A DNA stretch of 55,910 nt from a virus (lineage: Duplodnaviria; Caudoviricetes). Shown here one piece after another: positions 1 through 55,910 of this stretch; positions within the stretch are counted from its first letter, which is position 1; each line of letters starts with the position of its first letter. The position numbers were made by a program, and so were the translations under genes. The notes below the pieces were generated by a model. It was not told where the DNA came from, made no database searches, and saw only the letters and a program-made list of their open reading frames with translations. The stretch spans positions 1 through 55,910 of IMG/VR virus record IMGVR_UViG_3300008267_009201. One strand, given 5' to 3'.

Positions 1-1
1 T

Positions 2-289
2 ATTGAAAGAGTAGGTACTTTAGCTGGTCGTTACCAAGTTTATCGTGACCCATACTTCCCAGCAAACCAAGTGTTGATTGGACATAAAGGTACATCTTTA
101 TTGGATACTGGATACATCTACGCTCCATACGTACCACTTCAGTTGACTCCAACTATGTACAACCCATTCAACTTTACACCTATCAAAGGTATCATGACAC
201 GTTACGCTAAGAAGATGGTTAACAACCGTTTCTACGGACGTATCACAGTTGACGGAGTACGTACATTCGACTTACAAGAACTTAGATAA
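2..289 (+). CDS. Major capsid protein, C-terminal part (T4 gp23-like), 5'-truncated by the window edge
   Basis: The frame is open from nt 2 (IERVGTLAGRYQVYRDPYFP...GYIYAPYVPLQLTP...FTPIKGIMTRYA), matching gp23-family C-terminal motifs (G-x-L-x-GR..VY.DPY, YAPYVPL, TRY). Confidence 0.92.
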   Translation: MERVGTLAGRYQVYRDPYFPANQVLIGHKGTSLLDTGYIYAPYVPLQLTPTMYNPFNFTPIKGIMTRYAKKMVNNRFYGRITVDGVRTFDLQELR

Positions 290-308
290 TCTTATCTAAT
301 GTGAATAT

Positions 309-337
309 AAAAAGGTCAGAGAAATCTGACCTTTTTT
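309..337 (+). terminator. Rho-independent terminator after the capsid gene (possibly bidirectional)
   Basis: aaaaaggtcaga-GAAA-tctgaccttttt: perfect stem, GNRA loop, T-run on the 3' side and A-run on the 5' side. Confidence 0.88.
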
Positions 338-363
338 ATTATACTAAACTCTAACATGAGCAT

Positions 364-386
364 AAAAAAAGGGACAAAAGTCCCTT
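364..386 (-). terminator. Terminator for the - strand genes ending at 407
   Basis: aagggac-aaaa-gtccctt hairpin preceded by an A-run, which is a U-tail on the - strand. Confidence 0.7.
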
Positions 387-406
387 AAATTTTTTATTTA
401 ATTTTT

Positions 407-1174
407 TTAAGATAAACTATTCATAATACCCTCAATTTTAGATGCACTTCTTGACACCGCACTGTTTCTTCTTGACTGTATCGCAACTTTTTTAAGTTCA
501 GGAATTGATGTATTACCTTGTTCAACTTCTTTATTTATTGCGTTCGCAAATTTTTGAAAAAATCCAGAACCATTCCAAGACGCATATATAAAATGAAATA
601 ATAATCCATTACTTTTTTTGACAATTTTTTGAGATTCAGGAGATAAGTATTTTTCAAATAACTTATTAAAATGCGGCTCCATTATTTTTACAACCAAATC
701 TTTTAGTCTTTGTTCTAAATTTCCTCCTCTAAAATAATGTTTCCAAATTTTTCTATTTTTATTTTTATCAATAGTATCCCAAAACTCAACCCCTGCGGTA
801 CTTGTGTTTAAGGTACCACCATGTTTTCTATCAATTCCAAACATAGTCTCACCTGAGTCTCCCATACCTGATGACTTGTGCCATTGTGGATTATAATATC
901 CTCCTTCTAATTTATCGATAACTAACTCAGTCATTTTTTTAAAATCACCTGAGACGGTACCAAACGAATTATCTAAATTAGGTTCATCTGGGGTGATTGA
1001 AGTGTCTTTACTATCCTTATCGTCTTTTTTTGTAAATTTACCACTTACTCTTTGTTTAACTCTATCTAATATTGCCTTTATAAAACTATCTTGAGTTGGT
1101 TCAATATCTTCTTGCTCGTTAATTTTAGAATTAACAATTTTTTTTAATTGTTCTTCAGTTATTTTTATTTTCAT
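407..1174 (-). CDS. Putative lysozyme-like peptidoglycan hydrolase (GH108-like) with N-terminal leader
   Basis: LEGGYYNP...GDSGETMFGID resembles the GH108 EGGY...GG-T--GI motif; N-terminus MKIKITEEQLKKIV..KINE. Confidence 0.7.
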   Translation of the reverse strand: MKIKITEEQLKKIVNSKINEQEDIEPTQDSFIKAILDRVKQRVSGKFTKKDDKDSKDTSITPDEPNLDNSFGTVSGDFKKMTELVIDKLEGGYYNPQWHKSSGMGDSGETMFGIDRKHGGTLNTSTAGVEFWDTIDKNKNRKIWKHYFRGGNLEQRLKDLVVKIMEPHFNKLFEKYLSPESQKIVKKSNGLLFHFIYASWNGSGFFQKFANAINKEVEQGNTSIPELKKVAIQSRRNSAVSRSASKIEGIMNSLS

Positions 1175-1204
1175 ATCTTATCTCCAAATTTTTCATAAAA
1201 GTAT

Positions 1205-2569
1205 TTAAGAATTGCAAAATTCATATGTGCCAATTAGACCAACTAATTTTAAATTCCCATCTTGAGCATAATTCCAAGTTTCTCTCCCACCTTGTGAAAA
1301 TCCTGCGATTGATGATACTACTCCTCCAAATTTTTCTTTTACGTATTTCTTTACGTTATTTAAATTATTATAATGGTGAGTAATTACAATTATCTTATTA
1401 TTACTGTAAGGTTTTAAATAAGGTATGTATTTCTCCATTGCCGAACGATTTGCAGTACCTTTAGAATATCCTGAAGTGTGAGCTCCACCAAATAAAACGT
1501 GTACTTGATTTCCTTTATATGAATCTGACTTAATAATTACATATTCGTTATCACCAGTTATTTCTGAATTAGTTTGAGATGGTTTGGATTGAACCTTTTT
1601 AGGGTCAAGTAATCTTTCTAATGTTTTATTGTCAACTGATGACGATACGGTTAGTGATTGGTCTTCTTGGAAAGTCTCTAAAGCCTTTTTAGTTTTAGGA
1701 CCAAATAAACCATCAACACCACACTTACCTAAGTCGTAGTTCAATCTGTTAAGAATGTTTTGAATTTCGGTCACTGGTGAACCCATATGACCAATTCTCA
1801 TTACCACATCACCTTTTTTAATTTGTTCTAAAGTCGGAGACTGTGAGTAAGACTTTGTAGGTTGACATCCTGACTTTTTAAATTGTTTAACTGTTTCTTT
1901 TTCAAGTTTAGGGTCAACCTTATCACTCTTATAATAATCATCAATTTTTGAATCAGGAATTTTGTCTTTTACTTGGGTACCTGAAGATTCTCCTCCAACA
2001 TAATATAAATGCCAAGGTTCAGCTTTACGTAAAACCCCATCAGATGGGTATGATACTTTAAATCCAAATTTACCACAGTTGTCAGCAACCCATTTCTTAA
2101 CATCAGAATTTTGGTTCCACCAACTAGGTTCAACACTTATAATATCAAAAGTTTTACCTGTGTGGTGTTGTGAGAATCCAGGTAACGCAGAATATCTTTG
2201 TCTTTTACTAACACCACCATCTCTCACAATTTTACCACCAAAAGTATCAACCTGTTTATCATAACTTCTATATGACGAAACAACACCTTTATTTACATTT
2301 GGGAAAGTCTGTTTGAGTTTACTAATTAATTTATTAATTTGTTTTCTCGCCGTCGAATCTTCACCACCGTTATCTTCGTAATATTGACCTTCTTGTTTTA
2401 ATTCATCATTAACGTTAGAATCAGTAATTGTAACATTGTATTTTGATTCAACACGGGATAAAGCAGATTTTATATCAGAAGGTAAATCTTTGTTAACTTT
2501 TTCAATTAACAAACCATATTTTTTTAAAATATCATTTTTTTCAGATTCAGAAATAATCAACTTTCCCAT
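1205..2569 (-). CDS. Multidomain cell-wall enzyme: M15B/VanY-like Zn peptidase, PG_binding_1 domain and truncated alpha/beta-hydrolase
   Basis: SSYRS..Q, PGFSQHHTGKTFD and EPWH are M15B motifs; VDGLFGPKTKKALETFQ is a PG-binding motif; GFSQGG nucleophile elbow near the C-terminus. Confidence 0.85.
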   Translation of the reverse strand: MGKLIISESEKNDILKKYGLLIEKVNKDLPSDIKSALSRVESKYNVTITDSNVNDELKQEGQYYEDNGGEDSTARKQINKLISKLKQTFPNVNKGVVSSYRSYDKQVDTFGGKIVRDGGVSKRQRYSALPGFSQHHTGKTFDIISVEPSWWNQNSDVKKWVADNCGKFGFKVSYPSDGVLRKAEPWHLYYVGGESSGTQVKDKIPDSKIDDYYKSDKVDPKLEKETVKQFKKSGCQPTKSYSQSPTLEQIKKGDVVMRIGHMGSPVTEIQNILNRLNYDLGKCGVDGLFGPKTKKALETFQEDQSLTVSSSVDNKTLERLLDPKKVQSKPSQTNSEITGDNEYVIIKSDSYKGNQVHVLFGGAHTSGYSKGTANRSAMEKYIPYLKPYSNNKIIVITHHYNNLNNVKKYVKEKFGGVVSSIAGFSQGGRETWNYAQDGNLKLVGLIGTYEFCNS

Positions 2570-2572
2570 TAT

Positions 2573-2785
2573 TTATAAATATCTAATCAGTACAGAAATG
2601 AATTCTGCCTCCGATAAACTATAAATACCTTGTTTATAGGAATAATTTAATATACGTCTAATCAAATCTTTTTTTTGAGTGTCTGATAAATTTGATATTA
2701 ATGGAGATAAATCTTCGTTTGGATTATAATTAATTGTTTCAAAGATAGTTTGATTAAGTATTTTTTCTTCATGAGTATTATCCAT
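2573..2785 (-). CDS. Hypothetical protein
   Basis: 70-aa ORF packed between genes, with a TATTTAT element upstream on the - strand. Confidence 0.65.
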   Translation of the reverse strand: MDNTHEEKILNQTIFETINYNPNEDLSPLISNLSDTQKKDLIRRILNYSYKQGIYSLSEAEFISVLIRYL

Positions 2786-2793
2786 AGACGATA

Positions 2794-2807
2794 TATTTAT
2801 ATAAATA
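2794..2807. promoter_or_regulatory. Palindromic back-to-back TATTTAT elements (putative bidirectional phage late promoter)
   Basis: TATTTATATAAATA is a perfect 14-bp palindrome between the divergent genes starting at 2785 (-) and 2823 (+). Confidence 0.55.
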
Positions 2808-2822
2808 ATAACATTATTAAAA

Positions 2823-4133
2823 ATGAAAGAAACCCACCTAATAAAAAAAATTAGAGAAATAATTAAAGAGACTAGTTCGGCTTCAGCTTCAGGGTTTTAT
2901 AATATACCATTAAGTCCTGGATTAAGAATATGGAAGAAAAAACAACTTGGTGCGTTTACTGAAAAACTTAATGGGTACGATAATGCGGAATTATATGTTG
3001 ATGCATTAGACGGTAATATTGACACCAAAAATGCAGCAGAAAAAGAAAAAGTATCTGAAAAGATATCTAAGTATTATGAAGAACACCCAACTCAAAATGA
3101 CGATGATGGGGACATATTAAATGATTTTTCAGGAGATATAAAAGAGGCGACTTCCGGATATGGTGGAGAATATAATCCCCCATTAACTTTTGGAAATATG
3201 GAATGGGACGAACATTTAGTTGCACCATTTATAAATCACTCTTCACATGACCATAATGAAAAAGTCATTAAAAAAGAACTACAAGGTAAAATAAAATTTA
3301 AACATAGTGGTCACGTTGAAAAGGACCATCCAAAAAAAGGTAAAATAAAAAAATTAATAACACCCAAAGAAAATAAAGACGTTGTTAGTGAAGATTTAGC
3401 GGTTTGGTTTGGTAAGAAAAAGAAACCAAAAGGTAGTAAACAACCCAAAGGTCCTTGGGTAAATATTTGTAAAAAAGTTGATGGTAAACACCCACCTTGT
3501 GGTAGACCAAAGGCAACAGACCGAGCGTATCCTAAATGTCGAGCTGCGGGAGTTGCAGGTAAAATGTCAGACTCTGCAAAAAGAAATGCGTGTCAACAAA
3601 AAAGAAGAGCTGAAAAAACACACCCTAAATCAGGTACAGGAAACAAACCAAAAATGGTTTCCCATAAAACAAATGAAAATATGTCAAAAAAAATTAAAAT
3701 AACCGAGTCACAATTAAAAAATTTAGTACATTACCTTAACGAAGAAACCACGTTACCAATAACTCTTTCATGTATGGAGCCCGATAACCCAAATTCACCA
3801 GGTATCCAATTTAAAAATTTAAAATTTGTAAATAAATCTACAAATCAGGTTGGAAATAAACAAGAAACAACTTTTGTGTTTGATAAAACGAGTATGGAGG
3901 CGTATCAACAAGAATCGGGACAACAAAAATTTACAACAATTAAAATTGAAAATCCTGAATTATCAAAAGTTCTTGAACAAAGAGGTTTTAAAAACGCATC
4001 AAGTTTTAATTTCTTAAAGACTTATCATTTAAATAGAAAATATTATTGTGGAGTTTCCTTTAATAAAGATAACGATTCATCAGATACTTTTGCAAAAACA
4101 AATAATCTTGTTTCAGTCAAACCAACAAAATAA
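2823..4133 (+). CDS. Modular hypothetical protein, probably an internal head protein or polyprotein
   Basis: Segments begin after I/V-x-E (IKE-TSSASASGFYNIPL, IKE-ATSGYGGEYNPPL, VSE-DLAVWF); basic Cys-rich module (KHPPCGR..YPKC); a second leader MSKKIKITESQLK at 3681. Confidence 0.7.
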   Translation: MKETHLIKKIREIIKETSSASASGFYNIPLSPGLRIWKKKQLGAFTEKLNGYDNAELYVDALDGNIDTKNAAEKEKVSEKISKYYEEHPTQNDDDGDILNDFSGDIKEATSGYGGEYNPPLTFGNMEWDEHLVAPFINHSSHDHNEKVIKKELQGKIKFKHSGHVEKDHPKKGKIKKLITPKENKDVVSEDLAVWFGKKKKPKGSKQPKGPWVNICKKVDGKHPPCGRPKATDRAYPKCRAAGVAGKMSDSAKRNACQQKRRAEKTHPKSGTGNKPKMVSHKTNENMSKKIKITESQLKNLVHYLNEETTLPITLSCMEPDNPNSPGIQFKNLKFVNKSTNQVGNKQETTFVFDKTSMEAYQQESGQQKFTTIKIENPELSKVLEQRGFKNASSFNFLKTYHLNRKYYCGVSFNKDNDSSDTFAKTNNLVSVKPTK

Positions 4134-4135
4134 TA

Positions 4136-4396
4136 CTATTTTGTTGTTAAAGAATCTAATTTTTGTAAATCTTCGTCACTCACAAAGTATAGTCCAACAA
4201 ACTTGTCAAATTCACTTTTAGGTAATGTTTTAAGGTGTCTTGCCAATGTTTGTTGAGAATACCAATCATCGGAGTGTGCCTCTTGTTTTTGAATTACACA
4301 AGTTTTTGTGTTTTTACAACATTTTTTATTTGTAACACAAGAAGATAAAAATATTACTGATAATAGAACAAATAAAAATTTGATAGATGATTTCAT
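4136..4396 (-). CDS. Putative lipoprotein
   Basis: MKSSIKFLFVLLSVIFLSS-C is a signal peptide II with lipobox; the 4396 start is preferred because TATTTAT lies 4 nt upstream. Confidence 0.7.
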   Translation of the reverse strand: MKSSIKFLFVLLSVIFLSSCVTNKKCCKNTKTCVIQKQEAHSDDWYSQQTLARHLKTLPKSEFDKFVGLYFVSDEDLQKLDSLTTK

Positions 4397-4470
4397 ATTC
4401 ATAAATATTTAAGTTTATATTGTAAAGTTACATTAAAATTCCCGTTGTACAAAATATTTATTAAAATAAA

Positions 4471-4863
4471 ATGAAAGTTTGTTTAAAATACCCCAAAAAG
4501 ACTTTAACTAATAAAGAATTAAAAGTTCTTGGTGAATTTATTACTTTATTACAAAAAATAATGCCACTTTCAGGTGAAATAAATATATCATTATTAAATG
4601 AAAGAATTGGTAAAATGACAACAGGTTCTTATAAAAACAGTGAACACAGAATTAAAGTTTTAATTAAAAATAGATTACTCGCGGATATGTTAAGAACTTT
4701 ATCACACGAATGGGGACATGCGTTTGATAGAGAACACATAAATTTTAAAGATAGAAGAGATGTTGGTGGCGAATCTGAAAATTTTGCAAATGCGATATCA
4801 GGAGCGGTTACTAAACACTTCATCAAAAAAAATCCAAAGATTGAAAAAGTGGTTTTTGAGTAA
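4471..4863 (+). CDS. HExxH zinc metallopeptidase-like protein (ImmA/IrrE-like fold)
   Basis: RTLSHEWGH followed by E-x-x-A-N (ENFAN). Confidence 0.7.
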   Translation: MKVCLKYPKKTLTNKELKVLGEFITLLQKIMPLSGEINISLLNERIGKMTTGSYKNSEHRIKVLIKNRLLADMLRTLSHEWGHAFDREHINFKDRRDVGGESENFANAISGAVTKHFIKKNPKIEKVVFE

Positions 4864-5262
4864 TTAATTACAAATTTTAGAATAGATAGTCTCTAAAGAA
4901 TGTTTAATTTGAATGTCCAAATCTTTCTCCATTTGTAAAGCTCTTTCCTCCATCTCCTTTTTAAAGAAATCCTTCAATTTTGACCAATCTATGTCAGGTA
5001 ATTTGATAAAGTAACTGTAAGTATGGTTAGTGATTGTTACTTCACCTTCTTCCATAGTGATAAAAATACCATATTGTTCGTTCTTAATGTATTTTTTTCT
5101 TGAGATTGGGGCAATTAACAATTCTGAATTTGGATTATGAATTAATCTTCTACAGATTGCGGTACATTGGTTAATACGTGTTCTTTGTAACTTTCTTAGT
5201 TCGGTTTCACCTACATTTCTAACGAAAATTTTGTAACGAGCAATTAATCTTTTAAGTGACAT
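4864..5262 (-). CDS. Hypothetical protein
   Basis: 132-aa ORF with a Bacteroidota-type promoter upstream. Confidence 0.7.
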   Translation of the reverse strand: MSLKRLIARYKIFVRNVGETELRKLQRTRINQCTAICRRLIHNPNSELLIAPISRKKYIKNEQYGIFITMEEGEVTITNHTYSYFIKLPDIDWSKLKDFFKKEMEERALQMEKDLDIQIKHSLETIYSKICN

Positions 5263-5282
5263 GGTTTATTTGTTTATGTCTA

Positions 5283-5290
5283 CAAAGATA
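5283..5290 (-). promoter_or_regulatory. Bacteroidota-type -7 promoter element
   Basis: TATCTTTG on the - strand matches TAnnTTTG, 20 nt upstream of the 5262 ATG. Confidence 0.55.
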
Positions 5291-5306
5291 TAACAAAAAT
5301 TTTATT

Positions 5307-5810
5307 TTAACAATAAGGTGGTGAACATTTTTTCTTACCGTCTAATCCTGGCATTCTACCTTTACACACTTGTACTGCGTAACCGTTAGCGTAGGCACTT
5401 GGGTAAACTTTAAACTTTGACTTTGCCGCGGATTTACCACGAGAACATAATTTTGTTCCTGACTTTTTACGACCTTCATTCATTTGGTACATTGACAATG
5501 CTTGGTCAGGATTTTTTTCAGTCATCGCTAAATCATCAATAATATTGTCATCTTCCATAACCTCTTCAGATTTCCACATATCACCACTTTTAGTTTCATT
5601 CATTAAAAAATCAAATACTTGGTCCATATTGTTTTTTGCCTCGGCAATATGGTCCTGAGCCCAATCGTGACCGTTTGATAATATTTCCTCAACCATTTTA
5701 TGGTCTAAATCCAACAATAGTCCACATTGTCTTCTCATCTGTTCTAAATTACTGAAAAACATATATCTTTCAGATTCTTCTTTTAAAATTTTTTTAATTA
5801 ATTTTTCCAT
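5307..5810 (-). CDS. Hypothetical two-module protein, probably an internal head protein
   Basis: Leader MEKLIKKILKEE; helical module (DWAQDHIAEAK); basic C-terminal module KFKVYPSAYANGYAVQVCKG after MNE. Confidence 0.7.
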   Translation of the reverse strand: MEKLIKKILKEESERYMFFSNLEQMRRQCGLLLDLDHKMVEEILSNGHDWAQDHIAEAKNNMDQVFDFLMNETKSGDMWKSEEVMEDDNIIDDLAMTEKNPDQALSMYQMNEGRKKSGTKLCSRGKSAAKSKFKVYPSAYANGYAVQVCKGRMPGLDGKKKCSPPYC

Positions 5811-5811
5811 A

Positions 5812-6318
5812 TTACCCTTTTAATTCTTCTTTTAATTGGTCACAAATTATAGATAAGAAAGATTCAATTTCTCTTTCTAATCCTTCATATTTTTCAAATA
5901 AGTTTTCACCTTCTTCGGATTCAAAATTACATACCGAATAATCCCCATCAGATGTACAGTATATTTCACCGTAAAATTCGTCACTACCTATTGTAAAGTA
6001 TCCTGAATGAATAATCTCATCCAATCTTTGTTCGGTTACTTCATATTTGAATGACATTTTTGGTATTCCTGGTGCTCCGTCAAAATTCCAAACTTCACCT
6101 GTCTGAACTAATTCTTTTGATGATGTTAATTCTTCATCATCTAAAAATTCATTAGTTAATGAATAATGGTCTAAATAGTTTTTTTCTTTGTCTGTTAACG
6201 ATTTCATACCTGAAGAATTAATCTTATCAAGTATTGCGTCAATTTCTTCCATACCCTCATTTAAAAAGTTATCAATTATGAATTTTAATTGAGATTCTTT
6301 TAATATTAACTTCTTCAT
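5812..6318 (-). CDS. Hypothetical protein with DUF6576-like module
   Basis: Leader MKKLILKESQLK..FLNE, then EIDAILDKINSSGMKSLTDKEKNYL. Confidence 0.65.
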   Translation of the reverse strand: MKKLILKESQLKFIIDNFLNEGMEEIDAILDKINSSGMKSLTDKEKNYLDHYSLTNEFLDDEELTSSKELVQTGEVWNFDGAPGIPKMSFKYEVTEQRLDEIIHSGYFTIGSDEFYGEIYCTSDGDYSVCNFESEEGENLFEKYEGLEREIESFLSIICDQLKEELKG

Positions 6319-7808
6319 TTTTTATTAACTATTTGAAACTTTAATGTTCTTTTATAAGTATCCACTTCACCTGATGTTAACACCTTAATATCTACAAAAT
6401 ATTCATTTGGTATCTTATCTCTAGTGTCGAAAATAAAATAATATTCATTTGGAGTTCGGTTAATTTGGGTCCAATCTTGTACTTGAACTTCTGTTTGACC
6501 TTCTCTGACATATATTCTATAATATGCGTTAACTTTTTGTAAAAGTTCGTTCGTTGAATATGCCTTTTTGATTATTACTCCAACTTTTCTTATGTCGGTG
6601 TTTAATATTTTCTCATCTTGTTTAATTCCGTAAAAATCAAATCCAAACAAATCAGGGTCTTTACTCTGTATTCCTACTTGAAAAGATTGCGCAAATGGTA
6701 AGGCAACAAAGTCGTTAGTAATTGAGGGTAGTATATTATTATTGTACTCTAAATTTTTCCAAACATCATTATATGTACATGGGTTGTTAATTGTAATTGA
6801 TGGGATTTCTACTTTATACACTCCTTTTGTAACCAAGCAGGTGGATAAATCTTGAAATAAAACCGTACCTGTATTACTTACAATGTCAACTAATGGGGTG
6901 TTGTCTAAATTTGTAAAATCACCATTAATATATGAGTATAAGTATAAATTGTTTGTGGTATTACCGTAAAAAGAATTTCTATCATCTTCAATTAAATCAT
7001 TATATGTTGTTTCCAAATAAGGTTCGTAAAATGTTTGAGTGTGTCTTGTAAAAAAACCAACCACATAATTTTCAGTTAATCCTGTTAATGTTTCTAAACT
7101 TGGTAAAAATGCAATCCCCCAACCCGCAATTTGAGCACCGTTTAATATTGCATTTATCTCTGAAGTCATATCAAATTCAATATCTTCATTACCAAACTGA
7201 AAATGTTGAGTATCAACAATTGTGATTGCCGAATAATTAATACCATTACCTGTTGCAGAATTAGTATTGTCGTATATTCCTGGAGTTACCCATGGAGTAG
7301 TTGTTGTTAAATTATACCAATTTGAAGGTCTTTCAGAAAATGATTTATCATTTATTTCCTCACTTGGAGTTAAAACTCCTGTTGGAGTATTAGATGTCTT
7401 ATTTGTTGGGTAATAATCGTATCCAACACCTTCATCCCAATTTACAAAATTATTGTTAGTATCGTATGTTGGAGGTATTCTAAATAAAATTAAGTCAAAT
7501 GACGTTGCTCTTTTTACCCCTTCAGAATCCTTCGTATTAAGTAATTCTTCATCAAATGATGAGGTATTAGTCATTCTCAGTGTATGAGTAATTTGTGAGT
7601 TACAATCAGTTGATATTATTCCGTTATTATATTTACCAATTAAATTACTTAAATCTAAACTAAATATAAATCTAGAATAAGACGTGTTTGTAAATGATTC
7701 AGAAGTAGGTCCAAAATAAAGTTGTGTAACAGGATTTCTTCCTGTATTTATATAACTGTTATATAATAATGTATTATTCTTGCTAAAATAAGATTTATGA
7801 ACTGACAT
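6315..7808 (-). CDS. Putative virion structural protein
   Basis: 497 aa, rich in T/N/Y and predicted beta strands; next to the spike-like gene; TATTTAT upstream at 7826-7832. Confidence 0.55.
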   Translation of the reverse strand: MSVHKSYFSKNNTLLYNSYINTGRNPVTQLYFGPTSESFTNTSYSRFIFSLDLSNLIGKYNNGIISTDCNSQITHTLRMTNTSSFDEELLNTKDSEGVKRATSFDLILFRIPPTYDTNNNFVNWDEGVGYDYYPTNKTSNTPTGVLTPSEEINDKSFSERPSNWYNLTTTTPWVTPGIYDNTNSATGNGINYSAITIVDTQHFQFGNEDIEFDMTSEINAILNGAQIAGWGIAFLPSLETLTGLTENYVVGFFTRHTQTFYEPYLETTYNDLIEDDRNSFYGNTTNNLYLYSYINGDFTNLDNTPLVDIVSNTGTVLFQDLSTCLVTKGVYKVEIPSITINNPCTYNDVWKNLEYNNNILPSITNDFVALPFAQSFQVGIQSKDPDLFGFDFYGIKQDEKILNTDIRKVGVIIKKAYSTNELLQKVNAYYRIYVREGQTEVQVQDWTQINRTPNEYYFIFDTRDKIPNEYFVDIKVLTSGEVDTYKRTLKFQIVNKK

Positions 7809-7832
7809 TTATAAATGGTTTATTAATAAATA

Positions 7833-9368
7833 TCAATTAATACGAATATTTTGGTTTAAAACAGTATTTCTAGCATCCGCTAATGCGTCTCTTAATTTTT
7901 GCTTTGTTAATTTTCTAGTACCATATGGTCCTTCATCAGGAGACTCATTCGGATTATGCACGTGGTCAGTTACAAAATCAACTATTAAATCAAGTAAATC
8001 TAATAATTTTTCACCTCTAACTGAAGAGTTGGTTTTGTCAACAAATGATTCTAAATCTTGTATATCTAAAGAGTCTATAGTACTATTTAAATTCACCTTT
8101 TCAGTACCTATTGATTGTACATGACTTAATAAAAATATAGTATTCGCCCCAAGTGTTGCGTAAGTCTCATCTATTTTTTCAACTTGTTTTTCATACACAA
8201 CTTCTTTCCTTGGTCTTGGTGGTTGTATTAGTAAATTTTTACCATAGACAATTGAAGATTCAGATGTGGTAAAATATTTAACAAAGTTTTTAAAATCATT
8301 TGAATTTTTACTTATTATAGGATTTGAACTTCTCAACCCACTTGAAATTTTAGGACCAAAACAAAAAAACGATGGATATCTTGGTTCTTTAATTTGGTAA
8401 TTGGGCATTGGTGGGATATTAATTAATCCTAAATCACCAAAAGATTTTTCTAAAAATAAATTTATAAGAGTTGTTGCAGATAAAAGTGTTAACGTATTAA
8501 ATTTATACTCAAATAATGTAGAACCAATTGAGTCTGAAAAATCAGTGTCTTGGGTTATATTATTAGATAAAGTTTTTTCGTTGTCTAATAATTCATATAT
8601 TGTTATACTACCACTAAATGTACCGTTAACTGGTTGATTAGGGTTACTTTCTAAATTATCTACATCATATATAATCAATTTTTTAACAGGAATAGAATCA
8701 GTTTGATTGTATAAAAAAACTGTAGGTTCAAGATTAGTTGTGATTTTTTCTTTAAAATGTGATAAATTTACAAAGGCCCTATTAAAATTTCTTTTAGGTA
8801 TTTGATTGGGTACAAATTCATATACTTTACCCGCTCTTAATAACAAACTATTTTCACCTAAGACTACATCTGAAGTTCCTCTACCCATTACTGCCACCTC
8901 AGAATTCTTTGGAAATACCCCCTCAATATTTTGGTTAATTAATTTTGGAGAACCATAATTAAATTGTTTACCTTTTGTATTAGATGAAGGACCAACTAAC
9001 GCTTTTGACTGTGCTATATTATCCCCTTGACCTGTATTTGATAATGTTTGTTCATATGTTTCACCACCGATGTTTAATATGTTTGACGGTGAAAACTGTA
9101 TCCAATATTGGTCTTGAAAAGTATTTTCAAATGGGTTCGCGTAAAATAATAAAACAGTCTCACCTTCTTTAGGTGCCTGATTGAAAAAAATAGGTAATAA
9201 TGATACAAATACGTATGGGTCATTTTCAGCCCATTTTGTAAACGATGTTGCATTTAATGCCGCCTCATCAATTCCTTGAGGGTACGCTCTTATTTTGAGA
9301 GTACCTGGTTGGGACGAACCATCAACATCTAGTATCTTACCTAATTTTATTATTTTTTTATTTACCAT
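7833..9368 (-). CDS. Putative baseplate central spike/hub protein (gp5/GpV-like)
   Basis: OB-fold-like N-terminus (G.ILDVD..G.LKIRA, P..GETVLL) and C-terminal VRGEKL..LL...HVH spike-tip motif. Confidence 0.6.
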   Translation of the reverse strand: MVNKKIIKLGKILDVDGSSQPGTLKIRAYPQGIDEAALNATSFTKWAENDPYVFVSLLPIFFNQAPKEGETVLLFYANPFENTFQDQYWIQFSPSNILNIGGETYEQTLSNTGQGDNIAQSKALVGPSSNTKGKQFNYGSPKLINQNIEGVFPKNSEVAVMGRGTSDVVLGENSLLLRAGKVYEFVPNQIPKRNFNRAFVNLSHFKEKITTNLEPTVFLYNQTDSIPVKKLIIYDVDNLESNPNQPVNGTFSGSITIYELLDNEKTLSNNITQDTDFSDSIGSTLFEYKFNTLTLLSATTLINLFLEKSFGDLGLINIPPMPNYQIKEPRYPSFFCFGPKISSGLRSSNPIISKNSNDFKNFVKYFTTSESSIVYGKNLLIQPPRPRKEVVYEKQVEKIDETYATLGANTIFLLSHVQSIGTEKVNLNSTIDSLDIQDLESFVDKTNSSVRGEKLLDLLDLIVDFVTDHVHNPNESPDEGPYGTRKLTKQKLRDALADARNTVLNQNIRIN

Positions 9369-9573
9369 TTCTATTTTGGTATTCTTCTAAAATTTTATTA
9401 TATAATAATTCTACTTCATCAAAATGATTTGTCATCTTTAAAATAATCTGTTTAGTCGTCTCAAAATTCTCCTGTAAAAAATCCATTGCAACCTCTAAAT
9501 CCTTATTACTTTTATTTTTATAATCTTTAATTATTTCAAGTATTTTTTCTGAATTTTTATCTGTCTGTATCAT
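9358..9573 (-). CDS. Hypothetical coiled-coil protein
   Basis: 71-aa ORF overlapping the downstream gene start. Confidence 0.65.
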   Translation of the reverse strand: MIQTDKNSEKILEIIKDYKNKSNKDLEVAMDFLQENFETTKQIILKMTNHFDEVELLYNKILEEYQNRNGK

Positions 9574-9575
9574 AT

Positions 9576-11537
9576 TTAAAACTTTTTACCATATGCTGAT
9601 GAGGGAATTGTAGTACCTCCCCCGAGAGCTGCGACTGCAAGTGCGGGGATGGCTATTTGTACTTTACCATTTGCGGCTTCTTCTTCCGCCATAGATTTCA
9701 TTTGTGCTAATTTTGCTAAAACAAATTTATTTGGTGCCCCACTTGGTAATGAACCTGTAGGTATACCTAATTTTTGTAATTCTTCTAATGTATTTAAAAA
9801 GGCTCTTGTGTAAGAATAACCGTCTAAAGCTTGTGCCGCAAACAATAAAGGTAAAGGTATTGAACTACCCAAACCTGTTGTTGCAATTCTAAATAATTTA
9901 AGTAACTCATCAATTACTGATTTACATTGTCTATAATCAGATATAAAATTGGCGACTACAATTAGTAATTGAACTAATTTTGTAATCATTATTAGTTTTA
10001 CTGAAGCCTTTTCTTTCGCCAAATCCTTTACAATTACTTGTAGTAATTCAAATATGTCTTTTTTAATTTGTTCAAACAATTCTTTAACAAATATTGCAAC
10101 AATTTTTGAAACTAAATTTATTGTAAACTTTTTAAATTTTTTAAAAAAATCCTGAACGTTATCAATTGCATAATCAATATTCTCACCAACACTTTGCGTT
10201 AATGATTTAATCATAATCATTAATGGTAGTATTACTTTTGGAGATAAAATAGACATTACTAAACCTATTGGTAAATTTTTTAAAAAATTAGTATTCAGAC
10301 TTATTTGATATGCCGGTAAATTAGCAGAAAGACGTAAATACTCATCTTTTTCTAAACCACTTAATATTGAGTCAGGTATATTTTGTACCATTTCAATCTC
10401 ATCAGTCTTAGTGGTACCACTTAGTATTTGTTCTAAATTTTGAAATATTAAATCAGTGTTAATCGGTAATTGTACATTATCACAATCAGACAACTCAATA
10501 ACTCCATTTAAAAATTTAGTCCTTTCTTCTTCAATTTGTCTTTGATTTAATGATGTTAATTCAAAAAAATCCTCTTCAATCCCGTCTAATTCTGGAATTT
10601 TTGAAGACCCTTGAACGTCTATTTCAGTTGCGGAATCAAAACATAAACCTAAAATTCGTTTTAAAAACTTGTCCATTTTAAGACTTGCCTCTAATGTTTG
10701 AGTACCTGCCTGTACTGATAATGACCCTGTTAATAAGTCTGTAATTTTACCCGCATATAGGTGAGTTTCAATTATATCAATACTTTTATAATAATCGACT
10801 ACAAAACTTGAAACTCTATTTGCAACTGGTCCTGAGCCATCTTGTAATCTATTAGACAATTCTACTTTAAAAAATTGACCACTATTCCCTTGACCGTCGG
10901 TTTCGACAAACGTAATATTGAACAAATCCTGTCCTGACGCACCTTTATATAATAATCCTTGATTTTCGGGTGAATCTTGAAAAGATTCATTAGGATTTTG
11001 GGTCCTTCTATATAATTCTTTATTTAAACTTTTTTTAGTGTCTGAAGCGTTAAAACTTTTTTTTTCGTAGTAAATTTTACCTTTTTTTGTGTTCGGGTCA
11101 ATTTGTAACTGTTTAAAAAAATCTATTGAATTTATATTAATATAAATTGGTTGATTTGATATAAATTGTTGTTCAGAGTCACAATTAATTGCGTTAACAA
11201 TTTCCTGAATTATAATGTTATTTATTTCAGGTTTCTTTTTTTCAATTGTCTGAATAAATTTATTTTTTAAATAATTTGTGGTGTTTTTTCCTTTACCTTT
11301 AGTTAAGGTATTAATATCAAACAATTGTGATAGTTGATTTTTTGTGTCTTGCCTAATTTTTTCAGCATTTCTTTTCAATTCTTCTAAACTAGTTTGACCT
11401 TGAGATAAAAGGGACTCAAAATTATCTCCTTGATTTTTTAATGACTCTTGCAAAGAAGTTTTGGCCTCCGTGTAAGATTTTACGGCACCAATCTCTGATT
11501 TTAAATTTTCGTAACTATCTTCTAAATCTATAACCAT
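9576..11537 (-). CDS. Hypothetical protein (helical, possibly structural)
   Basis: 653-aa ORF with coiled-coil N-terminus and hydrophobic helices. Confidence 0.65.
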   Translation of the reverse strand: MVIDLEDSYENLKSEIGAVKSYTEAKTSLQESLKNQGDNFESLLSQGQTSLEELKRNAEKIRQDTKNQLSQLFDINTLTKGKGKNTTNYLKNKFIQTIEKKKPEINNIIIQEIVNAINCDSEQQFISNQPIYININSIDFFKQLQIDPNTKKGKIYYEKKSFNASDTKKSLNKELYRRTQNPNESFQDSPENQGLLYKGASGQDLFNITFVETDGQGNSGQFFKVELSNRLQDGSGPVANRVSSFVVDYYKSIDIIETHLYAGKITDLLTGSLSVQAGTQTLEASLKMDKFLKRILGLCFDSATEIDVQGSSKIPELDGIEEDFFELTSLNQRQIEEERTKFLNGVIELSDCDNVQLPINTDLIFQNLEQILSGTTKTDEIEMVQNIPDSILSGLEKDEYLRLSANLPAYQISLNTNFLKNLPIGLVMSILSPKVILPLMIMIKSLTQSVGENIDYAIDNVQDFFKKFKKFTINLVSKIVAIFVKELFEQIKKDIFELLQVIVKDLAKEKASVKLIMITKLVQLLIVVANFISDYRQCKSVIDELLKLFRIATTGLGSSIPLPLLFAAQALDGYSYTRAFLNTLEELQKLGIPTGSLPSGAPNKFVLAKLAQMKSMAEEEAANGKVQIAIPALAVAALGGGTTIPSSAYGKKF

Positions 11538-11899
11538 TACAATTTTAAATTAATATTTGTATCGGAATCAATGTCTTTTTCAATTAAACCTTTTAGTACC
11601 TCGTCATCAAATTCTGATAAACTGAATGATTCTGTTTGAGAATTTTTTTCCCATATATTGGCTTGAAGTTTTGACAGACTTAATTTTTTTTCAACACACT
11701 CATTAATTATTTTTTGTTGTTTTTCAATGACAGGACCAATTAAAGTCATATCTTCAGGTTCTTTCATCATAGAAATCATTTTATTTTGAATCCTAAGTGC
11801 TGTGGACCTTTGTTCTACTAATTCATTATATATTTCTTGCATTAACGCTTGTAATGAATCTTTAGTAAAATTTATTTCTTTTTTTCTTGGTTTTGTCAT
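11537..11899 (-). CDS. Hypothetical coiled-coil protein
   Basis: 120-aa ORF; TATTTAT 4 nt upstream of the ATG. Confidence 0.7.
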   Translation of the reverse strand: MTKPRKKEINFTKDSLQALMQEIYNELVEQRSTALRIQNKMISMMKEPEDMTLIGPVIEKQQKIINECVEKKLSLSKLQANIWEKNSQTESFSLSEFDDEVLKGLIEKDIDSDTNINLKL

Positions 11900-11927
11900 A
11901 TAGATAAATATAAAATCACAAATTTTA

Positions 11928-12674
11928 TTATTCCTCTTCGGTTTTAATTATATTATCATAAAGTATTTTATATTTTTTCATACTTGTTCTGATTTCTTTG
12001 GTTGAGAGATTTGTCATTTCTCTTAAAGACAATAAAATTAGATTTTTATTAAATTTATTATTGTCAGAAGTTTGAAAAATTTGTTTATAATTCTCTAAAA
12101 TATCACACAGAGCAACTCCTAATTTATATTCATTTGTTGTTTCATGGAACTCATTTGATTTTTCTTTAACTATTTCTAATAATTTAATTAAGATATTTTC
12201 TTTATTGTCCTCCTCTTCATCTATATAATAAACCATATTTGGATTATTTTCTAAATCACTTGAAATATCCTCATATGAAATTTTTCTATTTTGTTCTTTT
12301 TGGTCTTTAAGAATTTGTCCCATTAAATAATTCTTACATATTGTCCCAAAATATGAATAAGCCTTTTTTTCTTTAGAAGGACTAAATTTTTCAATTTTAG
12401 TCATCAAAAATGAATGGGTATCTGTATGAATTTCATAAAAATCCATATCCTTACGATAAAGTTTGTACCTTCTAATAATTGAAGATATCATTTTATCTAA
12501 AGGGTGCCTTAAATAATCATTATAAATTTTGTTTTTTTCATCAAAAGTAGAGGCGGTTAAAAACATTCTAACCGCCATCTCTTCTCTTTGGTCAAAGTAA
12601 TTTTCATTTTCAGACTTACTTTTTTTACCCTTTTGAATGATTATTGTTGTTTGTCCTGAATAATCATTAATCAT
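11928..12674 (-). CDS. Phage RNA polymerase sigma-factor-like protein (gp55-like region 2)
   Basis: KIEKFSPSKEKKAYSYFGTICKNYL resembles sigma region 2 (F-D/N-P..K.F/Y.YF..I..N). Confidence 0.68.
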   Translation of the reverse strand: MINDYSGQTTIIIQKGKKSKSENENYFDQREEMAVRMFLTASTFDEKNKIYNDYLRHPLDKMISSIIRRYKLYRKDMDFYEIHTDTHSFLMTKIEKFSPSKEKKAYSYFGTICKNYLMGQILKDQKEQNRKISYEDISSDLENNPNMVYYIDEEEDNKENILIKLLEIVKEKSNEFHETTNEYKLGVALCDILENYKQIFQTSDNNKFNKNLILLSLREMTNLSTKEIRTSMKKYKILYDNIIKTEEE

Positions 12675-13480
12675 TAAACTTCTTGTGGTTCGTATTTTAT
12701 GTTCCTATCCTCGACAAAGAAATATTCTTTTTTTGCTGAGTTAATCCAAAACTTGACCTCATCTTCCGATAAAATATTTTCACCATTTTTATAATTCCAA
12801 AAAATACCACCTGGTCTAAGATTCATGTGTTTGTAACCTAATTTAGGTATTGTCATTATTTTAACTGAATTATATGTTAGACGAAGGAATAACTCATACA
12901 CAAAAGTTAATTTCATTGATGGTTTTAATCCTCCAAAATCAATAAATGTGTCTTTTTTAATTACCATTCCAGATGTTTGAAAATTTTGGTAGTTATGTAA
13001 GGTTTCGTTTGTTAAGTAACCCATTTCTTGACTAAAGTTGGCTGCAAAAGTTGCTTCATTCGTAAACCCTGCAAAAACTCCTTTATCATCAACATCAACA
13101 ACTATTGGTAAAAAACAATCAACATCCTCATAAACGTTCGAATATTTTTCAACATTTCTGAACCATATCTTAGAATACTCATCATCAAACTCTAAAATTG
13201 ATACCCATTTTGTTTTAGACTCAGCAACTCCTAAATTAACTTGTTCACAAAAATTTGGGTCTAAATCCCATTGAATTTTTCTAACATTTAATGAACCAAA
13301 GTCAAAAGAGTTTAAGTGGTCAACTAAAATTGTTTCAGGTGTATGTACAATTATTAATTCAGATGGTTGAGTTTCTTGATTTTGTATTGATTGGATGGCT
13401 TTCTCAAAATATTCAGTGAAAAAAGAGGCCACTGCCGATTTAATCGGTAATATTACTGTTAAGTCAAAATTATTTTCCAT
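12674..13480 (-). CDS. Glycosyltransferase family 2 (GT-A)
   Basis: TVILPI, SIQNQ..P.ELIIV, N.GV...KTKWVSILEFDDEY. Confidence 0.85.
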   Translation of the reverse strand: MENNFDLTVILPIKSAVASFFTEYFEKAIQSIQNQETQPSELIIVHTPETILVDHLNSFDFGSLNVRKIQWDLDPNFCEQVNLGVAESKTKWVSILEFDDEYSKIWFRNVEKYSNVYEDVDCFLPIVVDVDDKGVFAGFTNEATFAANFSQEMGYLTNETLHNYQNFQTSGMVIKKDTFIDFGGLKPSMKLTFVYELFLRLTYNSVKIMTIPKLGYKHMNLRPGGIFWNYKNGENILSEDEVKFWINSAKKEYFFVEDRNIKYEPQEV

Positions 13481-13481
13481 A

Positions 13482-14540
13482 TTATGCTTCTACTTTAAAT
13501 TTATTAATTTGTTGTGAAAAATACTCTTCACGAGATTTTAAATATTTTTCAAAAAGTTCAGTCACTGAATTTTTAAACTTATTCAAATCTTGGTACTGTT
13601 TTGAAGTTTCAACCCCATTTGAGTATAATTTTTCAGAAATATTATCCTCAATCCAATTTTGGATATAGTCTGCAGTATAGTCAATTAATTTATCAGACTC
13701 AGTAACCCAAATACCATTATCTTGATTTAACCACCCTGGAGTTATACTTGGTACAACACCAATAACAGGACAGTTAGATGCCATAGACTCTAATGGGAAT
13801 GTTCCAAATGAGCTTTGGTTATCAATCCAAACTGATACACACGATTCTTTTAAAGTATTTGAAAATTCATCCTCAGATAAACCTCTCATATCTCTAAAAG
13901 TAACCCATCTAAATTGTGGGAATTTTAAATAAAACTTTTTAATGAAATTAATACCATCTCTCTGTTCTCTCGAATGTACGGCTACGATTGGTTTTGATGG
14001 AAATTTTGATTGGTTAAATTTATCAGAAATGACAGGTTCAATAACGTCAAATGACACATTTTTCATAATTGGTGAAACATATTCTTTTAACCACTCACTA
14101 GTTGTTATACACTTAGGAAATCCTAATGACGACCACGATTGTCCTGGAGATAATGTTTCTGTAACCCAATCTGCAGATTGACATAATACAATTTTAGCAC
14201 AGGGTAATTTTGTAATTTGAGGCATAATGTACCCAAAAATTTCAGGAATAATAATAAAATCCTCAGGAGATATTTCAAGTTGTTGACCTTCGACAGAAAC
14301 ATGAGGTAGTTCCATATACTCAGAACCTAACCATTCCGATACTCCGGCATAATCTTTTTGTTCGTGTAATATAATTGGATTAAATCCATTATTTTTTAAA
14401 GTTAACGCCATTTTATAAGTGTACGACACAGATGCTTTAGCATTACCTTTTGTGTCTTGAACAAAGAAATAAATTCTTGATAATTTATTTCTAAGATTCT
14501 CAACAGACGTTTGTAATTTTTCTAAATTTGTTTGTTCCAT
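13482..14540 (-). CDS. GT-B (GT4-like) glycosyltransferase
   Basis: DFIIIPE and SFGTFPLESMASNCPVI, a variant of the EGFGLPPLEAMA motif. Confidence 0.8.
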   Translation of the reverse strand: MEQTNLEKLQTSVENLRNKLSRIYFFVQDTKGNAKASVSYTYKMALTLKNNGFNPIILHEQKDYAGVSEWLGSEYMELPHVSVEGQQLEISPEDFIIIPEIFGYIMPQITKLPCAKIVLCQSADWVTETLSPGQSWSSLGFPKCITTSEWLKEYVSPIMKNVSFDVIEPVISDKFNQSKFPSKPIVAVHSREQRDGINFIKKFYLKFPQFRWVTFRDMRGLSEDEFSNTLKESCVSVWIDNQSSFGTFPLESMASNCPVIGVVPSITPGWLNQDNGIWVTESDKLIDYTADYIQNWIEDNISEKLYSNGVETSKQYQDLNKFKNSVTELFEKYLKSREEYFSQQINKFKVEA

Positions 14541-14553
14541 ATTTATTTTTTTA

Positions 14554-14820
14554 TTAATATTTTTTTAATATACCTATATTAAGTAATGTATTCCAAGCAA
14601 TTTTATATGGAATACTAACTGCGGTTTTAGGCCCAAGAGCCTCATCCGCTTCGTCTCTTTCAGTAATTAAAACATCAATCATTGTTTTAATCATTTCGTA
14701 TTTTACAACAGAAATATGTTGTTCAGTTTTTCCCGATTCATCAGTAGTCGGGGCTAAATTTACTTGAGACTCAATTTCCTTGATGTCTAAGTAGTAATGT
14801 TCATTAAATAAGGTCAACAT
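14554..14820 (-). CDS. Hypothetical protein
   Basis: 88-aa ORF within the operon. Confidence 0.65.
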   Translation of the reverse strand: MLTLFNEHYYLDIKEIESQVNLAPTTDESGKTEQHISVVKYEMIKTMIDVLITERDEADEALGPKTAVSIPYKIAWNTLLNIGILKKY

Positions 14821-15472
14821 ATTTTATGCTCTCAATATTTTTAATTAAATCTTTTATTGTGTCTATCTCACAGTTTGCAATTACATCTTGGTTGTATGAG
14901 GTTTTAAATTTTACACATTTTTCAGGGTATAATTTAATTATCTCAGGATTTGATGTAATAATTACATCATAATTAGAAAGTTTTTTTTGTAAATTGTTAT
15001 TATTATAAAAAATAACTGAATCAATCAGGCATCCAAATTTTGATATAAAGAAGAGAGATGCGGGTTTTGATTTACCAACCCCTTTTGAAAAAATAGAAAA
15101 TTCATAATTTTCTTTATTACTCTCAATTAAATCATTTAATACTACAAAAGTGTCCATTTCAGTAGACGGGGAATGACCAAAAATTTGCATTACAAAATCT
15201 TCATACAAAAAATTATAAAAATCATCCTCAGTCGGAAATTTAAAATGTTCCTTTAGTTCTAAATTAACTAAAGGAAAAATCATTTCGTATTTAAAATTAT
15301 CTTCAATTTCATTAAGTGAAGTGTTACCTGACTCATCTAAAGTATACGTTTTAATAGGTTCTGAAAATTCATCTGAGTACTCTTCTAAATAATTCTTCTC
15401 ATATATTTGAGAAATTTTTAAAAATGTGTCTCTTAAAACTCCGTCTAAATCAATACCAACTTTAGTTTTCAT
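14804..15472 (-). CDS. HAD-superfamily 5'(3')-nucleotidase-like protein
   Basis: GIDLDGVLRD (HAD motif I); C-terminal SYNQ; motif IV Asp pair looks degenerate. Confidence 0.65.
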   Translation of the reverse strand: MKTKVGIDLDGVLRDTFLKISQIYEKNYLEEYSDEFSEPIKTYTLDESGNTSLNEIEDNFKYEMIFPLVNLELKEHFKFPTEDDFYNFLYEDFVMQIFGHSPSTEMDTFVVLNDLIESNKENYEFSIFSKGVGKSKPASLFFISKFGCLIDSVIFYNNNNLQKKLSNYDVIITSNPEIIKLYPEKCVKFKTSYNQDVIANCEIDTIKDLIKNIESIKYVDLI

Positions 15473-16199
15473 ATTTTTTCAAAATTTTTGAAATTATTGG
15501 GTTACGAACAATGTCCTCATCACCAAAAACATGAATTGCAATATCATCTACATCTTTAAATTTATCTAACGCATCAAATAATCCTGAGTGTTTTTTATCT
15601 TTGTACCTATCGGTTTGCTCAATGTCACCTGATATGAAAAATTTACTACTAAATCCAATACGTGTTAATAGTAATTTCATCTGACTTGGTGATGAATTCT
15701 GAGCCTCCTCAAATATTAGAATTGAGTTGTCAATATTCATACCTCTCATATATGCTAATGCAAATACCTCTATGACTTCAATTTGCTTTAGTTTTTCTCT
15801 TTGTTCTTTACCAATTATTTTGTTTAATAAATAAAACGATGGGAAAATATACGGGTCCAATTTTTCTTCTAAATTACCGGGTAATGACCCAAGTTTTTCT
15901 TCCGCTTCAACCGCAGGTCTTACTATAATAATTTTTTCATACGGTGTTTTAGGGTCGGATAATAAATCAACTGCACATTTCATAGCAATGTAACTTTTAC
16001 CAACACCTGCGGGACCGGAGCAGATTGTTATTTGATTGTTAACTAATTTATTATAATAGTCTTTTTGCCCCTGAGATAAAAACTTATCTTTTGTTTTATT
16101 TTTTACTATTGTAAGTATTTGTTCTTTTTTAGATACCTTTGGTTTAACCTCAAATGTAGATAATTGAGGTTCCTTATTAATTGTTTTTTTTCTTGTCAT
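15462..16199 (-). CDS. phoH: PhoH-family ATPase
   Basis: GPAGVGKS, RPAVEAEEKLGSLPG, AYMRG, EEAQN, GDIEQ.D, DIVRNP. Confidence 0.95.
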   Translation of the reverse strand: MTRKKTINKEPQLSTFEVKPKVSKKEQILTIVKNKTKDKFLSQGQKDYYNKLVNNQITICSGPAGVGKSYIAMKCAVDLLSDPKTPYEKIIIVRPAVEAEEKLGSLPGNLEEKLDPYIFPSFYLLNKIIGKEQREKLKQIEVIEVFALAYMRGMNIDNSILIFEEAQNSSPSQMKLLLTRIGFSSKFFISGDIEQTDRYKDKKHSGLFDALDKFKDVDDIAIHVFGDEDIVRNPIISKILKKYEN

Positions 16200-16206
16200 T
16201 TTATTT

Positions 16207-16644
16207 TTATTTATAATTTAATATAAAATCGCTACAAATACCTGAACATAATGAAACGTCATCATTATTTAATTCCGGTAGTACTGCGATACTATTTTTT
16301 ATTGGTTGTTTTCCTGGATACGACCAAATATACCCTTCACTTGTTAATGTCAATGTATCATTTTCATGCCAAAAATAATTTAATTGTACAATATTTGATT
16401 TCAAATAGGATATAGATTCTATATTTTTACAATGTATCCATAAACAATGGTATCTTTTTCTTAACCATTCAAAACTTACTTTGTATTGTGGATAATCATG
16501 ACCTAAAAACAAATCATTACCAGTCACCCATAAATCAACCTCAACGTCTAATCCCAAATTAATAGCGTCTTGGATATAGTCTAACGAATTTTCTTTACTT
16601 TTGTTAGGTCCTATAATATTACCTCTGTGAGAAATTAAAATCAT
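16207..16644 (-). CDS. Short glycerophosphodiester-phosphodiesterase-like protein
   Basis: ISHRGN, EN, DVEVD, LGHD, HCKN, GICSD. Confidence 0.75.
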   Translation of the reverse strand: MILISHRGNIIGPNKSKENSLDYIQDAINLGLDVEVDLWVTGNDLFLGHDYPQYKVSFEWLRKRYHCLWIHCKNIESISYLKSNIVQLNYFWHENDTLTLTSEGYIWSYPGKQPIKNSIAVLPELNNDDVSLCSGICSDFILNYK

Positions 16645-17333
16645 TTTTTATAACATTTAATATAAATCCATTGAGGGTGACCAGAATCCGAAAAAGAATT
16701 TTTAATTTCAGTGGAAATGTTAACAAATCCTATGTTTGATAAATCCTCAACTATCTCATTCTCAGTTTGGACTCTAACATCATATTCTGAATTAGTTTTA
16801 CTTGCATCATATATGTTATCATAATAAGAACTTCTAGGTCGGTTAAAAACATCTTTTAAATCGTTACCGTATCCCATTTGAAAAGAAAATATCCCTCCAC
16901 TTTTTAATACTCTAAGAATTTCTAACATGATGTTTTTTCTAATGTCATAAACTGGAATATGTTGTAAGGCTATTGTTGACATTACGAAATCATAATTATC
17001 TGAAGGGATATCTTGTAAATCAATTCCGTTATTACAGTACCAATTACTATTATATTGTGTATAAGTACTAACACAATAATCAATGTTGGACTGTGAAATA
17101 TCTACTCCGTCAACGTATTCCCACTCACTTAATTTATGAATATTAATTACGTTTCGACCTTTACCACATGCAAAATCTAATGCTCTTTTACCTGACCACC
17201 TATCTTTATTTTTTAAATCACCTAATAAAATATCCCAATAATCAGGATTATCATTGTGTTCCTCATGATTTGTTGTACCCGCAAAATACTCATTTTTTTG
17301 CATTAATGTATATGAGTTGTCAATTTGTATCAT
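16641..17333 (-). CDS. Class I SAM-dependent methyltransferase
   Basis: LDFACGKGRN, GVDIS, YDFV, LQHI, RVLKSGG. Confidence 0.9.
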   Translation of the reverse strand: MIQIDNSYTLMQKNEYFAGTTNHEEHNDNPDYWDILLGDLKNKDRWSGKRALDFACGKGRNVINIHKLSEWEYVDGVDISQSNIDYCVSTYTQYNSNWYCNNGIDLQDIPSDNYDFVMSTIALQHIPVYDIRKNIMLEILRVLKSGGIFSFQMGYGNDLKDVFNRPRSSYYDNIYDASKTNSEYDVRVQTENEIVEDLSNIGFVNISTEIKNSFSDSGHPQWIYIKCYKK

Positions 17334-17337
17334 AGTA

Positions 17338-18699
17338 TTAATTTTTGTAATTTTCTAAAAAATATTTTAAATCTTCCGGAGTCCCCAACCCCCACATTGA
17401 CTTGACATTAAATGTTCTGATTTTTTTATTGTCATTTATTGCTTGGTTAAATACTGGACATACGTAAAATTCATTATTCACTCGAATATCTTTTTCAATC
17501 ATTTCTTCCGCATATTTTACAAAATCTGAACCGTGTTTCCAATAGTAGTAACCAACAGTTGCAATATCAGATATTGGATTTTTTTCCGCGACCTCCTCAA
17601 CTAAGCCTGTAACTTGATTAACTTTGGCGAATGACCACTTAGGATGTGTCGCAACAAATGTTACAATACCTCCGTCAACCTGTGTTTCTTGCATTTTATA
17701 CATAAATTCGTTAGAGTCCCACTCAACAAATTGGTCTGAGTTTGCAAAAAATAAAGGATTTTCATTATTAATATACTCTTTGGCTAATAATGCGGTACAA
17801 GCGGCGCCCTCAGTAATACCATCAGTCTCAACTATTTTACAATTTGGAGTTATTAGATTTAATAATGAGTCTAAATTGTATTTTTCCCTGTGTTTTTTTT
17901 GCACCACAAAAATATAATTTGCTTCTAAATTTAAGTTTTCAATTACTACTTGTATCATAGGTTTACCATTAACGTCAATTAATGGTTTTGGGAACGTATA
18001 TCCGGCAGATTCAAATCTACTTCCAGCACCTGCCATTGGGATTAATACGTTTAATTTATCGTTTTTCCATTTTGGTTTATTATCCATTTTTAAATTATTA
18101 AGATGTTTATTAATATTGTCAATTGTTACATCATTAGGCGACTCGACTCTCATAATATTTGATTTTGACCTAGTCGCAGCTAAAAGACCAAATGGAGAAT
18201 CCTCAACAATTAAAGTTTCTTCAGGTAAACAATTCATAACTGAAATTGCTTTCCAATACATTTCGGGGTGAGGTTTGCTGTTTTTAACATCTTCATTTGA
18301 TACTATATAGTCAAAAAATTCAATAATACCTAATTTAGATAATACAGTTAATACAGTTTTTCTAATACTGTTACTACAACACGCCAATTTGTACCCTTTA
18401 TTTGAATAATAATTAAGACAATCTATTAGATTATCTGATTTTTTTAAATTTTTTAATTTTAATAATGTCAAACTTTGTTTTTTATCCCAAATTTCAGTAA
18501 ATGAATCTATTGGTAAACCTTTTTCTTGATTTAACATTTTTAATTTTTCACTAGTCTTTAACCCATCATATTTTGACAAATGCTCCGATAATGAAATTTT
18601 ATATTTATCATCTAATGATTCATTTAGAGCATCAAAATGAATTTTTTTAGCATCAACTAATACACCATCTAAATCAAAAATAATTAATTTTATTTTCAT
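17338..18699 (-). CDS. Fused HAD phosphatase and sugar-nucleotidyltransferase
   Basis: N-terminal FDLDGVL, KPHP and VEDS; C-terminal LIPMAGAGSRF..PKPLI, EK.PISD.ATVG and LGTPEDL. Confidence 0.9.
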   Translation of the reverse strand: MKIKLIIFDLDGVLVDAKKIHFDALNESLDDKYKISLSEHLSKYDGLKTSEKLKMLNQEKGLPIDSFTEIWDKKQSLTLLKLKNLKKSDNLIDCLNYYSNKGYKLACCSNSIRKTVLTVLSKLGIIEFFDYIVSNEDVKNSKPHPEMYWKAISVMNCLPEETLIVEDSPFGLLAATRSKSNIMRVESPNDVTIDNINKHLNNLKMDNKPKWKNDKLNVLIPMAGAGSRFESAGYTFPKPLIDVNGKPMIQVVIENLNLEANYIFVVQKKHREKYNLDSLLNLITPNCKIVETDGITEGAACTALLAKEYINNENPLFFANSDQFVEWDSNEFMYKMQETQVDGGIVTFVATHPKWSFAKVNQVTGLVEEVAEKNPISDIATVGYYYWKHGSDFVKYAEEMIEKDIRVNNEFYVCPVFNQAINDNKKIRTFNVKSMWGLGTPEDLKYFLENYKN

Positions 18700-19424
18700 A
18701 TTACTCCTCTTTTATTTTTATCAATTCCATATTCATTTAAAATATTAGATAATTCTGTACTATACTCCATAAAATTCCATCTACCTTTATTAATTGCGGT
18801 TGCAACATATGGGAAAATATTTGAGTCGTAATGAGCACTACCTCTTTTTATTTCCCCGTCACAAGAACTCATAAACGATTTTGTTAAACCTAAGTCAATA
18901 CAGGTTTTAGATATGTTATATTCAATATCATATATTGAATTAGCATTAACGTTTTCTAAAATTTTTATTAATTTATTACGACTACATAATGTAGGTTGTA
19001 TTGAAAATAAATTGTACTTGGGACTAGCAACTAAGTTAGGGTGTATGTCACACCCACCAAGGTGACCATCGGTTTTAATTAACTTAATAAAATCTACTTT
19101 GTCTTCTAAAATTAAATTTACAAATTCTAAAATTATTTTTTTGTCAATATGGTCATATAAGAACATATCTTCGTGAATAAATAAAATTATTTCAGAATCA
19201 ATTTTATTTAAACAAGAAAGTAATCTTTCTCTGTAAGGTAAATTATTGTCGTAATAAATTTTTGTATAATTTTTAGGTATTAAATTGTTATCCTGATTGA
19301 TGAATATTGTTTTTTCATAATCAGGTACAAATTTCTCCATTTGATTAAAAAAAACTTCACAGACATCCATATAGTCAGTGTGACTATACAAAATCATATT
19401 AAATTTAGTTGTTATCATTCCCAA
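18696..19424 (-). CDS. Putative GT-A glycosyltransferase-like protein
   Basis: LFIHEDMFL, FSIQPTL and I.KGRW; resembles 35273-36145. Confidence 0.55.
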   Translation of the reverse strand: MGMITTKFNMILYSHTDYMDVCEVFFNQMEKFVPDYEKTIFINQDNNLIPKNYTKIYYDNNLPYRERLLSCLNKIDSEIILFIHEDMFLYDHIDKKIILEFVNLILEDKVDFIKLIKTDGHLGGCDIHPNLVASPKYNLFSIQPTLCSRNKLIKILENVNANSIYDIEYNISKTCIDLGLTKSFMSSCDGEIKRGSAHYDSNIFPYVATAINKGRWNFMEYSTELSNILNEYGIDKNKRGVI

Positions 19425-20140
19425 AAAGTGTCAAGGAGTATTTTATTATCCCATATTTTTTTATAAATCATCCACCATTTTAAAAAGGCGATTGAGTTTG
19501 ATAAATCTCCTTCATTACCCTCAATACTAATTGCGAATTTATGAAAGTCACTATTTAAATAAAATTGATTATCCAAATCCTCAAATATTGTAGTGAAATT
19601 TTCCATCGTATTATAATCGCCATAAAACCACATATCTGGAGGACCCATATGAAAATGTTGCCAATTTGCCATGTATAGTTTATTACTAATTATGTTCTGA
19701 TTAAAATTAATACATTGTACAGGATATGGATTTAGTTTACCGGGTCCTGATGTGTCCCTATTAATTCTACCTAAATCAAACCTTGATTTAATAACTATAT
19801 CGTATTTTTTAGTACTTGAATATAATAAATTAAAAACTTTATTAATACTATAAAAATGAGATAATACATTTTTAGGAGGTCTTGGGGAGTTACGTAAAAA
19901 ATTAATATTCCTACCATTTATTTTTTCAGTAAAATCTACTTGGTCCTCAAAAATAAAATCAATTGGTTTGTAAAGATTAATGATTTCATCATTTTTGTCA
20001 GAATTCCAACTATGTAAATAAATGTCAACATTATGGTTGTTTAATATATTTTTTTTAATGTGGTGGTAACCGTCTAAACCTTTAGATGAACTATCAGTTA
20101 ACGAATCAAAAAGCCCGTGCAAACAAAGAGCAATTCTCAT
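19415..20140 (-). CDS. Putative glycosyltransferase-like protein
   Basis: MRIALCLHG, DIYLHSW, YDIVIKSRFD and D.WFYG, a pattern common in phage glycan clusters. Confidence 0.55.
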   Translation of the reverse strand: MRIALCLHGLFDSLTDSSSKGLDGYHHIKKNILNNHNVDIYLHSWNSDKNDEIINLYKPIDFIFEDQVDFTEKINGRNINFLRNSPRPPKNVLSHFYSINKVFNLLYSSTKKYDIVIKSRFDLGRINRDTSGPGKLNPYPVQCINFNQNIISNKLYMANWQHFHMGPPDMWFYGDYNTMENFTTIFEDLDNQFYLNSDFHKFAISIEGNEGDLSNSIAFLKWWMIYKKIWDNKILLDTFWE

Positions 20141-20146
20141 TTTGTG

Positions 20147-20830
20147 TTATTTTTTTTTCCATAATTTAATCATATGGGTATTAATTCCGTCACCTTCAGA
20201 ATAAATTTCATTATGAGTTTTTAAAATATGTTCAATTAAAGGTAATTGTTTACCCATTGAGTTAAGAAAATTATGTAACTCCATTGTGATATATTCAATA
20301 TTTGACAAATCTTTTTCAAATAAAAAATCATATTCCGAACCCTCAACATCAACTTTAAGTAAGTCTATTTTACCCCCCGAAATTTTTAAAATTTCATCAA
20401 TGGAAATTGAAACGACCTCTTCATATCCTGTGTTTTCTTTCCATCCGTGATTGTTTGATTCATTGACAAAATGAATAATCCCATAGTTACCGCTGTTAGT
20501 GTCCTCACCATTTTCGTGAGTGTACTTCATTAATTTTAAGTTTAAATTGTCATCATAACTTACGGCTTTATTTATATAAGTTATTTTTTCTTTTAAATCT
20601 TGAGTGTTATTTATCAAACTTTCGTAATTTGATTTAGATGCTTCAATACAGATTATTTTATTAAATTTTTGACCCCAAGTAATTGTGAACGCCCCGACAT
20701 TTGAACCCGCATCGACCAGTATTGAATTTTTGTTAAAATCAATGTTTTGAATTGGGTATGATTGACATTCGGATAATAATAAATCTAACCAATTTGATGG
20801 ATTGGATGGGGTTAACTTTTCAATTTTCAT
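20147..20830 (-). CDS. FkbM-family methyltransferase
   Basis: VDAGSNVG, IDLLKVDVEGSE, MELH. Confidence 0.9.
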   Translation of the reverse strand: MKIEKLTPSNPSNWLDLLLSECQSYPIQNIDFNKNSILVDAGSNVGAFTITWGQKFNKIICIEASKSNYESLINNTQDLKEKITYINKAVSYDDNLNLKLMKYTHENGEDTNSGNYGIIHFVNESNNHGWKENTGYEEVVSISIDEILKISGGKIDLLKVDVEGSEYDFLFEKDLSNIEYITMELHNFLNSMGKQLPLIEHILKTHNEIYSEGDGINTHMIKLWKKK

Positions 20831-21468
20831 AGTATTGTTTTACAATTTTTAAACACGCTAAAATCTGTTAAATCTCGATAACCATTATTTTCGTCCAAAT
20901 CAGGGACATTTAATGGGTAATTTTGCATTAATGATAATCCGTGAGATGCTTGTTGCGGAGTCATATACATATTCCAACCTAGCATATCAATATCATCTTC
21001 ATGATACAATTTTTCACTTCTACCCTCATATCTTGCCTTTTTAAACCACTCAACCGCTTCAGGATTATCAGTTAAAATCATTCCACCCTTACCAATCTTT
21101 AAATGTTTTTTTATGTGGAATGACAAACACATAAATGAACCAGGTATGTACATATTTGACGTAAACCTTTTTGCCGAATCATAAATAGGATATGGTTTTA
21201 ATTGATAAACTCCTGACCAATTATTTGTTTTTTCAGACTTATCAAAAATAACTTCTCCGCCTGAATGAATAATTGATTGAGGTACTGAAAGATATGTTTT
21301 AGATGGTATTGTGACCTCTTTAACTTTTAAGTATTTACACACTAAAAATAATGCGTTTGTACAATTGTCAACGGATACCGCATACGGTGACCCTGTATAA
21401 TCGGCAACTTCTTCTTCGAACAAACGAACAACTTTATATGGGTTATGTTTTGGCTTTCTATAATTCAT
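20827..21468 (-). CDS. DegT/DnrJ/EryC1/StrS-family PLP aminotransferase (short form)
   Basis: FEEEVA.Y.G..YAV.V.NCT.AL, DSA, SFHIKKHL..G.GGMILT, GWN. Confidence 0.85.
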   Translation of the reverse strand: MNYRKPKHNPYKVVRLFEEEVADYTGSPYAVSVDNCTNALFLVCKYLKVKEVTIPSKTYLSVPQSIIHSGGEVIFDKSEKTNNWSGVYQLKPYPIYDSAKRFTSNMYIPGSFMCLSFHIKKHLKIGKGGMILTDNPEAVEWFKKARYEGRSEKLYHEDDIDMLGWNMYMTPQQASHGLSLMQNYPLNVPDLDENNGYRDLTDFSVFKNCKTIL

Positions 21469-21469
21469 T

Positions 21470-21874
21470 TTAAACTAAGTTATAATATTTAAATTTATCA
21501 TCTTTTTTGTATAAAGTAAAACCACATTTTTCAAAAACTTTTTGACTTGGTAAATTATCTATCAAAACTTTTGATGTAACCTCAATACCTTTATTTTTAA
21601 TTTCATTAATCATAAAAGAACCAATACCCATATTTTTATAATTATGGTTAACCGCAAATCTTATATCGGTATCAATTACCCCAATAAACCCAACAGGTAA
21701 ATTGTTCATAAGACATATCCAATAATTTTTTTCGTATTTTTCCATGTATTTTAATTGTTGTTCAGGTGTAATTTCAACCTGTTCTAAAAAACCTGAAGTA
21801 TTATTAGGGTCTGTCCTTAATAAACGAATTACTTCGTAATAATCTTTATTATTTTCAACTAATTTTAATTCCAT
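21470..21874 (-). CDS. GNAT acetyltransferase
   Basis: YKNMGIGS acetyl-CoA loop, N..S..VFEKCGF. Confidence 0.85.
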   Translation of the reverse strand: MELKLVENNKDYYEVIRLLRTDPNNTSGFLEQVEITPEQQLKYMEKYEKNYWICLMNNLPVGFIGVIDTDIRFAVNHNYKNMGIGSFMINEIKNKGIEVTSKVLIDNLPSQKVFEKCGFTLYKKDDKFKYYNLV

Positions 21875-21875
21875 A

Positions 21876-22661
21876 TTACCACTGACAATTCATATTTAAA
21901 TGATGTTTATGTTCACCTAACCAAAATTCTCTTAAATAAGCTCGGCTACCTTTCCAACCTTCCATTCTCATTAATGGATTTAATGTGCTACCAATATCAA
22001 TAAACGTATTATTTGGATGTTTACTATATAATTGGTGAATGATTAAATTACTTAAACTTGCGGCCGATATTAAAAATACATGATTTTGAATATCATTTTC
22101 GGTAATAAATTTATCAATTTCTGATATTAATGGATAATCATTAATGAAACAGTTGGTACCGACTCTAAAATCTTTAATTATATTAAATTTTAACGGTTCA
22201 ATTTTTGCTGATTTATTAACTACCATTATTACTTTTTTTGTTTTAAATAATGGGAATATTTCATCCATATATCTTTGATAATTGGAATTAATAAATAAAT
22301 TAGACCACGTCATGGTGTCATCATCACCTCCCGCTAAATCTAACTGCCAATTAAAAGTGTCCAAATCAACATCAGGTCTAGTACAGATTCCCCTAAAGTA
22401 ATTTTTTTCTTTATACTTTAACGAATCAATCAATCTCTCTCGATAAAATTGATGTTCATCAGGTAAAAACTTTTTTTGTTCTTCTTCATTATACCATGAA
22501 CCTCCACGACTATCTCCAATAATAAAATGGTCTGAGTTTAATTCAAGGTGTTTATTTTGTAATATGAAAAGTTCTCCGTCCGAAAAACGTAGAAACGCAA
22601 AATTTTCATTAGATAAAAGTTTTTCTTTTATCATTGTAAAGTGTGATTCAAATGTTTTCAT
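21876..22661 (-). CDS. GT-D-fold (DUF1792-like) glycosyltransferase
   Basis: RFSDGE and IDIGS motifs. Confidence 0.7.
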   Translation of the reverse strand: MKTFESHFTMIKEKLLSNENFAFLRFSDGELFILQNKHLELNSDHFIIGDSRGGSWYNEEEQKKFLPDEHQFYRERLIDSLKYKEKNYFRGICTRPDVDLDTFNWQLDLAGGDDDTMTWSNLFINSNYQRYMDEIFPLFKTKKVIMVVNKSAKIEPLKFNIIKDFRVGTNCFINDYPLISEIDKFITENDIQNHVFLISAASLSNLIIHQLYSKHPNNTFIDIGSTLNPLMRMEGWKGSRAYLREFWLGEHKHHLNMNCQW

Positions 22662-23407
22662 TATTTAATAACTTGTTTTCTTTTTTCAATAAAAGTTTTA
22701 TATTCTTCTTTGTGTTTTTCTGCGGTAAATAAATAATATGACCCTAACCCATAATTACGATTAAATTCACTTAATCTATCCCCTCTTAATTTTTGTTTTG
22801 GTATAAAGTCATGTAGACCAAGATATTTGTAATGTAACATTTTTAATTTTGGGTCTGAACACATAACAACATCTCCGACAGGATTTGCTATATGACACCC
22901 AAAACTGTAATTAATTTCCTTTATTTTATTACAGTCGAATAACATTAATTTATCGTTACTATTACCTTTAATACCAAATTTTACTTTTTCAAGTAAATTG
23001 TCATCCTTATCAAGAATTAAATCTTCATCACCAATCATATGATATCCTTCAGGTCTAAAAATTGTAAAATTTCTTTGTTTTGATAGTGTTAAAAATTTAA
23101 CCATATCTTCATGATATAAAAACTCATCAGCATCCCCAACAATCACGTAGTCAGATATCCCAATACTTTTTTTCCAAACATTGTTTTTTAAATTTAAGTA
23201 CAAATCATCCCTAACCTCATTGTTTGACTCCCAAGTAATAATCTCAGTATTTGGGAATGAGTTAATTATCATTACAGAATTATCGGTTGATTGATTATCT
23301 AATATATAAATTTTTTCACAAAATGATGAATAGTGTCGTAATAGATGAGGAAGTATATATTCTTCATTAAAACATAAAAAATATGCGTGTACTATTGGTT
23401 TATTCAT
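22661..23407 (-). CDS. GT2-like glycosyltransferase
   Basis: NEE..LP..L.HY, DNQSTD, DADEFL, LHYKY. Confidence 0.85.
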   Translation of the reverse strand: MNKPIVHAYFLCFNEEYILPHLLRHYSSFCEKIYILDNQSTDNSVMIINSFPNTEIITWESNNEVRDDLYLNLKNNVWKKSIGISDYVIVGDADEFLYHEDMVKFLTLSKQRNFTIFRPEGYHMIGDEDLILDKDDNLLEKVKFGIKGNSNDKLMLFDCNKIKEINYSFGCHIANPVGDVVMCSDPKLKMLHYKYLGLHDFIPKQKLRGDRLSEFNRNYGLGSYYLFTAEKHKEEYKTFIEKRKQVIK

Positions 23408-24126
23408 GAATTAATAGTTTTAAATCCTTTATTAATATAATCAACATAAATTTTACTCATCTCATTTAAGTGGGACGGGTTCATAGAAATTGCCGCAGAA
23501 TCTTGTCCTATTGACCAAGCGGTTTCAGGAATACTACCCCACATATCCATATTATTTTTTGGATGGGGAGGAACGTAAGTTTTTTTATTTAAATATTTCT
23601 GTAGAGTATATGAAAAATGCATATCTTCACCGACTAACTTGGACTGTCCAATATTAGGTAGTTCTCTCCAAAATGTTGAAAGCCATTCTCGTCTAAAAAA
23701 CCAAGAATGACCAACTATGTCAACTTCTTGTACTGACTCATTGGGTTCGGCCCATCCAATTCTTTGTATCGGTTGATATGAATTTTTAGTTAAAAATTTT
23801 ACTCCAATTGTACCTAATAAACCATCATATTTTTGAATTGTGTCATAGCAATTTTCTAACCATTTCTTTCCTGGAATGGTATCATCGTCAAATACACAAA
23901 CATATTCAGTGTCAGCATTTAATGCGAACGCGAATCTAGCCCAAACCCCAAAATTTTTGTTACTATTGGCGTGAGTCATTTTATTAGTTAATTGTGGGTC
24001 AAAATCTTCTCCTTTGTTTTGCCACAACATTATTTCTTTTGGTCTTAATGTTTGAGTTCTTACTGCCTCATATTGTTTTTCTAATACTCGACCTCTTTTA
24101 TACCCGTTTAATATTACTGTTACCAT
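23404..24126 (-). CDS. GT-A glycosyltransferase
   Basis: TVILNGYKR, CVFDDD..PG..W, VDIVGH, GED. Confidence 0.8.
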   Translation of the reverse strand: MVTVILNGYKRGRVLEKQYEAVRTQTLRPKEIMLWQNKGEDFDPQLTNKMTHANSNKNFGVWARFAFALNADTEYVCVFDDDTIPGKKWLENCYDTIQKYDGLLGTIGVKFLTKNSYQPIQRIGWAEPNESVQEVDIVGHSWFFRREWLSTFWRELPNIGQSKLVGEDMHFSYTLQKYLNKKTYVPPHPKNNMDMWGSIPETAWSIGQDSAAISMNPSHLNEMSKIYVDYINKGFKTINS

Positions 24127-24127
24127 A

Positions 24128-25117
24128 TTATAAATTTTCTAAAATTTTAATTATTTTTTGAGTTGATTTACCATCGCCATAAGGACACTCATTTAAAATG
24201 ATATAATCATTTTTTATTTTGTAAAATAGTTCTTTTAAATCTGATGGTTTTTCACAAATAAATGAATGGGTACCTATTGATTCAGTTCTTTCTGTTACTT
24301 TACGACAAACGATAACTTTTTTATTTAAAAATGAACCCTCCTCTTGTAATCCCCCACTATCTGTAATACATAATTTACATTTACTTAAATAATCTATTAA
24401 TTCATCGTGAGGTAACGGGTCAACAACTTTAACGTTTTTTAGTAACAATGAATATTTTTTAACATTTGGATTTGGATGAATTGGAAGTAAAAACTCAAGG
24501 TCAGTATTTTCATTGGCTAATTCATCAATTAACTGAAACCACTCTTTAATCATTTCGTGATTTTCTCTTCTATGTAAAGTAACTAATACTTTGTTTTCGT
24601 AAGATGTTGAAATACCATTTAAGTTATCTAAAACTGTATTACCTACCACAAATTTTTTACCTTCAATTTTTTCAGATAATAGATTATTTAAATTATTATT
24701 AGTTGGACATAAGTGAATGTCGGCAATTTTAGAGATTATTTGACGATAGATTTCTTCAGGATATGGATTATCTTTATCGTAAGTTCTAAGACCCGATTCT
24801 AAATGAATTATTTTTATTTTTCTATGATAACAAGATAATGCGATTGATACCGCAGTTGCGGTGTCCCCTTGAACTAATACGTAGTCAAACCCATTATCTA
24901 AAACATTTGAAATTTGATTTGACATTACTGAAGAAAATATAGAATCAAGTCTATTAGATTGTTCAAAAATTTCTAAAGAATAATTGTAATTACCCAATAC
25001 TAAATTTTGATGTTGTTTAACAAATAGGAATTCAAAATTAACGTTACCTGAATAATTGAAAAAATTTTTAATTTTAATATACTCCGGTCTTGTACCATAA
25101 CAAATTAGTATTTTCAT
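24128..25117 (-). CDS. wecB: UDP-N-acetylglucosamine 2-epimerase
   Basis: GTRPEYIK, QGDT, HLESGLR, PEE, TLHRREN, HPNP, TDSGGLQEE, PYGDG. Confidence 0.95.
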   Translation of the reverse strand: MKILICYGTRPEYIKIKNFFNYSGNVNFEFLFVKQHQNLVLGNYNYSLEIFEQSNRLDSIFSSVMSNQISNVLDNGFDYVLVQGDTATAVSIALSCYHRKIKIIHLESGLRTYDKDNPYPEEIYRQIISKIADIHLCPTNNNLNNLLSEKIEGKKFVVGNTVLDNLNGISTSYENKVLVTLHRRENHEMIKEWFQLIDELANENTDLEFLLPIHPNPNVKKYSLLLKNVKVVDPLPHDELIDYLSKCKLCITDSGGLQEEGSFLNKKVIVCRKVTERTESIGTHSFICEKPSDLKELFYKIKNDYIILNECPYGDGKSTQKIIKILENL

Positions 25118-26754
25118 ATTTTATTGATTGCGTTCATATAAATTTCTTTTATTTTGTTAACAACATTGATTGAGCCAAACTTATCAGTATCTGAAGGAAC
25201 TTCATTTAGTTTTTTATCTTTAATATTTCCATCACCATCAATGTTATATATCCAACCTGGCTTACCACATAACCAACCTTCAATTGTTGTACGACCAAGT
25301 AATATTCCAGCAGTTTCAGAACACCCCTTTACAAATTTTTCAACATTTTTAGTACTTGGGAAATATTTTACATTTCCATAATATTTGAATTGAGATGCAT
25401 AGTTTGATTTATCTTGCCCAACAATCCATAAATCTTTTCCAATATCGTTAGAGTAGTCAATTAAATCAAAAATTGTATTTTTTCTTAATTCATCAATAGT
25501 ACCAACAAAAAGAATATAGTTATCATCTTTAGTGTTATTAGTATTAAAACGTTCAGTGTCAATTGGATTATAAATCACCTCAATTAAGTCAGAATTGATA
25601 TTGAAATTATTGATTAAATGGTCTTTAATCTCAGGTCTGATTGCAATGTATTTTTCAACCATATCATTCACTACCGGATTTTCCAAATTAATAACTTCAG
25701 AATGGATTGTATATATTTTAGGGACATTTGGATATAAATTATTTAAGATATTAACAACAGGTTGATGTTGGTAATGAATTACATCAAAATTTTCTTCTCC
25801 GACTTTATAAAATTTGTTTTTTTCAGATAATATAGACCCATTTGGTGTATTTAATCTCCATACTCCATCACCTAATTTAAACCCTGGAGAATTAATAATA
25901 TTAAAAACTTTAATTCCTTCAGTTTTTGCAATATTTGCAAGGGGCCCCTCGGTTTCATATGCCACAATACTTACATCAGCATTTTGTTTAACTAAATTTT
26001 TGGCTAATTCATAAACATACATTTCTGAACCTGTAAATTCTCTGAAAAATAAACAACCAATTAAAACTTTAATTTTGTCATTATTAGTTATTTTAATTTT
26101 TGATGGCAAAAAATCTGAATATTTTTCAGAAAAAATTACTCTATTTTTCTCCCATTTTTCATTTGTCATTCCTATTGATTTATGGGTTAATCTAATATTA
26201 GTTATAACCCCAATTTTACACGATTCGATATAATTTTGAAAACAAAAATTAACATCGTAAAAATGAAAACCACTAACTGACTCATCGAAATTCTTTTTAA
26301 TTTTTGTTTTATCTAAACAAATGAAAAGACCATCAACTATTACTACCTCTTTAACATTATTTTGTTGGGAATCCGAATATTTAGATTCCCATTTTTTACC
26401 TTCGTGTTCATGATTGACTATTCCAATCATTTTAGACCTATCTTCCCACCACATACCACTTTTTGGTAAGTATGTTGAACCAGCAACTCCAATAATTGAA
26501 TATTCGGGATTCCTCTCAAATACCTTTTTTAATTTTTCACCCCAATTTTTAGTATCAAAATATATATCATCGTGACACAATACAACAATATCGTTTAATG
26601 ATTCTGAAAGTATCTCATTATAAACCTGAGACAAACTTTTTTCACCATTATTTACCTTTTCAATGACCTGAATTTTAGGATTACCACAAGATTTTTTAAG
26701 GTATTCTATAAAATCAGGATTACTATTTCTTGTACTATATCCAATCGTTATCAT
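25114..26754 (-). CDS. Two-domain glycosyltransferase (GT-A Glyco_tranf_2_5-like plus GT4)
   Basis: LCHDDI, VDGLF and FHFYD in the N-domain; GSEMYVYELA, IYNPID and GRTTIEGWLCG in the C-domain. Confidence 0.85.
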   Translation of the reverse strand: MITIGYSTRNSNPDFIEYLKKSCGNPKIQVIEKVNNGEKSLSQVYNEILSESLNDIVVLCHDDIYFDTKNWGEKLKKVFERNPEYSIIGVAGSTYLPKSGMWWEDRSKMIGIVNHEHEGKKWESKYSDSQQNNVKEVVIVDGLFICLDKTKIKKNFDESVSGFHFYDVNFCFQNYIESCKIGVITNIRLTHKSIGMTNEKWEKNRVIFSEKYSDFLPSKIKITNNDKIKVLIGCLFFREFTGSEMYVYELAKNLVKQNADVSIVAYETEGPLANIAKTEGIKVFNIINSPGFKLGDGVWRLNTPNGSILSEKNKFYKVGEENFDVIHYQHQPVVNILNNLYPNVPKIYTIHSEVINLENPVVNDMVEKYIAIRPEIKDHLINNFNINSDLIEVIYNPIDTERFNTNNTKDDNYILFVGTIDELRKNTIFDLIDYSNDIGKDLWIVGQDKSNYASQFKYYGNVKYFPSTKNVEKFVKGCSETAGILLGRTTIEGWLCGKPGWIYNIDGDGNIKDKKLNEVPSDTDKFGSINVVNKIKEIYMNAINKI

Positions 26755-27353
26755 ATTCCAGTACTCCCAAACCCGTTTTCTCCACGGTCTTTACTTTCTA
26801 CTTTATTGACTTTAACTAAATTAACATTTCTACCTGGATAACATTTTGATAAAACCGCTTGAGCGATTTTCATTCCTTTATTTATCTTGAATTGTTCTTT
26901 ATTTGTATTAAAAATTATGACTTGAACTTCACCTGTATAACCTTCGTCAACAGTTCCAGGACTATTAAGTACCATTAAACCTTGTTTAAGTGCTAAACCA
27001 CTTTTAGACCTTACTTGAATTTCAAATCCTTCAGGTATTTCAAATCGAATACCTGTTGGTACCAAAGCTCTGCCAAACCCATCAATTAAAATATCTTGGG
27101 TTGAGTATAAGTCAAATCCACTATCTGAAACATAATTATAATTTAAATTTAAATCGTCCTCAGATGAATACGGTAAATCTACTTTACTCATTGATTCCGC
27201 CATCTGAGACTCAAAGTCTTTTAAATCAATACCAAATTCATCGGAAATTTGTTTATACAAATCTAAATCAGATTCTTTTTCAATTGAGGACTGCATTTTT
27301 TTTATTTCCTCGTACAGGTCAAAATCTTCATCATTAATATTATCTAAACTCAT
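26751..27353 (-). CDS. dut: dUTPase (trimeric) with acidic N-terminal extension
   Basis: SGFDL, RSKSGLA, PGTVDEGYTGE, IAQ, RGENGFGSTG. Confidence 0.95.
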   Translation of the reverse strand: MSLDNINDEDFDLYEEIKKMQSSIEKESDLDLYKQISDEFGIDLKDFESQMAESMSKVDLPYSSEDDLNLNYNYVSDSGFDLYSTQDILIDGFGRALVPTGIRFEIPEGFEIQVRSKSGLALKQGLMVLNSPGTVDEGYTGEVQVIIFNTNKEQFKINKGMKIAQAVLSKCYPGRNVNLVKVNKVESKDRGENGFGSTGI

Positions 27354-28051
27354 TTTAAATTTTTAATTTTTTTAACAACATTTATTAATACTTCAACATC
27401 TTTTTCACAATAATCCTGTATTTCTTGATATTTGTTTTCATTCCAAAAGTAATAATGTACTTTGTTACCCGTGACTTCCATATTTTTAGAAGATTCAACA
27501 CCTAATGAAATACACATTAACTCTAAAGAACTAATCGCTCCAAACTGGCCAAATTGCCAAATATCTTTAGTGTCAACTGCTTTAACTTCCCAAGGTTTAG
27601 TATCTGGCGTTGGTAATATTGATGACGGTAATATACCATTTATTAACATTCGTTTACCTAAAACAGGAATATCAAAATTCTTAATATTATGTCCACAAAG
27701 TACAAAACCTAATTTATCGACACGATTTAGTAATGTGTTTACATCTTTTAGTAGTTGAGTTTCATCTGAATTAAAAAATGTTTGTTTTTTAATTGTGTCA
27801 TCAGGACCAATAAACCCTACCGATACACATATAATTTTTGAAAATTCAGGTACTAAAGCTGCACGGTTTACAAATATCTCTTCTTTTGGTTTATCTAAAT
27901 CCTCAGGAAACCTTTTTTGAAACCAATCTAAGTAATTTTCAAATTGATAACAAAGAGACGGATAATCCCGTTTGAACGATTCGTAATTACTTGAAACTCC
28001 AACAGTTTCAATATCTATAAATAATAATTTGTTTAATGGGTATTGTATCAT
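27350..28051 (-). CDS. Stand-alone PolB-type 3'-5' exonuclease (DEDDy)
   Basis: FIDIET, GHNIKNFD, YCEKDV. Confidence 0.88.
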   Translation of the reverse strand: MIQYPLNKLLFIDIETVGVSSNYESFKRDYPSLCYQFENYLDWFQKRFPEDLDKPKEEIFVNRAALVPEFSKIICVSVGFIGPDDTIKKQTFFNSDETQLLKDVNTLLNRVDKLGFVLCGHNIKNFDIPVLGKRMLINGILPSSILPTPDTKPWEVKAVDTKDIWQFGQFGAISSLELMCISLGVESSKNMEVTGNKVHYYFWNENKYQEIQDYCEKDVEVLINVVKKIKNLK

Positions 28052-28054
28052 AAA

Positions 28055-29173
28055 TTATTTTAATAAACTGAAATAAAGTTCTTTTCTATCTTTTTTTGAC
28101 CAATCAGAATGGTTACGAGTCTCCTCAACCAATAAAGCGTTACCATCAACAAATTCACCATTTTTAAGAGCGTGTTTTAAGTCAATCGTGTAAGGTCCAA
28201 CATTAGACGCAATTAATGCTTTTTTATAGAATCCTGCCTCAATGACCTTCAACTGTGACTTAACTCGATTAAAAATATGATTTTTAATTGGGGCTAAAGA
28301 TATATCAAATTTAGAATAATTTTTGGCATAAGATGTTGTAGGTAACGTCCAAACTCTTCGATATCCCTCATTTAATTCGTTATAGTAGGACTCGTCTTTA
28401 AATTTCATAAGATGTGTCTTATACTCTTCGTCAACAATTTTATAATTGTTTGTGAAAATTTCTTCATACTTTACCCAAACTGTTTCGTCAGGTCTAATAG
28501 GTCTTACTTTTTTTTCACCTGTATCTTTATTATATTCGGTCATACTACCACGTGTGTCAAATCCACATACAACATATTGAATTTTATCATTTAAAGTACC
28601 CAATTTACTTACCATTCCGTCTAAAAGATATAAATCATGTAAGTGAGATGAACCTCCAAGCCACCCAACTCTGATTCTGTCCGACTCTAAAGTTTTTTCT
28701 TTAAATTGAGGTTCATTAGGGTCAATAGCATTTGGTAATACGGAAACGTTTTTATTAATTTTGAAAACTTCAGATGCGAATACAGACGTAGTTGTTGTTA
28801 CGTGTTTAGCGGCTTTAATCTGAGCAATAATTTTCTCATTTATTTTTTCTTGAACAATGATTGCATGTAATGGGTGTTCCTTAGTAGGTAACCAATAATC
28901 GTCAATATCACAGATTGTGACAACTCCTTGATTGTTTAGTTTATTAATTAACTCTACTGATTTGTCATAATTTTGTCCAATTAATCTATGAAAATGAACA
29001 ATGTCATATTTTTGCCAAAATTTATCATCTTCATAATCGACATCAAATTCAATATCAACATGAACCTCATTAGGATATAACTTTTGTAAACAAACGTGTG
29101 GGTCTATTGACCTAAATTTACCCACCCCACTTCTATCTGAAGGTAGAACTAAAATATTTATCTTTTTACTCAT
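28055..29173 (-). CDS. GT4-like glycosyltransferase (possible C-terminal internal deletion)
   Basis: DIDDYW, PNAID, GWLGGSSH..D, DISLAP..FN.VKS.LK.IEAG; the likely start is MSKKIN at 29173. Confidence 0.85.
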   Translation of the reverse strand: MSKKINILVLPSDRSGVGKFRSIDPHVCLQKLYPNEVHVDIEFDVDYEDDKFWQKYDIVHFHRLIGQNYDKSVELINKLNNQGVVTICDIDDYWLPTKEHPLHAIIVQEKINEKIIAQIKAAKHVTTTTSVFASEVFKINKNVSVLPNAIDPNEPQFKEKTLESDRIRVGWLGGSSHLHDLYLLDGMVSKLGTLNDKIQYVVCGFDTRGSMTEYNKDTGEKKVRPIRPDETVWVKYEEIFTNNYKIVDEEYKTHLMKFKDESYYNELNEGYRRVWTLPTTSYAKNYSKFDISLAPIKNHIFNRVKSQLKVIEAGFYKKALIASNVGPYTIDLKHALKNGEFVDGNALLVEETRNHSDWSKKDRKELYFSLLK

Positions 29174-29180
29174 AGAAACA

Positions 29181-29209
29181 ATTATAGTTATTAAACTATA
29201 ATATTTCAA
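29181..29209 (-). promoter_or_regulatory. Promoter for the glycan operon with an overlapping 9-bp inverted repeat
   Basis: - strand TTGAAA-17 nt-TATAAT; inverted repeat attatagtt-atta-aactataat at 29181-29202. Confidence 0.6.
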
Positions 29210-29221
29210 CCCATAGAAATG

Positions 29222-29244
29222 AAAAACCCTACCGAAGTAGGGTT
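29222..29244 (-). terminator. Rho-independent terminator with cUUCGg tetraloop
   Basis: - strand aaccctac-TTCG-gtagggtt followed by T's, right after the 29248 stop. Confidence 0.85.
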
Positions 29245-29247
29245 ATT

Positions 29248-29829
29248 TTATTTTAATTTTTTGATTTTGGTTATCTTACCTTCAAAAATATGGTCACCAA
29301 CTTTTATCTGAACTGATTGTTGTGATTTTTGTTCACTTTCATGGATTATGCCTTTTTCAGTTAGAACTTCAGTAACCACCTCTTTTAACATTCTCCTCAA
29401 ATCTGAATTAACAGGTTGTTGTTGAACAGTTTGTTTTTTTTGAGTAGTAGTCTCAACAATAGTTTCTTTACCTTGATTCATTAACCTTGCCGCTTTTTCT
29501 ATGATTTCGTCAGATATTGTCGGAGTGTTTTGTTGAGGTTGTTGTATTGGGTGCTCAATCATTAACTGTTTAATCGCGTCAGGTAATTTAGAACTTAAAA
29601 TTTTATCTTTAGTGTTAACAAACTGTTTAGTTTGTGATGGTTTATTTTCAACCATTAATTCTTGAGGTAAGTTATATTTGGCCTGTGGGACATTAAACTC
29701 TTCCACACCTATTGGTGATTCTTGAAAATTTGACTCGTTAATAGAACGGACATCACCTCGTTTAATGTTATCACTTTTATCCATGATTTTTTTAGAAATC
29801 ATTAGTTTTTGTATTAAATCTTCTGTCAT
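29248..29829 (-). CDS. Hypothetical protein
   Basis: 193-aa Q/E/K-rich ORF. Confidence 0.7.
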   Translation of the reverse strand: MTEDLIQKLMISKKIMDKSDNIKRGDVRSINESNFQESPIGVEEFNVPQAKYNLPQELMVENKPSQTKQFVNTKDKILSSKLPDAIKQLMIEHPIQQPQQNTPTISDEIIEKAARLMNQGKETIVETTTQKKQTVQQQPVNSDLRRMLKEVVTEVLTEKGIIHESEQKSQQSVQIKVGDHIFEGKITKIKKLK

Positions 29830-29839
29830 AGTTTTTATA

Positions 29840-30223
29840 TTAAGTAAAATTCGCTAAAATGTCAATTGATACCATTCTTTTATCTCCATTTGGATTAAAT
29901 CCTGGTCTGACCTCTGAAAACATGTCATCTGTTATACTTACACTTAGAATGTCTTTAACTTTAAAATACCTCCAACCTGGCATAGGTCTTGTCCTTAAAA
30001 ATCCTCTATGTGATGCACCCTCCCTTTCCCAAGCACATAGTACCTGATTACCTTTTTTGTTTACACCTAAACAAACAGGTTCAATTACTCTAATTCCTTT
30101 ACCTCCGGGTTCATCACCATTGTATGTTATATACAATACTTTACGTTGGGATATTGCATCCCTTATATCACGCAAAGTGACAGTTTCCAACAATAGTGAT
30201 TTAAATGACTCTAATAATTTCAT
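29840..30223 (-). CDS. Stand-alone WYL-domain protein
   Basis: I.Y....R.IEP..LG....L.AW....WR.FK...I WYL pattern; leader MKLLESFKSLLLE. Confidence 0.8.
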   Translation of the reverse strand: MKLLESFKSLLLETVTLRDIRDAISQRKVLYITYNGDEPGGKGIRVIEPVCLGVNKKGNQVLCAWEREGASHRGFLRTRPMPGWRYFKVKDILSVSITDDMFSEVRPGFNPNGDKRMVSIDILANFT

Positions 30224-30525
30224 TATACTGATGGAGTAGTGTATGGGACTTGAGCTTTATAGTAATTGATTGCAACTTCTGCGGCTCTTTCTTGAATGTC
30301 AGTAATGTTACCCGCTGTAAAATTGTAAGCGTTTAATAGTCCGTCAGTTCCTGTACCTTTACCTTGTAAATCACCTGTAGCTAATGCGTCAGGATGAGTT
30401 GCACTGTATTGATTAGTTTGAAAATAATCATTGGTTGGAATTAACGCTCCTCTTTGTTGAACACCAATTTGACCTAATTGGTTTAATTGTTGTTGCTCAA
30501 AATTAATTGGAATGTAACTTGGCAT
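30223..30525 (-). CDS. Hypothetical protein (possibly structural)
   Basis: 100-aa Q/N/T/G-rich ORF. Confidence 0.65.
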   Translation of the reverse strand: MPSYIPINFEQQQLNQLGQIGVQQRGALIPTNDYFQTNQYSATHPDALATGDLQGKGTGTDGLLNAYNFTAGNITDIQERAAEVAINYYKAQVPYTTPSV

Positions 30526-30529
30526 AATT

Positions 30530-30994
30530 TTAAATTATTATTTTTATTATTTCGTTTATTCTTTGTATGTCTTCAAAAATAGAAGACGCATGTTTAAAAC
30601 TTGTTTTTTTATGACTTAGAGATGGTCTAACTCCATTTAAAGGATTCTTGGTATGAGTCCTAATAAATGAATTAGATAACCCCGAATTCATTCTGTGTTT
30701 TTTTGATGTTTTAATAGATTGTCTATCTTGGTTTAATACCATATTAACCCAATTTTTCATTCTATCCCCACCCATTAATTCATATCTTTCTTTACTTAAA
30801 TTACCACTATCAAACTTATTTTTATAATTCTTTAGTAATTGGTAAGATATTTTACCATTATCTCTTAGATTTATATTTTTTTTATATCCTGAAGTATTAT
30901 AAAATCTAGTAGAATGTTCATCAAATCCTTTTTGTAAGGATTCAATAACATCACTTGGTATATCATACTCTTTATTATATAAATCTTTATTCAT
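30530..30994 (-). CDS. Hypothetical protein
   Basis: 154-aa basic ORF coupled to the upstream gene. Confidence 0.65.
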   Translation of the reverse strand: MNKDLYNKEYDIPSDVIESLQKGFDEHSTRFYNTSGYKKNINLRDNGKISYQLLKNYKNKFDSGNLSKERYELMGGDRMKNWVNMVLNQDRQSIKTSKKHRMNSGLSNSFIRTHTKNPLNGVRPSLSHKKTSFKHASSIFEDIQRINEIIKIII

Positions 30995-31829
30995 CTTTTT
31001 TTCCTAAACTAATTCCTTCTTTATCGGCCATTTTCTTTAGAGATTTAATATTATTTAAAAAAGTCTTAGACATTTTAGGTTCTTTTTTTGTAATGTCCGA
31101 ATCTCTTTTATTTTTTTGAACTAAAATATCTTCGATAAGTTTTCTCGCGTCCTCATTTCTTTTTTCCTCAATCTTCCTTTTTTCAAATAAATTAAATGTA
31201 CCTACAAAATCTTTTTTACTCTTAATTTTTTTAGGTGTGTTTTTTTCTTTTTTATCTTTAATGTCCTTACCAAATTTTTCAGTCCTATCTTTAGCATCTT
31301 CAGGTTCCATACCCATATTTTTAACTAAATATTTGAATGTTTTTTTACCATCCATATCTTTAGTTTCTTCGTACCCAAACGCTCCTTCCATATCAACCTC
31401 AAGTACAGGGCCGTCCTCAATGGATTCGCCATAATAGACTCTATATCCACGAGTAACGGGATTGTTTGTTTGTCTCGTGGCAACAACTTCCTGGTCAGTA
31501 GTTTTAATTGGGGATAATTTAGGATTTATAATCGGAATTTTTGAACTTAAAAAAGTACCATCGTAATCTACCAATTCCCCAATCTCACCTTTGAAATTTT
31601 TCAGACGAGATTTCAAATCCTCCGTATTTTTTAACTTTTTTTCTTTCTGAATTTTTTTAATTTCTTTTTTGATTTTCTCCACATTTTTCTTTTCAAATAT
31701 CATTATTTCATCATTTTTTCTTGCTTCATTTAATGTGTTTGAAATTGAATAATACAATGCAACATCATCTTCTCTTTCTTTTAAAAAGAAGTAGTAGTTG
31801 TTTGAGAAAGTTTCAATTTTATTATTCAT
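30987..31829 (-). CDS. Hypothetical charged protein
   Basis: The likely start is MNNKIE at 31829; the longer ORF-track start overlaps the divergent gene and its promoter region. Confidence 0.65.
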   Translation of the reverse strand: MNNKIETFSNNYYFFLKEREDDVALYYSISNTLNEARKNDEIMIFEKKNVEKIKKEIKKIQKEKKLKNTEDLKSRLKNFKGEIGELVDYDGTFLSSKIPIINPKLSPIKTTDQEVVATRQTNNPVTRGYRVYYGESIEDGPVLEVDMEGAFGYEETKDMDGKKTFKYLVKNMGMEPEDAKDRTEKFGKDIKDKKEKNTPKKIKSKKDFVGTFNLFEKRKIEEKRNEDARKLIEDILVQKNKRDSDITKKEPKMSKTFLNNIKSLKKMADKEGISLGKKDE

Positions 31830-31874
31830 AATGTTTTTACCTATAAATACTTTGATTATTGTATTTATTATAAG

Positions 31875-33995
31875 ATGAGTCAACAGAATATTAATCAATA
31901 TGTGTCTAACAACTGGAAATTGAGTCCAAGTTGGAATAATATAGACATGTCTTTATCTTCAGATGAAATAGATTTCAATGAGGAGGTTGTTTTTTCAACA
32001 GAATTAATAGGAATTAATAATGGTAACAGATTACCTATACATTTTGATTTAAATAATCTTAACTCATCACAACAACCAACTTTAAATTATGGTGATTTTT
32101 TGTCAGGGAATACTTTAGTCTCATTAAATTATTATAATCCTAATAATGAAGATTTATCTTGTTTTACTGGTGATAGTTTGTGTGATATTGGTTTAGTTGG
32201 TACTGATAATGGTTTAGTCCCTGAAATGTCAGGTGAAACAATACACTTTAGTATGGGATTGTATACAGGGTCAACTAAATGGGATAGATACCATTTTGAT
32301 AGACGTACAAAATTAATTCAAATAACGGGATATACTAACAATGTTGATAGATTTTCAGGTAATACGAAAGAAACTGTATATAATATTGTTGACAAAGAAT
32401 TATCAAGTTTTGGTTATTATAATCAATTATACGGAGGTTTCTACCAAGGATTTTTTAAATTATTTGGGTATGATTACGAGACATTTCCAAATAGATGTAA
32501 TAAGGGATGGTCTGTTGAAATGTTACTAAGAGCTAGACAAGAAGACCAATTTTCTCCAACATCGGCAGAAACAACATTAAATGAGGTATACCCAAGTAAT
32601 GATAATACTTTTTTTTATTTTGGTACAAGAGCTGAAAACAAATATTACCATCACGCATCAGGTTCCCCATCATCTGATTCAGGATATACTAGAGTTACTG
32701 AAATTTTAAGTGGATGTTTACATACATGTGCATGTTCGGATACTGGAGTAACTATTTCACGTTGTTTAGATGATATATATGAACCTTTAATTTACACCAA
32801 TCAACACAATGTTAATTGTAACTGTGGATGTTCAGAAAATGTTGTTCCTAATGATGATAAAAACCCTCTGCTTGACTCAATGTCAAATACTTTTTCACTT
32901 AGACTTTCAGGAGACCCAAAAAATCCAAAAGTATGTGTTAGAGTTCTTAAATTTACCGGAGGATGTGAAACAACGGGTAGTTGTGAAAATACAGGAATTA
33001 CATATACTACAGGATATACAATAACTAATTATTGTTCAAGTAAAAATATTTTTGATTACTGTTCGTCAACTCAAACTTATTTAGATAAAGAACATTGGTT
33101 TTTAATTGATTGTGTTTGGGAACGTAATTCATATTATGATAACTGTGATTTATTATATCGAGGAGGGTTGGATTCAATAACGACATTTTATTATGTAAAT
33201 TCATTGGCGGGAAATGCGGTTAGTTTAATTACAGTACCCTATACACAATCAGGTGCAACTCCCGCCGAACAAATCGAAGTTGTTAATTTAAATGAAGAAT
33301 GGTTAATTGAAAAAGACCAAAGATTAGGTTCTTTAAAAATATACATTAATGGTAGATTATTTTACGTTATTAATGGGTTTGAAGAGGTAATACCTAGAGG
33401 TTTAAATACCGAGAAAGAAAAACAAATAGGTGTACCATTTAATATTGGTTGGGGTGGAGGTACACAAGGTTTGAGAGAAAGTTTAACTTTTTCCGCATGT
33501 CCCGAATCACTATCAGGTTTAACCTACCAACAAGACCCGGAATGTATGCCAAATGAAACATTATCGGGTACATCTTTATCTTCTTTAACTACAAATATTT
33601 TAATTGAACCAAATTTTGCGGGTTCTTTTGACGGAGCAATATCTCAATTTAGAATGTATACCGAACCTTTAACGTATCCTGAAGTTGTTCATAATTTTGA
33701 CATATTAAAAGGTAATTTTGGATTATTTGATTATAAATGTCCAAGTTGTTCTGATGTTGTTGTTAATGATATTATTGGTGTTACTGTCGGTTCGGATATA
33801 ATATTTTCATCCAATGAATTTTCAGGAATGACATTTAACCTTTATTACTATAAAGATTCTGGGGAACCAAGGTATGTCGTTGTTGAAAATGAAACTTTCC
33901 CATATACTATGGATACTCTTTCTGTACCAAATTGTTGTAGTAATAATTTTTATTTTTATATTATTGAATTAGACCAAACATTCCTTTACACCTAA
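31875..33995 (+). CDS. Putative virion structural protein, concanavalin/LamG-like, Cys-rich
   Basis: LKIYINGRL, IGWGGG and FDGAISQFRMY..PL...EV..NF are LamG-like features; many [ST]GxT motifs. Confidence 0.65.
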   Translation: MSQQNINQYVSNNWKLSPSWNNIDMSLSSDEIDFNEEVVFSTELIGINNGNRLPIHFDLNNLNSSQQPTLNYGDFLSGNTLVSLNYYNPNNEDLSCFTGDSLCDIGLVGTDNGLVPEMSGETIHFSMGLYTGSTKWDRYHFDRRTKLIQITGYTNNVDRFSGNTKETVYNIVDKELSSFGYYNQLYGGFYQGFFKLFGYDYETFPNRCNKGWSVEMLLRARQEDQFSPTSAETTLNEVYPSNDNTFFYFGTRAENKYYHHASGSPSSDSGYTRVTEILSGCLHTCACSDTGVTISRCLDDIYEPLIYTNQHNVNCNCGCSENVVPNDDKNPLLDSMSNTFSLRLSGDPKNPKVCVRVLKFTGGCETTGSCENTGITYTTGYTITNYCSSKNIFDYCSSTQTYLDKEHWFLIDCVWERNSYYDNCDLLYRGGLDSITTFYYVNSLAGNAVSLITVPYTQSGATPAEQIEVVNLNEEWLIEKDQRLGSLKIYINGRLFYVINGFEEVIPRGLNTEKEKQIGVPFNIGWGGGTQGLRESLTFSACPESLSGLTYQQDPECMPNETLSGTSLSSLTTNILIEPNFAGSFDGAISQFRMYTEPLTYPEVVHNFDILKGNFGLFDYKCPSCSDVVVNDIIGVTVGSDIIFSSNEFSGMTFNLYYYKDSGEPRYVVVENETFPYTMDTLSVPNCCSNNFYFYIIELDQTFLYT

Positions 33996-34031
33996 TTTTA
34001 TTTTTATATTTTTTGGTTAAAAGTATTAATA

Positions 34032-35276
34032 ATGAAAATTTTTATCCAAATTGCGTCTTATCGAGACCCACAATTAATCCCAACAATTAAATCCGCAATA
34101 GATAACGCCAAACACCCTGAAAATTTAGTTTTCGCAATTGCAAGACAATTTAATGAGAGTGACGGATTTGATAATTTAGATGAATATCGAAATGATGAAA
34201 GGTTTAGAATTTTAGATATCCCATATCAAGAGTCTAAAGGAGCTTGTTGGGCTAGAAATCAAATACAACAACTTTATCAAAAAGAAGAGTACACACTTCA
34301 AATAGATTCACATATGAGATTTGCTAAAGATTGGGATGTTGAAATGATTGGGATGATTAAACAACTACAAAAGAAAGGGTATAAAAAACCTTTATTAACA
34401 GGATACGTACCATCTTTTGACCCTGATGATGACCCTAACTCAAGAGTAATGGAACCGTGGAGAATGGTTTTTGATAGATTCATACCTGAAGGTGCGGTAT
34501 TTTTCCTACCTGAAGTAATCCCCGGATGGCAAAACATGACGGAGCCAGTACCCGCAAGATTCTATTCCGCACATTATTGTTTCACATTAGGTAAATTTTC
34601 AAAAGAAGTCCAACATGACCCTGAATTTTATTTTCATGGGGAAGAAATATCTATAGCCGCAAGAGCTTATACTCATGGGTATGATTTATTCCATATCCAC
34701 AAAATTTTAATTTGGCATGAATATACCAGAAAAGGCAGAACTAAACAATGGGATGACGATAAAGATTGGGTAAATAAAAATGACTACTGTCATAAAAAGA
34801 ATAGAAGTTTATTTGGAATGGATGGTGAAGAACCAATGAGTCACGGTAAATATGGATTTGGTAAAAAGAGAACATTAAGAGATTATGAAAAATATTCGGG
34901 ATTACTTTTTTCTAAACGAGCCATCCAACAGTGGACAATTGACAAAAACTACCCACCAAATCCATATAACTTTAATACAGAAGAAGAATGGATGAACTCA
35001 TTTTCTTCAATATTTAAACACTGTATTGACATACAATACTCCCAAGTTCCTGAAAAAGATTATGATTTTTGGGTTGTGGCGTTCCATGATGAAAACGATG
35101 AGACACTTTTTAGGAAAGATGCCGACAAATCAGAGATTAGTCGTATGATGAATGACCCTGATGGATATGTTAAAATATGGAGAGAATTTAATATGGTTAG
35201 ACAACCAAAATATTGGGTAGTTTGGCCGCATTCAGAATCAAAAGATTGGTGCGAAAGAATCACAGGAAATTTATGA
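34032..35276 (+). CDS. GT60-like polypeptide/hydroxyproline N-acetylglucosaminyltransferase
   Basis: IFIQIASYRDPQL, G.CWAR, LQIDSHMRF..WD, DP..YFHGEEI...R.YT.GYD, H.Y.R. Confidence 0.85.
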   Translation: MKIFIQIASYRDPQLIPTIKSAIDNAKHPENLVFAIARQFNESDGFDNLDEYRNDERFRILDIPYQESKGACWARNQIQQLYQKEEYTLQIDSHMRFAKDWDVEMIGMIKQLQKKGYKKPLLTGYVPSFDPDDDPNSRVMEPWRMVFDRFIPEGAVFFLPEVIPGWQNMTEPVPARFYSAHYCFTLGKFSKEVQHDPEFYFHGEEISIAARAYTHGYDLFHIHKILIWHEYTRKGRTKQWDDDKDWVNKNDYCHKKNRSLFGMDGEEPMSHGKYGFGKKRTLRDYEKYSGLLFSKRAIQQWTIDKNYPPNPYNFNTEEEWMNSFSSIFKHCIDIQYSQVPEKDYDFWVVAFHDENDETLFRKDADKSEISRMMNDPDGYVKIWREFNMVRQPKYWVVWPHSESKDWCERITGNL

Positions 35277-36145
35277 TGGTGAATAATATATCTATTATAA
35301 TTTACACTAATGAAACATATTATGATTTGTTAGAGTTTACTTTACCTTTTTTAATTGAAAATTTTAAAAAAATTAATATTAAAAAATATGTCGTGTCAAA
35401 TAAAATTAAACAAAGTAGTCATTTTGAGGTGTCTGAGCAAATTGATTGTGGGGTTGAATTTTTAAGTAATGGAGGACATTTTGAACAAACAATTAGTTAC
35501 GCTTTAGAAAATATTAAAGAAGATTATATTTTATTTTTATGTGATGATTATTTGATAAAGTCTGAAGTTAAGTACGATATTTTAATGGGGGTTTTTAATT
35601 TTGTAATCGATAATGAAATTGACTATATGTCGTTAGGAACTCAAAAACATATGGAACCATTCATATTTGAGTGGGAAAATTTTAACATTGATTATAAAAA
35701 ATATGGTTTACCCGATAAATGTTTATTTAAAACCGATGTTAACTGCCGTCATTTGTACTCTGTTCAACCTTGTATATGGAAAAAAAAATCTTTGATTGAG
35801 ATTTTAAAAAATAATAAGAATATTACGTTACATGATTTGGATAATACAAACATAAAAGACCTTAATGGTAATTACCGAGAATTGGACGAAGAAAAGAATT
35901 TTATGTTTTATAAAAAAAATGAAAATTACAGAAATTATGATTTTAAAAATGTTTGTATACATTACCCTATAATCTCATACCATGTCGATGAAAAACCAAT
36001 AGACTCTGATTATTTTTTGTTGGACTATATTGAAATTGTACGTCATGGTAAATTTTTAGATGCGGAAGTTAACTCAAAATATATTTTAAATCAAAAATTA
36101 AACGAAAAATTAAATATTAAAAATAAACTTTTAAACTTTTTTTAA
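35273..36145 (+). CDS. Putative GT-A glycosyltransferase-like protein
   Basis: YILFLCDDYL and YSVQPCIWKK; likely start at 35273 through an ATGA overlap. Confidence 0.6.
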   Translation: MMVNNISIIIYTNETYYDLLEFTLPFLIENFKKINIKKYVVSNKIKQSSHFEVSEQIDCGVEFLSNGGHFEQTISYALENIKEDYILFLCDDYLIKSEVKYDILMGVFNFVIDNEIDYMSLGTQKHMEPFIFEWENFNIDYKKYGLPDKCLFKTDVNCRHLYSVQPCIWKKKSLIEILKNNKNITLHDLDNTNIKDLNGNYRELDEEKNFMFYKKNENYRNYDFKNVCIHYPIISYHVDEKPIDSDYFLLDYIEIVRHGKFLDAEVNSKYILNQKLNEKLNIKNKLLNFF

Positions 36146-36691
36146 ATGCCGGGAAATTGGGGTTATTTAGGTGAAGACACAAAGGAATATTTGTGTTCAA
36201 ATTACGACAAAGATTGTACAATTTTAGATGTTGGATGCGGACATGGATTCTATTACAAATTATTAAAAGAGCACTTCAATAAATTTGACGCTGTAGAGAT
36301 ATGGGAACCTTACATTGAAGAATATAAATTAAGAGAAATGTATGATAACGTATATAATGTTAATATCATGGATTTTGATTTTGAGTACTATGACATTATT
36401 ATTATGGGAGATGTTTTAGAACATTTGTCAAGAGAAGACGCCTCAAAATTATTGAATAAAATTAAAGATAAATGTAAAGAATTACTTGTTGTTGTACCGT
36501 ATTATTTACCACAAGATGAGGTTTTTGGTAATAAATATGAGATACATTTACAACCTGATTTAGATGATAAAATAATGTCTGAAAATTATCCGATGCTTGA
36601 ACTAATTAATTTCAATGGTAAAGATTTTAAAATCCCTATTGATATGGGTACCCATTACTATTACTACTGTGCATTCAAAAAGAAAATATGA
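36146..36691 (+). CDS. Class I SAM-dependent methyltransferase
   Basis: LDVGCGHG, YDIIIMGDVLEHL. Confidence 0.9.
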   Translation: MPGNWGYLGEDTKEYLCSNYDKDCTILDVGCGHGFYYKLLKEHFNKFDAVEIWEPYIEEYKLREMYDNVYNVNIMDFDFEYYDIIIMGDVLEHLSREDASKLLNKIKDKCKELLVVVPYYLPQDEVFGNKYEIHLQPDLDDKIMSENYPMLELINFNGKDFKIPIDMGTHYYYYCAFKKKI

Positions 36692-37569
36692 AATTACTTT
36701 TTAAATTTGATTTTGCAAATGGATGGGGAGATACTTTTTTAAGTCTATTTGATATTGTAAATTGTATAAATTATGTAAAAGAAAATTACCCAAATTTTTA
36801 TATAATATTTTTGATAAATGACAATAATTCTGTAGATACACTAAAGTTAGTTTTAGATTTTGAATTTTTCAATCAAATTTCTGACGAATTTAATGTTTTG
36901 TCTAAAGATAGTTTATTTAAAAATTTGAATGGTATTGGTTGGTATAAAAACGAAAAATTTAGTAGAATTTATTCAGGTAGAAATGAAGACACTAAAAATA
37001 ATATACCGGGTATATTTGATGTTTTTTGCTTAGAATCTAATTTGAATGAAATAATAAATTTAAATATCCCATTTTTAAACTTCACGTTTAACGATATTGA
37101 TGATAGAGTAGAATATTTCCCAATCTTTAACAAAAATTTAATTAATTTAGCTAATGATTTTATAAAAGATAATTTTAACAGTGGATTTGAATCTATATAT
37201 TTCAGAGCCTTAAATCCTTTAAATTATGAAAATATAGATTCATTTAAAAATAAATTATCTAAATTTGTATCTAAAGAAAAAAAATATTTTATGTGTTCGA
37301 ACTCTTCATTAGTAAAAAAAATAATATTAGATGAAGGGTATAATGTTATATTTTTTAGAAATTTTAAAGACCACAATTTAGACCACATTCCTAATGGATT
37401 TACTGTTTTTGGTCAGACTGTAGAAGATGCGATTTTTCCAGTTACTGAAATGATTATATTAGGAGAATCATCAAAAATAATATACTCTGGAGATATACAA
37501 AATGTAAGTTTATTTAATTGGTACGCAATAAACATAAAAAAAGTTAATTTAGAAAATATAATATTATGA
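36688..37569 (+). CDS. Putative fucosyltransferase-like (GT-B; NodZ/O-FucT-like) protein
   Basis: NGWGD near the N-terminus, SIYFR, CSNS, EMIIL..S, S.F. Confidence 0.5.
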   Translation: MKLLFKFDFANGWGDTFLSLFDIVNCINYVKENYPNFYIIFLINDNNSVDTLKLVLDFEFFNQISDEFNVLSKDSLFKNLNGIGWYKNEKFSRIYSGRNEDTKNNIPGIFDVFCLESNLNEIINLNIPFLNFTFNDIDDRVEYFPIFNKNLINLANDFIKDNFNSGFESIYFRALNPLNYENIDSFKNKLSKFVSKEKKYFMCSNSSLVKKIILDEGYNVIFFRNFKDHNLDHIPNGFTVFGQTVEDAIFPVTEMIILGESSKIIYSGDIQNVSLFNWYAINIKKVNLENIIL

Positions 37570-38426
37570 ATATTTTAATTACAACATTAAGTTTAGGTTA
37601 TAATTACACAAAAGATTATTGTCTACGAATGATTGAGGATGTCTTATCAATGACTGATATTGACATATATATAACTACTGATTTTTCAAATTTAATTTAT
37701 GATAAATTTGGGAAAAATGACAGGATTAAAATAAATGAAATTAATAGGGATGACTTAAAAATTAGAATCCCTATAGGTCCTAATAAAGGTGCGGATGATT
37801 TTAATTTTAATATGAGGTATCTTTGTTTAGAACATGTGTCAAATATTCAAGACTCAGTGGTAATTTTTACAGATTGTGATAATTCATTTGATTGGTGGGA
37901 TAAAGAAGAAGTCATTAAATTTATTGAATTAAATGAACAAAATGGATTTGATTTTTTTGGACCTAGAACTGACTATAAACTAATTGATGTGTTTAAAGTT
38001 TTTAATACGAATTGTGCAATGAATCCATTAATTCATAATTTAGATTATGATAAATGTACTATTATGTGGCACAAATTATTTAATTACGATTTAGTAGATA
38101 TGAATACTTACACTGTAATAGATTTTGAAAATCACATTTGGAAAGATTCTCCATTACCCGCGGAATATTTATTAATTTTTAACAACAAAAATAATAAGTT
38201 ATATAAAATGGTTGAAAAGTGGAAATGGTTTCATGACTATTTGGTTAATAAGGATTATTCATTTGGTACTTGGGCCGAAGGTTTTGAAATTGGAGTCTCA
38301 GCAAATTATGCCGGATTCAAACCAAAAGATATAACATTTACACATCCATTATGGAATAAAATTTTCACACCAAATGGTTATAAGACAGGACCTAGAGGAG
38401 GAGTGGTACATGGGACTGAAAAATAA
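37566..38426 (+). CDS. Putative GT-A glycosyltransferase
   Basis: YITTD, FNFNMR, IFTDCD (DxD), W.EG.EIG. Confidence 0.55.
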   Translation: MNILITTLSLGYNYTKDYCLRMIEDVLSMTDIDIYITTDFSNLIYDKFGKNDRIKINEINRDDLKIRIPIGPNKGADDFNFNMRYLCLEHVSNIQDSVVIFTDCDNSFDWWDKEEVIKFIELNEQNGFDFFGPRTDYKLIDVFKVFNTNCAMNPLIHNLDYDKCTIMWHKLFNYDLVDMNTYTVIDFENHIWKDSPLPAEYLLIFNNKNNKLYKMVEKWKWFHDYLVNKDYSFGTWAEGFEIGVSANYAGFKPKDITFTHPLWNKIFTPNGYKTGPRGGVVHGTEK

Positions 38427-39363
38427 AATTGAAGAGATAATTATTTCGTATGACTACGGTTATAATGATTGGTATGTAACTGAATTTTATAAATTTTTTC
38501 ACAAAAAATTAAATGAAATTTTAAATGTTAATATCAAATTTGTCCCATTAAAAGATTTAGCGAAAAATATGGGTAAAGAATTTAATGACCATAGTGATAG
38601 TCTTTTTACTTGGTTTAATTTAATAATTATGAACACTAAAACAGGTAAAATGTTTGTTCATTCATGGTATGATTACGCCTTTACCACCTACTTGTATTGT
38701 GAAAAAAATAATTACAATGTTGTTAAATTTTCGGCATGTTCTAGTATAACTAATGAGTTTATAGAAAATCATAAAAATGTACAACCTTCAATATACTATT
38801 TAGAAAATTGGAGTGACCAAAATTTAATTAATTTTAACCCAAGTGGCTCTAAAAAAAATAATTGTTATTTTGCGGGATGGTCTCATGGAAATCGAGAAAA
38901 TATTTTAAATGAATTTAAAAAATATGATTTTTTTGACATTTTTTTAAAAGGTGGGGACAAACCAAATAAGACTAAAAAAGTTTATTATGACGACTTATCA
39001 AATTATAAATTTGGTCTCAGTTTAGACGGAGCTGCGGGGATATGTTATAGGGACATAGAGTTATTTGCGAGTGGGTCGTTAAATCTTAGACAACCAATTA
39101 AAATTAATACATACTCCCCAATTATTGAAGGAGTTCATTATGTGAATTTTGTAAATGAAGATTTAATATCTTCAATTATAAAAGGGTATAACGTTGAGTC
39201 TGAAATTAAAGAAAATATCGAGAAAATTATAGACTTTTCAAGTACAAGTGAATACAATTTAATTATTGATAACGCTAGAGAATGGTTTGAAAAAAATTGT
39301 TTACCTGATAATCAATTTAAAATTTTGTATTCCTTTTTAGATGAACTTGAAATATTATTTTAA
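38410..39363 (+). CDS. Putative GT-B glycosyltransferase (exostosin-like C-domain)
   Basis: YFAG...R, Y..DL..YKFGLSLDG....CYRDIE..A.G, GVHYV; likely start at 38410. Confidence 0.55.
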   Translation: MGLKNKIEEIIISYDYGYNDWYVTEFYKFFHKKLNEILNVNIKFVPLKDLAKNMGKEFNDHSDSLFTWFNLIIMNTKTGKMFVHSWYDYAFTTYLYCEKNNYNVVKFSACSSITNEFIENHKNVQPSIYYLENWSDQNLINFNPSGSKKNNCYFAGWSHGNRENILNEFKKYDFFDIFLKGGDKPNKTKKVYYDDLSNYKFGLSLDGAAGICYRDIELFASGSLNLRQPIKINTYSPIIEGVHYVNFVNEDLISSIIKGYNVESEIKENIEKIIDFSSTSEYNLIIDNAREWFEKNCLPDNQFKILYSFLDELEILF

Positions 39364-39365
39364 AT

Positions 39366-41042
39366 ATGTCATTAATTACATTAGTTACAGGTCTTTGGGA
39401 TTTAAAAAGAGACACATTGGGTGATGGGTGGGCGAGACCATTTAAATCACATTATTTAGAAAAATTTAAACAATTATTATCTGTTAATAATAACTTAATA
39501 ATATTTGGTGATAGTGAGTTAGAAAAATTTGTTTGGGAACATAGAACCCCTGAAAACACCCAATTCATATTAAGGGAGTTAAATTGGTTTAAAAATGAGT
39601 TTTACACTAAAATTCAAAATATAAGAAAAAATCCTGACTGGTTTAATCAATCAGGGTGGTTACCTGAATCCACCCAATCCAAACTTGAGATGTACAATCC
39701 ATTAGTTATGTCAAAAGTTTTTTTATTAAATGATGCTAAAATTTTAGATAACTTCAATTCTAAAAATTTATTTTGGATTGATGCAGGGATTACTAATACC
39801 GTACATATCGGATATTTTACTCATGATAATGTTTTAGAAAAAATATCTAAAAAAATTCAGAAATTTTCATTTGTTTGTTTTCCTTATGATACCAATAATG
39901 AAATTCATGGATTTACCTACCCTAAAATAAATGAGTGGGCAAATAATGATGTAAAGTTAGTTGCTAGAGGTGGATTTTTTGGGGGACCTAAAGAAACCAT
40001 AGGAGAAATAAATTCAATTTACTATGGATTAATGAATGACACCCTAACCCAAGGATATATGGGGACAGAAGAGTCAATATTTTCAATAATGGTGTATAAA
40101 TACCCAAAACTAATTAACTATTTTGAGATTGAGTCAAACGGTTTATTAGGTACCTTTTTTGAAAATGCTAAAAATGAAACATTAGAAATTAAAAACAAAT
40201 TACCATTAAATTTAACTAATAATTTTGATACAAATAAAACATCATTATACGTAATTGGTTTTAATAGTCCTAATCAATTAGAAACATTAATCAAGTCAAT
40301 GATTAGTTATGATGAGGACTTTATAAATAAACCAAAAAAATATTTATTAAATAACTCTACAGATAGAAGTACAGATGAAAAATATATAGAAATTTGTAAT
40401 CAGTTTAATTTTGAAATTATTTGGCCCAAAGAAAATCTTGGGATATGCGGAGGTAGACAATTTATTGCCGAACATTTTGAGAAAAGTGAAAATGATTACA
40501 TGTTTTTCTTTGAGGACGACATGTTTTTTTACCCTAAAGAGGGTGAAGTTTGTAGAAATGGATTTAACAGACATATTAAAAATTTATATCAAAAATCTTT
40601 AAACATAATTAAAAATTATAATTTTGATTTTTTAAAATTGAATTATAGTGAGTTTTTTGGGGATAACGGAACACAGTGGAGTTGGTATAACGTACCCCAA
40701 TCTTTCAGAGAACAACATTGGCCTGAAAAATCAAAATTACCTGAATTTGGTACTGACCCTAATTCTCCAAAAACTAAGTTCACCTCAATAACTTCATATG
40801 AGGGCATACCTGTTGCTACAGGTGAAATATTTTATTGTAATTGGCCTCAAGTGGTTTCAAAAAATGGGAACGTAAAAATGTTTTTAGAAACAACTTGGAC
40901 TCATCCGTATGAACAAACATGGATGAGTCACATGTTTCAAGAAACAATTAAAGGTAATTTAAATCCTGGATTGTTGTTATTGACTCCAACAGAACATAAT
41001 CGTTTTGAACATTACGATGGAAAACTAAGGAAAGAAAGTTAA
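39366..41042 (+). CDS. HtrL/WlaTC-like glycosyltransferase fused to a GT-A domain
   Basis: TLVTGLWD, SK.F, FWIDAG, GGFFGG and GTEE in the N-domain; NLGICGGR and FFEDD in the C-domain. Confidence 0.75.
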   Translation: MSLITLVTGLWDLKRDTLGDGWARPFKSHYLEKFKQLLSVNNNLIIFGDSELEKFVWEHRTPENTQFILRELNWFKNEFYTKIQNIRKNPDWFNQSGWLPESTQSKLEMYNPLVMSKVFLLNDAKILDNFNSKNLFWIDAGITNTVHIGYFTHDNVLEKISKKIQKFSFVCFPYDTNNEIHGFTYPKINEWANNDVKLVARGGFFGGPKETIGEINSIYYGLMNDTLTQGYMGTEESIFSIMVYKYPKLINYFEIESNGLLGTFFENAKNETLEIKNKLPLNLTNNFDTNKTSLYVIGFNSPNQLETLIKSMISYDEDFINKPKKYLLNNSTDRSTDEKYIEICNQFNFEIIWPKENLGICGGRQFIAEHFEKSENDYMFFFEDDMFFYPKEGEVCRNGFNRHIKNLYQKSLNIIKNYNFDFLKLNYSEFFGDNGTQWSWYNVPQSFREQHWPEKSKLPEFGTDPNSPKTKFTSITSYEGIPVATGEIFYCNWPQVVSKNGNVKMFLETTWTHPYEQTWMSHMFQETIKGNLNPGLLLLTPTEHNRFEHYDGKLRKES

Positions 41043-41069
41043 TCAGTATATTTATTGTAAAAACAATAA

Positions 41070-41438
41070 ATGGAATTTTATATTGGTCAAAATAGTAATT
41101 TACCTATTTTAAAAATGCAAGTCATTAAAGATGGTAAACATGATATTGACTCTATGTTACAACTTTTAGAAGAATCTGTTTTATATTTCTCAATGAAAGA
41201 TACTAAAAACGGAAATTATAAAATATTAAATTCTTCGGCAGGTTTTGTGGAAAAAGTTTTTTTAGAACCAAATTCTGATGTCGAGTATTATCTTTATTAT
41301 AAATTTTCAAAAAATGACACTTCTAAATCAGGTAGATTTGAGGGTGAGTTTTTATTAAAGTCTGAGAATGGGACACTTTTGTTACCAATAAGGGATAGAT
41401 TATTCATAAACGTTACTGAATCAACAATTATCACTTAA
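41070..41438 (+). CDS. Small BppU-N/Ig-like structural protein
   Basis: F.I....LP.L, Y.F...DT...G.FEGEF; paralogous to the N-terminus of the next gene. Confidence 0.6.
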   Translation: MEFYIGQNSNLPILKMQVIKDGKHDIDSMLQLLEESVLYFSMKDTKNGNYKILNSSAGFVEKVFLEPNSDVEYYLYYKFSKNDTSKSGRFEGEFLLKSENGTLLLPIRDRLFINVTESTIIT

Positions 41439-42961
41439 TGGAATTTTTTATTAAAAAAAATGCGACGTTACCATTGTTAAAGTTTGAAGTATTTCAAGAC
41501 GGAAGAAGTGACTATAACAATTTACAAAATTTAAGTGGAGTTTCATCCACCTATTTAACTTTGGTTGACCCATCAAATTCTGAAATAAAATTTGCCAGCA
41601 GACCGTGTTCAATTGTTACTGGTTATTCTGAATACGATGAAACACAAATAATTTACTTTGTTGAGTACCAATTTAAAAATAGTGAGACTAAAAAATTAGG
41701 TAGATATGAAGTTGAACTATCAGTAATTAATACTAACGGTACCGTAATATTTCCGTTAAAAGAAAAAGTTTTTGTTAATGTTATTGATAGCTTTTCAATA
41801 GACGGGTTTTCTTTTTCAAATAATTATGAGGTTGATTACCCGTGTTGTGAAGGTGCTCAACCCGACCCAACACCATCAAATACCCCAACACAAACTCCAA
41901 CACCGTCAAACACATCAACACCAAACCCATCACTAACCTCAACGCCTACGCAGACTACTACACCTTCCGTAACACCTACTAATACCGTTACACCTACTAA
42001 TACCGTTACACCTACAAAAACTCCGACTCAAACTGTAACCACAACTCCAACAACCACGCCAACAAATACTATAACACCAACAATAACTCCTACTAATAGT
42101 TCAACACCTCCTGTTAGTCCCTCAATGACTCCCACAAAGAGTGTAACTCCGACTATAACTACAACACCGTCAATTACTCCAACTACAACTGTAACCCCGT
42201 CAATAACTCCAACTACAACTATAACACCAACAGTTAGCCCATCTTACGTACCACCATCAGTGATTGTTTACTCTTTTGACAATAGTGGTGTGGTTTATTC
42301 GTACAATTTTGGAACTTCTACAGTTACAGATTTGAATCCTCCTCAAAACCCGTCAATAACTACAAAAAATTGGTTAGCATATGCAGATTCTAATGTTTTT
42401 TATACAAATAATGGTTATTCAGGATTTTACAAACAAAATAATGGAATTTCTAGTTCTACTACTTCAATAGGCATTGGTGGAGTTCCTGACCCTGGCTTTT
42501 GTGTGATACCTGGCCTGTTGTTAGCGTCAAGATATCATTTTTCCACAACACAAAAAACTATAGTTGGGGCACAAACAAGTGGATTTGGTGGGTCATTCAC
42601 ATTTAGAGGAAGACTACCGATAGATAGATATTGTAGTGGAGGTATGATTAGAAGTAATGGTTATAAATTAATAATAATAACAAGTAACTCATTAAATACA
42701 TCATCTTGGATAACTCAATACCCATTCCAAAATACTTCTAATGATTTGGTTCCTGAATTTGAAATTAATTTAACAAATATTATATCAAATCCTAGAGGGT
42801 TATTTGTTGCAAATAGTGAATTATATATTGCATCAAATTCAGGAGAAATTTACCATGTTCAAAAAACTTCACCATATACGATTACTTATGTTACTTCTAT
42901 AGGAAGAACCGTCAATGGAATCGCTCAAAACTCAACAAATTGGACAATGCAATTTAGTTAA
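41438..42961 (+). CDS. Structural/fibre-like protein: BppU-N-like domain, Pro/Thr mucin-like stalk, beta-rich head
   Basis: About 130 aa of TPTxT/TPSxT repeats between two globular domains. Confidence 0.7.
   Translation: MEFFIKKNATLPLLKFEVFQDGRSDYNNLQNLSGVSSTYLTLVDPSNSEIKFASRPCSIVTGYSEYDETQIIYFVEYQFKNSETKKLGRYEVELSVINTNGTVIFPLKEKVFVNVIDSFSIDGFSFSNNYEVDYPCCEGAQPDPTPSNTPTQTPTPSNTSTPNPSLTSTPTQTTTPSVTPTNTVTPTNTVTPTKTPTQTVTTTPTTTPTNTITPTITPTNSSTPPVSPSMTPTKSVTPTITTTPSITPTTTVTPSITPTTTITPTVSPSYVPPSVIVYSFDNSGVVYSYNFGTSTVTDLNPPQNPSITTKNWLAYADSNVFYTNNGYSGFYKQNNGISSSTTSIGIGGVPDPGFCVIPGLLLASRYHFSTTQKTIVGAQTSGFGGSFTFRGRLPIDRYCSGGMIRSNGYKLIIITSNSLNTSSWITQYPFQNTSNDLVPEFEINLTNIISNPRGLFVANSELYIASNSGEIYHVQKTSPYTITYVTSIGRTVNGIAQNSTNWTMQFS
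41861..42259 (+). repeat. Degenerate 18-bp coding repeat (T-P-[TS]-x-T-x)
   Basis: An exact tandem acacctactaataccgtt near 41972-42007, plus many degenerate copies. Confidence 0.85.
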
Positions 42962-42964
42962 CCA

Positions 42965-42996
42965 TTTGACAAATCTTTTTTATTAGATTAAATTTA
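42965..42996 (+). promoter_or_regulatory. Host-RNAP-type promoter for polB
   Basis: TTTG-20 nt-TAAATTTA (Bacteroidota -33/-7 spacing); also reads as TTGACA-17-TAAATT. Confidence 0.6.
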
Positions 42997-43003
42997 ACAA
43001 CAA

Positions 43004-43040
43004 GGTAAACTCCGACCTGCGATTCGGAAGCTAATATACC
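43004..43040 (+). promoter_or_regulatory. Structured 5' leader of polB (putative translational operator)
   Basis: tccga-cctgcgat-tcgga (5-bp stem, 8-nt loop) inside an outer ggta/tacc pairing; GC-rich in an AT-rich context. Confidence 0.45.
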
Positions 43041-43052
43041 AAAATTTAATTT

Positions 43053-45848
43053 ATGATATCTAACGAAGAAATTGAAAATTTCCTACAAGGAAATGATGAT
43101 GAAAAGTATATAATCGGTGTCGAATACGATTATGTTAAAGATTGTGTTTGGAAAATTATAGAACACCCTCTCCACGGAAAACAAATTAAAAAAGACACGT
43201 TTGTCCCATTTGCATGGGTTGGTGATTTACGTGGATTAAATTTTTACCAGTCCTCGAAAGCATTACAAAAAGAAGCAATGACTAAACATAAGATTGTCAT
43301 TGAAAAATTGCGTACAGATGGTAATGATAGGTTGGAAAGAGGTCTAACTTATATGGTTAAATCTTTAAATGGATACCGTTCTCTTATCCAATTCTTTAGA
43401 GATGGAGGTGTTGACCCTTGGGGTGAAAAAACAAAAGGATTAATTTTAATCTTACCTCCTGTTGAACAGTTTTTGGTCACAAAAGAAAAACGATTGTTCA
43501 AGGGGTTTGATGACTACAATAGTATCACAAGGTTTGTATTTGACTTGGAGACGACCGCATTGGAACCTAAAGACGGTCGTATCTTTATGATTGGAATGAA
43601 AACCAACAAAGGTTTTCGTGAAGTTATTGAATGCTCAACTGAAGAACAAGAAAGAGAAGGAATCATCAGATTCTTCAATGCAATTGATGAAATAAAACCA
43701 AGTATTATCGCATCTTACAATGGATTCAACTTCGACTGGTTTTGGATATTTGAAAGAGCTAAAGCATTAAAGTTGGATATTAAAAAGATTGCAAAAACTT
43801 TAAATCCTGCTAATCCAATTAAACAATCTGAAAGTATGTTGAAGTTGGCAAACGAGGTTGAAAGGTTTAACCAAACCTCAATGTGGGGTTACAATGTTGT
43901 GGATACATTACACGCAGTTAGGAGAGCACAAGCAATTAACTCATCTATTAAATCTGCGGGTTTGAAGTATATAACCCAATATATTAAAGCTGAAGCCCCT
44001 GACCGTGTTTATATTGACCATACAGATATTGGTCCGTTCTATGCGAAGAAAGAAGAGTTTTGGTTGAACATCCAAAATGGTAAGTATAAGAAAGTGGGGA
44101 TAGACCCCACAATTGACGAAGCTTGTTCAAAACACACAAACGTTTATATTAAAACAACAGGTGATGATTTGGTTGAGAGATATCTTGACGATGACTTGGA
44201 GGAAACTCTAACAGTGGATGAAGAATTCAATCAGGGCTCATTTCTACTTGCGTCTTTGGTACCAACGACATACGAAAGGGTTTCAACTATGGGAACGGCT
44301 ACATTGTGGGAAATCCAAATGAGAGCGTGGTCTTACAAACATAAATTGGCAATTCCTGCTAAAAATGAAAAGACAGATTTTGTGGGAGGGTTATCACGAC
44401 TACTTAAAGTAGGATTTTCAACCGATGTATTGAAACTTGACTTTTCGTCACTTTACCCATCAATTCAGTTGGTTCACGATGTATTCCCAACCTGTGATAT
44501 TACAGGTGCGATGAAAGGAATGTTAAATTACTTCCGTAACACTCGTATTAAGTATAAAAACTTGGCAAAGGAATATCAGGATATTGACAAAAAACAAGCA
44601 ACATCTTATGACCGTAAACAATTACCGATTAAGATTTTCATTAACTCAATGTTCGGGGCATTGTCCGCCCCACAAGTATATCACTGGGGTGACATGTATA
44701 TGGGTGAACAGATTACTTGTACAGGACGACAATACTTACGTCAGATGTTACGTTTCTTTATGAAACGAGGTTACACCCCACTTGTATGTGATACGGATGG
44801 TATGAACTTCTCTTTACCTGAAGGTGGTGTGGATGGTAGAACTTATATCGGTAAGGGTAACAATTGGTTGGTTAAAGAAGGTAAGGAATATAAGGGTTAT
44901 GATGCGGATGTTGCTGAGTTTAACGATATGTTTATGAAAGGTGCTATGGGTCTTGACTGTGATGGAACTTGGAAATCCTGTATGAACATTGCTCGTAAGA
45001 ACTATGCAACAATGGAACACAACGGAAAGATTAAACTTACAGGTAACTCAATCAAGAGTAAGAAACTACCTTTGTATATTGAGGATTTCTTGGATAAAGG
45101 AATTAAGATGTTGTTAGAAGGTAATGGACAAGATTTTGTTGAGTGGTATTATGAATACTTGGAAAAGATTTATAATAAACAAATTCCACTTATGAAGATA
45201 GCCCAAAGAGCAAAGGTTAAATTATCTATTGATGATTATAAGAAACGTTCAAAAGAAAAAACCAAAGCTGGTAATGAAATGTCACGTATGGCCCATATGG
45301 AATTGGCTATGAGAGATGGTATTGCGGTTAGTTTGGGGGATGTAATATTCTATGTAAATAATGGTATTAAAGCATCACACGGAGATGTTCAAAAAGTTAA
45401 CCGACCTAAGAAGGGATGGACACAATCTGATTTGGATAATATGATGGAAGGGTATGGTAAAATACCTAATGAAATGGTTGAATCATACGTAAAACTTAAT
45501 TGTTATCGTTTAGACCCAACAGAAGTTGAAAATAATCCAAATATGTTGGGAGAATACAATGTCCCAAGAGCTGTAGTGACATTTAACAAACGTATTGAAC
45601 CTTTATTAATTGTGTTTGGTGAAGAAGTTAGAAATAATCTAATTGTTGATGACCCAAGTAAACGTGGATTATTTACAAAAGAACAATGTAAATTAATCAA
45701 TGGTGTTCCATTTGAACCTGAAGACCAAGATAGTATTGAGGATTTATTAACAATTACTGAACAAGAAAAAATATATTGGGAAAAACGAGGAATTGACCCT
45801 GAGTATATCTATGAATTTGCAGAAGAAGGGTGGGAAGAAATGGTGTGA
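43053..45848 (+). CDS. polB: DNA polymerase family B
   Basis: Exonuclease motifs FDLETT, YNGFNFD and YLDDD; polymerase motifs DFSSLYPS, KIFINSMFG, DTDG and KNY. Confidence 0.95.
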   Translation: MISNEEIENFLQGNDDEKYIIGVEYDYVKDCVWKIIEHPLHGKQIKKDTFVPFAWVGDLRGLNFYQSSKALQKEAMTKHKIVIEKLRTDGNDRLERGLTYMVKSLNGYRSLIQFFRDGGVDPWGEKTKGLILILPPVEQFLVTKEKRLFKGFDDYNSITRFVFDLETTALEPKDGRIFMIGMKTNKGFREVIECSTEEQEREGIIRFFNAIDEIKPSIIASYNGFNFDWFWIFERAKALKLDIKKIAKTLNPANPIKQSESMLKLANEVERFNQTSMWGYNVVDTLHAVRRAQAINSSIKSAGLKYITQYIKAEAPDRVYIDHTDIGPFYAKKEEFWLNIQNGKYKKVGIDPTIDEACSKHTNVYIKTTGDDLVERYLDDDLEETLTVDEEFNQGSFLLASLVPTTYERVSTMGTATLWEIQMRAWSYKHKLAIPAKNEKTDFVGGLSRLLKVGFSTDVLKLDFSSLYPSIQLVHDVFPTCDITGAMKGMLNYFRNTRIKYKNLAKEYQDIDKKQATSYDRKQLPIKIFINSMFGALSAPQVYHWGDMYMGEQITCTGRQYLRQMLRFFMKRGYTPLVCDTDGMNFSLPEGGVDGRTYIGKGNNWLVKEGKEYKGYDADVAEFNDMFMKGAMGLDCDGTWKSCMNIARKNYATMEHNGKIKLTGNSIKSKKLPLYIEDFLDKGIKMLLEGNGQDFVEWYYEYLEKIYNKQIPLMKIAQRAKVKLSIDDYKKRSKEKTKAGNEMSRMAHMELAMRDGIAVSLGDVIFYVNNGIKASHGDVQKVNRPKKGWTQSDLDNMMEGYGKIPNEMVESYVKLNCYRLDPTEVENNPNMLGEYNVPRAVVTFNKRIEPLLIVFGEEVRNNLIVDDPSKRGLFTKEQCKLINGVPFEPEDQDSIEDLLTITEQEKIYWEKRGIDPEYIYEFAEEGWEEMV

Positions 45849-45850
45849 GA

Positions 45851-46183
45851 TTAATCTTTAACACCATCAGATGAAATAATATACCAAGTGTTGAATACAA
45901 AACATAATTCAACACTTGCCCCTTTCCCAATTATCATATCGTCAAACTCCCTGTCTATTTTATATTTATCGGGTAAAATTCTAGTTTCAGTTAACGCTTT
46001 AATAATTACATGGTCACACAAATCCGAATTTAATCTGATAAGTACTTGGTCAGAGTCTGCGGTTATAACTAAAAATTCACCACTAGGGGTATATTCGGGT
46101 TCGCTTGTAATTACTTTTGTTGAGACTAATTTTTCAATTCCGTTAATTATTCTTTTTTCAGGTTGTGTTTTTAATGTTCCCAT
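45851..46183 (-). CDS. Hypothetical protein
   Basis: 110-aa beta-rich ORF co-oriented with the neck gene. Confidence 0.65.
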   Translation of the reverse strand: MGTLKTQPEKRIINGIEKLVSTKVITSEPEYTPSGEFLVITADSDQVLIRLNSDLCDHVIIKALTETRILPDKYKIDREFDDMIIGKGASVELCFVFNTWYIISSDGVKD

Positions 46184-46186
46184 AAA

Positions 46187-47308
46187 TTAAATTACATATA
46201 TTTGTCTTGGGAATGCTCTGAATTTCATTTGTTTATTTAAGTTTTCCGCCGTTAAAGCCTCCCTTTCCATAACTTTTTCAGGTTTCAATCTTGTTAAAAT
46301 TCCTTCAGCCCCAATTAATTCTTCAATTAATTTTAGTTTTTCATCTTTACCTTCAGTCGCTAAAGAAGTATAATCCATAGTTAGTTCTGAATCAGGTGTC
46401 TTTAAGTTACCTGAATATTTTCCTCTAACTTTAGATAAAGTTTCTTTACAACTTGCAATAAAGTATCTTCTAACCCATTGTTGTGCCGGATTATTTAAGT
46501 CAACCCAAGACATAGAATCTTGTGGTACATCTGAAGGTAGTCGTATGATATCAGGATTTTGTTTTAGACATTTGTCTCTGTCGGCTGGTCCGACATCGTA
46601 ATACCAATACCAAACTTTACCTTTCATTAAACTTGAGTTACCAAAATCAAATCTACCCCCTGGTGTTTGCATTAAATGTATAGCCTTTTTACCCTCAGGT
46701 AAAGCTGTTATTCTATAAGTTAAATCTCCGGCAATGATTCTTCTTTGGATATTAATCTCTTGCATTCTTAATAACATGTCAAATGCCGGCATCATAAAAT
46801 AGGAACCTGTGTACCCCATCTGAGAATATCCCGCAGGACCTCCTAAACCATAACCACCTAAAGCACCAAAACTCCATGGGTCAAATAATATATTTGTTAA
46901 TTCGGACGGAGTAAACCAAAGTAATTCGTTAATTTCTCTTCCCGCAGGAATTTCATATACCTGTTGGTTTTTAACTAATTGTATATAATCCTTTTTTAAT
47001 ACTTCATCACCTCCAGCTTGTAGACCTACAATTTTAGAATATGCGTATGAGTATCTCTGTTCTAAATTAAAATTTTTAGTTATAAATGCTCTTGATAAGG
47101 ATTCTGTATCCATATTTAATCCCCATAATTGAGCCCATTGAGATTCAATTAAAAAGTTTTGAACATATTGTGAATAATCACCTATTGCAAATTCTAATAG
47201 GGTGTCCATTTGTTCGTCTTCAAGTTCAATAGAACGTAAAGGTGCGCCAAGTACATGACGAACTTTAGTATATAAATCACTTCTTTGTGGTTCTGCGATT
47301 ACTGCCAT
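46187..47308 (-). CDS. Neck/head-tail adaptor protein (T4 gp13-like)
   Basis: N-terminal LGAP...IEL...Q; C-terminal WV.RY..A..K..L..VRGKY.G. Confidence 0.75.
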   Translation of the reverse strand: MAVIAEPQRSDLYTKVRHVLGAPLRSIELEDEQMDTLLEFAIGDYSQYVQNFLIESQWAQLWGLNMDTESLSRAFITKNFNLEQRYSYAYSKIVGLQAGGDEVLKKDYIQLVKNQQVYEIPAGREINELLWFTPSELTNILFDPWSFGALGGYGLGGPAGYSQMGYTGSYFMMPAFDMLLRMQEINIQRRIIAGDLTYRITALPEGKKAIHLMQTPGGRFDFGNSSLMKGKVWYWYYDVGPADRDKCLKQNPDIIRLPSDVPQDSMSWVDLNNPAQQWVRRYFIASCKETLSKVRGKYSGNLKTPDSELTMDYTSLATEGKDEKLKLIEELIGAEGILTRLKPEKVMEREALTAENLNKQMKFRAFPRQIYVI

Positions 47309-47326
47309 AGTTTTTATTTATAAATA

Positions 47327-48037
47327 TCAATCTGACTTTTTAGTTTTAGATAAATAAAGTTCATTTATGAACTTCCAATTAATAGCATCCCAAAAATTTG
47401 TAATGTACTCATCTCTTTTGTTTTGATACTTTAAATAATATGCGTGTTCCCATAAATCTAATCCCAATATTGGGAATCCTCCTCTATCAAATATATTCAT
47501 TAAAGGGTTATCTTGATTTTGAGTTGACATTACTTTTAACCTACCACTTTTTGTAATTACTAACCAAACCCATCCTGACCCAAATCTATTTTTTGCAACT
47601 GATTCAAATCTATCTTTAAATTCTCTGTAAGAACCAAAATCTTTTTTTATTTTTTCTAAAACTTCACCAAAAGGTTTTTGTGGGGATGGGGATAACATTT
47701 TCCAAAACAATGCGTGGTTAAATGCCCCTCCTGCGTTATTTCTAATGATTGTATTGTACTTTGAAATTTTTCTAACAATATTTTCCAACTCAACGTCACC
47801 GTAGTCTTTTTTTCTAAGAGCTGAGTTTAATTTTTTTACGTACCCTTTATAATGTTTTTGATAATGAAACTTCATTGTCTCAGGGTCAATAAATCTACGT
47901 AGAGACGCATAACCATATGGTAGTTTATCAATACCTATGGTTCTCATTTCATTAATAAAATACTTAGTTTCAGGTAAAACTACTTCTCCTGTTATTTTTT
48001 TTTGTAAAGATTCTGATAATAAATTAAGTGATTTCAT
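47327..48037 (-). CDS. sod: Fe/Mn superoxide dismutase with N-terminal extension
   Basis: LPY.Y..L, FHYQKH..YV, GGAFNHALFW, FGSGWVWL, NQDNP, DLWEHAYY; the likely start is 48037, with TATTTAT 5 nt upstream. Confidence 0.93.
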   Translation of the reverse strand: MKSLNLLSESLQKKITGEVVLPETKYFINEMRTIGIDKLPYGYASLRRFIDPETMKFHYQKHYKGYVKKLNSALRKKDYGDVELENIVRKISKYNTIIRNNAGGAFNHALFWKMLSPSPQKPFGEVLEKIKKDFGSYREFKDRFESVAKNRFGSGWVWLVITKSGRLKVMSTQNQDNPLMNIFDRGGFPILGLDLWEHAYYLKYQNKRDEYITNFWDAINWKFINELYLSKTKKSD

Positions 48038-48050
48038 CAATAATAAATAC

Positions 48051-49808
48051 TTACTTATTATTGATTTCGTTAAGTATTTGTTCGACAATATCTGCAGACG
48101 TACCATCATCACCCATTACGGTACCTATTATTTTTTTCTTACTATCCAATATGTCATATATAACACCCTCAATTGTGTTTTCAAAAATTGGATAATAAAC
48201 GGATACTGAATTTTTTTGACCATATCTATAAGCTCTGTCCTCGGCCTGTGAATGGTCGGCAGGTACAAAAGATAAATCATTCATAATACATGCTTCCGCG
48301 GCGGTTAATGTCAAACCAACACCTGCCGCTTTTATATTACCACAAAAAACTTGAACTTTATCATCAGATTGGAATTTATCTACAGCATCTTGTCTTGCAG
48401 GTTTTGAAGTTGACCCATCTAAATAAACTGATTTTTTACCAAAATGTTCGTGTATTTTTTTTAAAGGTTCTGTAAAATTACTAAATATTATAACTTTTTT
48501 ACCCTGTTCTAAAATATTTTCAGCAAGTTCAATAGTCGTTGGTATTTTTTCTTCGGCAATTACCTGTCTTACTTTCATTAATTTTGTAAACTGAATTGAA
48601 AGTGATTTTGATTCTTCTTGTCGATTATTATACCAATCATAGTATTCACCCATCAGTCCCTCATATAGTCTGGACTTTAACTTTAAATAAACAGGTGTCA
48701 TAATCTTTTCAGGTAAATCTAAAACATCGGTTTTTAATCTTCTTAAAATTTGACGAGAAGTTCTTTCTCTAAGTTCTTCCAAATTTGACGCACCTGTAAC
48801 ATTCCAAACTTTTTTATTTCCCACTCTAAATTGATACCCATTACAATATCTTATAGCATAAGCCATCCAATTTTGACTGACAGGACTATCAATTAATTTT
48901 AAAAGATTATAATAGTTCATAGGTCTTGATGTCATCGGTGTACCCGTTAATAACCAAAGTTTGTTAATACTCTTGGTTAAGTCCATTATAATTTTGGTTC
49001 TTTGAGCTTGGGCATTAGAAACGTAATGTGCTTCATCAATAATAATTAAATCAAAATTGGATTTTAATATTAATGAACTTTCTTTATCTTTTGGGTCGTG
49101 AAAGTTTTTTAGAATATCATAATTTGTAATGATATAATCTGAATCTTCAAATTTTTTACCCTCACAAATATAGACACTTTTTTCAGTGTAATTACGAATT
49201 TCTCGTTCCCAATTTATTTTTAAAGAAGCGGGACAAATAATTAAAACTTTTTTGGCACCACTTTCTAAAGACGCGATAACAGTACTTGTTGTTTTACCTA
49301 GACCCATGTCATCGGCCAAAATGAATTTATCATTTTTTAATAATTTCTCAATTGCCTCTTTTTGATGTGGTAAAGGTGGTCGATTATTATATTTAGAATA
49401 ATCTACGTCAACCACATTTTCCTTATATTGTTTAACTATAGCGGCTTTAGGTACCCAAAAGTCATGAATAGTTTCACCACTATGAACCTTACCCCATATA
49501 TGGTATGACTTATCCTTATCAATTAAAATTTTTTCTACGTAAATTTTATCAGGTTCTTTAATGAAAGGATTATCCTCAACAAGTTTTTTTGAAAAGTAAG
49601 AATCGATATCAACCCATTTTTTTGCAACTTTTGGAGTTGTATTAAAATAATTTATAACATACTCACACTGAGACCTTGTTGGGATATGTTTTTTATTAAC
49701 TTCACACTGTTTTTTTATTTTTAGAATGTAGTTATTTGACCCCTGATAATTTTCTAAAATCTCAAGAGCTTTTTGTTCAATACTAATATTTTGTAAATTG
49801 TTTTCCAA
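48051..49808 (-). CDS. SNF2-family helicase (HARP/SMARCAL1-like)
   Basis: LADDMGLGKT, DEAH, LTGTP, RRLK, G.GLTL, QAEDR.YR.GQ; TTG start. Confidence 0.92.
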   Translation of the reverse strand: MENNLQNISIEQKALEILENYQGSNNYILKIKKQCEVNKKHIPTRSQCEYVINYFNTTPKVAKKWVDIDSYFSKKLVEDNPFIKEPDKIYVEKILIDKDKSYHIWGKVHSGETIHDFWVPKAAIVKQYKENVVDVDYSKYNNRPPLPHQKEAIEKLLKNDKFILADDMGLGKTTSTVIASLESGAKKVLIICPASLKINWEREIRNYTEKSVYICEGKKFEDSDYIITNYDILKNFHDPKDKESSLILKSNFDLIIIDEAHYVSNAQAQRTKIIMDLTKSINKLWLLTGTPMTSRPMNYYNLLKLIDSPVSQNWMAYAIRYCNGYQFRVGNKKVWNVTGASNLEELRERTSRQILRRLKTDVLDLPEKIMTPVYLKLKSRLYEGLMGEYYDWYNNRQEESKSLSIQFTKLMKVRQVIAEEKIPTTIELAENILEQGKKVIIFSNFTEPLKKIHEHFGKKSVYLDGSTSKPARQDAVDKFQSDDKVQVFCGNIKAAGVGLTLTAAEACIMNDLSFVPADHSQAEDRAYRYGQKNSVSVYYPIFENTIEGVIYDILDSKKKIIGTVMGDDGTSADIVEQILNEINNK

Positions 49809-49862
49809 TTTATTGAGTTCCCATTATCTCTAATAATAAACAAAATAAAGATATTTATCAAT

Positions 49863-50378
49863 ATGTCACAGAGAAATGTACCAATAACAAGATTAGGAAA
49901 ATTTTTTGGAGCCGAGGATTTTAGTTTAGATGTCGGTATGGGTAGAGAATGGTTAGAGGGGGATATGAATTTCACTTTAGTATTATATAAAGTTGATAAA
50001 AGAAAAACTGATTTAGACGATGTATATGGTGAGGCTTTAAAAAATGGCATTAAATTTTTTCCTCCCGTTGAGTTCAAAGCTTATGTTCAGGTCATGGCTC
50101 CTGAAAATAGAAATATTGGTAACAGTAAAATTAACCAATTTGAACCAGGTAATATGAGAATATCTGTTTACCAAAAACATTTAGACGAACTTGGTATTGA
50201 TATAGATTACGGAGACTACATTGGATATTACGAAAAAGAAAATAGAGTTAGATACTATGTAATAAATAATGACGGTAGGGTTACCTCCGACAATAAACAC
50301 ACTTATGCAGGTTACAAACCTTTCTATAGAACTATGATGGCATCTGCTGTAGGACCTAACGAATTTAACGGTTTATAA
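49863..50378 (+). CDS. Putative head-closure/neck protein (gp14-like)
   Basis: DDVYGEA...F.PPVE and GD.I.Y; lies between the neck and tail genes. Confidence 0.55.
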   Translation: MSQRNVPITRLGKFFGAEDFSLDVGMGREWLEGDMNFTLVLYKVDKRKTDLDDVYGEALKNGIKFFPPVEFKAYVQVMAPENRNIGNSKINQFEPGNMRISVYQKHLDELGIDIDYGDYIGYYEKENRVRYYVINNDGRVTSDNKHTYAGYKPFYRTMMASAVGPNEFNGL

Positions 50379-50381
50379 AAA

Positions 50382-51419
50382 ATGGGTTTACCAAAAAAAA
50401 TAAAAAAAGATATTAATCTAATCCCTAAAAAAGAAGGATTACCTCGTAGAATAGAAATGCTCGATATGATTAATGAGCATGGTACGTTTTTACCAAAATC
50501 TATATTACATGAAGATTTAGATAGAGGATTTTTAGATTTTGTTAAAAACGATTTAGAAACAGTATCTGAAGGTCTAAAAATTCCTGTTATTGACATAATT
50601 ATGACAACTCAGAATTGGGCGAATTTTACAAAAACGTGGGAGTTCCAAAATCTTGACAAAAATCCTGAGCCACCATTTATTACAACAATTAGAAATCCTG
50701 AAGTAAAATACGGTTCGTTACCTTCTCTTCTATGGACAATTCCAAATAGAAGACAATATTATTATGCTGCAGTTCCTACATGGGACGGGGACCGAAAAGG
50801 GTATGATGTCTACACAATACCACAACCAGTTCCTGTCGATATTACATACTCTGTTAAAATAGTTTGTAATAGAATGAGAGAGTTAAATAAGTTCAATAAA
50901 AAAGTTATTGAAAAATTTTCTTCAAGACAAGCGTACACAAATGTTAAAGGTCATTATATTCCAATTGTAATGAATGAAATTTCTGACGAGTCGGTTATGG
51001 ATATTGAAAAGAGAAGATATTATATCCAAAGTTATGGGTTTACATTAATGGGATTTTTAATTGATGAAGATGAATTTGAAGTTAAACCGGCAATTAACAG
51101 AGTGTTACAGTTAATTGAGACCGACACTAAAAAAGTTAAATCTAAAAAAATTAAACAAGAACCATTACCTTCAAATTATTTAACTTTTAATTTTGACAAT
51201 AATAGCTATTCATCTTCTCAACAGATGAAATACACTGCAAACTTAACTGTTGAGTCATTAATTAATGTTACTACTTATATGGTATATATAAACGGATTAC
51301 TTTATGGGTCAGACACAAGATTAATTCAAATTAATAATGGCGATAATTTACAAATTATTGTACAAAAATTAACTCTTAGTGAACCATCATCAATAAATCT
51401 TGGAATTGAATTAATTTAA
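50382..51419 (+). CDS. Putative tail completion/terminator protein (gp15-like)
   Basis: P.PVDITYSV.I; immediately upstream of the sheath gene. Confidence 0.5.
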   Translation: MGLPKKIKKDINLIPKKEGLPRRIEMLDMINEHGTFLPKSILHEDLDRGFLDFVKNDLETVSEGLKIPVIDIIMTTQNWANFTKTWEFQNLDKNPEPPFITTIRNPEVKYGSLPSLLWTIPNRRQYYYAAVPTWDGDRKGYDVYTIPQPVPVDITYSVKIVCNRMRELNKFNKKVIEKFSSRQAYTNVKGHYIPIVMNEISDESVMDIEKRRYYIQSYGFTLMGFLIDEDEFEVKPAINRVLQLIETDTKKVKSKKIKQEPLPSNYLTFNFDNNSYSSSQQMKYTANLTVESLINVTTYMVYINGLLYGSDTRLIQINNGDNLQIIVQKLTLSEPSSINLGIELI

Positions 51420-51566
51420 TTATTCTCCGTAAATATCGTTTTTATTTGAACAACTTTTTTTAATTAACATTTCAACAAATTTGTTTATTTTTAAACCATT
51501 CTTTTCACAATGTTTTTTTAACAAATCGTGATGATATTCTGATATTTTAAGGTTTTTAAATTTCAT
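51420..51566 (-). CDS. Small ribbon-helix-helix-like DNA-binding protein (absent from the ORF track)
   Basis: Manual translation MKFKNLKISEYHHDLLKKHCEKNGLKINKFVEMLIKKSCSNKNDIYGE*: alternating beta strand followed by helix-G-helix. Confidence 0.72.
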   Translation of the reverse strand: MKFKNLKISEYHHDLLKKHCEKNGLKINKFVEMLIKKSCSNKNDIYGE

Positions 51567-51683
51567 AGGATAAAAAAGTAGAAAAAATTCATACCAAAAT
51601 ATAAATAGATTGAAATATGTAAAGTTTTTTGAATTTCCCCTAAGTATTTATATAAAAATAAATTATAAAAAAACTTACATTAA

Positions 51684-54600
51684 ATGGCTAAATCAAACAC
51701 AGTTTTCGTTTCTCCAGGTGTATACACATCTGAAAGAGATTTGAGTTTTGTGTCTCAAAACGTCGGTGTAACTACTTTAGGTATTGTTGGGGAAACGGTA
51801 AAAGGTCCGGCCTTTGAACCGATTTTCATCACAAACTATGATGAATTCCAACTTTACTTTGGTGGGACAACACCTGAAAAATTTGTGAACACACAAATAC
51901 CTAAGTATGAAGCTGCGTATATCGCAAAATCTTACTTACAACAATCTAATCAACTTTTTGTAACTCGTGTATTAGGGTTATCAGGTTACGATGCGGGACC
52001 TTCATGGTCAATTAGCACAGTAGCTAATGTTGATTGTAGTACTGTTGGATTCAACGGCTCACCAACAACATATACTGTTAATTTCACAGGTACTACTGCG
52101 TCAACAAACACGATTAGTTTTACAACAAGTTTCCCGTCAGTTATAAACGCGAACCTTACTGAAAATTATACAACTTTTAATGGTGGAACATCAACAATTT
52201 CAGATGATGTTAAAGCATTGTTATTAGGTATTATGAGAACCCCAGCGTCTTCGGCTTATACTGCAAGTATGTGGGGAACTAATTTAGGTTCTAGTTACAC
52301 TTCATTTGCTAATACATATTCAGCGATAACTAATGAATTTGGCGTTACTAGTTTATCGGCAATTACATGTAATGCAAATAATGACCCATGGTTTTATTCA
52401 AATTTTGATTTAACTACAGGAAATACTTACACAGGTTATTCATTTAATGCTGCAGTAACTACAATGACGGGTACAGCAGGTTCATTCTCAGGGATTATGT
52501 CAGGTACTTACTTTACTCTTACAGGTACTGCATTTTCAAATTACAATAATATTGTTGTAACAACTCTTCGTTCAAGAGGATTGGCAGATTATGCAAATGA
52601 TGCGGGTCCAGTATACCAAGTATCTGCAACAACAGGATTAAGTATGGTTTGTTCAGGAGCTTATTCAGGAGTAACTAAAAATCCGTTCACAACTTTCTTG
52701 TTAACTGGAGTTACAATAGAAAATACTAATTTCACTTATGAAGTTAATCTTTTAGAGACAAGTCCAAATTATATTTCAAAAGTGCTTGGGGTATCAAACT
52801 TTGGTAAACCTAGAACAACTTTCCCATTATTTGTGGAGGAGACTTACTCTACTTTATTAAATTATGCATATAACAAAGGGTATATTCGAGGATTAAATTG
52901 TACATTAGATACAACATCTAAAGCAAGAGATTTAACCGCAGATTCATTAGGTTGGTATTTAGAACAGTACCAAAGTGCTGAGTCTCCTTGGGTTGTTTCT
53001 GAATTACGTGGTAATAAAGTATACGAATTGTTTAAATTCTTCACAATTGCCGATGGTAATAATTCAAATACTCAAGTTAAAGTAACAATTGCAAACATTT
53101 CATTTACTAATGGTACTTTTGATGTGATTGTTAGAGATTTCTACGACACTGACAGTAATCCTGTAGTTGTTGAGAAATTCTCAAATTGTAGTATGGACCC
53201 AGGATTAAACAACTATATCGCTAAAAAAATCGGTACATCTGATGGGGAGTTCCAATTGAATTCTAAATATGTAATGTTAGAAGTTAATGTTGACGCACCG
53301 ATAGATGCATTACCATGTGGTTTTGAAGGTTATATTAATAGAGAGTACCCTTCAGCTACACCGGCATATCCAGTTTATAAGACTAAATATTACATTCCTG
53401 GTGAGACTATTTATGACCCTCCTTTTGGAAACTCTGCAGGTACAAACAATGATACTCAAAGTTCAGGTGACAATGTAAGAAGAAGTTACTTAGGGTTCTC
53501 AAGTCAATTTGGAGTTGACGAATCATTATTAATCTATAAGGGAAAACAAAATCCTGTTAGTGATTTCTGTGATGCGACAACAGGTTCAGATTGGGCTTAT
53601 CTTTCTAAAGGTTTCCATATGGACAGTGGAGCAACTGCTATTACAATATCACAGTTAAATCCTAATTATGGTGGTTTAGTTACTTCAGGAAATCAGGCGT
53701 TTGATTGTGGTGTTGCATCATTTAATAGTGAACCTACATCAGAAACTAACCCTTACTACAGATTATTTTCACGTAAATTCACTATGGTATTACAAGGTGG
53801 ATTTGATGGATGGGATATCTATACTGAAAGAAGAACTAATTCTGACAGATTTGTATTAGGTAGAAGTGGTTATTTGGCAGGAGCGTGTGTTTCTACAACA
53901 TATCCTTTAGCAACTGGAACAGGAATGTTTAAACAAATTACTGTAGGTGAAAATAGTGTCGATTGGGCAAATACCGATTACTACGCATATTTGTTAGGAC
54001 AACAAACTTTCTCAAATCCTGAGGCGGTTAATATAAATGTGTTTGTGACACCTGGTATTGACATTGATAACAACAGTAATCTTGTAGAATCAGCAATTGA
54101 TATGATTGAAAACGATAGAGCGGATTCAATTTATATCACAACCATTCCTGACTTCAATTTGTTACAACCATCAACATCTATGGATAATTTATATTACCCA
54201 CAAGAGGTTGTTGACATTTTAGAAACTTCAGGTATCGATTCAAATTATACGGCAACTTACTATCCTTGGGTGTTGACTCGTGATACAGTTAATAACACAC
54301 AAATTTATCTTCCAGCAACTGCCGAGGTAACAAGAAACTTAGCTTTAACTGATAACATTGCGTTCCCATGGTTCGCAGCCGCGGGTTACACAAGAGGTTT
54401 GGTAAATGCAATTAAAGCACGTAAAAAGTTAACTCAAGAAGATAGAGACACTCTTTACAAGGGAAGAATTAACCCAATTGCAACTTTCAACGATGTTGGA
54501 ACAGTGATTTGGGGTAATAAGACTCTTCAAATTAGAGAATCTGCTTTAGATAGAATTAATGTAAGAAGATTGTTATTACAAGCTCGTAAGTTGATTTCAG

Positions 54601-54860
54601 CAGTGGCTGTAAGGTTATTGTTTGAACAAAACGATGCGGTGGTTAGACAACAATTCTTAGATGCGGTTAACCCTATCTTAGATTCAATTAGAAGAGACAG
54701 AGGTCTATACGATTTCAGAGTGACAGTTCAAAACACACCTGAAGATTTAGATAGAAATCAAATGATTGGTAAAATCTATATTAAACCTACTAAGGCGTTA
54801 GAATTTATCGACATTGAGTTCTTAATCACACCGACAGGTGCGTCTTTTGAGAACATCTAA
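51684..54860 (+). CDS. Tail sheath protein (gp18-like) with large insertions
   Basis: SPGVYTSERDLS, G.T.KGPAF.P, PWFA.AG..RG, INPI..F, WGNKTL, RINVRRLL, FEQND, P.KALEFI. Confidence 0.95.
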   Translation: MAKSNTVFVSPGVYTSERDLSFVSQNVGVTTLGIVGETVKGPAFEPIFITNYDEFQLYFGGTTPEKFVNTQIPKYEAAYIAKSYLQQSNQLFVTRVLGLSGYDAGPSWSISTVANVDCSTVGFNGSPTTYTVNFTGTTASTNTISFTTSFPSVINANLTENYTTFNGGTSTISDDVKALLLGIMRTPASSAYTASMWGTNLGSSYTSFANTYSAITNEFGVTSLSAITCNANNDPWFYSNFDLTTGNTYTGYSFNAAVTTMTGTAGSFSGIMSGTYFTLTGTAFSNYNNIVVTTLRSRGLADYANDAGPVYQVSATTGLSMVCSGAYSGVTKNPFTTFLLTGVTIENTNFTYEVNLLETSPNYISKVLGVSNFGKPRTTFPLFVEETYSTLLNYAYNKGYIRGLNCTLDTTSKARDLTADSLGWYLEQYQSAESPWVVSELRGNKVYELFKFFTIADGNNSNTQVKVTIANISFTNGTFDVIVRDFYDTDSNPVVVEKFSNCSMDPGLNNYIAKKIGTSDGEFQLNSKYVMLEVNVDAPIDALPCGFEGYINREYPSATPAYPVYKTKYYIPGETIYDPPFGNSAGTNNDTQSSGDNVRRSYLGFSSQFGVDESLLIYKGKQNPVSDFCDATTGSDWAYLSKGFHMDSGATAITISQLNPNYGGLVTSGNQAFDCGVASFNSEPTSETNPYYRLFSRKFTMVLQGGFDGWDIYTERRTNSDRFVLGRSGYLAGACVSTTYPLATGTGMFKQITVGENSVDWANTDYYAYLLGQQTFSNPEAVNINVFVTPGIDIDNNSNLVESAIDMIENDRADSIYITTIPDFNLLQPSTSMDNLYYPQEVVDILETSGIDSNYTATYYPWVLTRDTVNNTQIYLPATAEVTRNLALTDNIAFPWFAAAGYTRGLVNAIKARKKLTQEDRDTLYKGRINPIATFNDVGTVIWGNKTLQIRESALDRINVRRLLLQARKLISAVAVRLLFEQNDAVVRQQFLDAVNPILDSIRRDRGLYDFRVTVQNTPEDLDRNQMIGKIYIKPTKALEFIDIEFLITPTGASFENI

Positions 54861-54878
54861 AAAAATGATAGTTAAAAA

Positions 54879-54907
54879 GACCCTCACAGTAATGTGGGGG
54901 TTTTTTT
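54879..54907 (+). terminator. Rho-independent terminator after the sheath gene
   Basis: gaccctcaca-gtaa-tgtgggggtt followed by a T-run (stem includes G-U pairs). Confidence 0.8.
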
Positions 54908-54930
54908 ATTTTAACCAATATTTATAAGAT

Positions 54931-55773
54931 ATGAAAAAAATTTTTGAAGGTTTCACAAAAGAAGGTACTCCTGATTTAAAATACTACGCATTTGATTGGG
55001 ATGATAATATCATGTATATGCCAACTAAGATTATTTTAAAAGATAAAGAAGGTAAAGAGGTTGGAATGGGGACCCATGATTTTGCAAAATATCGTACATT
55101 AATAGGTAAAGAAGATTTTGAATATAATGGTAATACAATTGTAGGATTTTCAGAAGACCCATTTAGATATTTTGGAGAAAAAGGTGACGAAGAGTTTTTA
55201 ATAGGTTGTATGATGGCAAGAAAAGGTCCGGCATGGAGTGATTTTGTGGAAGCAATAAATGGAGGGTCTATTTTTTCAATTATTACTGCGAGAGGTCATC
55301 ATCCTAATACTTTAAAAAAAGCGGTTAAACAATTAATTGAAGGTGAAATTGATGGTATCTCTAAAAGTGAATTGGTTAAAAATTTAAAAAAATATCGTAA
55401 CAAAGTTAAAGGACTCCCAACTGAAAAATTGGATGATAATACACTTATAAATTTATATTTGGAAATGTGTCAGTTTTATCCTGTCACACATGGTGAGGGT
55501 AGTGCGACTAATCCTGAAGATGGTAAAGTTAAAGCGATGAGAAAATTTATATCTTATGTTAGACAACAAGCAAAAATTTTACAACAAGACGTAGAAATGA
55601 TTGACGATGTATCCAACTCTTTCATTCCACAAATAGGTTTTTCAGATGATGACGAAAGAAATTTACAAGCAATGATGAATAAATTATCAGATGAGGAAGA
55701 AAAATCTTTAAAAATGTATACTACTAAAACTGGTGAAAAAAGAAAATTTCAAGGAACTAGTAATGAAGACTAG
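54931..55773 (+). CDS. HAD-superfamily phosphatase-like protein
   Basis: FDWDDN (motif I), ITARG (II), K (III), FSDDD..N (IV). Confidence 0.75.
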   Translation: MKKIFEGFTKEGTPDLKYYAFDWDDNIMYMPTKIILKDKEGKEVGMGTHDFAKYRTLIGKEDFEYNGNTIVGFSEDPFRYFGEKGDEEFLIGCMMARKGPAWSDFVEAINGGSIFSIITARGHHPNTLKKAVKQLIEGEIDGISKSELVKNLKKYRNKVKGLPTEKLDDNTLINLYLEMCQFYPVTHGEGSATNPEDGKVKAMRKFISYVRQQAKILQQDVEMIDDVSNSFIPQIGFSDDDERNLQAMMNKLSDEEEKSLKMYTTKTGEKRKFQGTSNED

Positions 55774-55866
55774 TACAAATATTTTGAAAAAAAAACAAAA
55801 GTAAATAGATTTTTCTTTTGTGATATATTTATAAGAGAATAAAACAGAAAAAAACAAAAAGAAACT

Positions 55867-55910
55867 ATGGCTGATTTGCTGATGAAAATGCCGATTCCCT
55901 ACGAACCGAA
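55867..55910 (+). CDS. Probable tail tube protein, N-terminus (3'-truncated)
   Basis: MADLLMKMPIPYEP... downstream of the sheath gene, with TATTTAT at 55826-55832; only 14 codons are visible. Confidence 0.6.
   Translation, partial: MADLLMKMPIPYEP

What the first reader, a model, noticed from the sequence alone, without database searches (positions are those of the whole stretch)
31875..33995. Recurrent [ST]-[GA]-x-[ST] motif in structural proteins: a candidate glycosylation sequon
Seen: the 706-aa protein contains SGNT (twice), TGDS, SGET, TGST, TGYT (twice), TGVT, TGIT, SGYT, SGAT, SGLT, SGTS and SGMT. The motif recurs in the sheath and in 6315-7808 (SAIT, TGLT), 41438 (SGVS, TGYS), 7833 (SATT) and 9576 (SGTT). 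It looks scarce in polB, the helicase and the GTs. These are not DNA-level repeats, which points to selection on a peptide signal. Inference: an acceptor sequon for the phage GTs, distinct from the Bacteroidota D-[ST]-[AILVMT] sequon.
Basis: partly seen in the sequence, partly recalled or inferred. Interest (0 to 1): 0.85.

Follow-up and report, generated by a model that had tools for sequence, protein, structure and literature searches.

The report
Ser/Thr-Gly-x-Thr tag on jumbo-phage proteins
A lectin-like protein and the outer part of the tail sheath of this uncultured jumbo phage carry the four-residue pattern Ser/Thr-Gly-x-Thr far more often than chance, which may mark sugar-attachment sites, though no sugar has been shown and a purely structural reason is nearly as likely.

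Summary
In the 706-aa protein, [ST][GA]x[ST] occurs 15 times against 2.1-3.0 expected. It is the most over-represented of 98,304 comparable patterns. In the sheath it occurs 19 times against 5.8-7.4 expected. ORFs 6315, 7833, 9576 and 41438 sit at chance, and so do the enzymes, which are not depleted.

The protein models as a ConA/LamG-like jelly roll. It belongs to a large family of uncultured jumbo-phage proteins. Of 91 homologues, 80 are enriched, and the sites turn over across 248 alignment columns. Three or more lineages lost the motif and replaced it with charged residues. T4 and S-PM2 controls, including S-PM2's LamG proteins, show no enrichment. In a 272-kb relative, 15 fibre-like ORFs are enriched, while 24 enzymes and the inner virion parts are not.

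So a lineage-specific peptide signal is real. Whether it is a glycosylation site is untested. The adjacent GT60-like transferase is not its required reader.

My odds are 0.4 for an enzyme-read surface tag, most likely for sugar attachment, and 0.35 for a structural loop-to-strand idiom.

This scan has noted the same motif before on related phage DNA.

The parts
31875..33995 (+). Gene of the 706-aa ConA/LamG-like jelly-roll protein (P0001) with 15 [ST][GA]x[ST] sites and 23 Cys
   Evidence: ORF. The N-terminus is conserved in homologues (A1 consensus). AlphaFold2 gives pLDDT 88.6 and pTM 0.88. No Pfam, PHROG or NCBIfam hit.
32103..32366 (+). N-terminal group of six sites at residues 77, 98, 119, 131, 151 and 161. 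The first three are spaced 21 residues apart.
   Evidence: Retention in 121 close homologues: residue 119 in 87/87, 151 in 86/88, 161 in 113/120, 98 in 71/85, 77 in 69/83, 131 in 53/88.
32562..32753 (+). Sites at residues 230 (SAET), 269 (SGYT) and 290 (TGVT)
   Evidence: Residues 269 and 290 are kept in 121/121 and residue 230 in 76/121.
32991..33020 (+). Two sites at residues 373 and 379 in a Thr-rich beta-hairpin of the Cys-rich insertion
   Evidence: Kept in 120/121 and 121/121 homologues.
33249..33833 (+). Four C-terminal sites at residues 459, 547, 564 and 650, which are less conserved
   Evidence: Kept in 38/120, 70/97, 109/121 and 27/91 homologues.
51684..54860 (+). Tail sheath gene (1058 aa) with 19 sites
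   Evidence: PF04984 and PF17482, phrog_23. 19 against 5.8-7.4 expected.
52041..52733 (+). Fast-evolving sheath insertion (about residues 120-350) that holds 13 of the 19 sites
   Evidence: Site list. Identity to three relatives is 36-45% here, against 80-89% at the two ends. Sites are only partly kept.
34032..35276 (+). GT60-like glycosyltransferase (PF11397) that starts 37 bases after the 706-aa gene on the same strand
   Evidence: PF11397 scores 221.8 bits against a cut-off of 21. phrog_24687 at E 4.5e-172. Downstream and co-oriented in 20 of 20 loci that hold it, but held in only 20 of 80 loci. Not found in G004 and G005.
28055..29209 (-). Conserved upstream glycosyltransferase (phrog_7162), a candidate reader that was not tested
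   Evidence: Found in the flank of 69 of 80 close loci and 57 of 80 distant loci.
25114..26754 (-). Conserved upstream two-domain glycosyltransferase (Glyco_tranf_2_5 plus Glyco_transf_4)
   Evidence: Found in the flank of 62 of 80 close loci and 35 of 80 distant loci.

Best explanation
Hydrophobic-[ST]-G-x-T is a short linear tag on exposed loop-to-strand junctions of the outward-facing, fibre-like proteins of this jumbo-phage lineage. Selection keeps its density rather than each individual site. The most plausible reader is a soluble phage enzyme that modifies the Ser/Thr hydroxyl in the host cytoplasm. O-glycosylation by one of the lineage's own glycosyltransferases is the leading candidate.

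Shown here: the enrichment, its conservation and turnover, its restriction to this lineage, and the class of proteins that carry it.

Inferred: that the sites are exposed, that an enzyme reads them, and that the modification is a sugar.
For: 1. The motif is real and ordered.

2. It is not generic. None of 35 T4 proteins shows a comparable excess (sheath 3 against 2.9, gp34 3 against 6.9, gp37 11 against 6.7). S-PM2 has 212 against 194 over 145 ORFs, no ORF with z >= 3 and n >= 5, and its three LamG ORFs are at chance.

3. Density is kept while sites turn over.
- 80 of 91 homologues have z > 3 (median 8), down to 27-34% identity.
- There are 248 distinct site columns in 92 sequences.
- Motif S/T are kept as S/T in 68-70% of cells, against 45-47% for other S/T.

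4. The fold does not need the motif. Motif-poor members arise at least three times in the tree. Their sites become D/E/N/K-rich tetrads, and the Gly is lost too.

5. In the 272-kb relative G003:
- 15 ORFs have z >= 3 and n >= 5. BLAST links only 7 of them, in two groups.
- They lie beside baseplate and fibre genes.
- 24 enzymes have 9 against 11.8. Six inner virion parts have 3 against about 5.2.

6. The window holds 6 glycosyltransferase genes above family cut-offs, 2 weak ones, and nucleotide-sugar genes. Two GTs stay syntenic with the family across 160 loci.

7. Positions 1 and 2 are in coil in 14 and 12 of 15 sites. Basic residues are depleted from -4 to +6, and Pro is never at position 3.
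Against: - No chemistry exists. Nothing computed shows an attached sugar.
- No reader is identified. The adjacent GT60-like gene was not found in G004 and G005, although their homologues are motif-rich.
- The conserved GTs sit in a replication module (exonuclease, dUTPase, polB) and could act on DNA or host glycans instead.
- Ser at position 1 in coil and Thr at position 4 in strand match ordinary residue propensities. A strand starts at +1 to +5 in 9 of 15 sites, against 28% for any position but 39% for other Gly.
- In some relatives the motif is part of structural repeats: a 36-residue fibre repeat, and DUF285 repeats with S-G-V-T.
- Some S/T-rich neighbours avoid the motif (0 against 6.2 and 1 against 6.2-6.5 in L021, L022 and L024; window 41438 has 2 against 3.25).
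- The decisive co-variation test with GT content could not be run.
Confidence: 0.4

Rival explanations
1. A purely structural idiom with no modification. A Ser/Thr cap plus Gly makes the kink at the end of a loop, and a beta-branched Thr starts the next strand. The lineage's beta-rich fibre modules reuse this solution, partly through repeats and module exchange.
For: - The site is mostly coil at positions 1-2, with strand at position 4 in 7 of 15 sites and a strand start at +1 to +5 in 9 of 15.
- Hydrophobic residues are favoured at -1 (44%) and +4 (42%) against 34% background. Thr is at position 4 in 205 of 248 columns and Ser at position 1 in 153 of 248.
- The motif sits inside repeat units of a fibre protein and of DUF285 proteins in G003.
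- T4 gp37 shows a mild excess of [ST]GxT (6 against 2.1).
- The four best-kept sites are invariant or nearly so (120-121 of 121).
Against: - LamG and fibre proteins of S-PM2 and T4 lack the enrichment.
- At least three lineages of the same fold dropped the motif, Gly included.
- Sites turn over while density stays.
- Motif Gly/Ala are no better conserved than other Gly/Ala (67% against 67-68%).
- The association with strand starts is not clearly above that of other Gly (9/15 against 16/41).
Confidence: 0.35
2. A recognition tag of another kind. It could be a different modification such as phosphorylation or acylation, or a docking motif for an assembly factor or for host-surface binding.
For: The same evidence for a selected, exposed, lineage-specific linear motif applies. 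Nothing computed here singles out a sugar.
Against: Pfam scans of 58 window ORFs found no kinase or acyltransferase aimed at proteins. GTs and sugar-nucleotide genes are the dominant accessory content. A binding motif would not be expected at 15-24 copies per protein.
Confidence: 0.12
3. Chance or a by-product of composition: S/T- and G-rich segments, or post-hoc choice of the pattern.
For: The sheath sites lie in an S/T-rich, fast-evolving insertion, and there the Gly form is only marginal.
Against: Local shuffles in 20-residue blocks still give 3.0 against 15. The pattern ranks first of 98,304. The three positions are coupled. Hundreds of homologues are enriched.
Confidence: 0.03

Closest known systems
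Virion O-glycosylation of mycobacteriophages by phage-encoded glycosyltransferases (Freeman et al. 2023). I know it only through its citation and one summarising passage in PMC12619734. The paper itself is not held.
   Same: A phage carries its own soluble glycosyltransferases, and its particle proteins are the proposed acceptors.
   Different: According to that passage, the glycans there sit at the C-termini of capsid and tail-tube subunits. Here the candidate sites are dispersed through a lectin-like protein, the sheath insertion and fibre-like proteins. The tube of the relative G003 has 0 sites. Nothing is shown chemically here.
SgtA/BclA3 of Clostridioides difficile: beta-O-GlcNAc on Thr of Gly-Pro-Thr collagen-like repeats (PMC7157674, passages read).
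   Same: A soluble transferase encoded next to its substrate gene modifies Thr two residues after Gly. In a run of GPT triplets, the tetrad T-G-P-T fits [ST]-G-x-[ST].
   Different: There are no collagen-like tandem triplets here. Pro is never at position 3 in 248 site columns. The sites are dispersed in a jelly roll. The neighbouring enzyme is GT60-like, not a GT-A plus TPR protein.
CAZy GT60 / Pfam PF11397 polypeptide GlcNAc-transferases of protists. Their function is recalled from memory and was not checked in a paper here.
   Same: The gene 34032-35276 matches PF11397 far above cut-off. It is always downstream of and co-oriented with the 706-aa gene where present (20 of 20 loci).
   Different: It is present near the family gene in only 20 of 80 loci, and it was not found in two long motif-rich relatives. 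It therefore cannot be the general reader of the motif.
ConA-like/LamG jelly-roll carbohydrate-binding modules and phage tailspike lectin domains
   Same: VIA-align matches:
- Cyanopodophage Pan3 tailspike 9vyh_q: Z 14.8, rmsd 8.2, 241 residues aligned.
- Arabinanase domain 4, 5hon_B: Z 14.1, rmsd 3.1, 197 aligned.
- CBM40 domains: Z 11.5-12.
BFVD neighbours are named LamG-like jellyroll or virion structural proteins.
   Different: - The protein has no Pfam hit.
- The jelly roll is split by large insertions, including a Cys-rich one.
- The motif enrichment is not a property of the fold, because S-PM2 LamG ORFs are at chance.

Membership tests
ConA-like / LamG jelly-roll fold (706-aa protein) | Structural match of a jelly-roll core to solved members | tested here: met
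   Z of 13-15 over 197-241 aligned residues to several lectin-like domains. BFVD neighbours are LamG-like. The model has pLDDT 88.6.
ConA-like / LamG jelly-roll fold (706-aa protein) | Sequence-profile match to Pfam Laminin_G_3 (PF13385) | tested here: not met
   0 Pfam families at E <= 0.01. Of 28 distant homologues, one (P0208) has a sub-threshold match in the homologous part (22.4 bits against a cut-off of 27.6). One other (P0147) has a match in a C-terminal extension.
Protein O-glycosylation sequon (generic) | Over-representation of the pattern in candidate acceptor proteins and not in cytoplasmic enzymes | tested here: met
   for the window. G003: 15 enriched fibre-like ORFs, with 24 enzymes at 9 against 11.8.
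Protein O-glycosylation sequon (generic) | Acceptor residues solvent-exposed | tested here: inconclusive
   Coil state at positions 1-2 and charged replacements in motif-poor homologues suggest exposure.
Protein O-glycosylation sequon (generic) | A cognate transferase that co-occurs with the motif | tested here: inconclusive
   The GT60-like neighbour fails: it was not found in G004 and G005, whose homologues are motif-rich. Two other GTs are syntenic in most loci, but no motif-poor genome could be fetched for a contrast.
Protein O-glycosylation sequon (generic) | Glycan shown on the residue | not testable with these tools
   This needs mass spectrometry or a structure.
Bacteroidota general O-glycosylation sequon D-[ST]-[AILVMT] | Enrichment of that sequon | tested here: not met
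   4 against 2.30 (p 0.20) in the 706-aa protein. 6 against 4.52 (p 0.30) in the sheath.
N-x-[ST] N-glycosylation sequon | Enrichment of that sequon | tested here: not met
   3 against 11.1 in the 706-aa protein, which is a depletion. 15 against 15.9 in the sheath.
Collagen-like GXT glycoproteins (BclA type) | Tandem Gly-X-Thr triplets | tested here: not met
   No internal repeat. Pro is never at position 3.
GT60 / PF11397 (gene 34032-35276) | Profile match above the curated cut-off over most of the domain | tested here: met
   221.8 bits against 21, covering profile positions 92-349 of 352. The acceptor is not tested.
Contractile tail sheath (gene 51684-54860) | Phage_sheath_1 and Phage_sheath_1C domains | tested here: met
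   PF04984 at 33.2 bits and PF17482 at 34.1 bits, both above cut-off. phrog_23 at E 5.4e-56.

The most novel reading that the evidence does not exclude
Hydrophobic-[ST]-G-x-T is the acceptor sequon of a cytoplasmic, phage-encoded O-glycosylation system. This system would sugar-coat the exposed loops of fibres, a lectin-like protein and the sheath surface across a very large clade of uncultured aquatic jumbo phages. Lineages that lost the system would have replaced the sites with charged residues.
Probability: 0.3. Interest if true: 0.85.

Novelty: new variant of a known kind. Interest (0 to 1): 0.5.

Why it matters
If the tag is read by a phage sugar-transferase, it would be the first defined sequon for virion glycosylation in environmental phages. 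It would also allow glycan-coated surfaces to be predicted from sequence in a large family of uncultured jumbo phages. A glycan coat would bear on host recognition, on particle stability in water and on escape from host surface defences.

If the motif is only structural, it is still a useful marker of this lineage's outward-facing proteins.

In either case the claim can be tested at the bench without culturing the phage, by co-expression and mass spectrometry.

Tried and rejected
- The first AlphaFold2 run, with 65 close homologues, gave a poor model (pLDDT 46.3). A more diverse alignment fixed this.
- Foldseek against the PDB gave only weak whole-chain matches (TM 0.15-0.28).
- Profile and sequence searches of the PDB found nothing for the family or for the G003 fibre protein.
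- tblastn of the 706-aa protein and of the fibre repeat against 50,697 phage records found nothing.
- NCBIfam named none of the candidate structural proteins.
- Co-variation of motif loss with GT loss could not be tested.
  - P0154 and P0248 have no close relative in viral contigs.
  - A profile of the motif-poor clade found only motif-rich relatives plus one poor locus, L120 (1 against 1.0), whose upstream flank is cut by the contig end.
  - The single metagenome scan found nothing above 40% identity.
- The replacement spectrum at motif S/T (N and D first) is like that of other S/T. It does not separate turn-capping from acceptor roles.
- A DNA-level cause is rejected.
- My recollection that an L-S-G-G-T type word is a known tail-fibre repeat found no support. 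Pfam gave no hit, and the paper search for it with 'tail fiber' returned 0.
- Paper searches for a phage sequon of this form (listings read, passages read) turned up none. Supplements are closed and were not seen.
- Whether this phage belongs to the 'moraphages' of PMC12619734 was not tested.
Full report
**What the window is.** The 55.9-kb window is a whole virus record with GC 29.7%. It encodes:
- a tail sheath, polB, an SNF2-type helicase, PhoH and dUTPase;
- six glycosyltransferase genes above family cut-offs and two weak ones;
- nucleotide-sugar genes: UDP-GlcNAc 2-epimerase, a DegT-type aminotransferase piece, GNAT, FkbM and other methyltransferases, and a HAD-nucleotidyltransferase fusion.

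Its sheath and GT60-like gene have only distant relatives among cultured phages. Relatives sit on contigs of up to about 300 kb. It is therefore an uncultured jumbo myophage.

**The observation.**
- [ST][GA]x[ST] occurs 15 times against 2.10 expected from whole-protein shuffles.
- Shuffles confined to blocks of 100 down to 20 residues give 2.2-3.0. None of 3000 shuffles reached 15.
[ST][GA]xT and [ST]GxT rank first, with Poisson p of 6e-11 and 9e-11.
- The three positions are coupled. 14 of 20 Gly that follow S/T have S/T at +2, against 4 of 35 other Gly (p 1.5e-5).
- There is no internal protein repeat and no DNA repeat of note. Codons at the sites vary, and the other five frames hold no site.

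The sheath has 19 sites against 5.8-7.4 expected. The excess is mostly the Ala form, and 13 of the 19 sites lie in an insertion (about residues 120-350). That insertion is only 36-45% identical to three relatives, against 80-89% at the two ends.

The 23 Pfam-annotated enzyme ORFs are at expectation, not depleted (9 against about 8.6).

**What the protein is.** It matches no Pfam, PHROG or NCBIfam family. With a diverse alignment, AlphaFold2 gives a confident model with pLDDT 88.6 and pTM 0.88.

The core is one ConA/LamG-like jelly roll spanning about residues 40-616, with large insertions.
- VIA-align gives Z 14.8 to a cyanopodophage tailspike, Z 14.1 to an arabinanase lectin-like domain, and Z 11.5-12 to CBM40 modules.
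- BFVD neighbours are LamG-like jelly-roll and virion structural proteins.
- Clostridial neurotoxin binding domains also appear in the lists, but only as members of the same lectin fold.

The family is very large. Homologues share the first 550-630 residues and differ in their C-terminal extensions, which include DUF285, LRR and LamG modules.

This pattern fits a particle-anchored, carbohydrate-binding fibre or baseplate protein. That it is in the virion is inferred from fold and architecture and is not shown.

**Evolution of the motif.** In 121 close homologues most sites are kept. Residues 269, 290, 373 and 379 are kept in 120-121 of 121.

In a 92-sequence alignment reaching 27% identity:
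- 80 of 91 homologues are enriched, with median z of 8;
- per-site retention in the distant ones is only partial;
- there are 248 distinct site columns, so sites are gained and lost while density stays;
- motif S/T are kept as S/T in 68-70% of cells against 45-47% for other S/T, whereas motif Gly/Ala are conserved no better than other Gly/Ala.

Taking one instance per column, the wider consensus is as follows:
- hydrophobic or Thr at -1;
- Ser more often than Thr at position 1;
- Gly (73%) or Ala at position 2;
- never Pro at position 3;
- Thr (83%) at position 4;
- hydrophobic at +4;
- few basic residues nearby.

Motif-poor members arise at least three times in the family tree. Their sites become tetrads rich in D, E, N and K, and the Gly is often lost too. 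The fold therefore does not need the motif, and the positions tolerate charge.

**Structure context.** In the model, position 1 is in coil in 14 of 15 sites and position 2 in 12 of 15. Position 4 is in a strand in 7 of 15. A strand starts at +1 to +5 in 9 of 15 sites, against 28% for any position (p about 0.01) but 39% for other Gly.

The motif therefore sits at loop-to-strand junctions. Hydrophobic residues at both -1 and +4 imply a kink between them. By inference, this leaves both hydroxyls on the outside. I could not compute accessibility.

**Is it generic?** No.
- In T4, none of 35 proteins tested shows a comparable excess. The sheath, fibres, baseplate and Hoc are at chance, with gp37 mildly up at 11 against 6.7.
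- In cyanophage S-PM2, 145 ORFs have 212 sites against 194 expected. No ORF reaches z 3 with 5 or more sites. Its three LamG ORFs are at chance.

**Which proteins carry it in a fuller genome.** G003 is a 272-kb relative, 91% complete by CheckV. Over 296 ORFs it has 379 sites against 204 expected.
- Fifteen ORFs have z >= 3 and at least 5 sites.
- BLAST links only seven of them, in two groups.
- They lie beside baseplate-wedge genes or next to the family gene.
- 24 enzymes have 9 against 11.8.
- Portal, protease, adaptor, tube, hub and two wedges together have 3 against about 5.2.
- The major capsid protein has 7 against 2.8, and the sheath 11 against 5.8.

In two kinds of these proteins the motif is part of a structural repeat. 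One is a 36-residue fibre repeat with four sites per unit. The other is DUF285 repeats with S-G-V-T. In others it is dispersed, as in the 706-aa protein.

Some S/T-rich neighbours avoid it: 0 against 6.2, and 1 against 6.2-6.5.

**The transferases.** The GT60-like gene starts 37 bases after the 706-aa gene. It is downstream and co-oriented in all 20 loci that hold it. But only 20 of 80 close loci and 0 of 80 distant loci hold it within 10 kb.

It was not found in G004 (88% complete) or G005 (100% complete), whose homologues are motif-rich. In G001 and G002 it lies tens of kilobases away. It is therefore not the required reader.

Two other GTs, at 28055-29209 and 25114-26754, stay upstream of the family gene in 69 and 62 of 80 close loci and in 57 and 35 of 80 distant loci. 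They are interleaved with an exonuclease and a dUTPase, so a role on DNA is not excluded.

**Weighing.** A lineage-specific, ordered, exposed-looking motif is kept in density through turnover. It is carried by many fibre-like proteins not linked by BLAST, and it is dispensable for the fold. This is how sites read by an enzyme behave, and the accessory genes of these phages are dominated by soluble sugar enzymes.

Against this reading:
- the residue preferences are those expected of a loop-to-strand junction;
- part of the signal elsewhere comes from structural repeats;
- no reader is identified;
- no chemistry exists.

I put the enzyme-read tag, most likely a sugar acceptor, at 0.4. A purely structural idiom gets 0.35, another kind of tag 0.12, and chance 0.03.

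**Known systems.** The nearest precedents are:
- mycobacteriophage virion glycosylation, known to me only from a citing passage;
- SgtA/BclA3, where Thr of Gly-Pro-Thr repeats receives GlcNAc from a transferase encoded next door.

Neither fits in detail (see the membership table). The Bacteroidota sequon and N-x-S/T are not enriched. Four paper searches found no phage sequon of this form.

Earlier notes of this scan report the same motif on related phage DNA, with the same open question. They are not independent evidence.

Noticed in passing
window 31875-33995: N-x-[ST] is depleted in the 706-aa protein (3 against 11.1, z -2.7). This is not family-wide: the median z is -0.41, and 5 of 92 sequences are below -2.
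   Followed up: partly
window 31875-33995: All 9 Ser at motif position 1 use TCA or TCG, whereas 25 of 56 other Ser do. The codon before GGN ends in A in 10 of 15 sites. This may be a codon-pair effect.
   Followed up: no
window 32727-33065 (about residues 285-396): The insertion is Cys-rich. C285, C287, C297, C315, C317, C319, C364 and C396 are invariant in 65 homologues. This suggests a metal site or a disulphide knot.
   Followed up: no
window 11928-29209 (-) and 34032-41042 (+): Two blocks of sugar genes flank the 706-aa gene: GT2/GT4-type transferases, UDP-GlcNAc 2-epimerase, a DegT piece, GNAT, FkbM and other methyltransferases, a HAD-nucleotidyltransferase fusion and an HtrL/YibB-like protein. 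The downstream block is a variable island; most of its genes are found in 0-2 of 80 related loci, 13 at most apart from the GT60-like gene.
   Followed up: partly
window 41438-42961: A 507-aa protein with 29% Ser+Thr (phrog_15511) has the motif at or below chance (2 against 3.25). Homologues lie beside the family gene in 28 of 80 and 50 of 80 loci.
   Followed up: partly
L021 11904-14180, L022 11904-14528, L024 11904-14195: Large S/T- and G-rich ORFs directly after the family gene almost lack the motif (0 against 6.2, 1 against 6.2, 1 against 6.5). This is the opposite of their neighbours.
   Followed up: no
G003 68218-72240 (L088 4218-8240): A 1340-aa fibre-like protein has tandem 36-residue repeats that each carry four motif sites (53 against 13.4). 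It has no Pfam, PDB or phage-database match.
   Followed up: partly
window 47327-48112: Phage-encoded Fe/Mn superoxide dismutase (PF02777, PF00081).
   Followed up: no
window 1205-2569: A VanY-type D-Ala-D-Ala carboxypeptidase fused to a peptidoglycan-binding domain. It is probably the endolysin, and it has 3 motif sites against 1.16 expected.
   Followed up: no
window 29840-30223: A small WYL-domain protein lies in the conserved block between the family gene and the upstream GT. It is found in 72 of 80 close loci.
   Followed up: no
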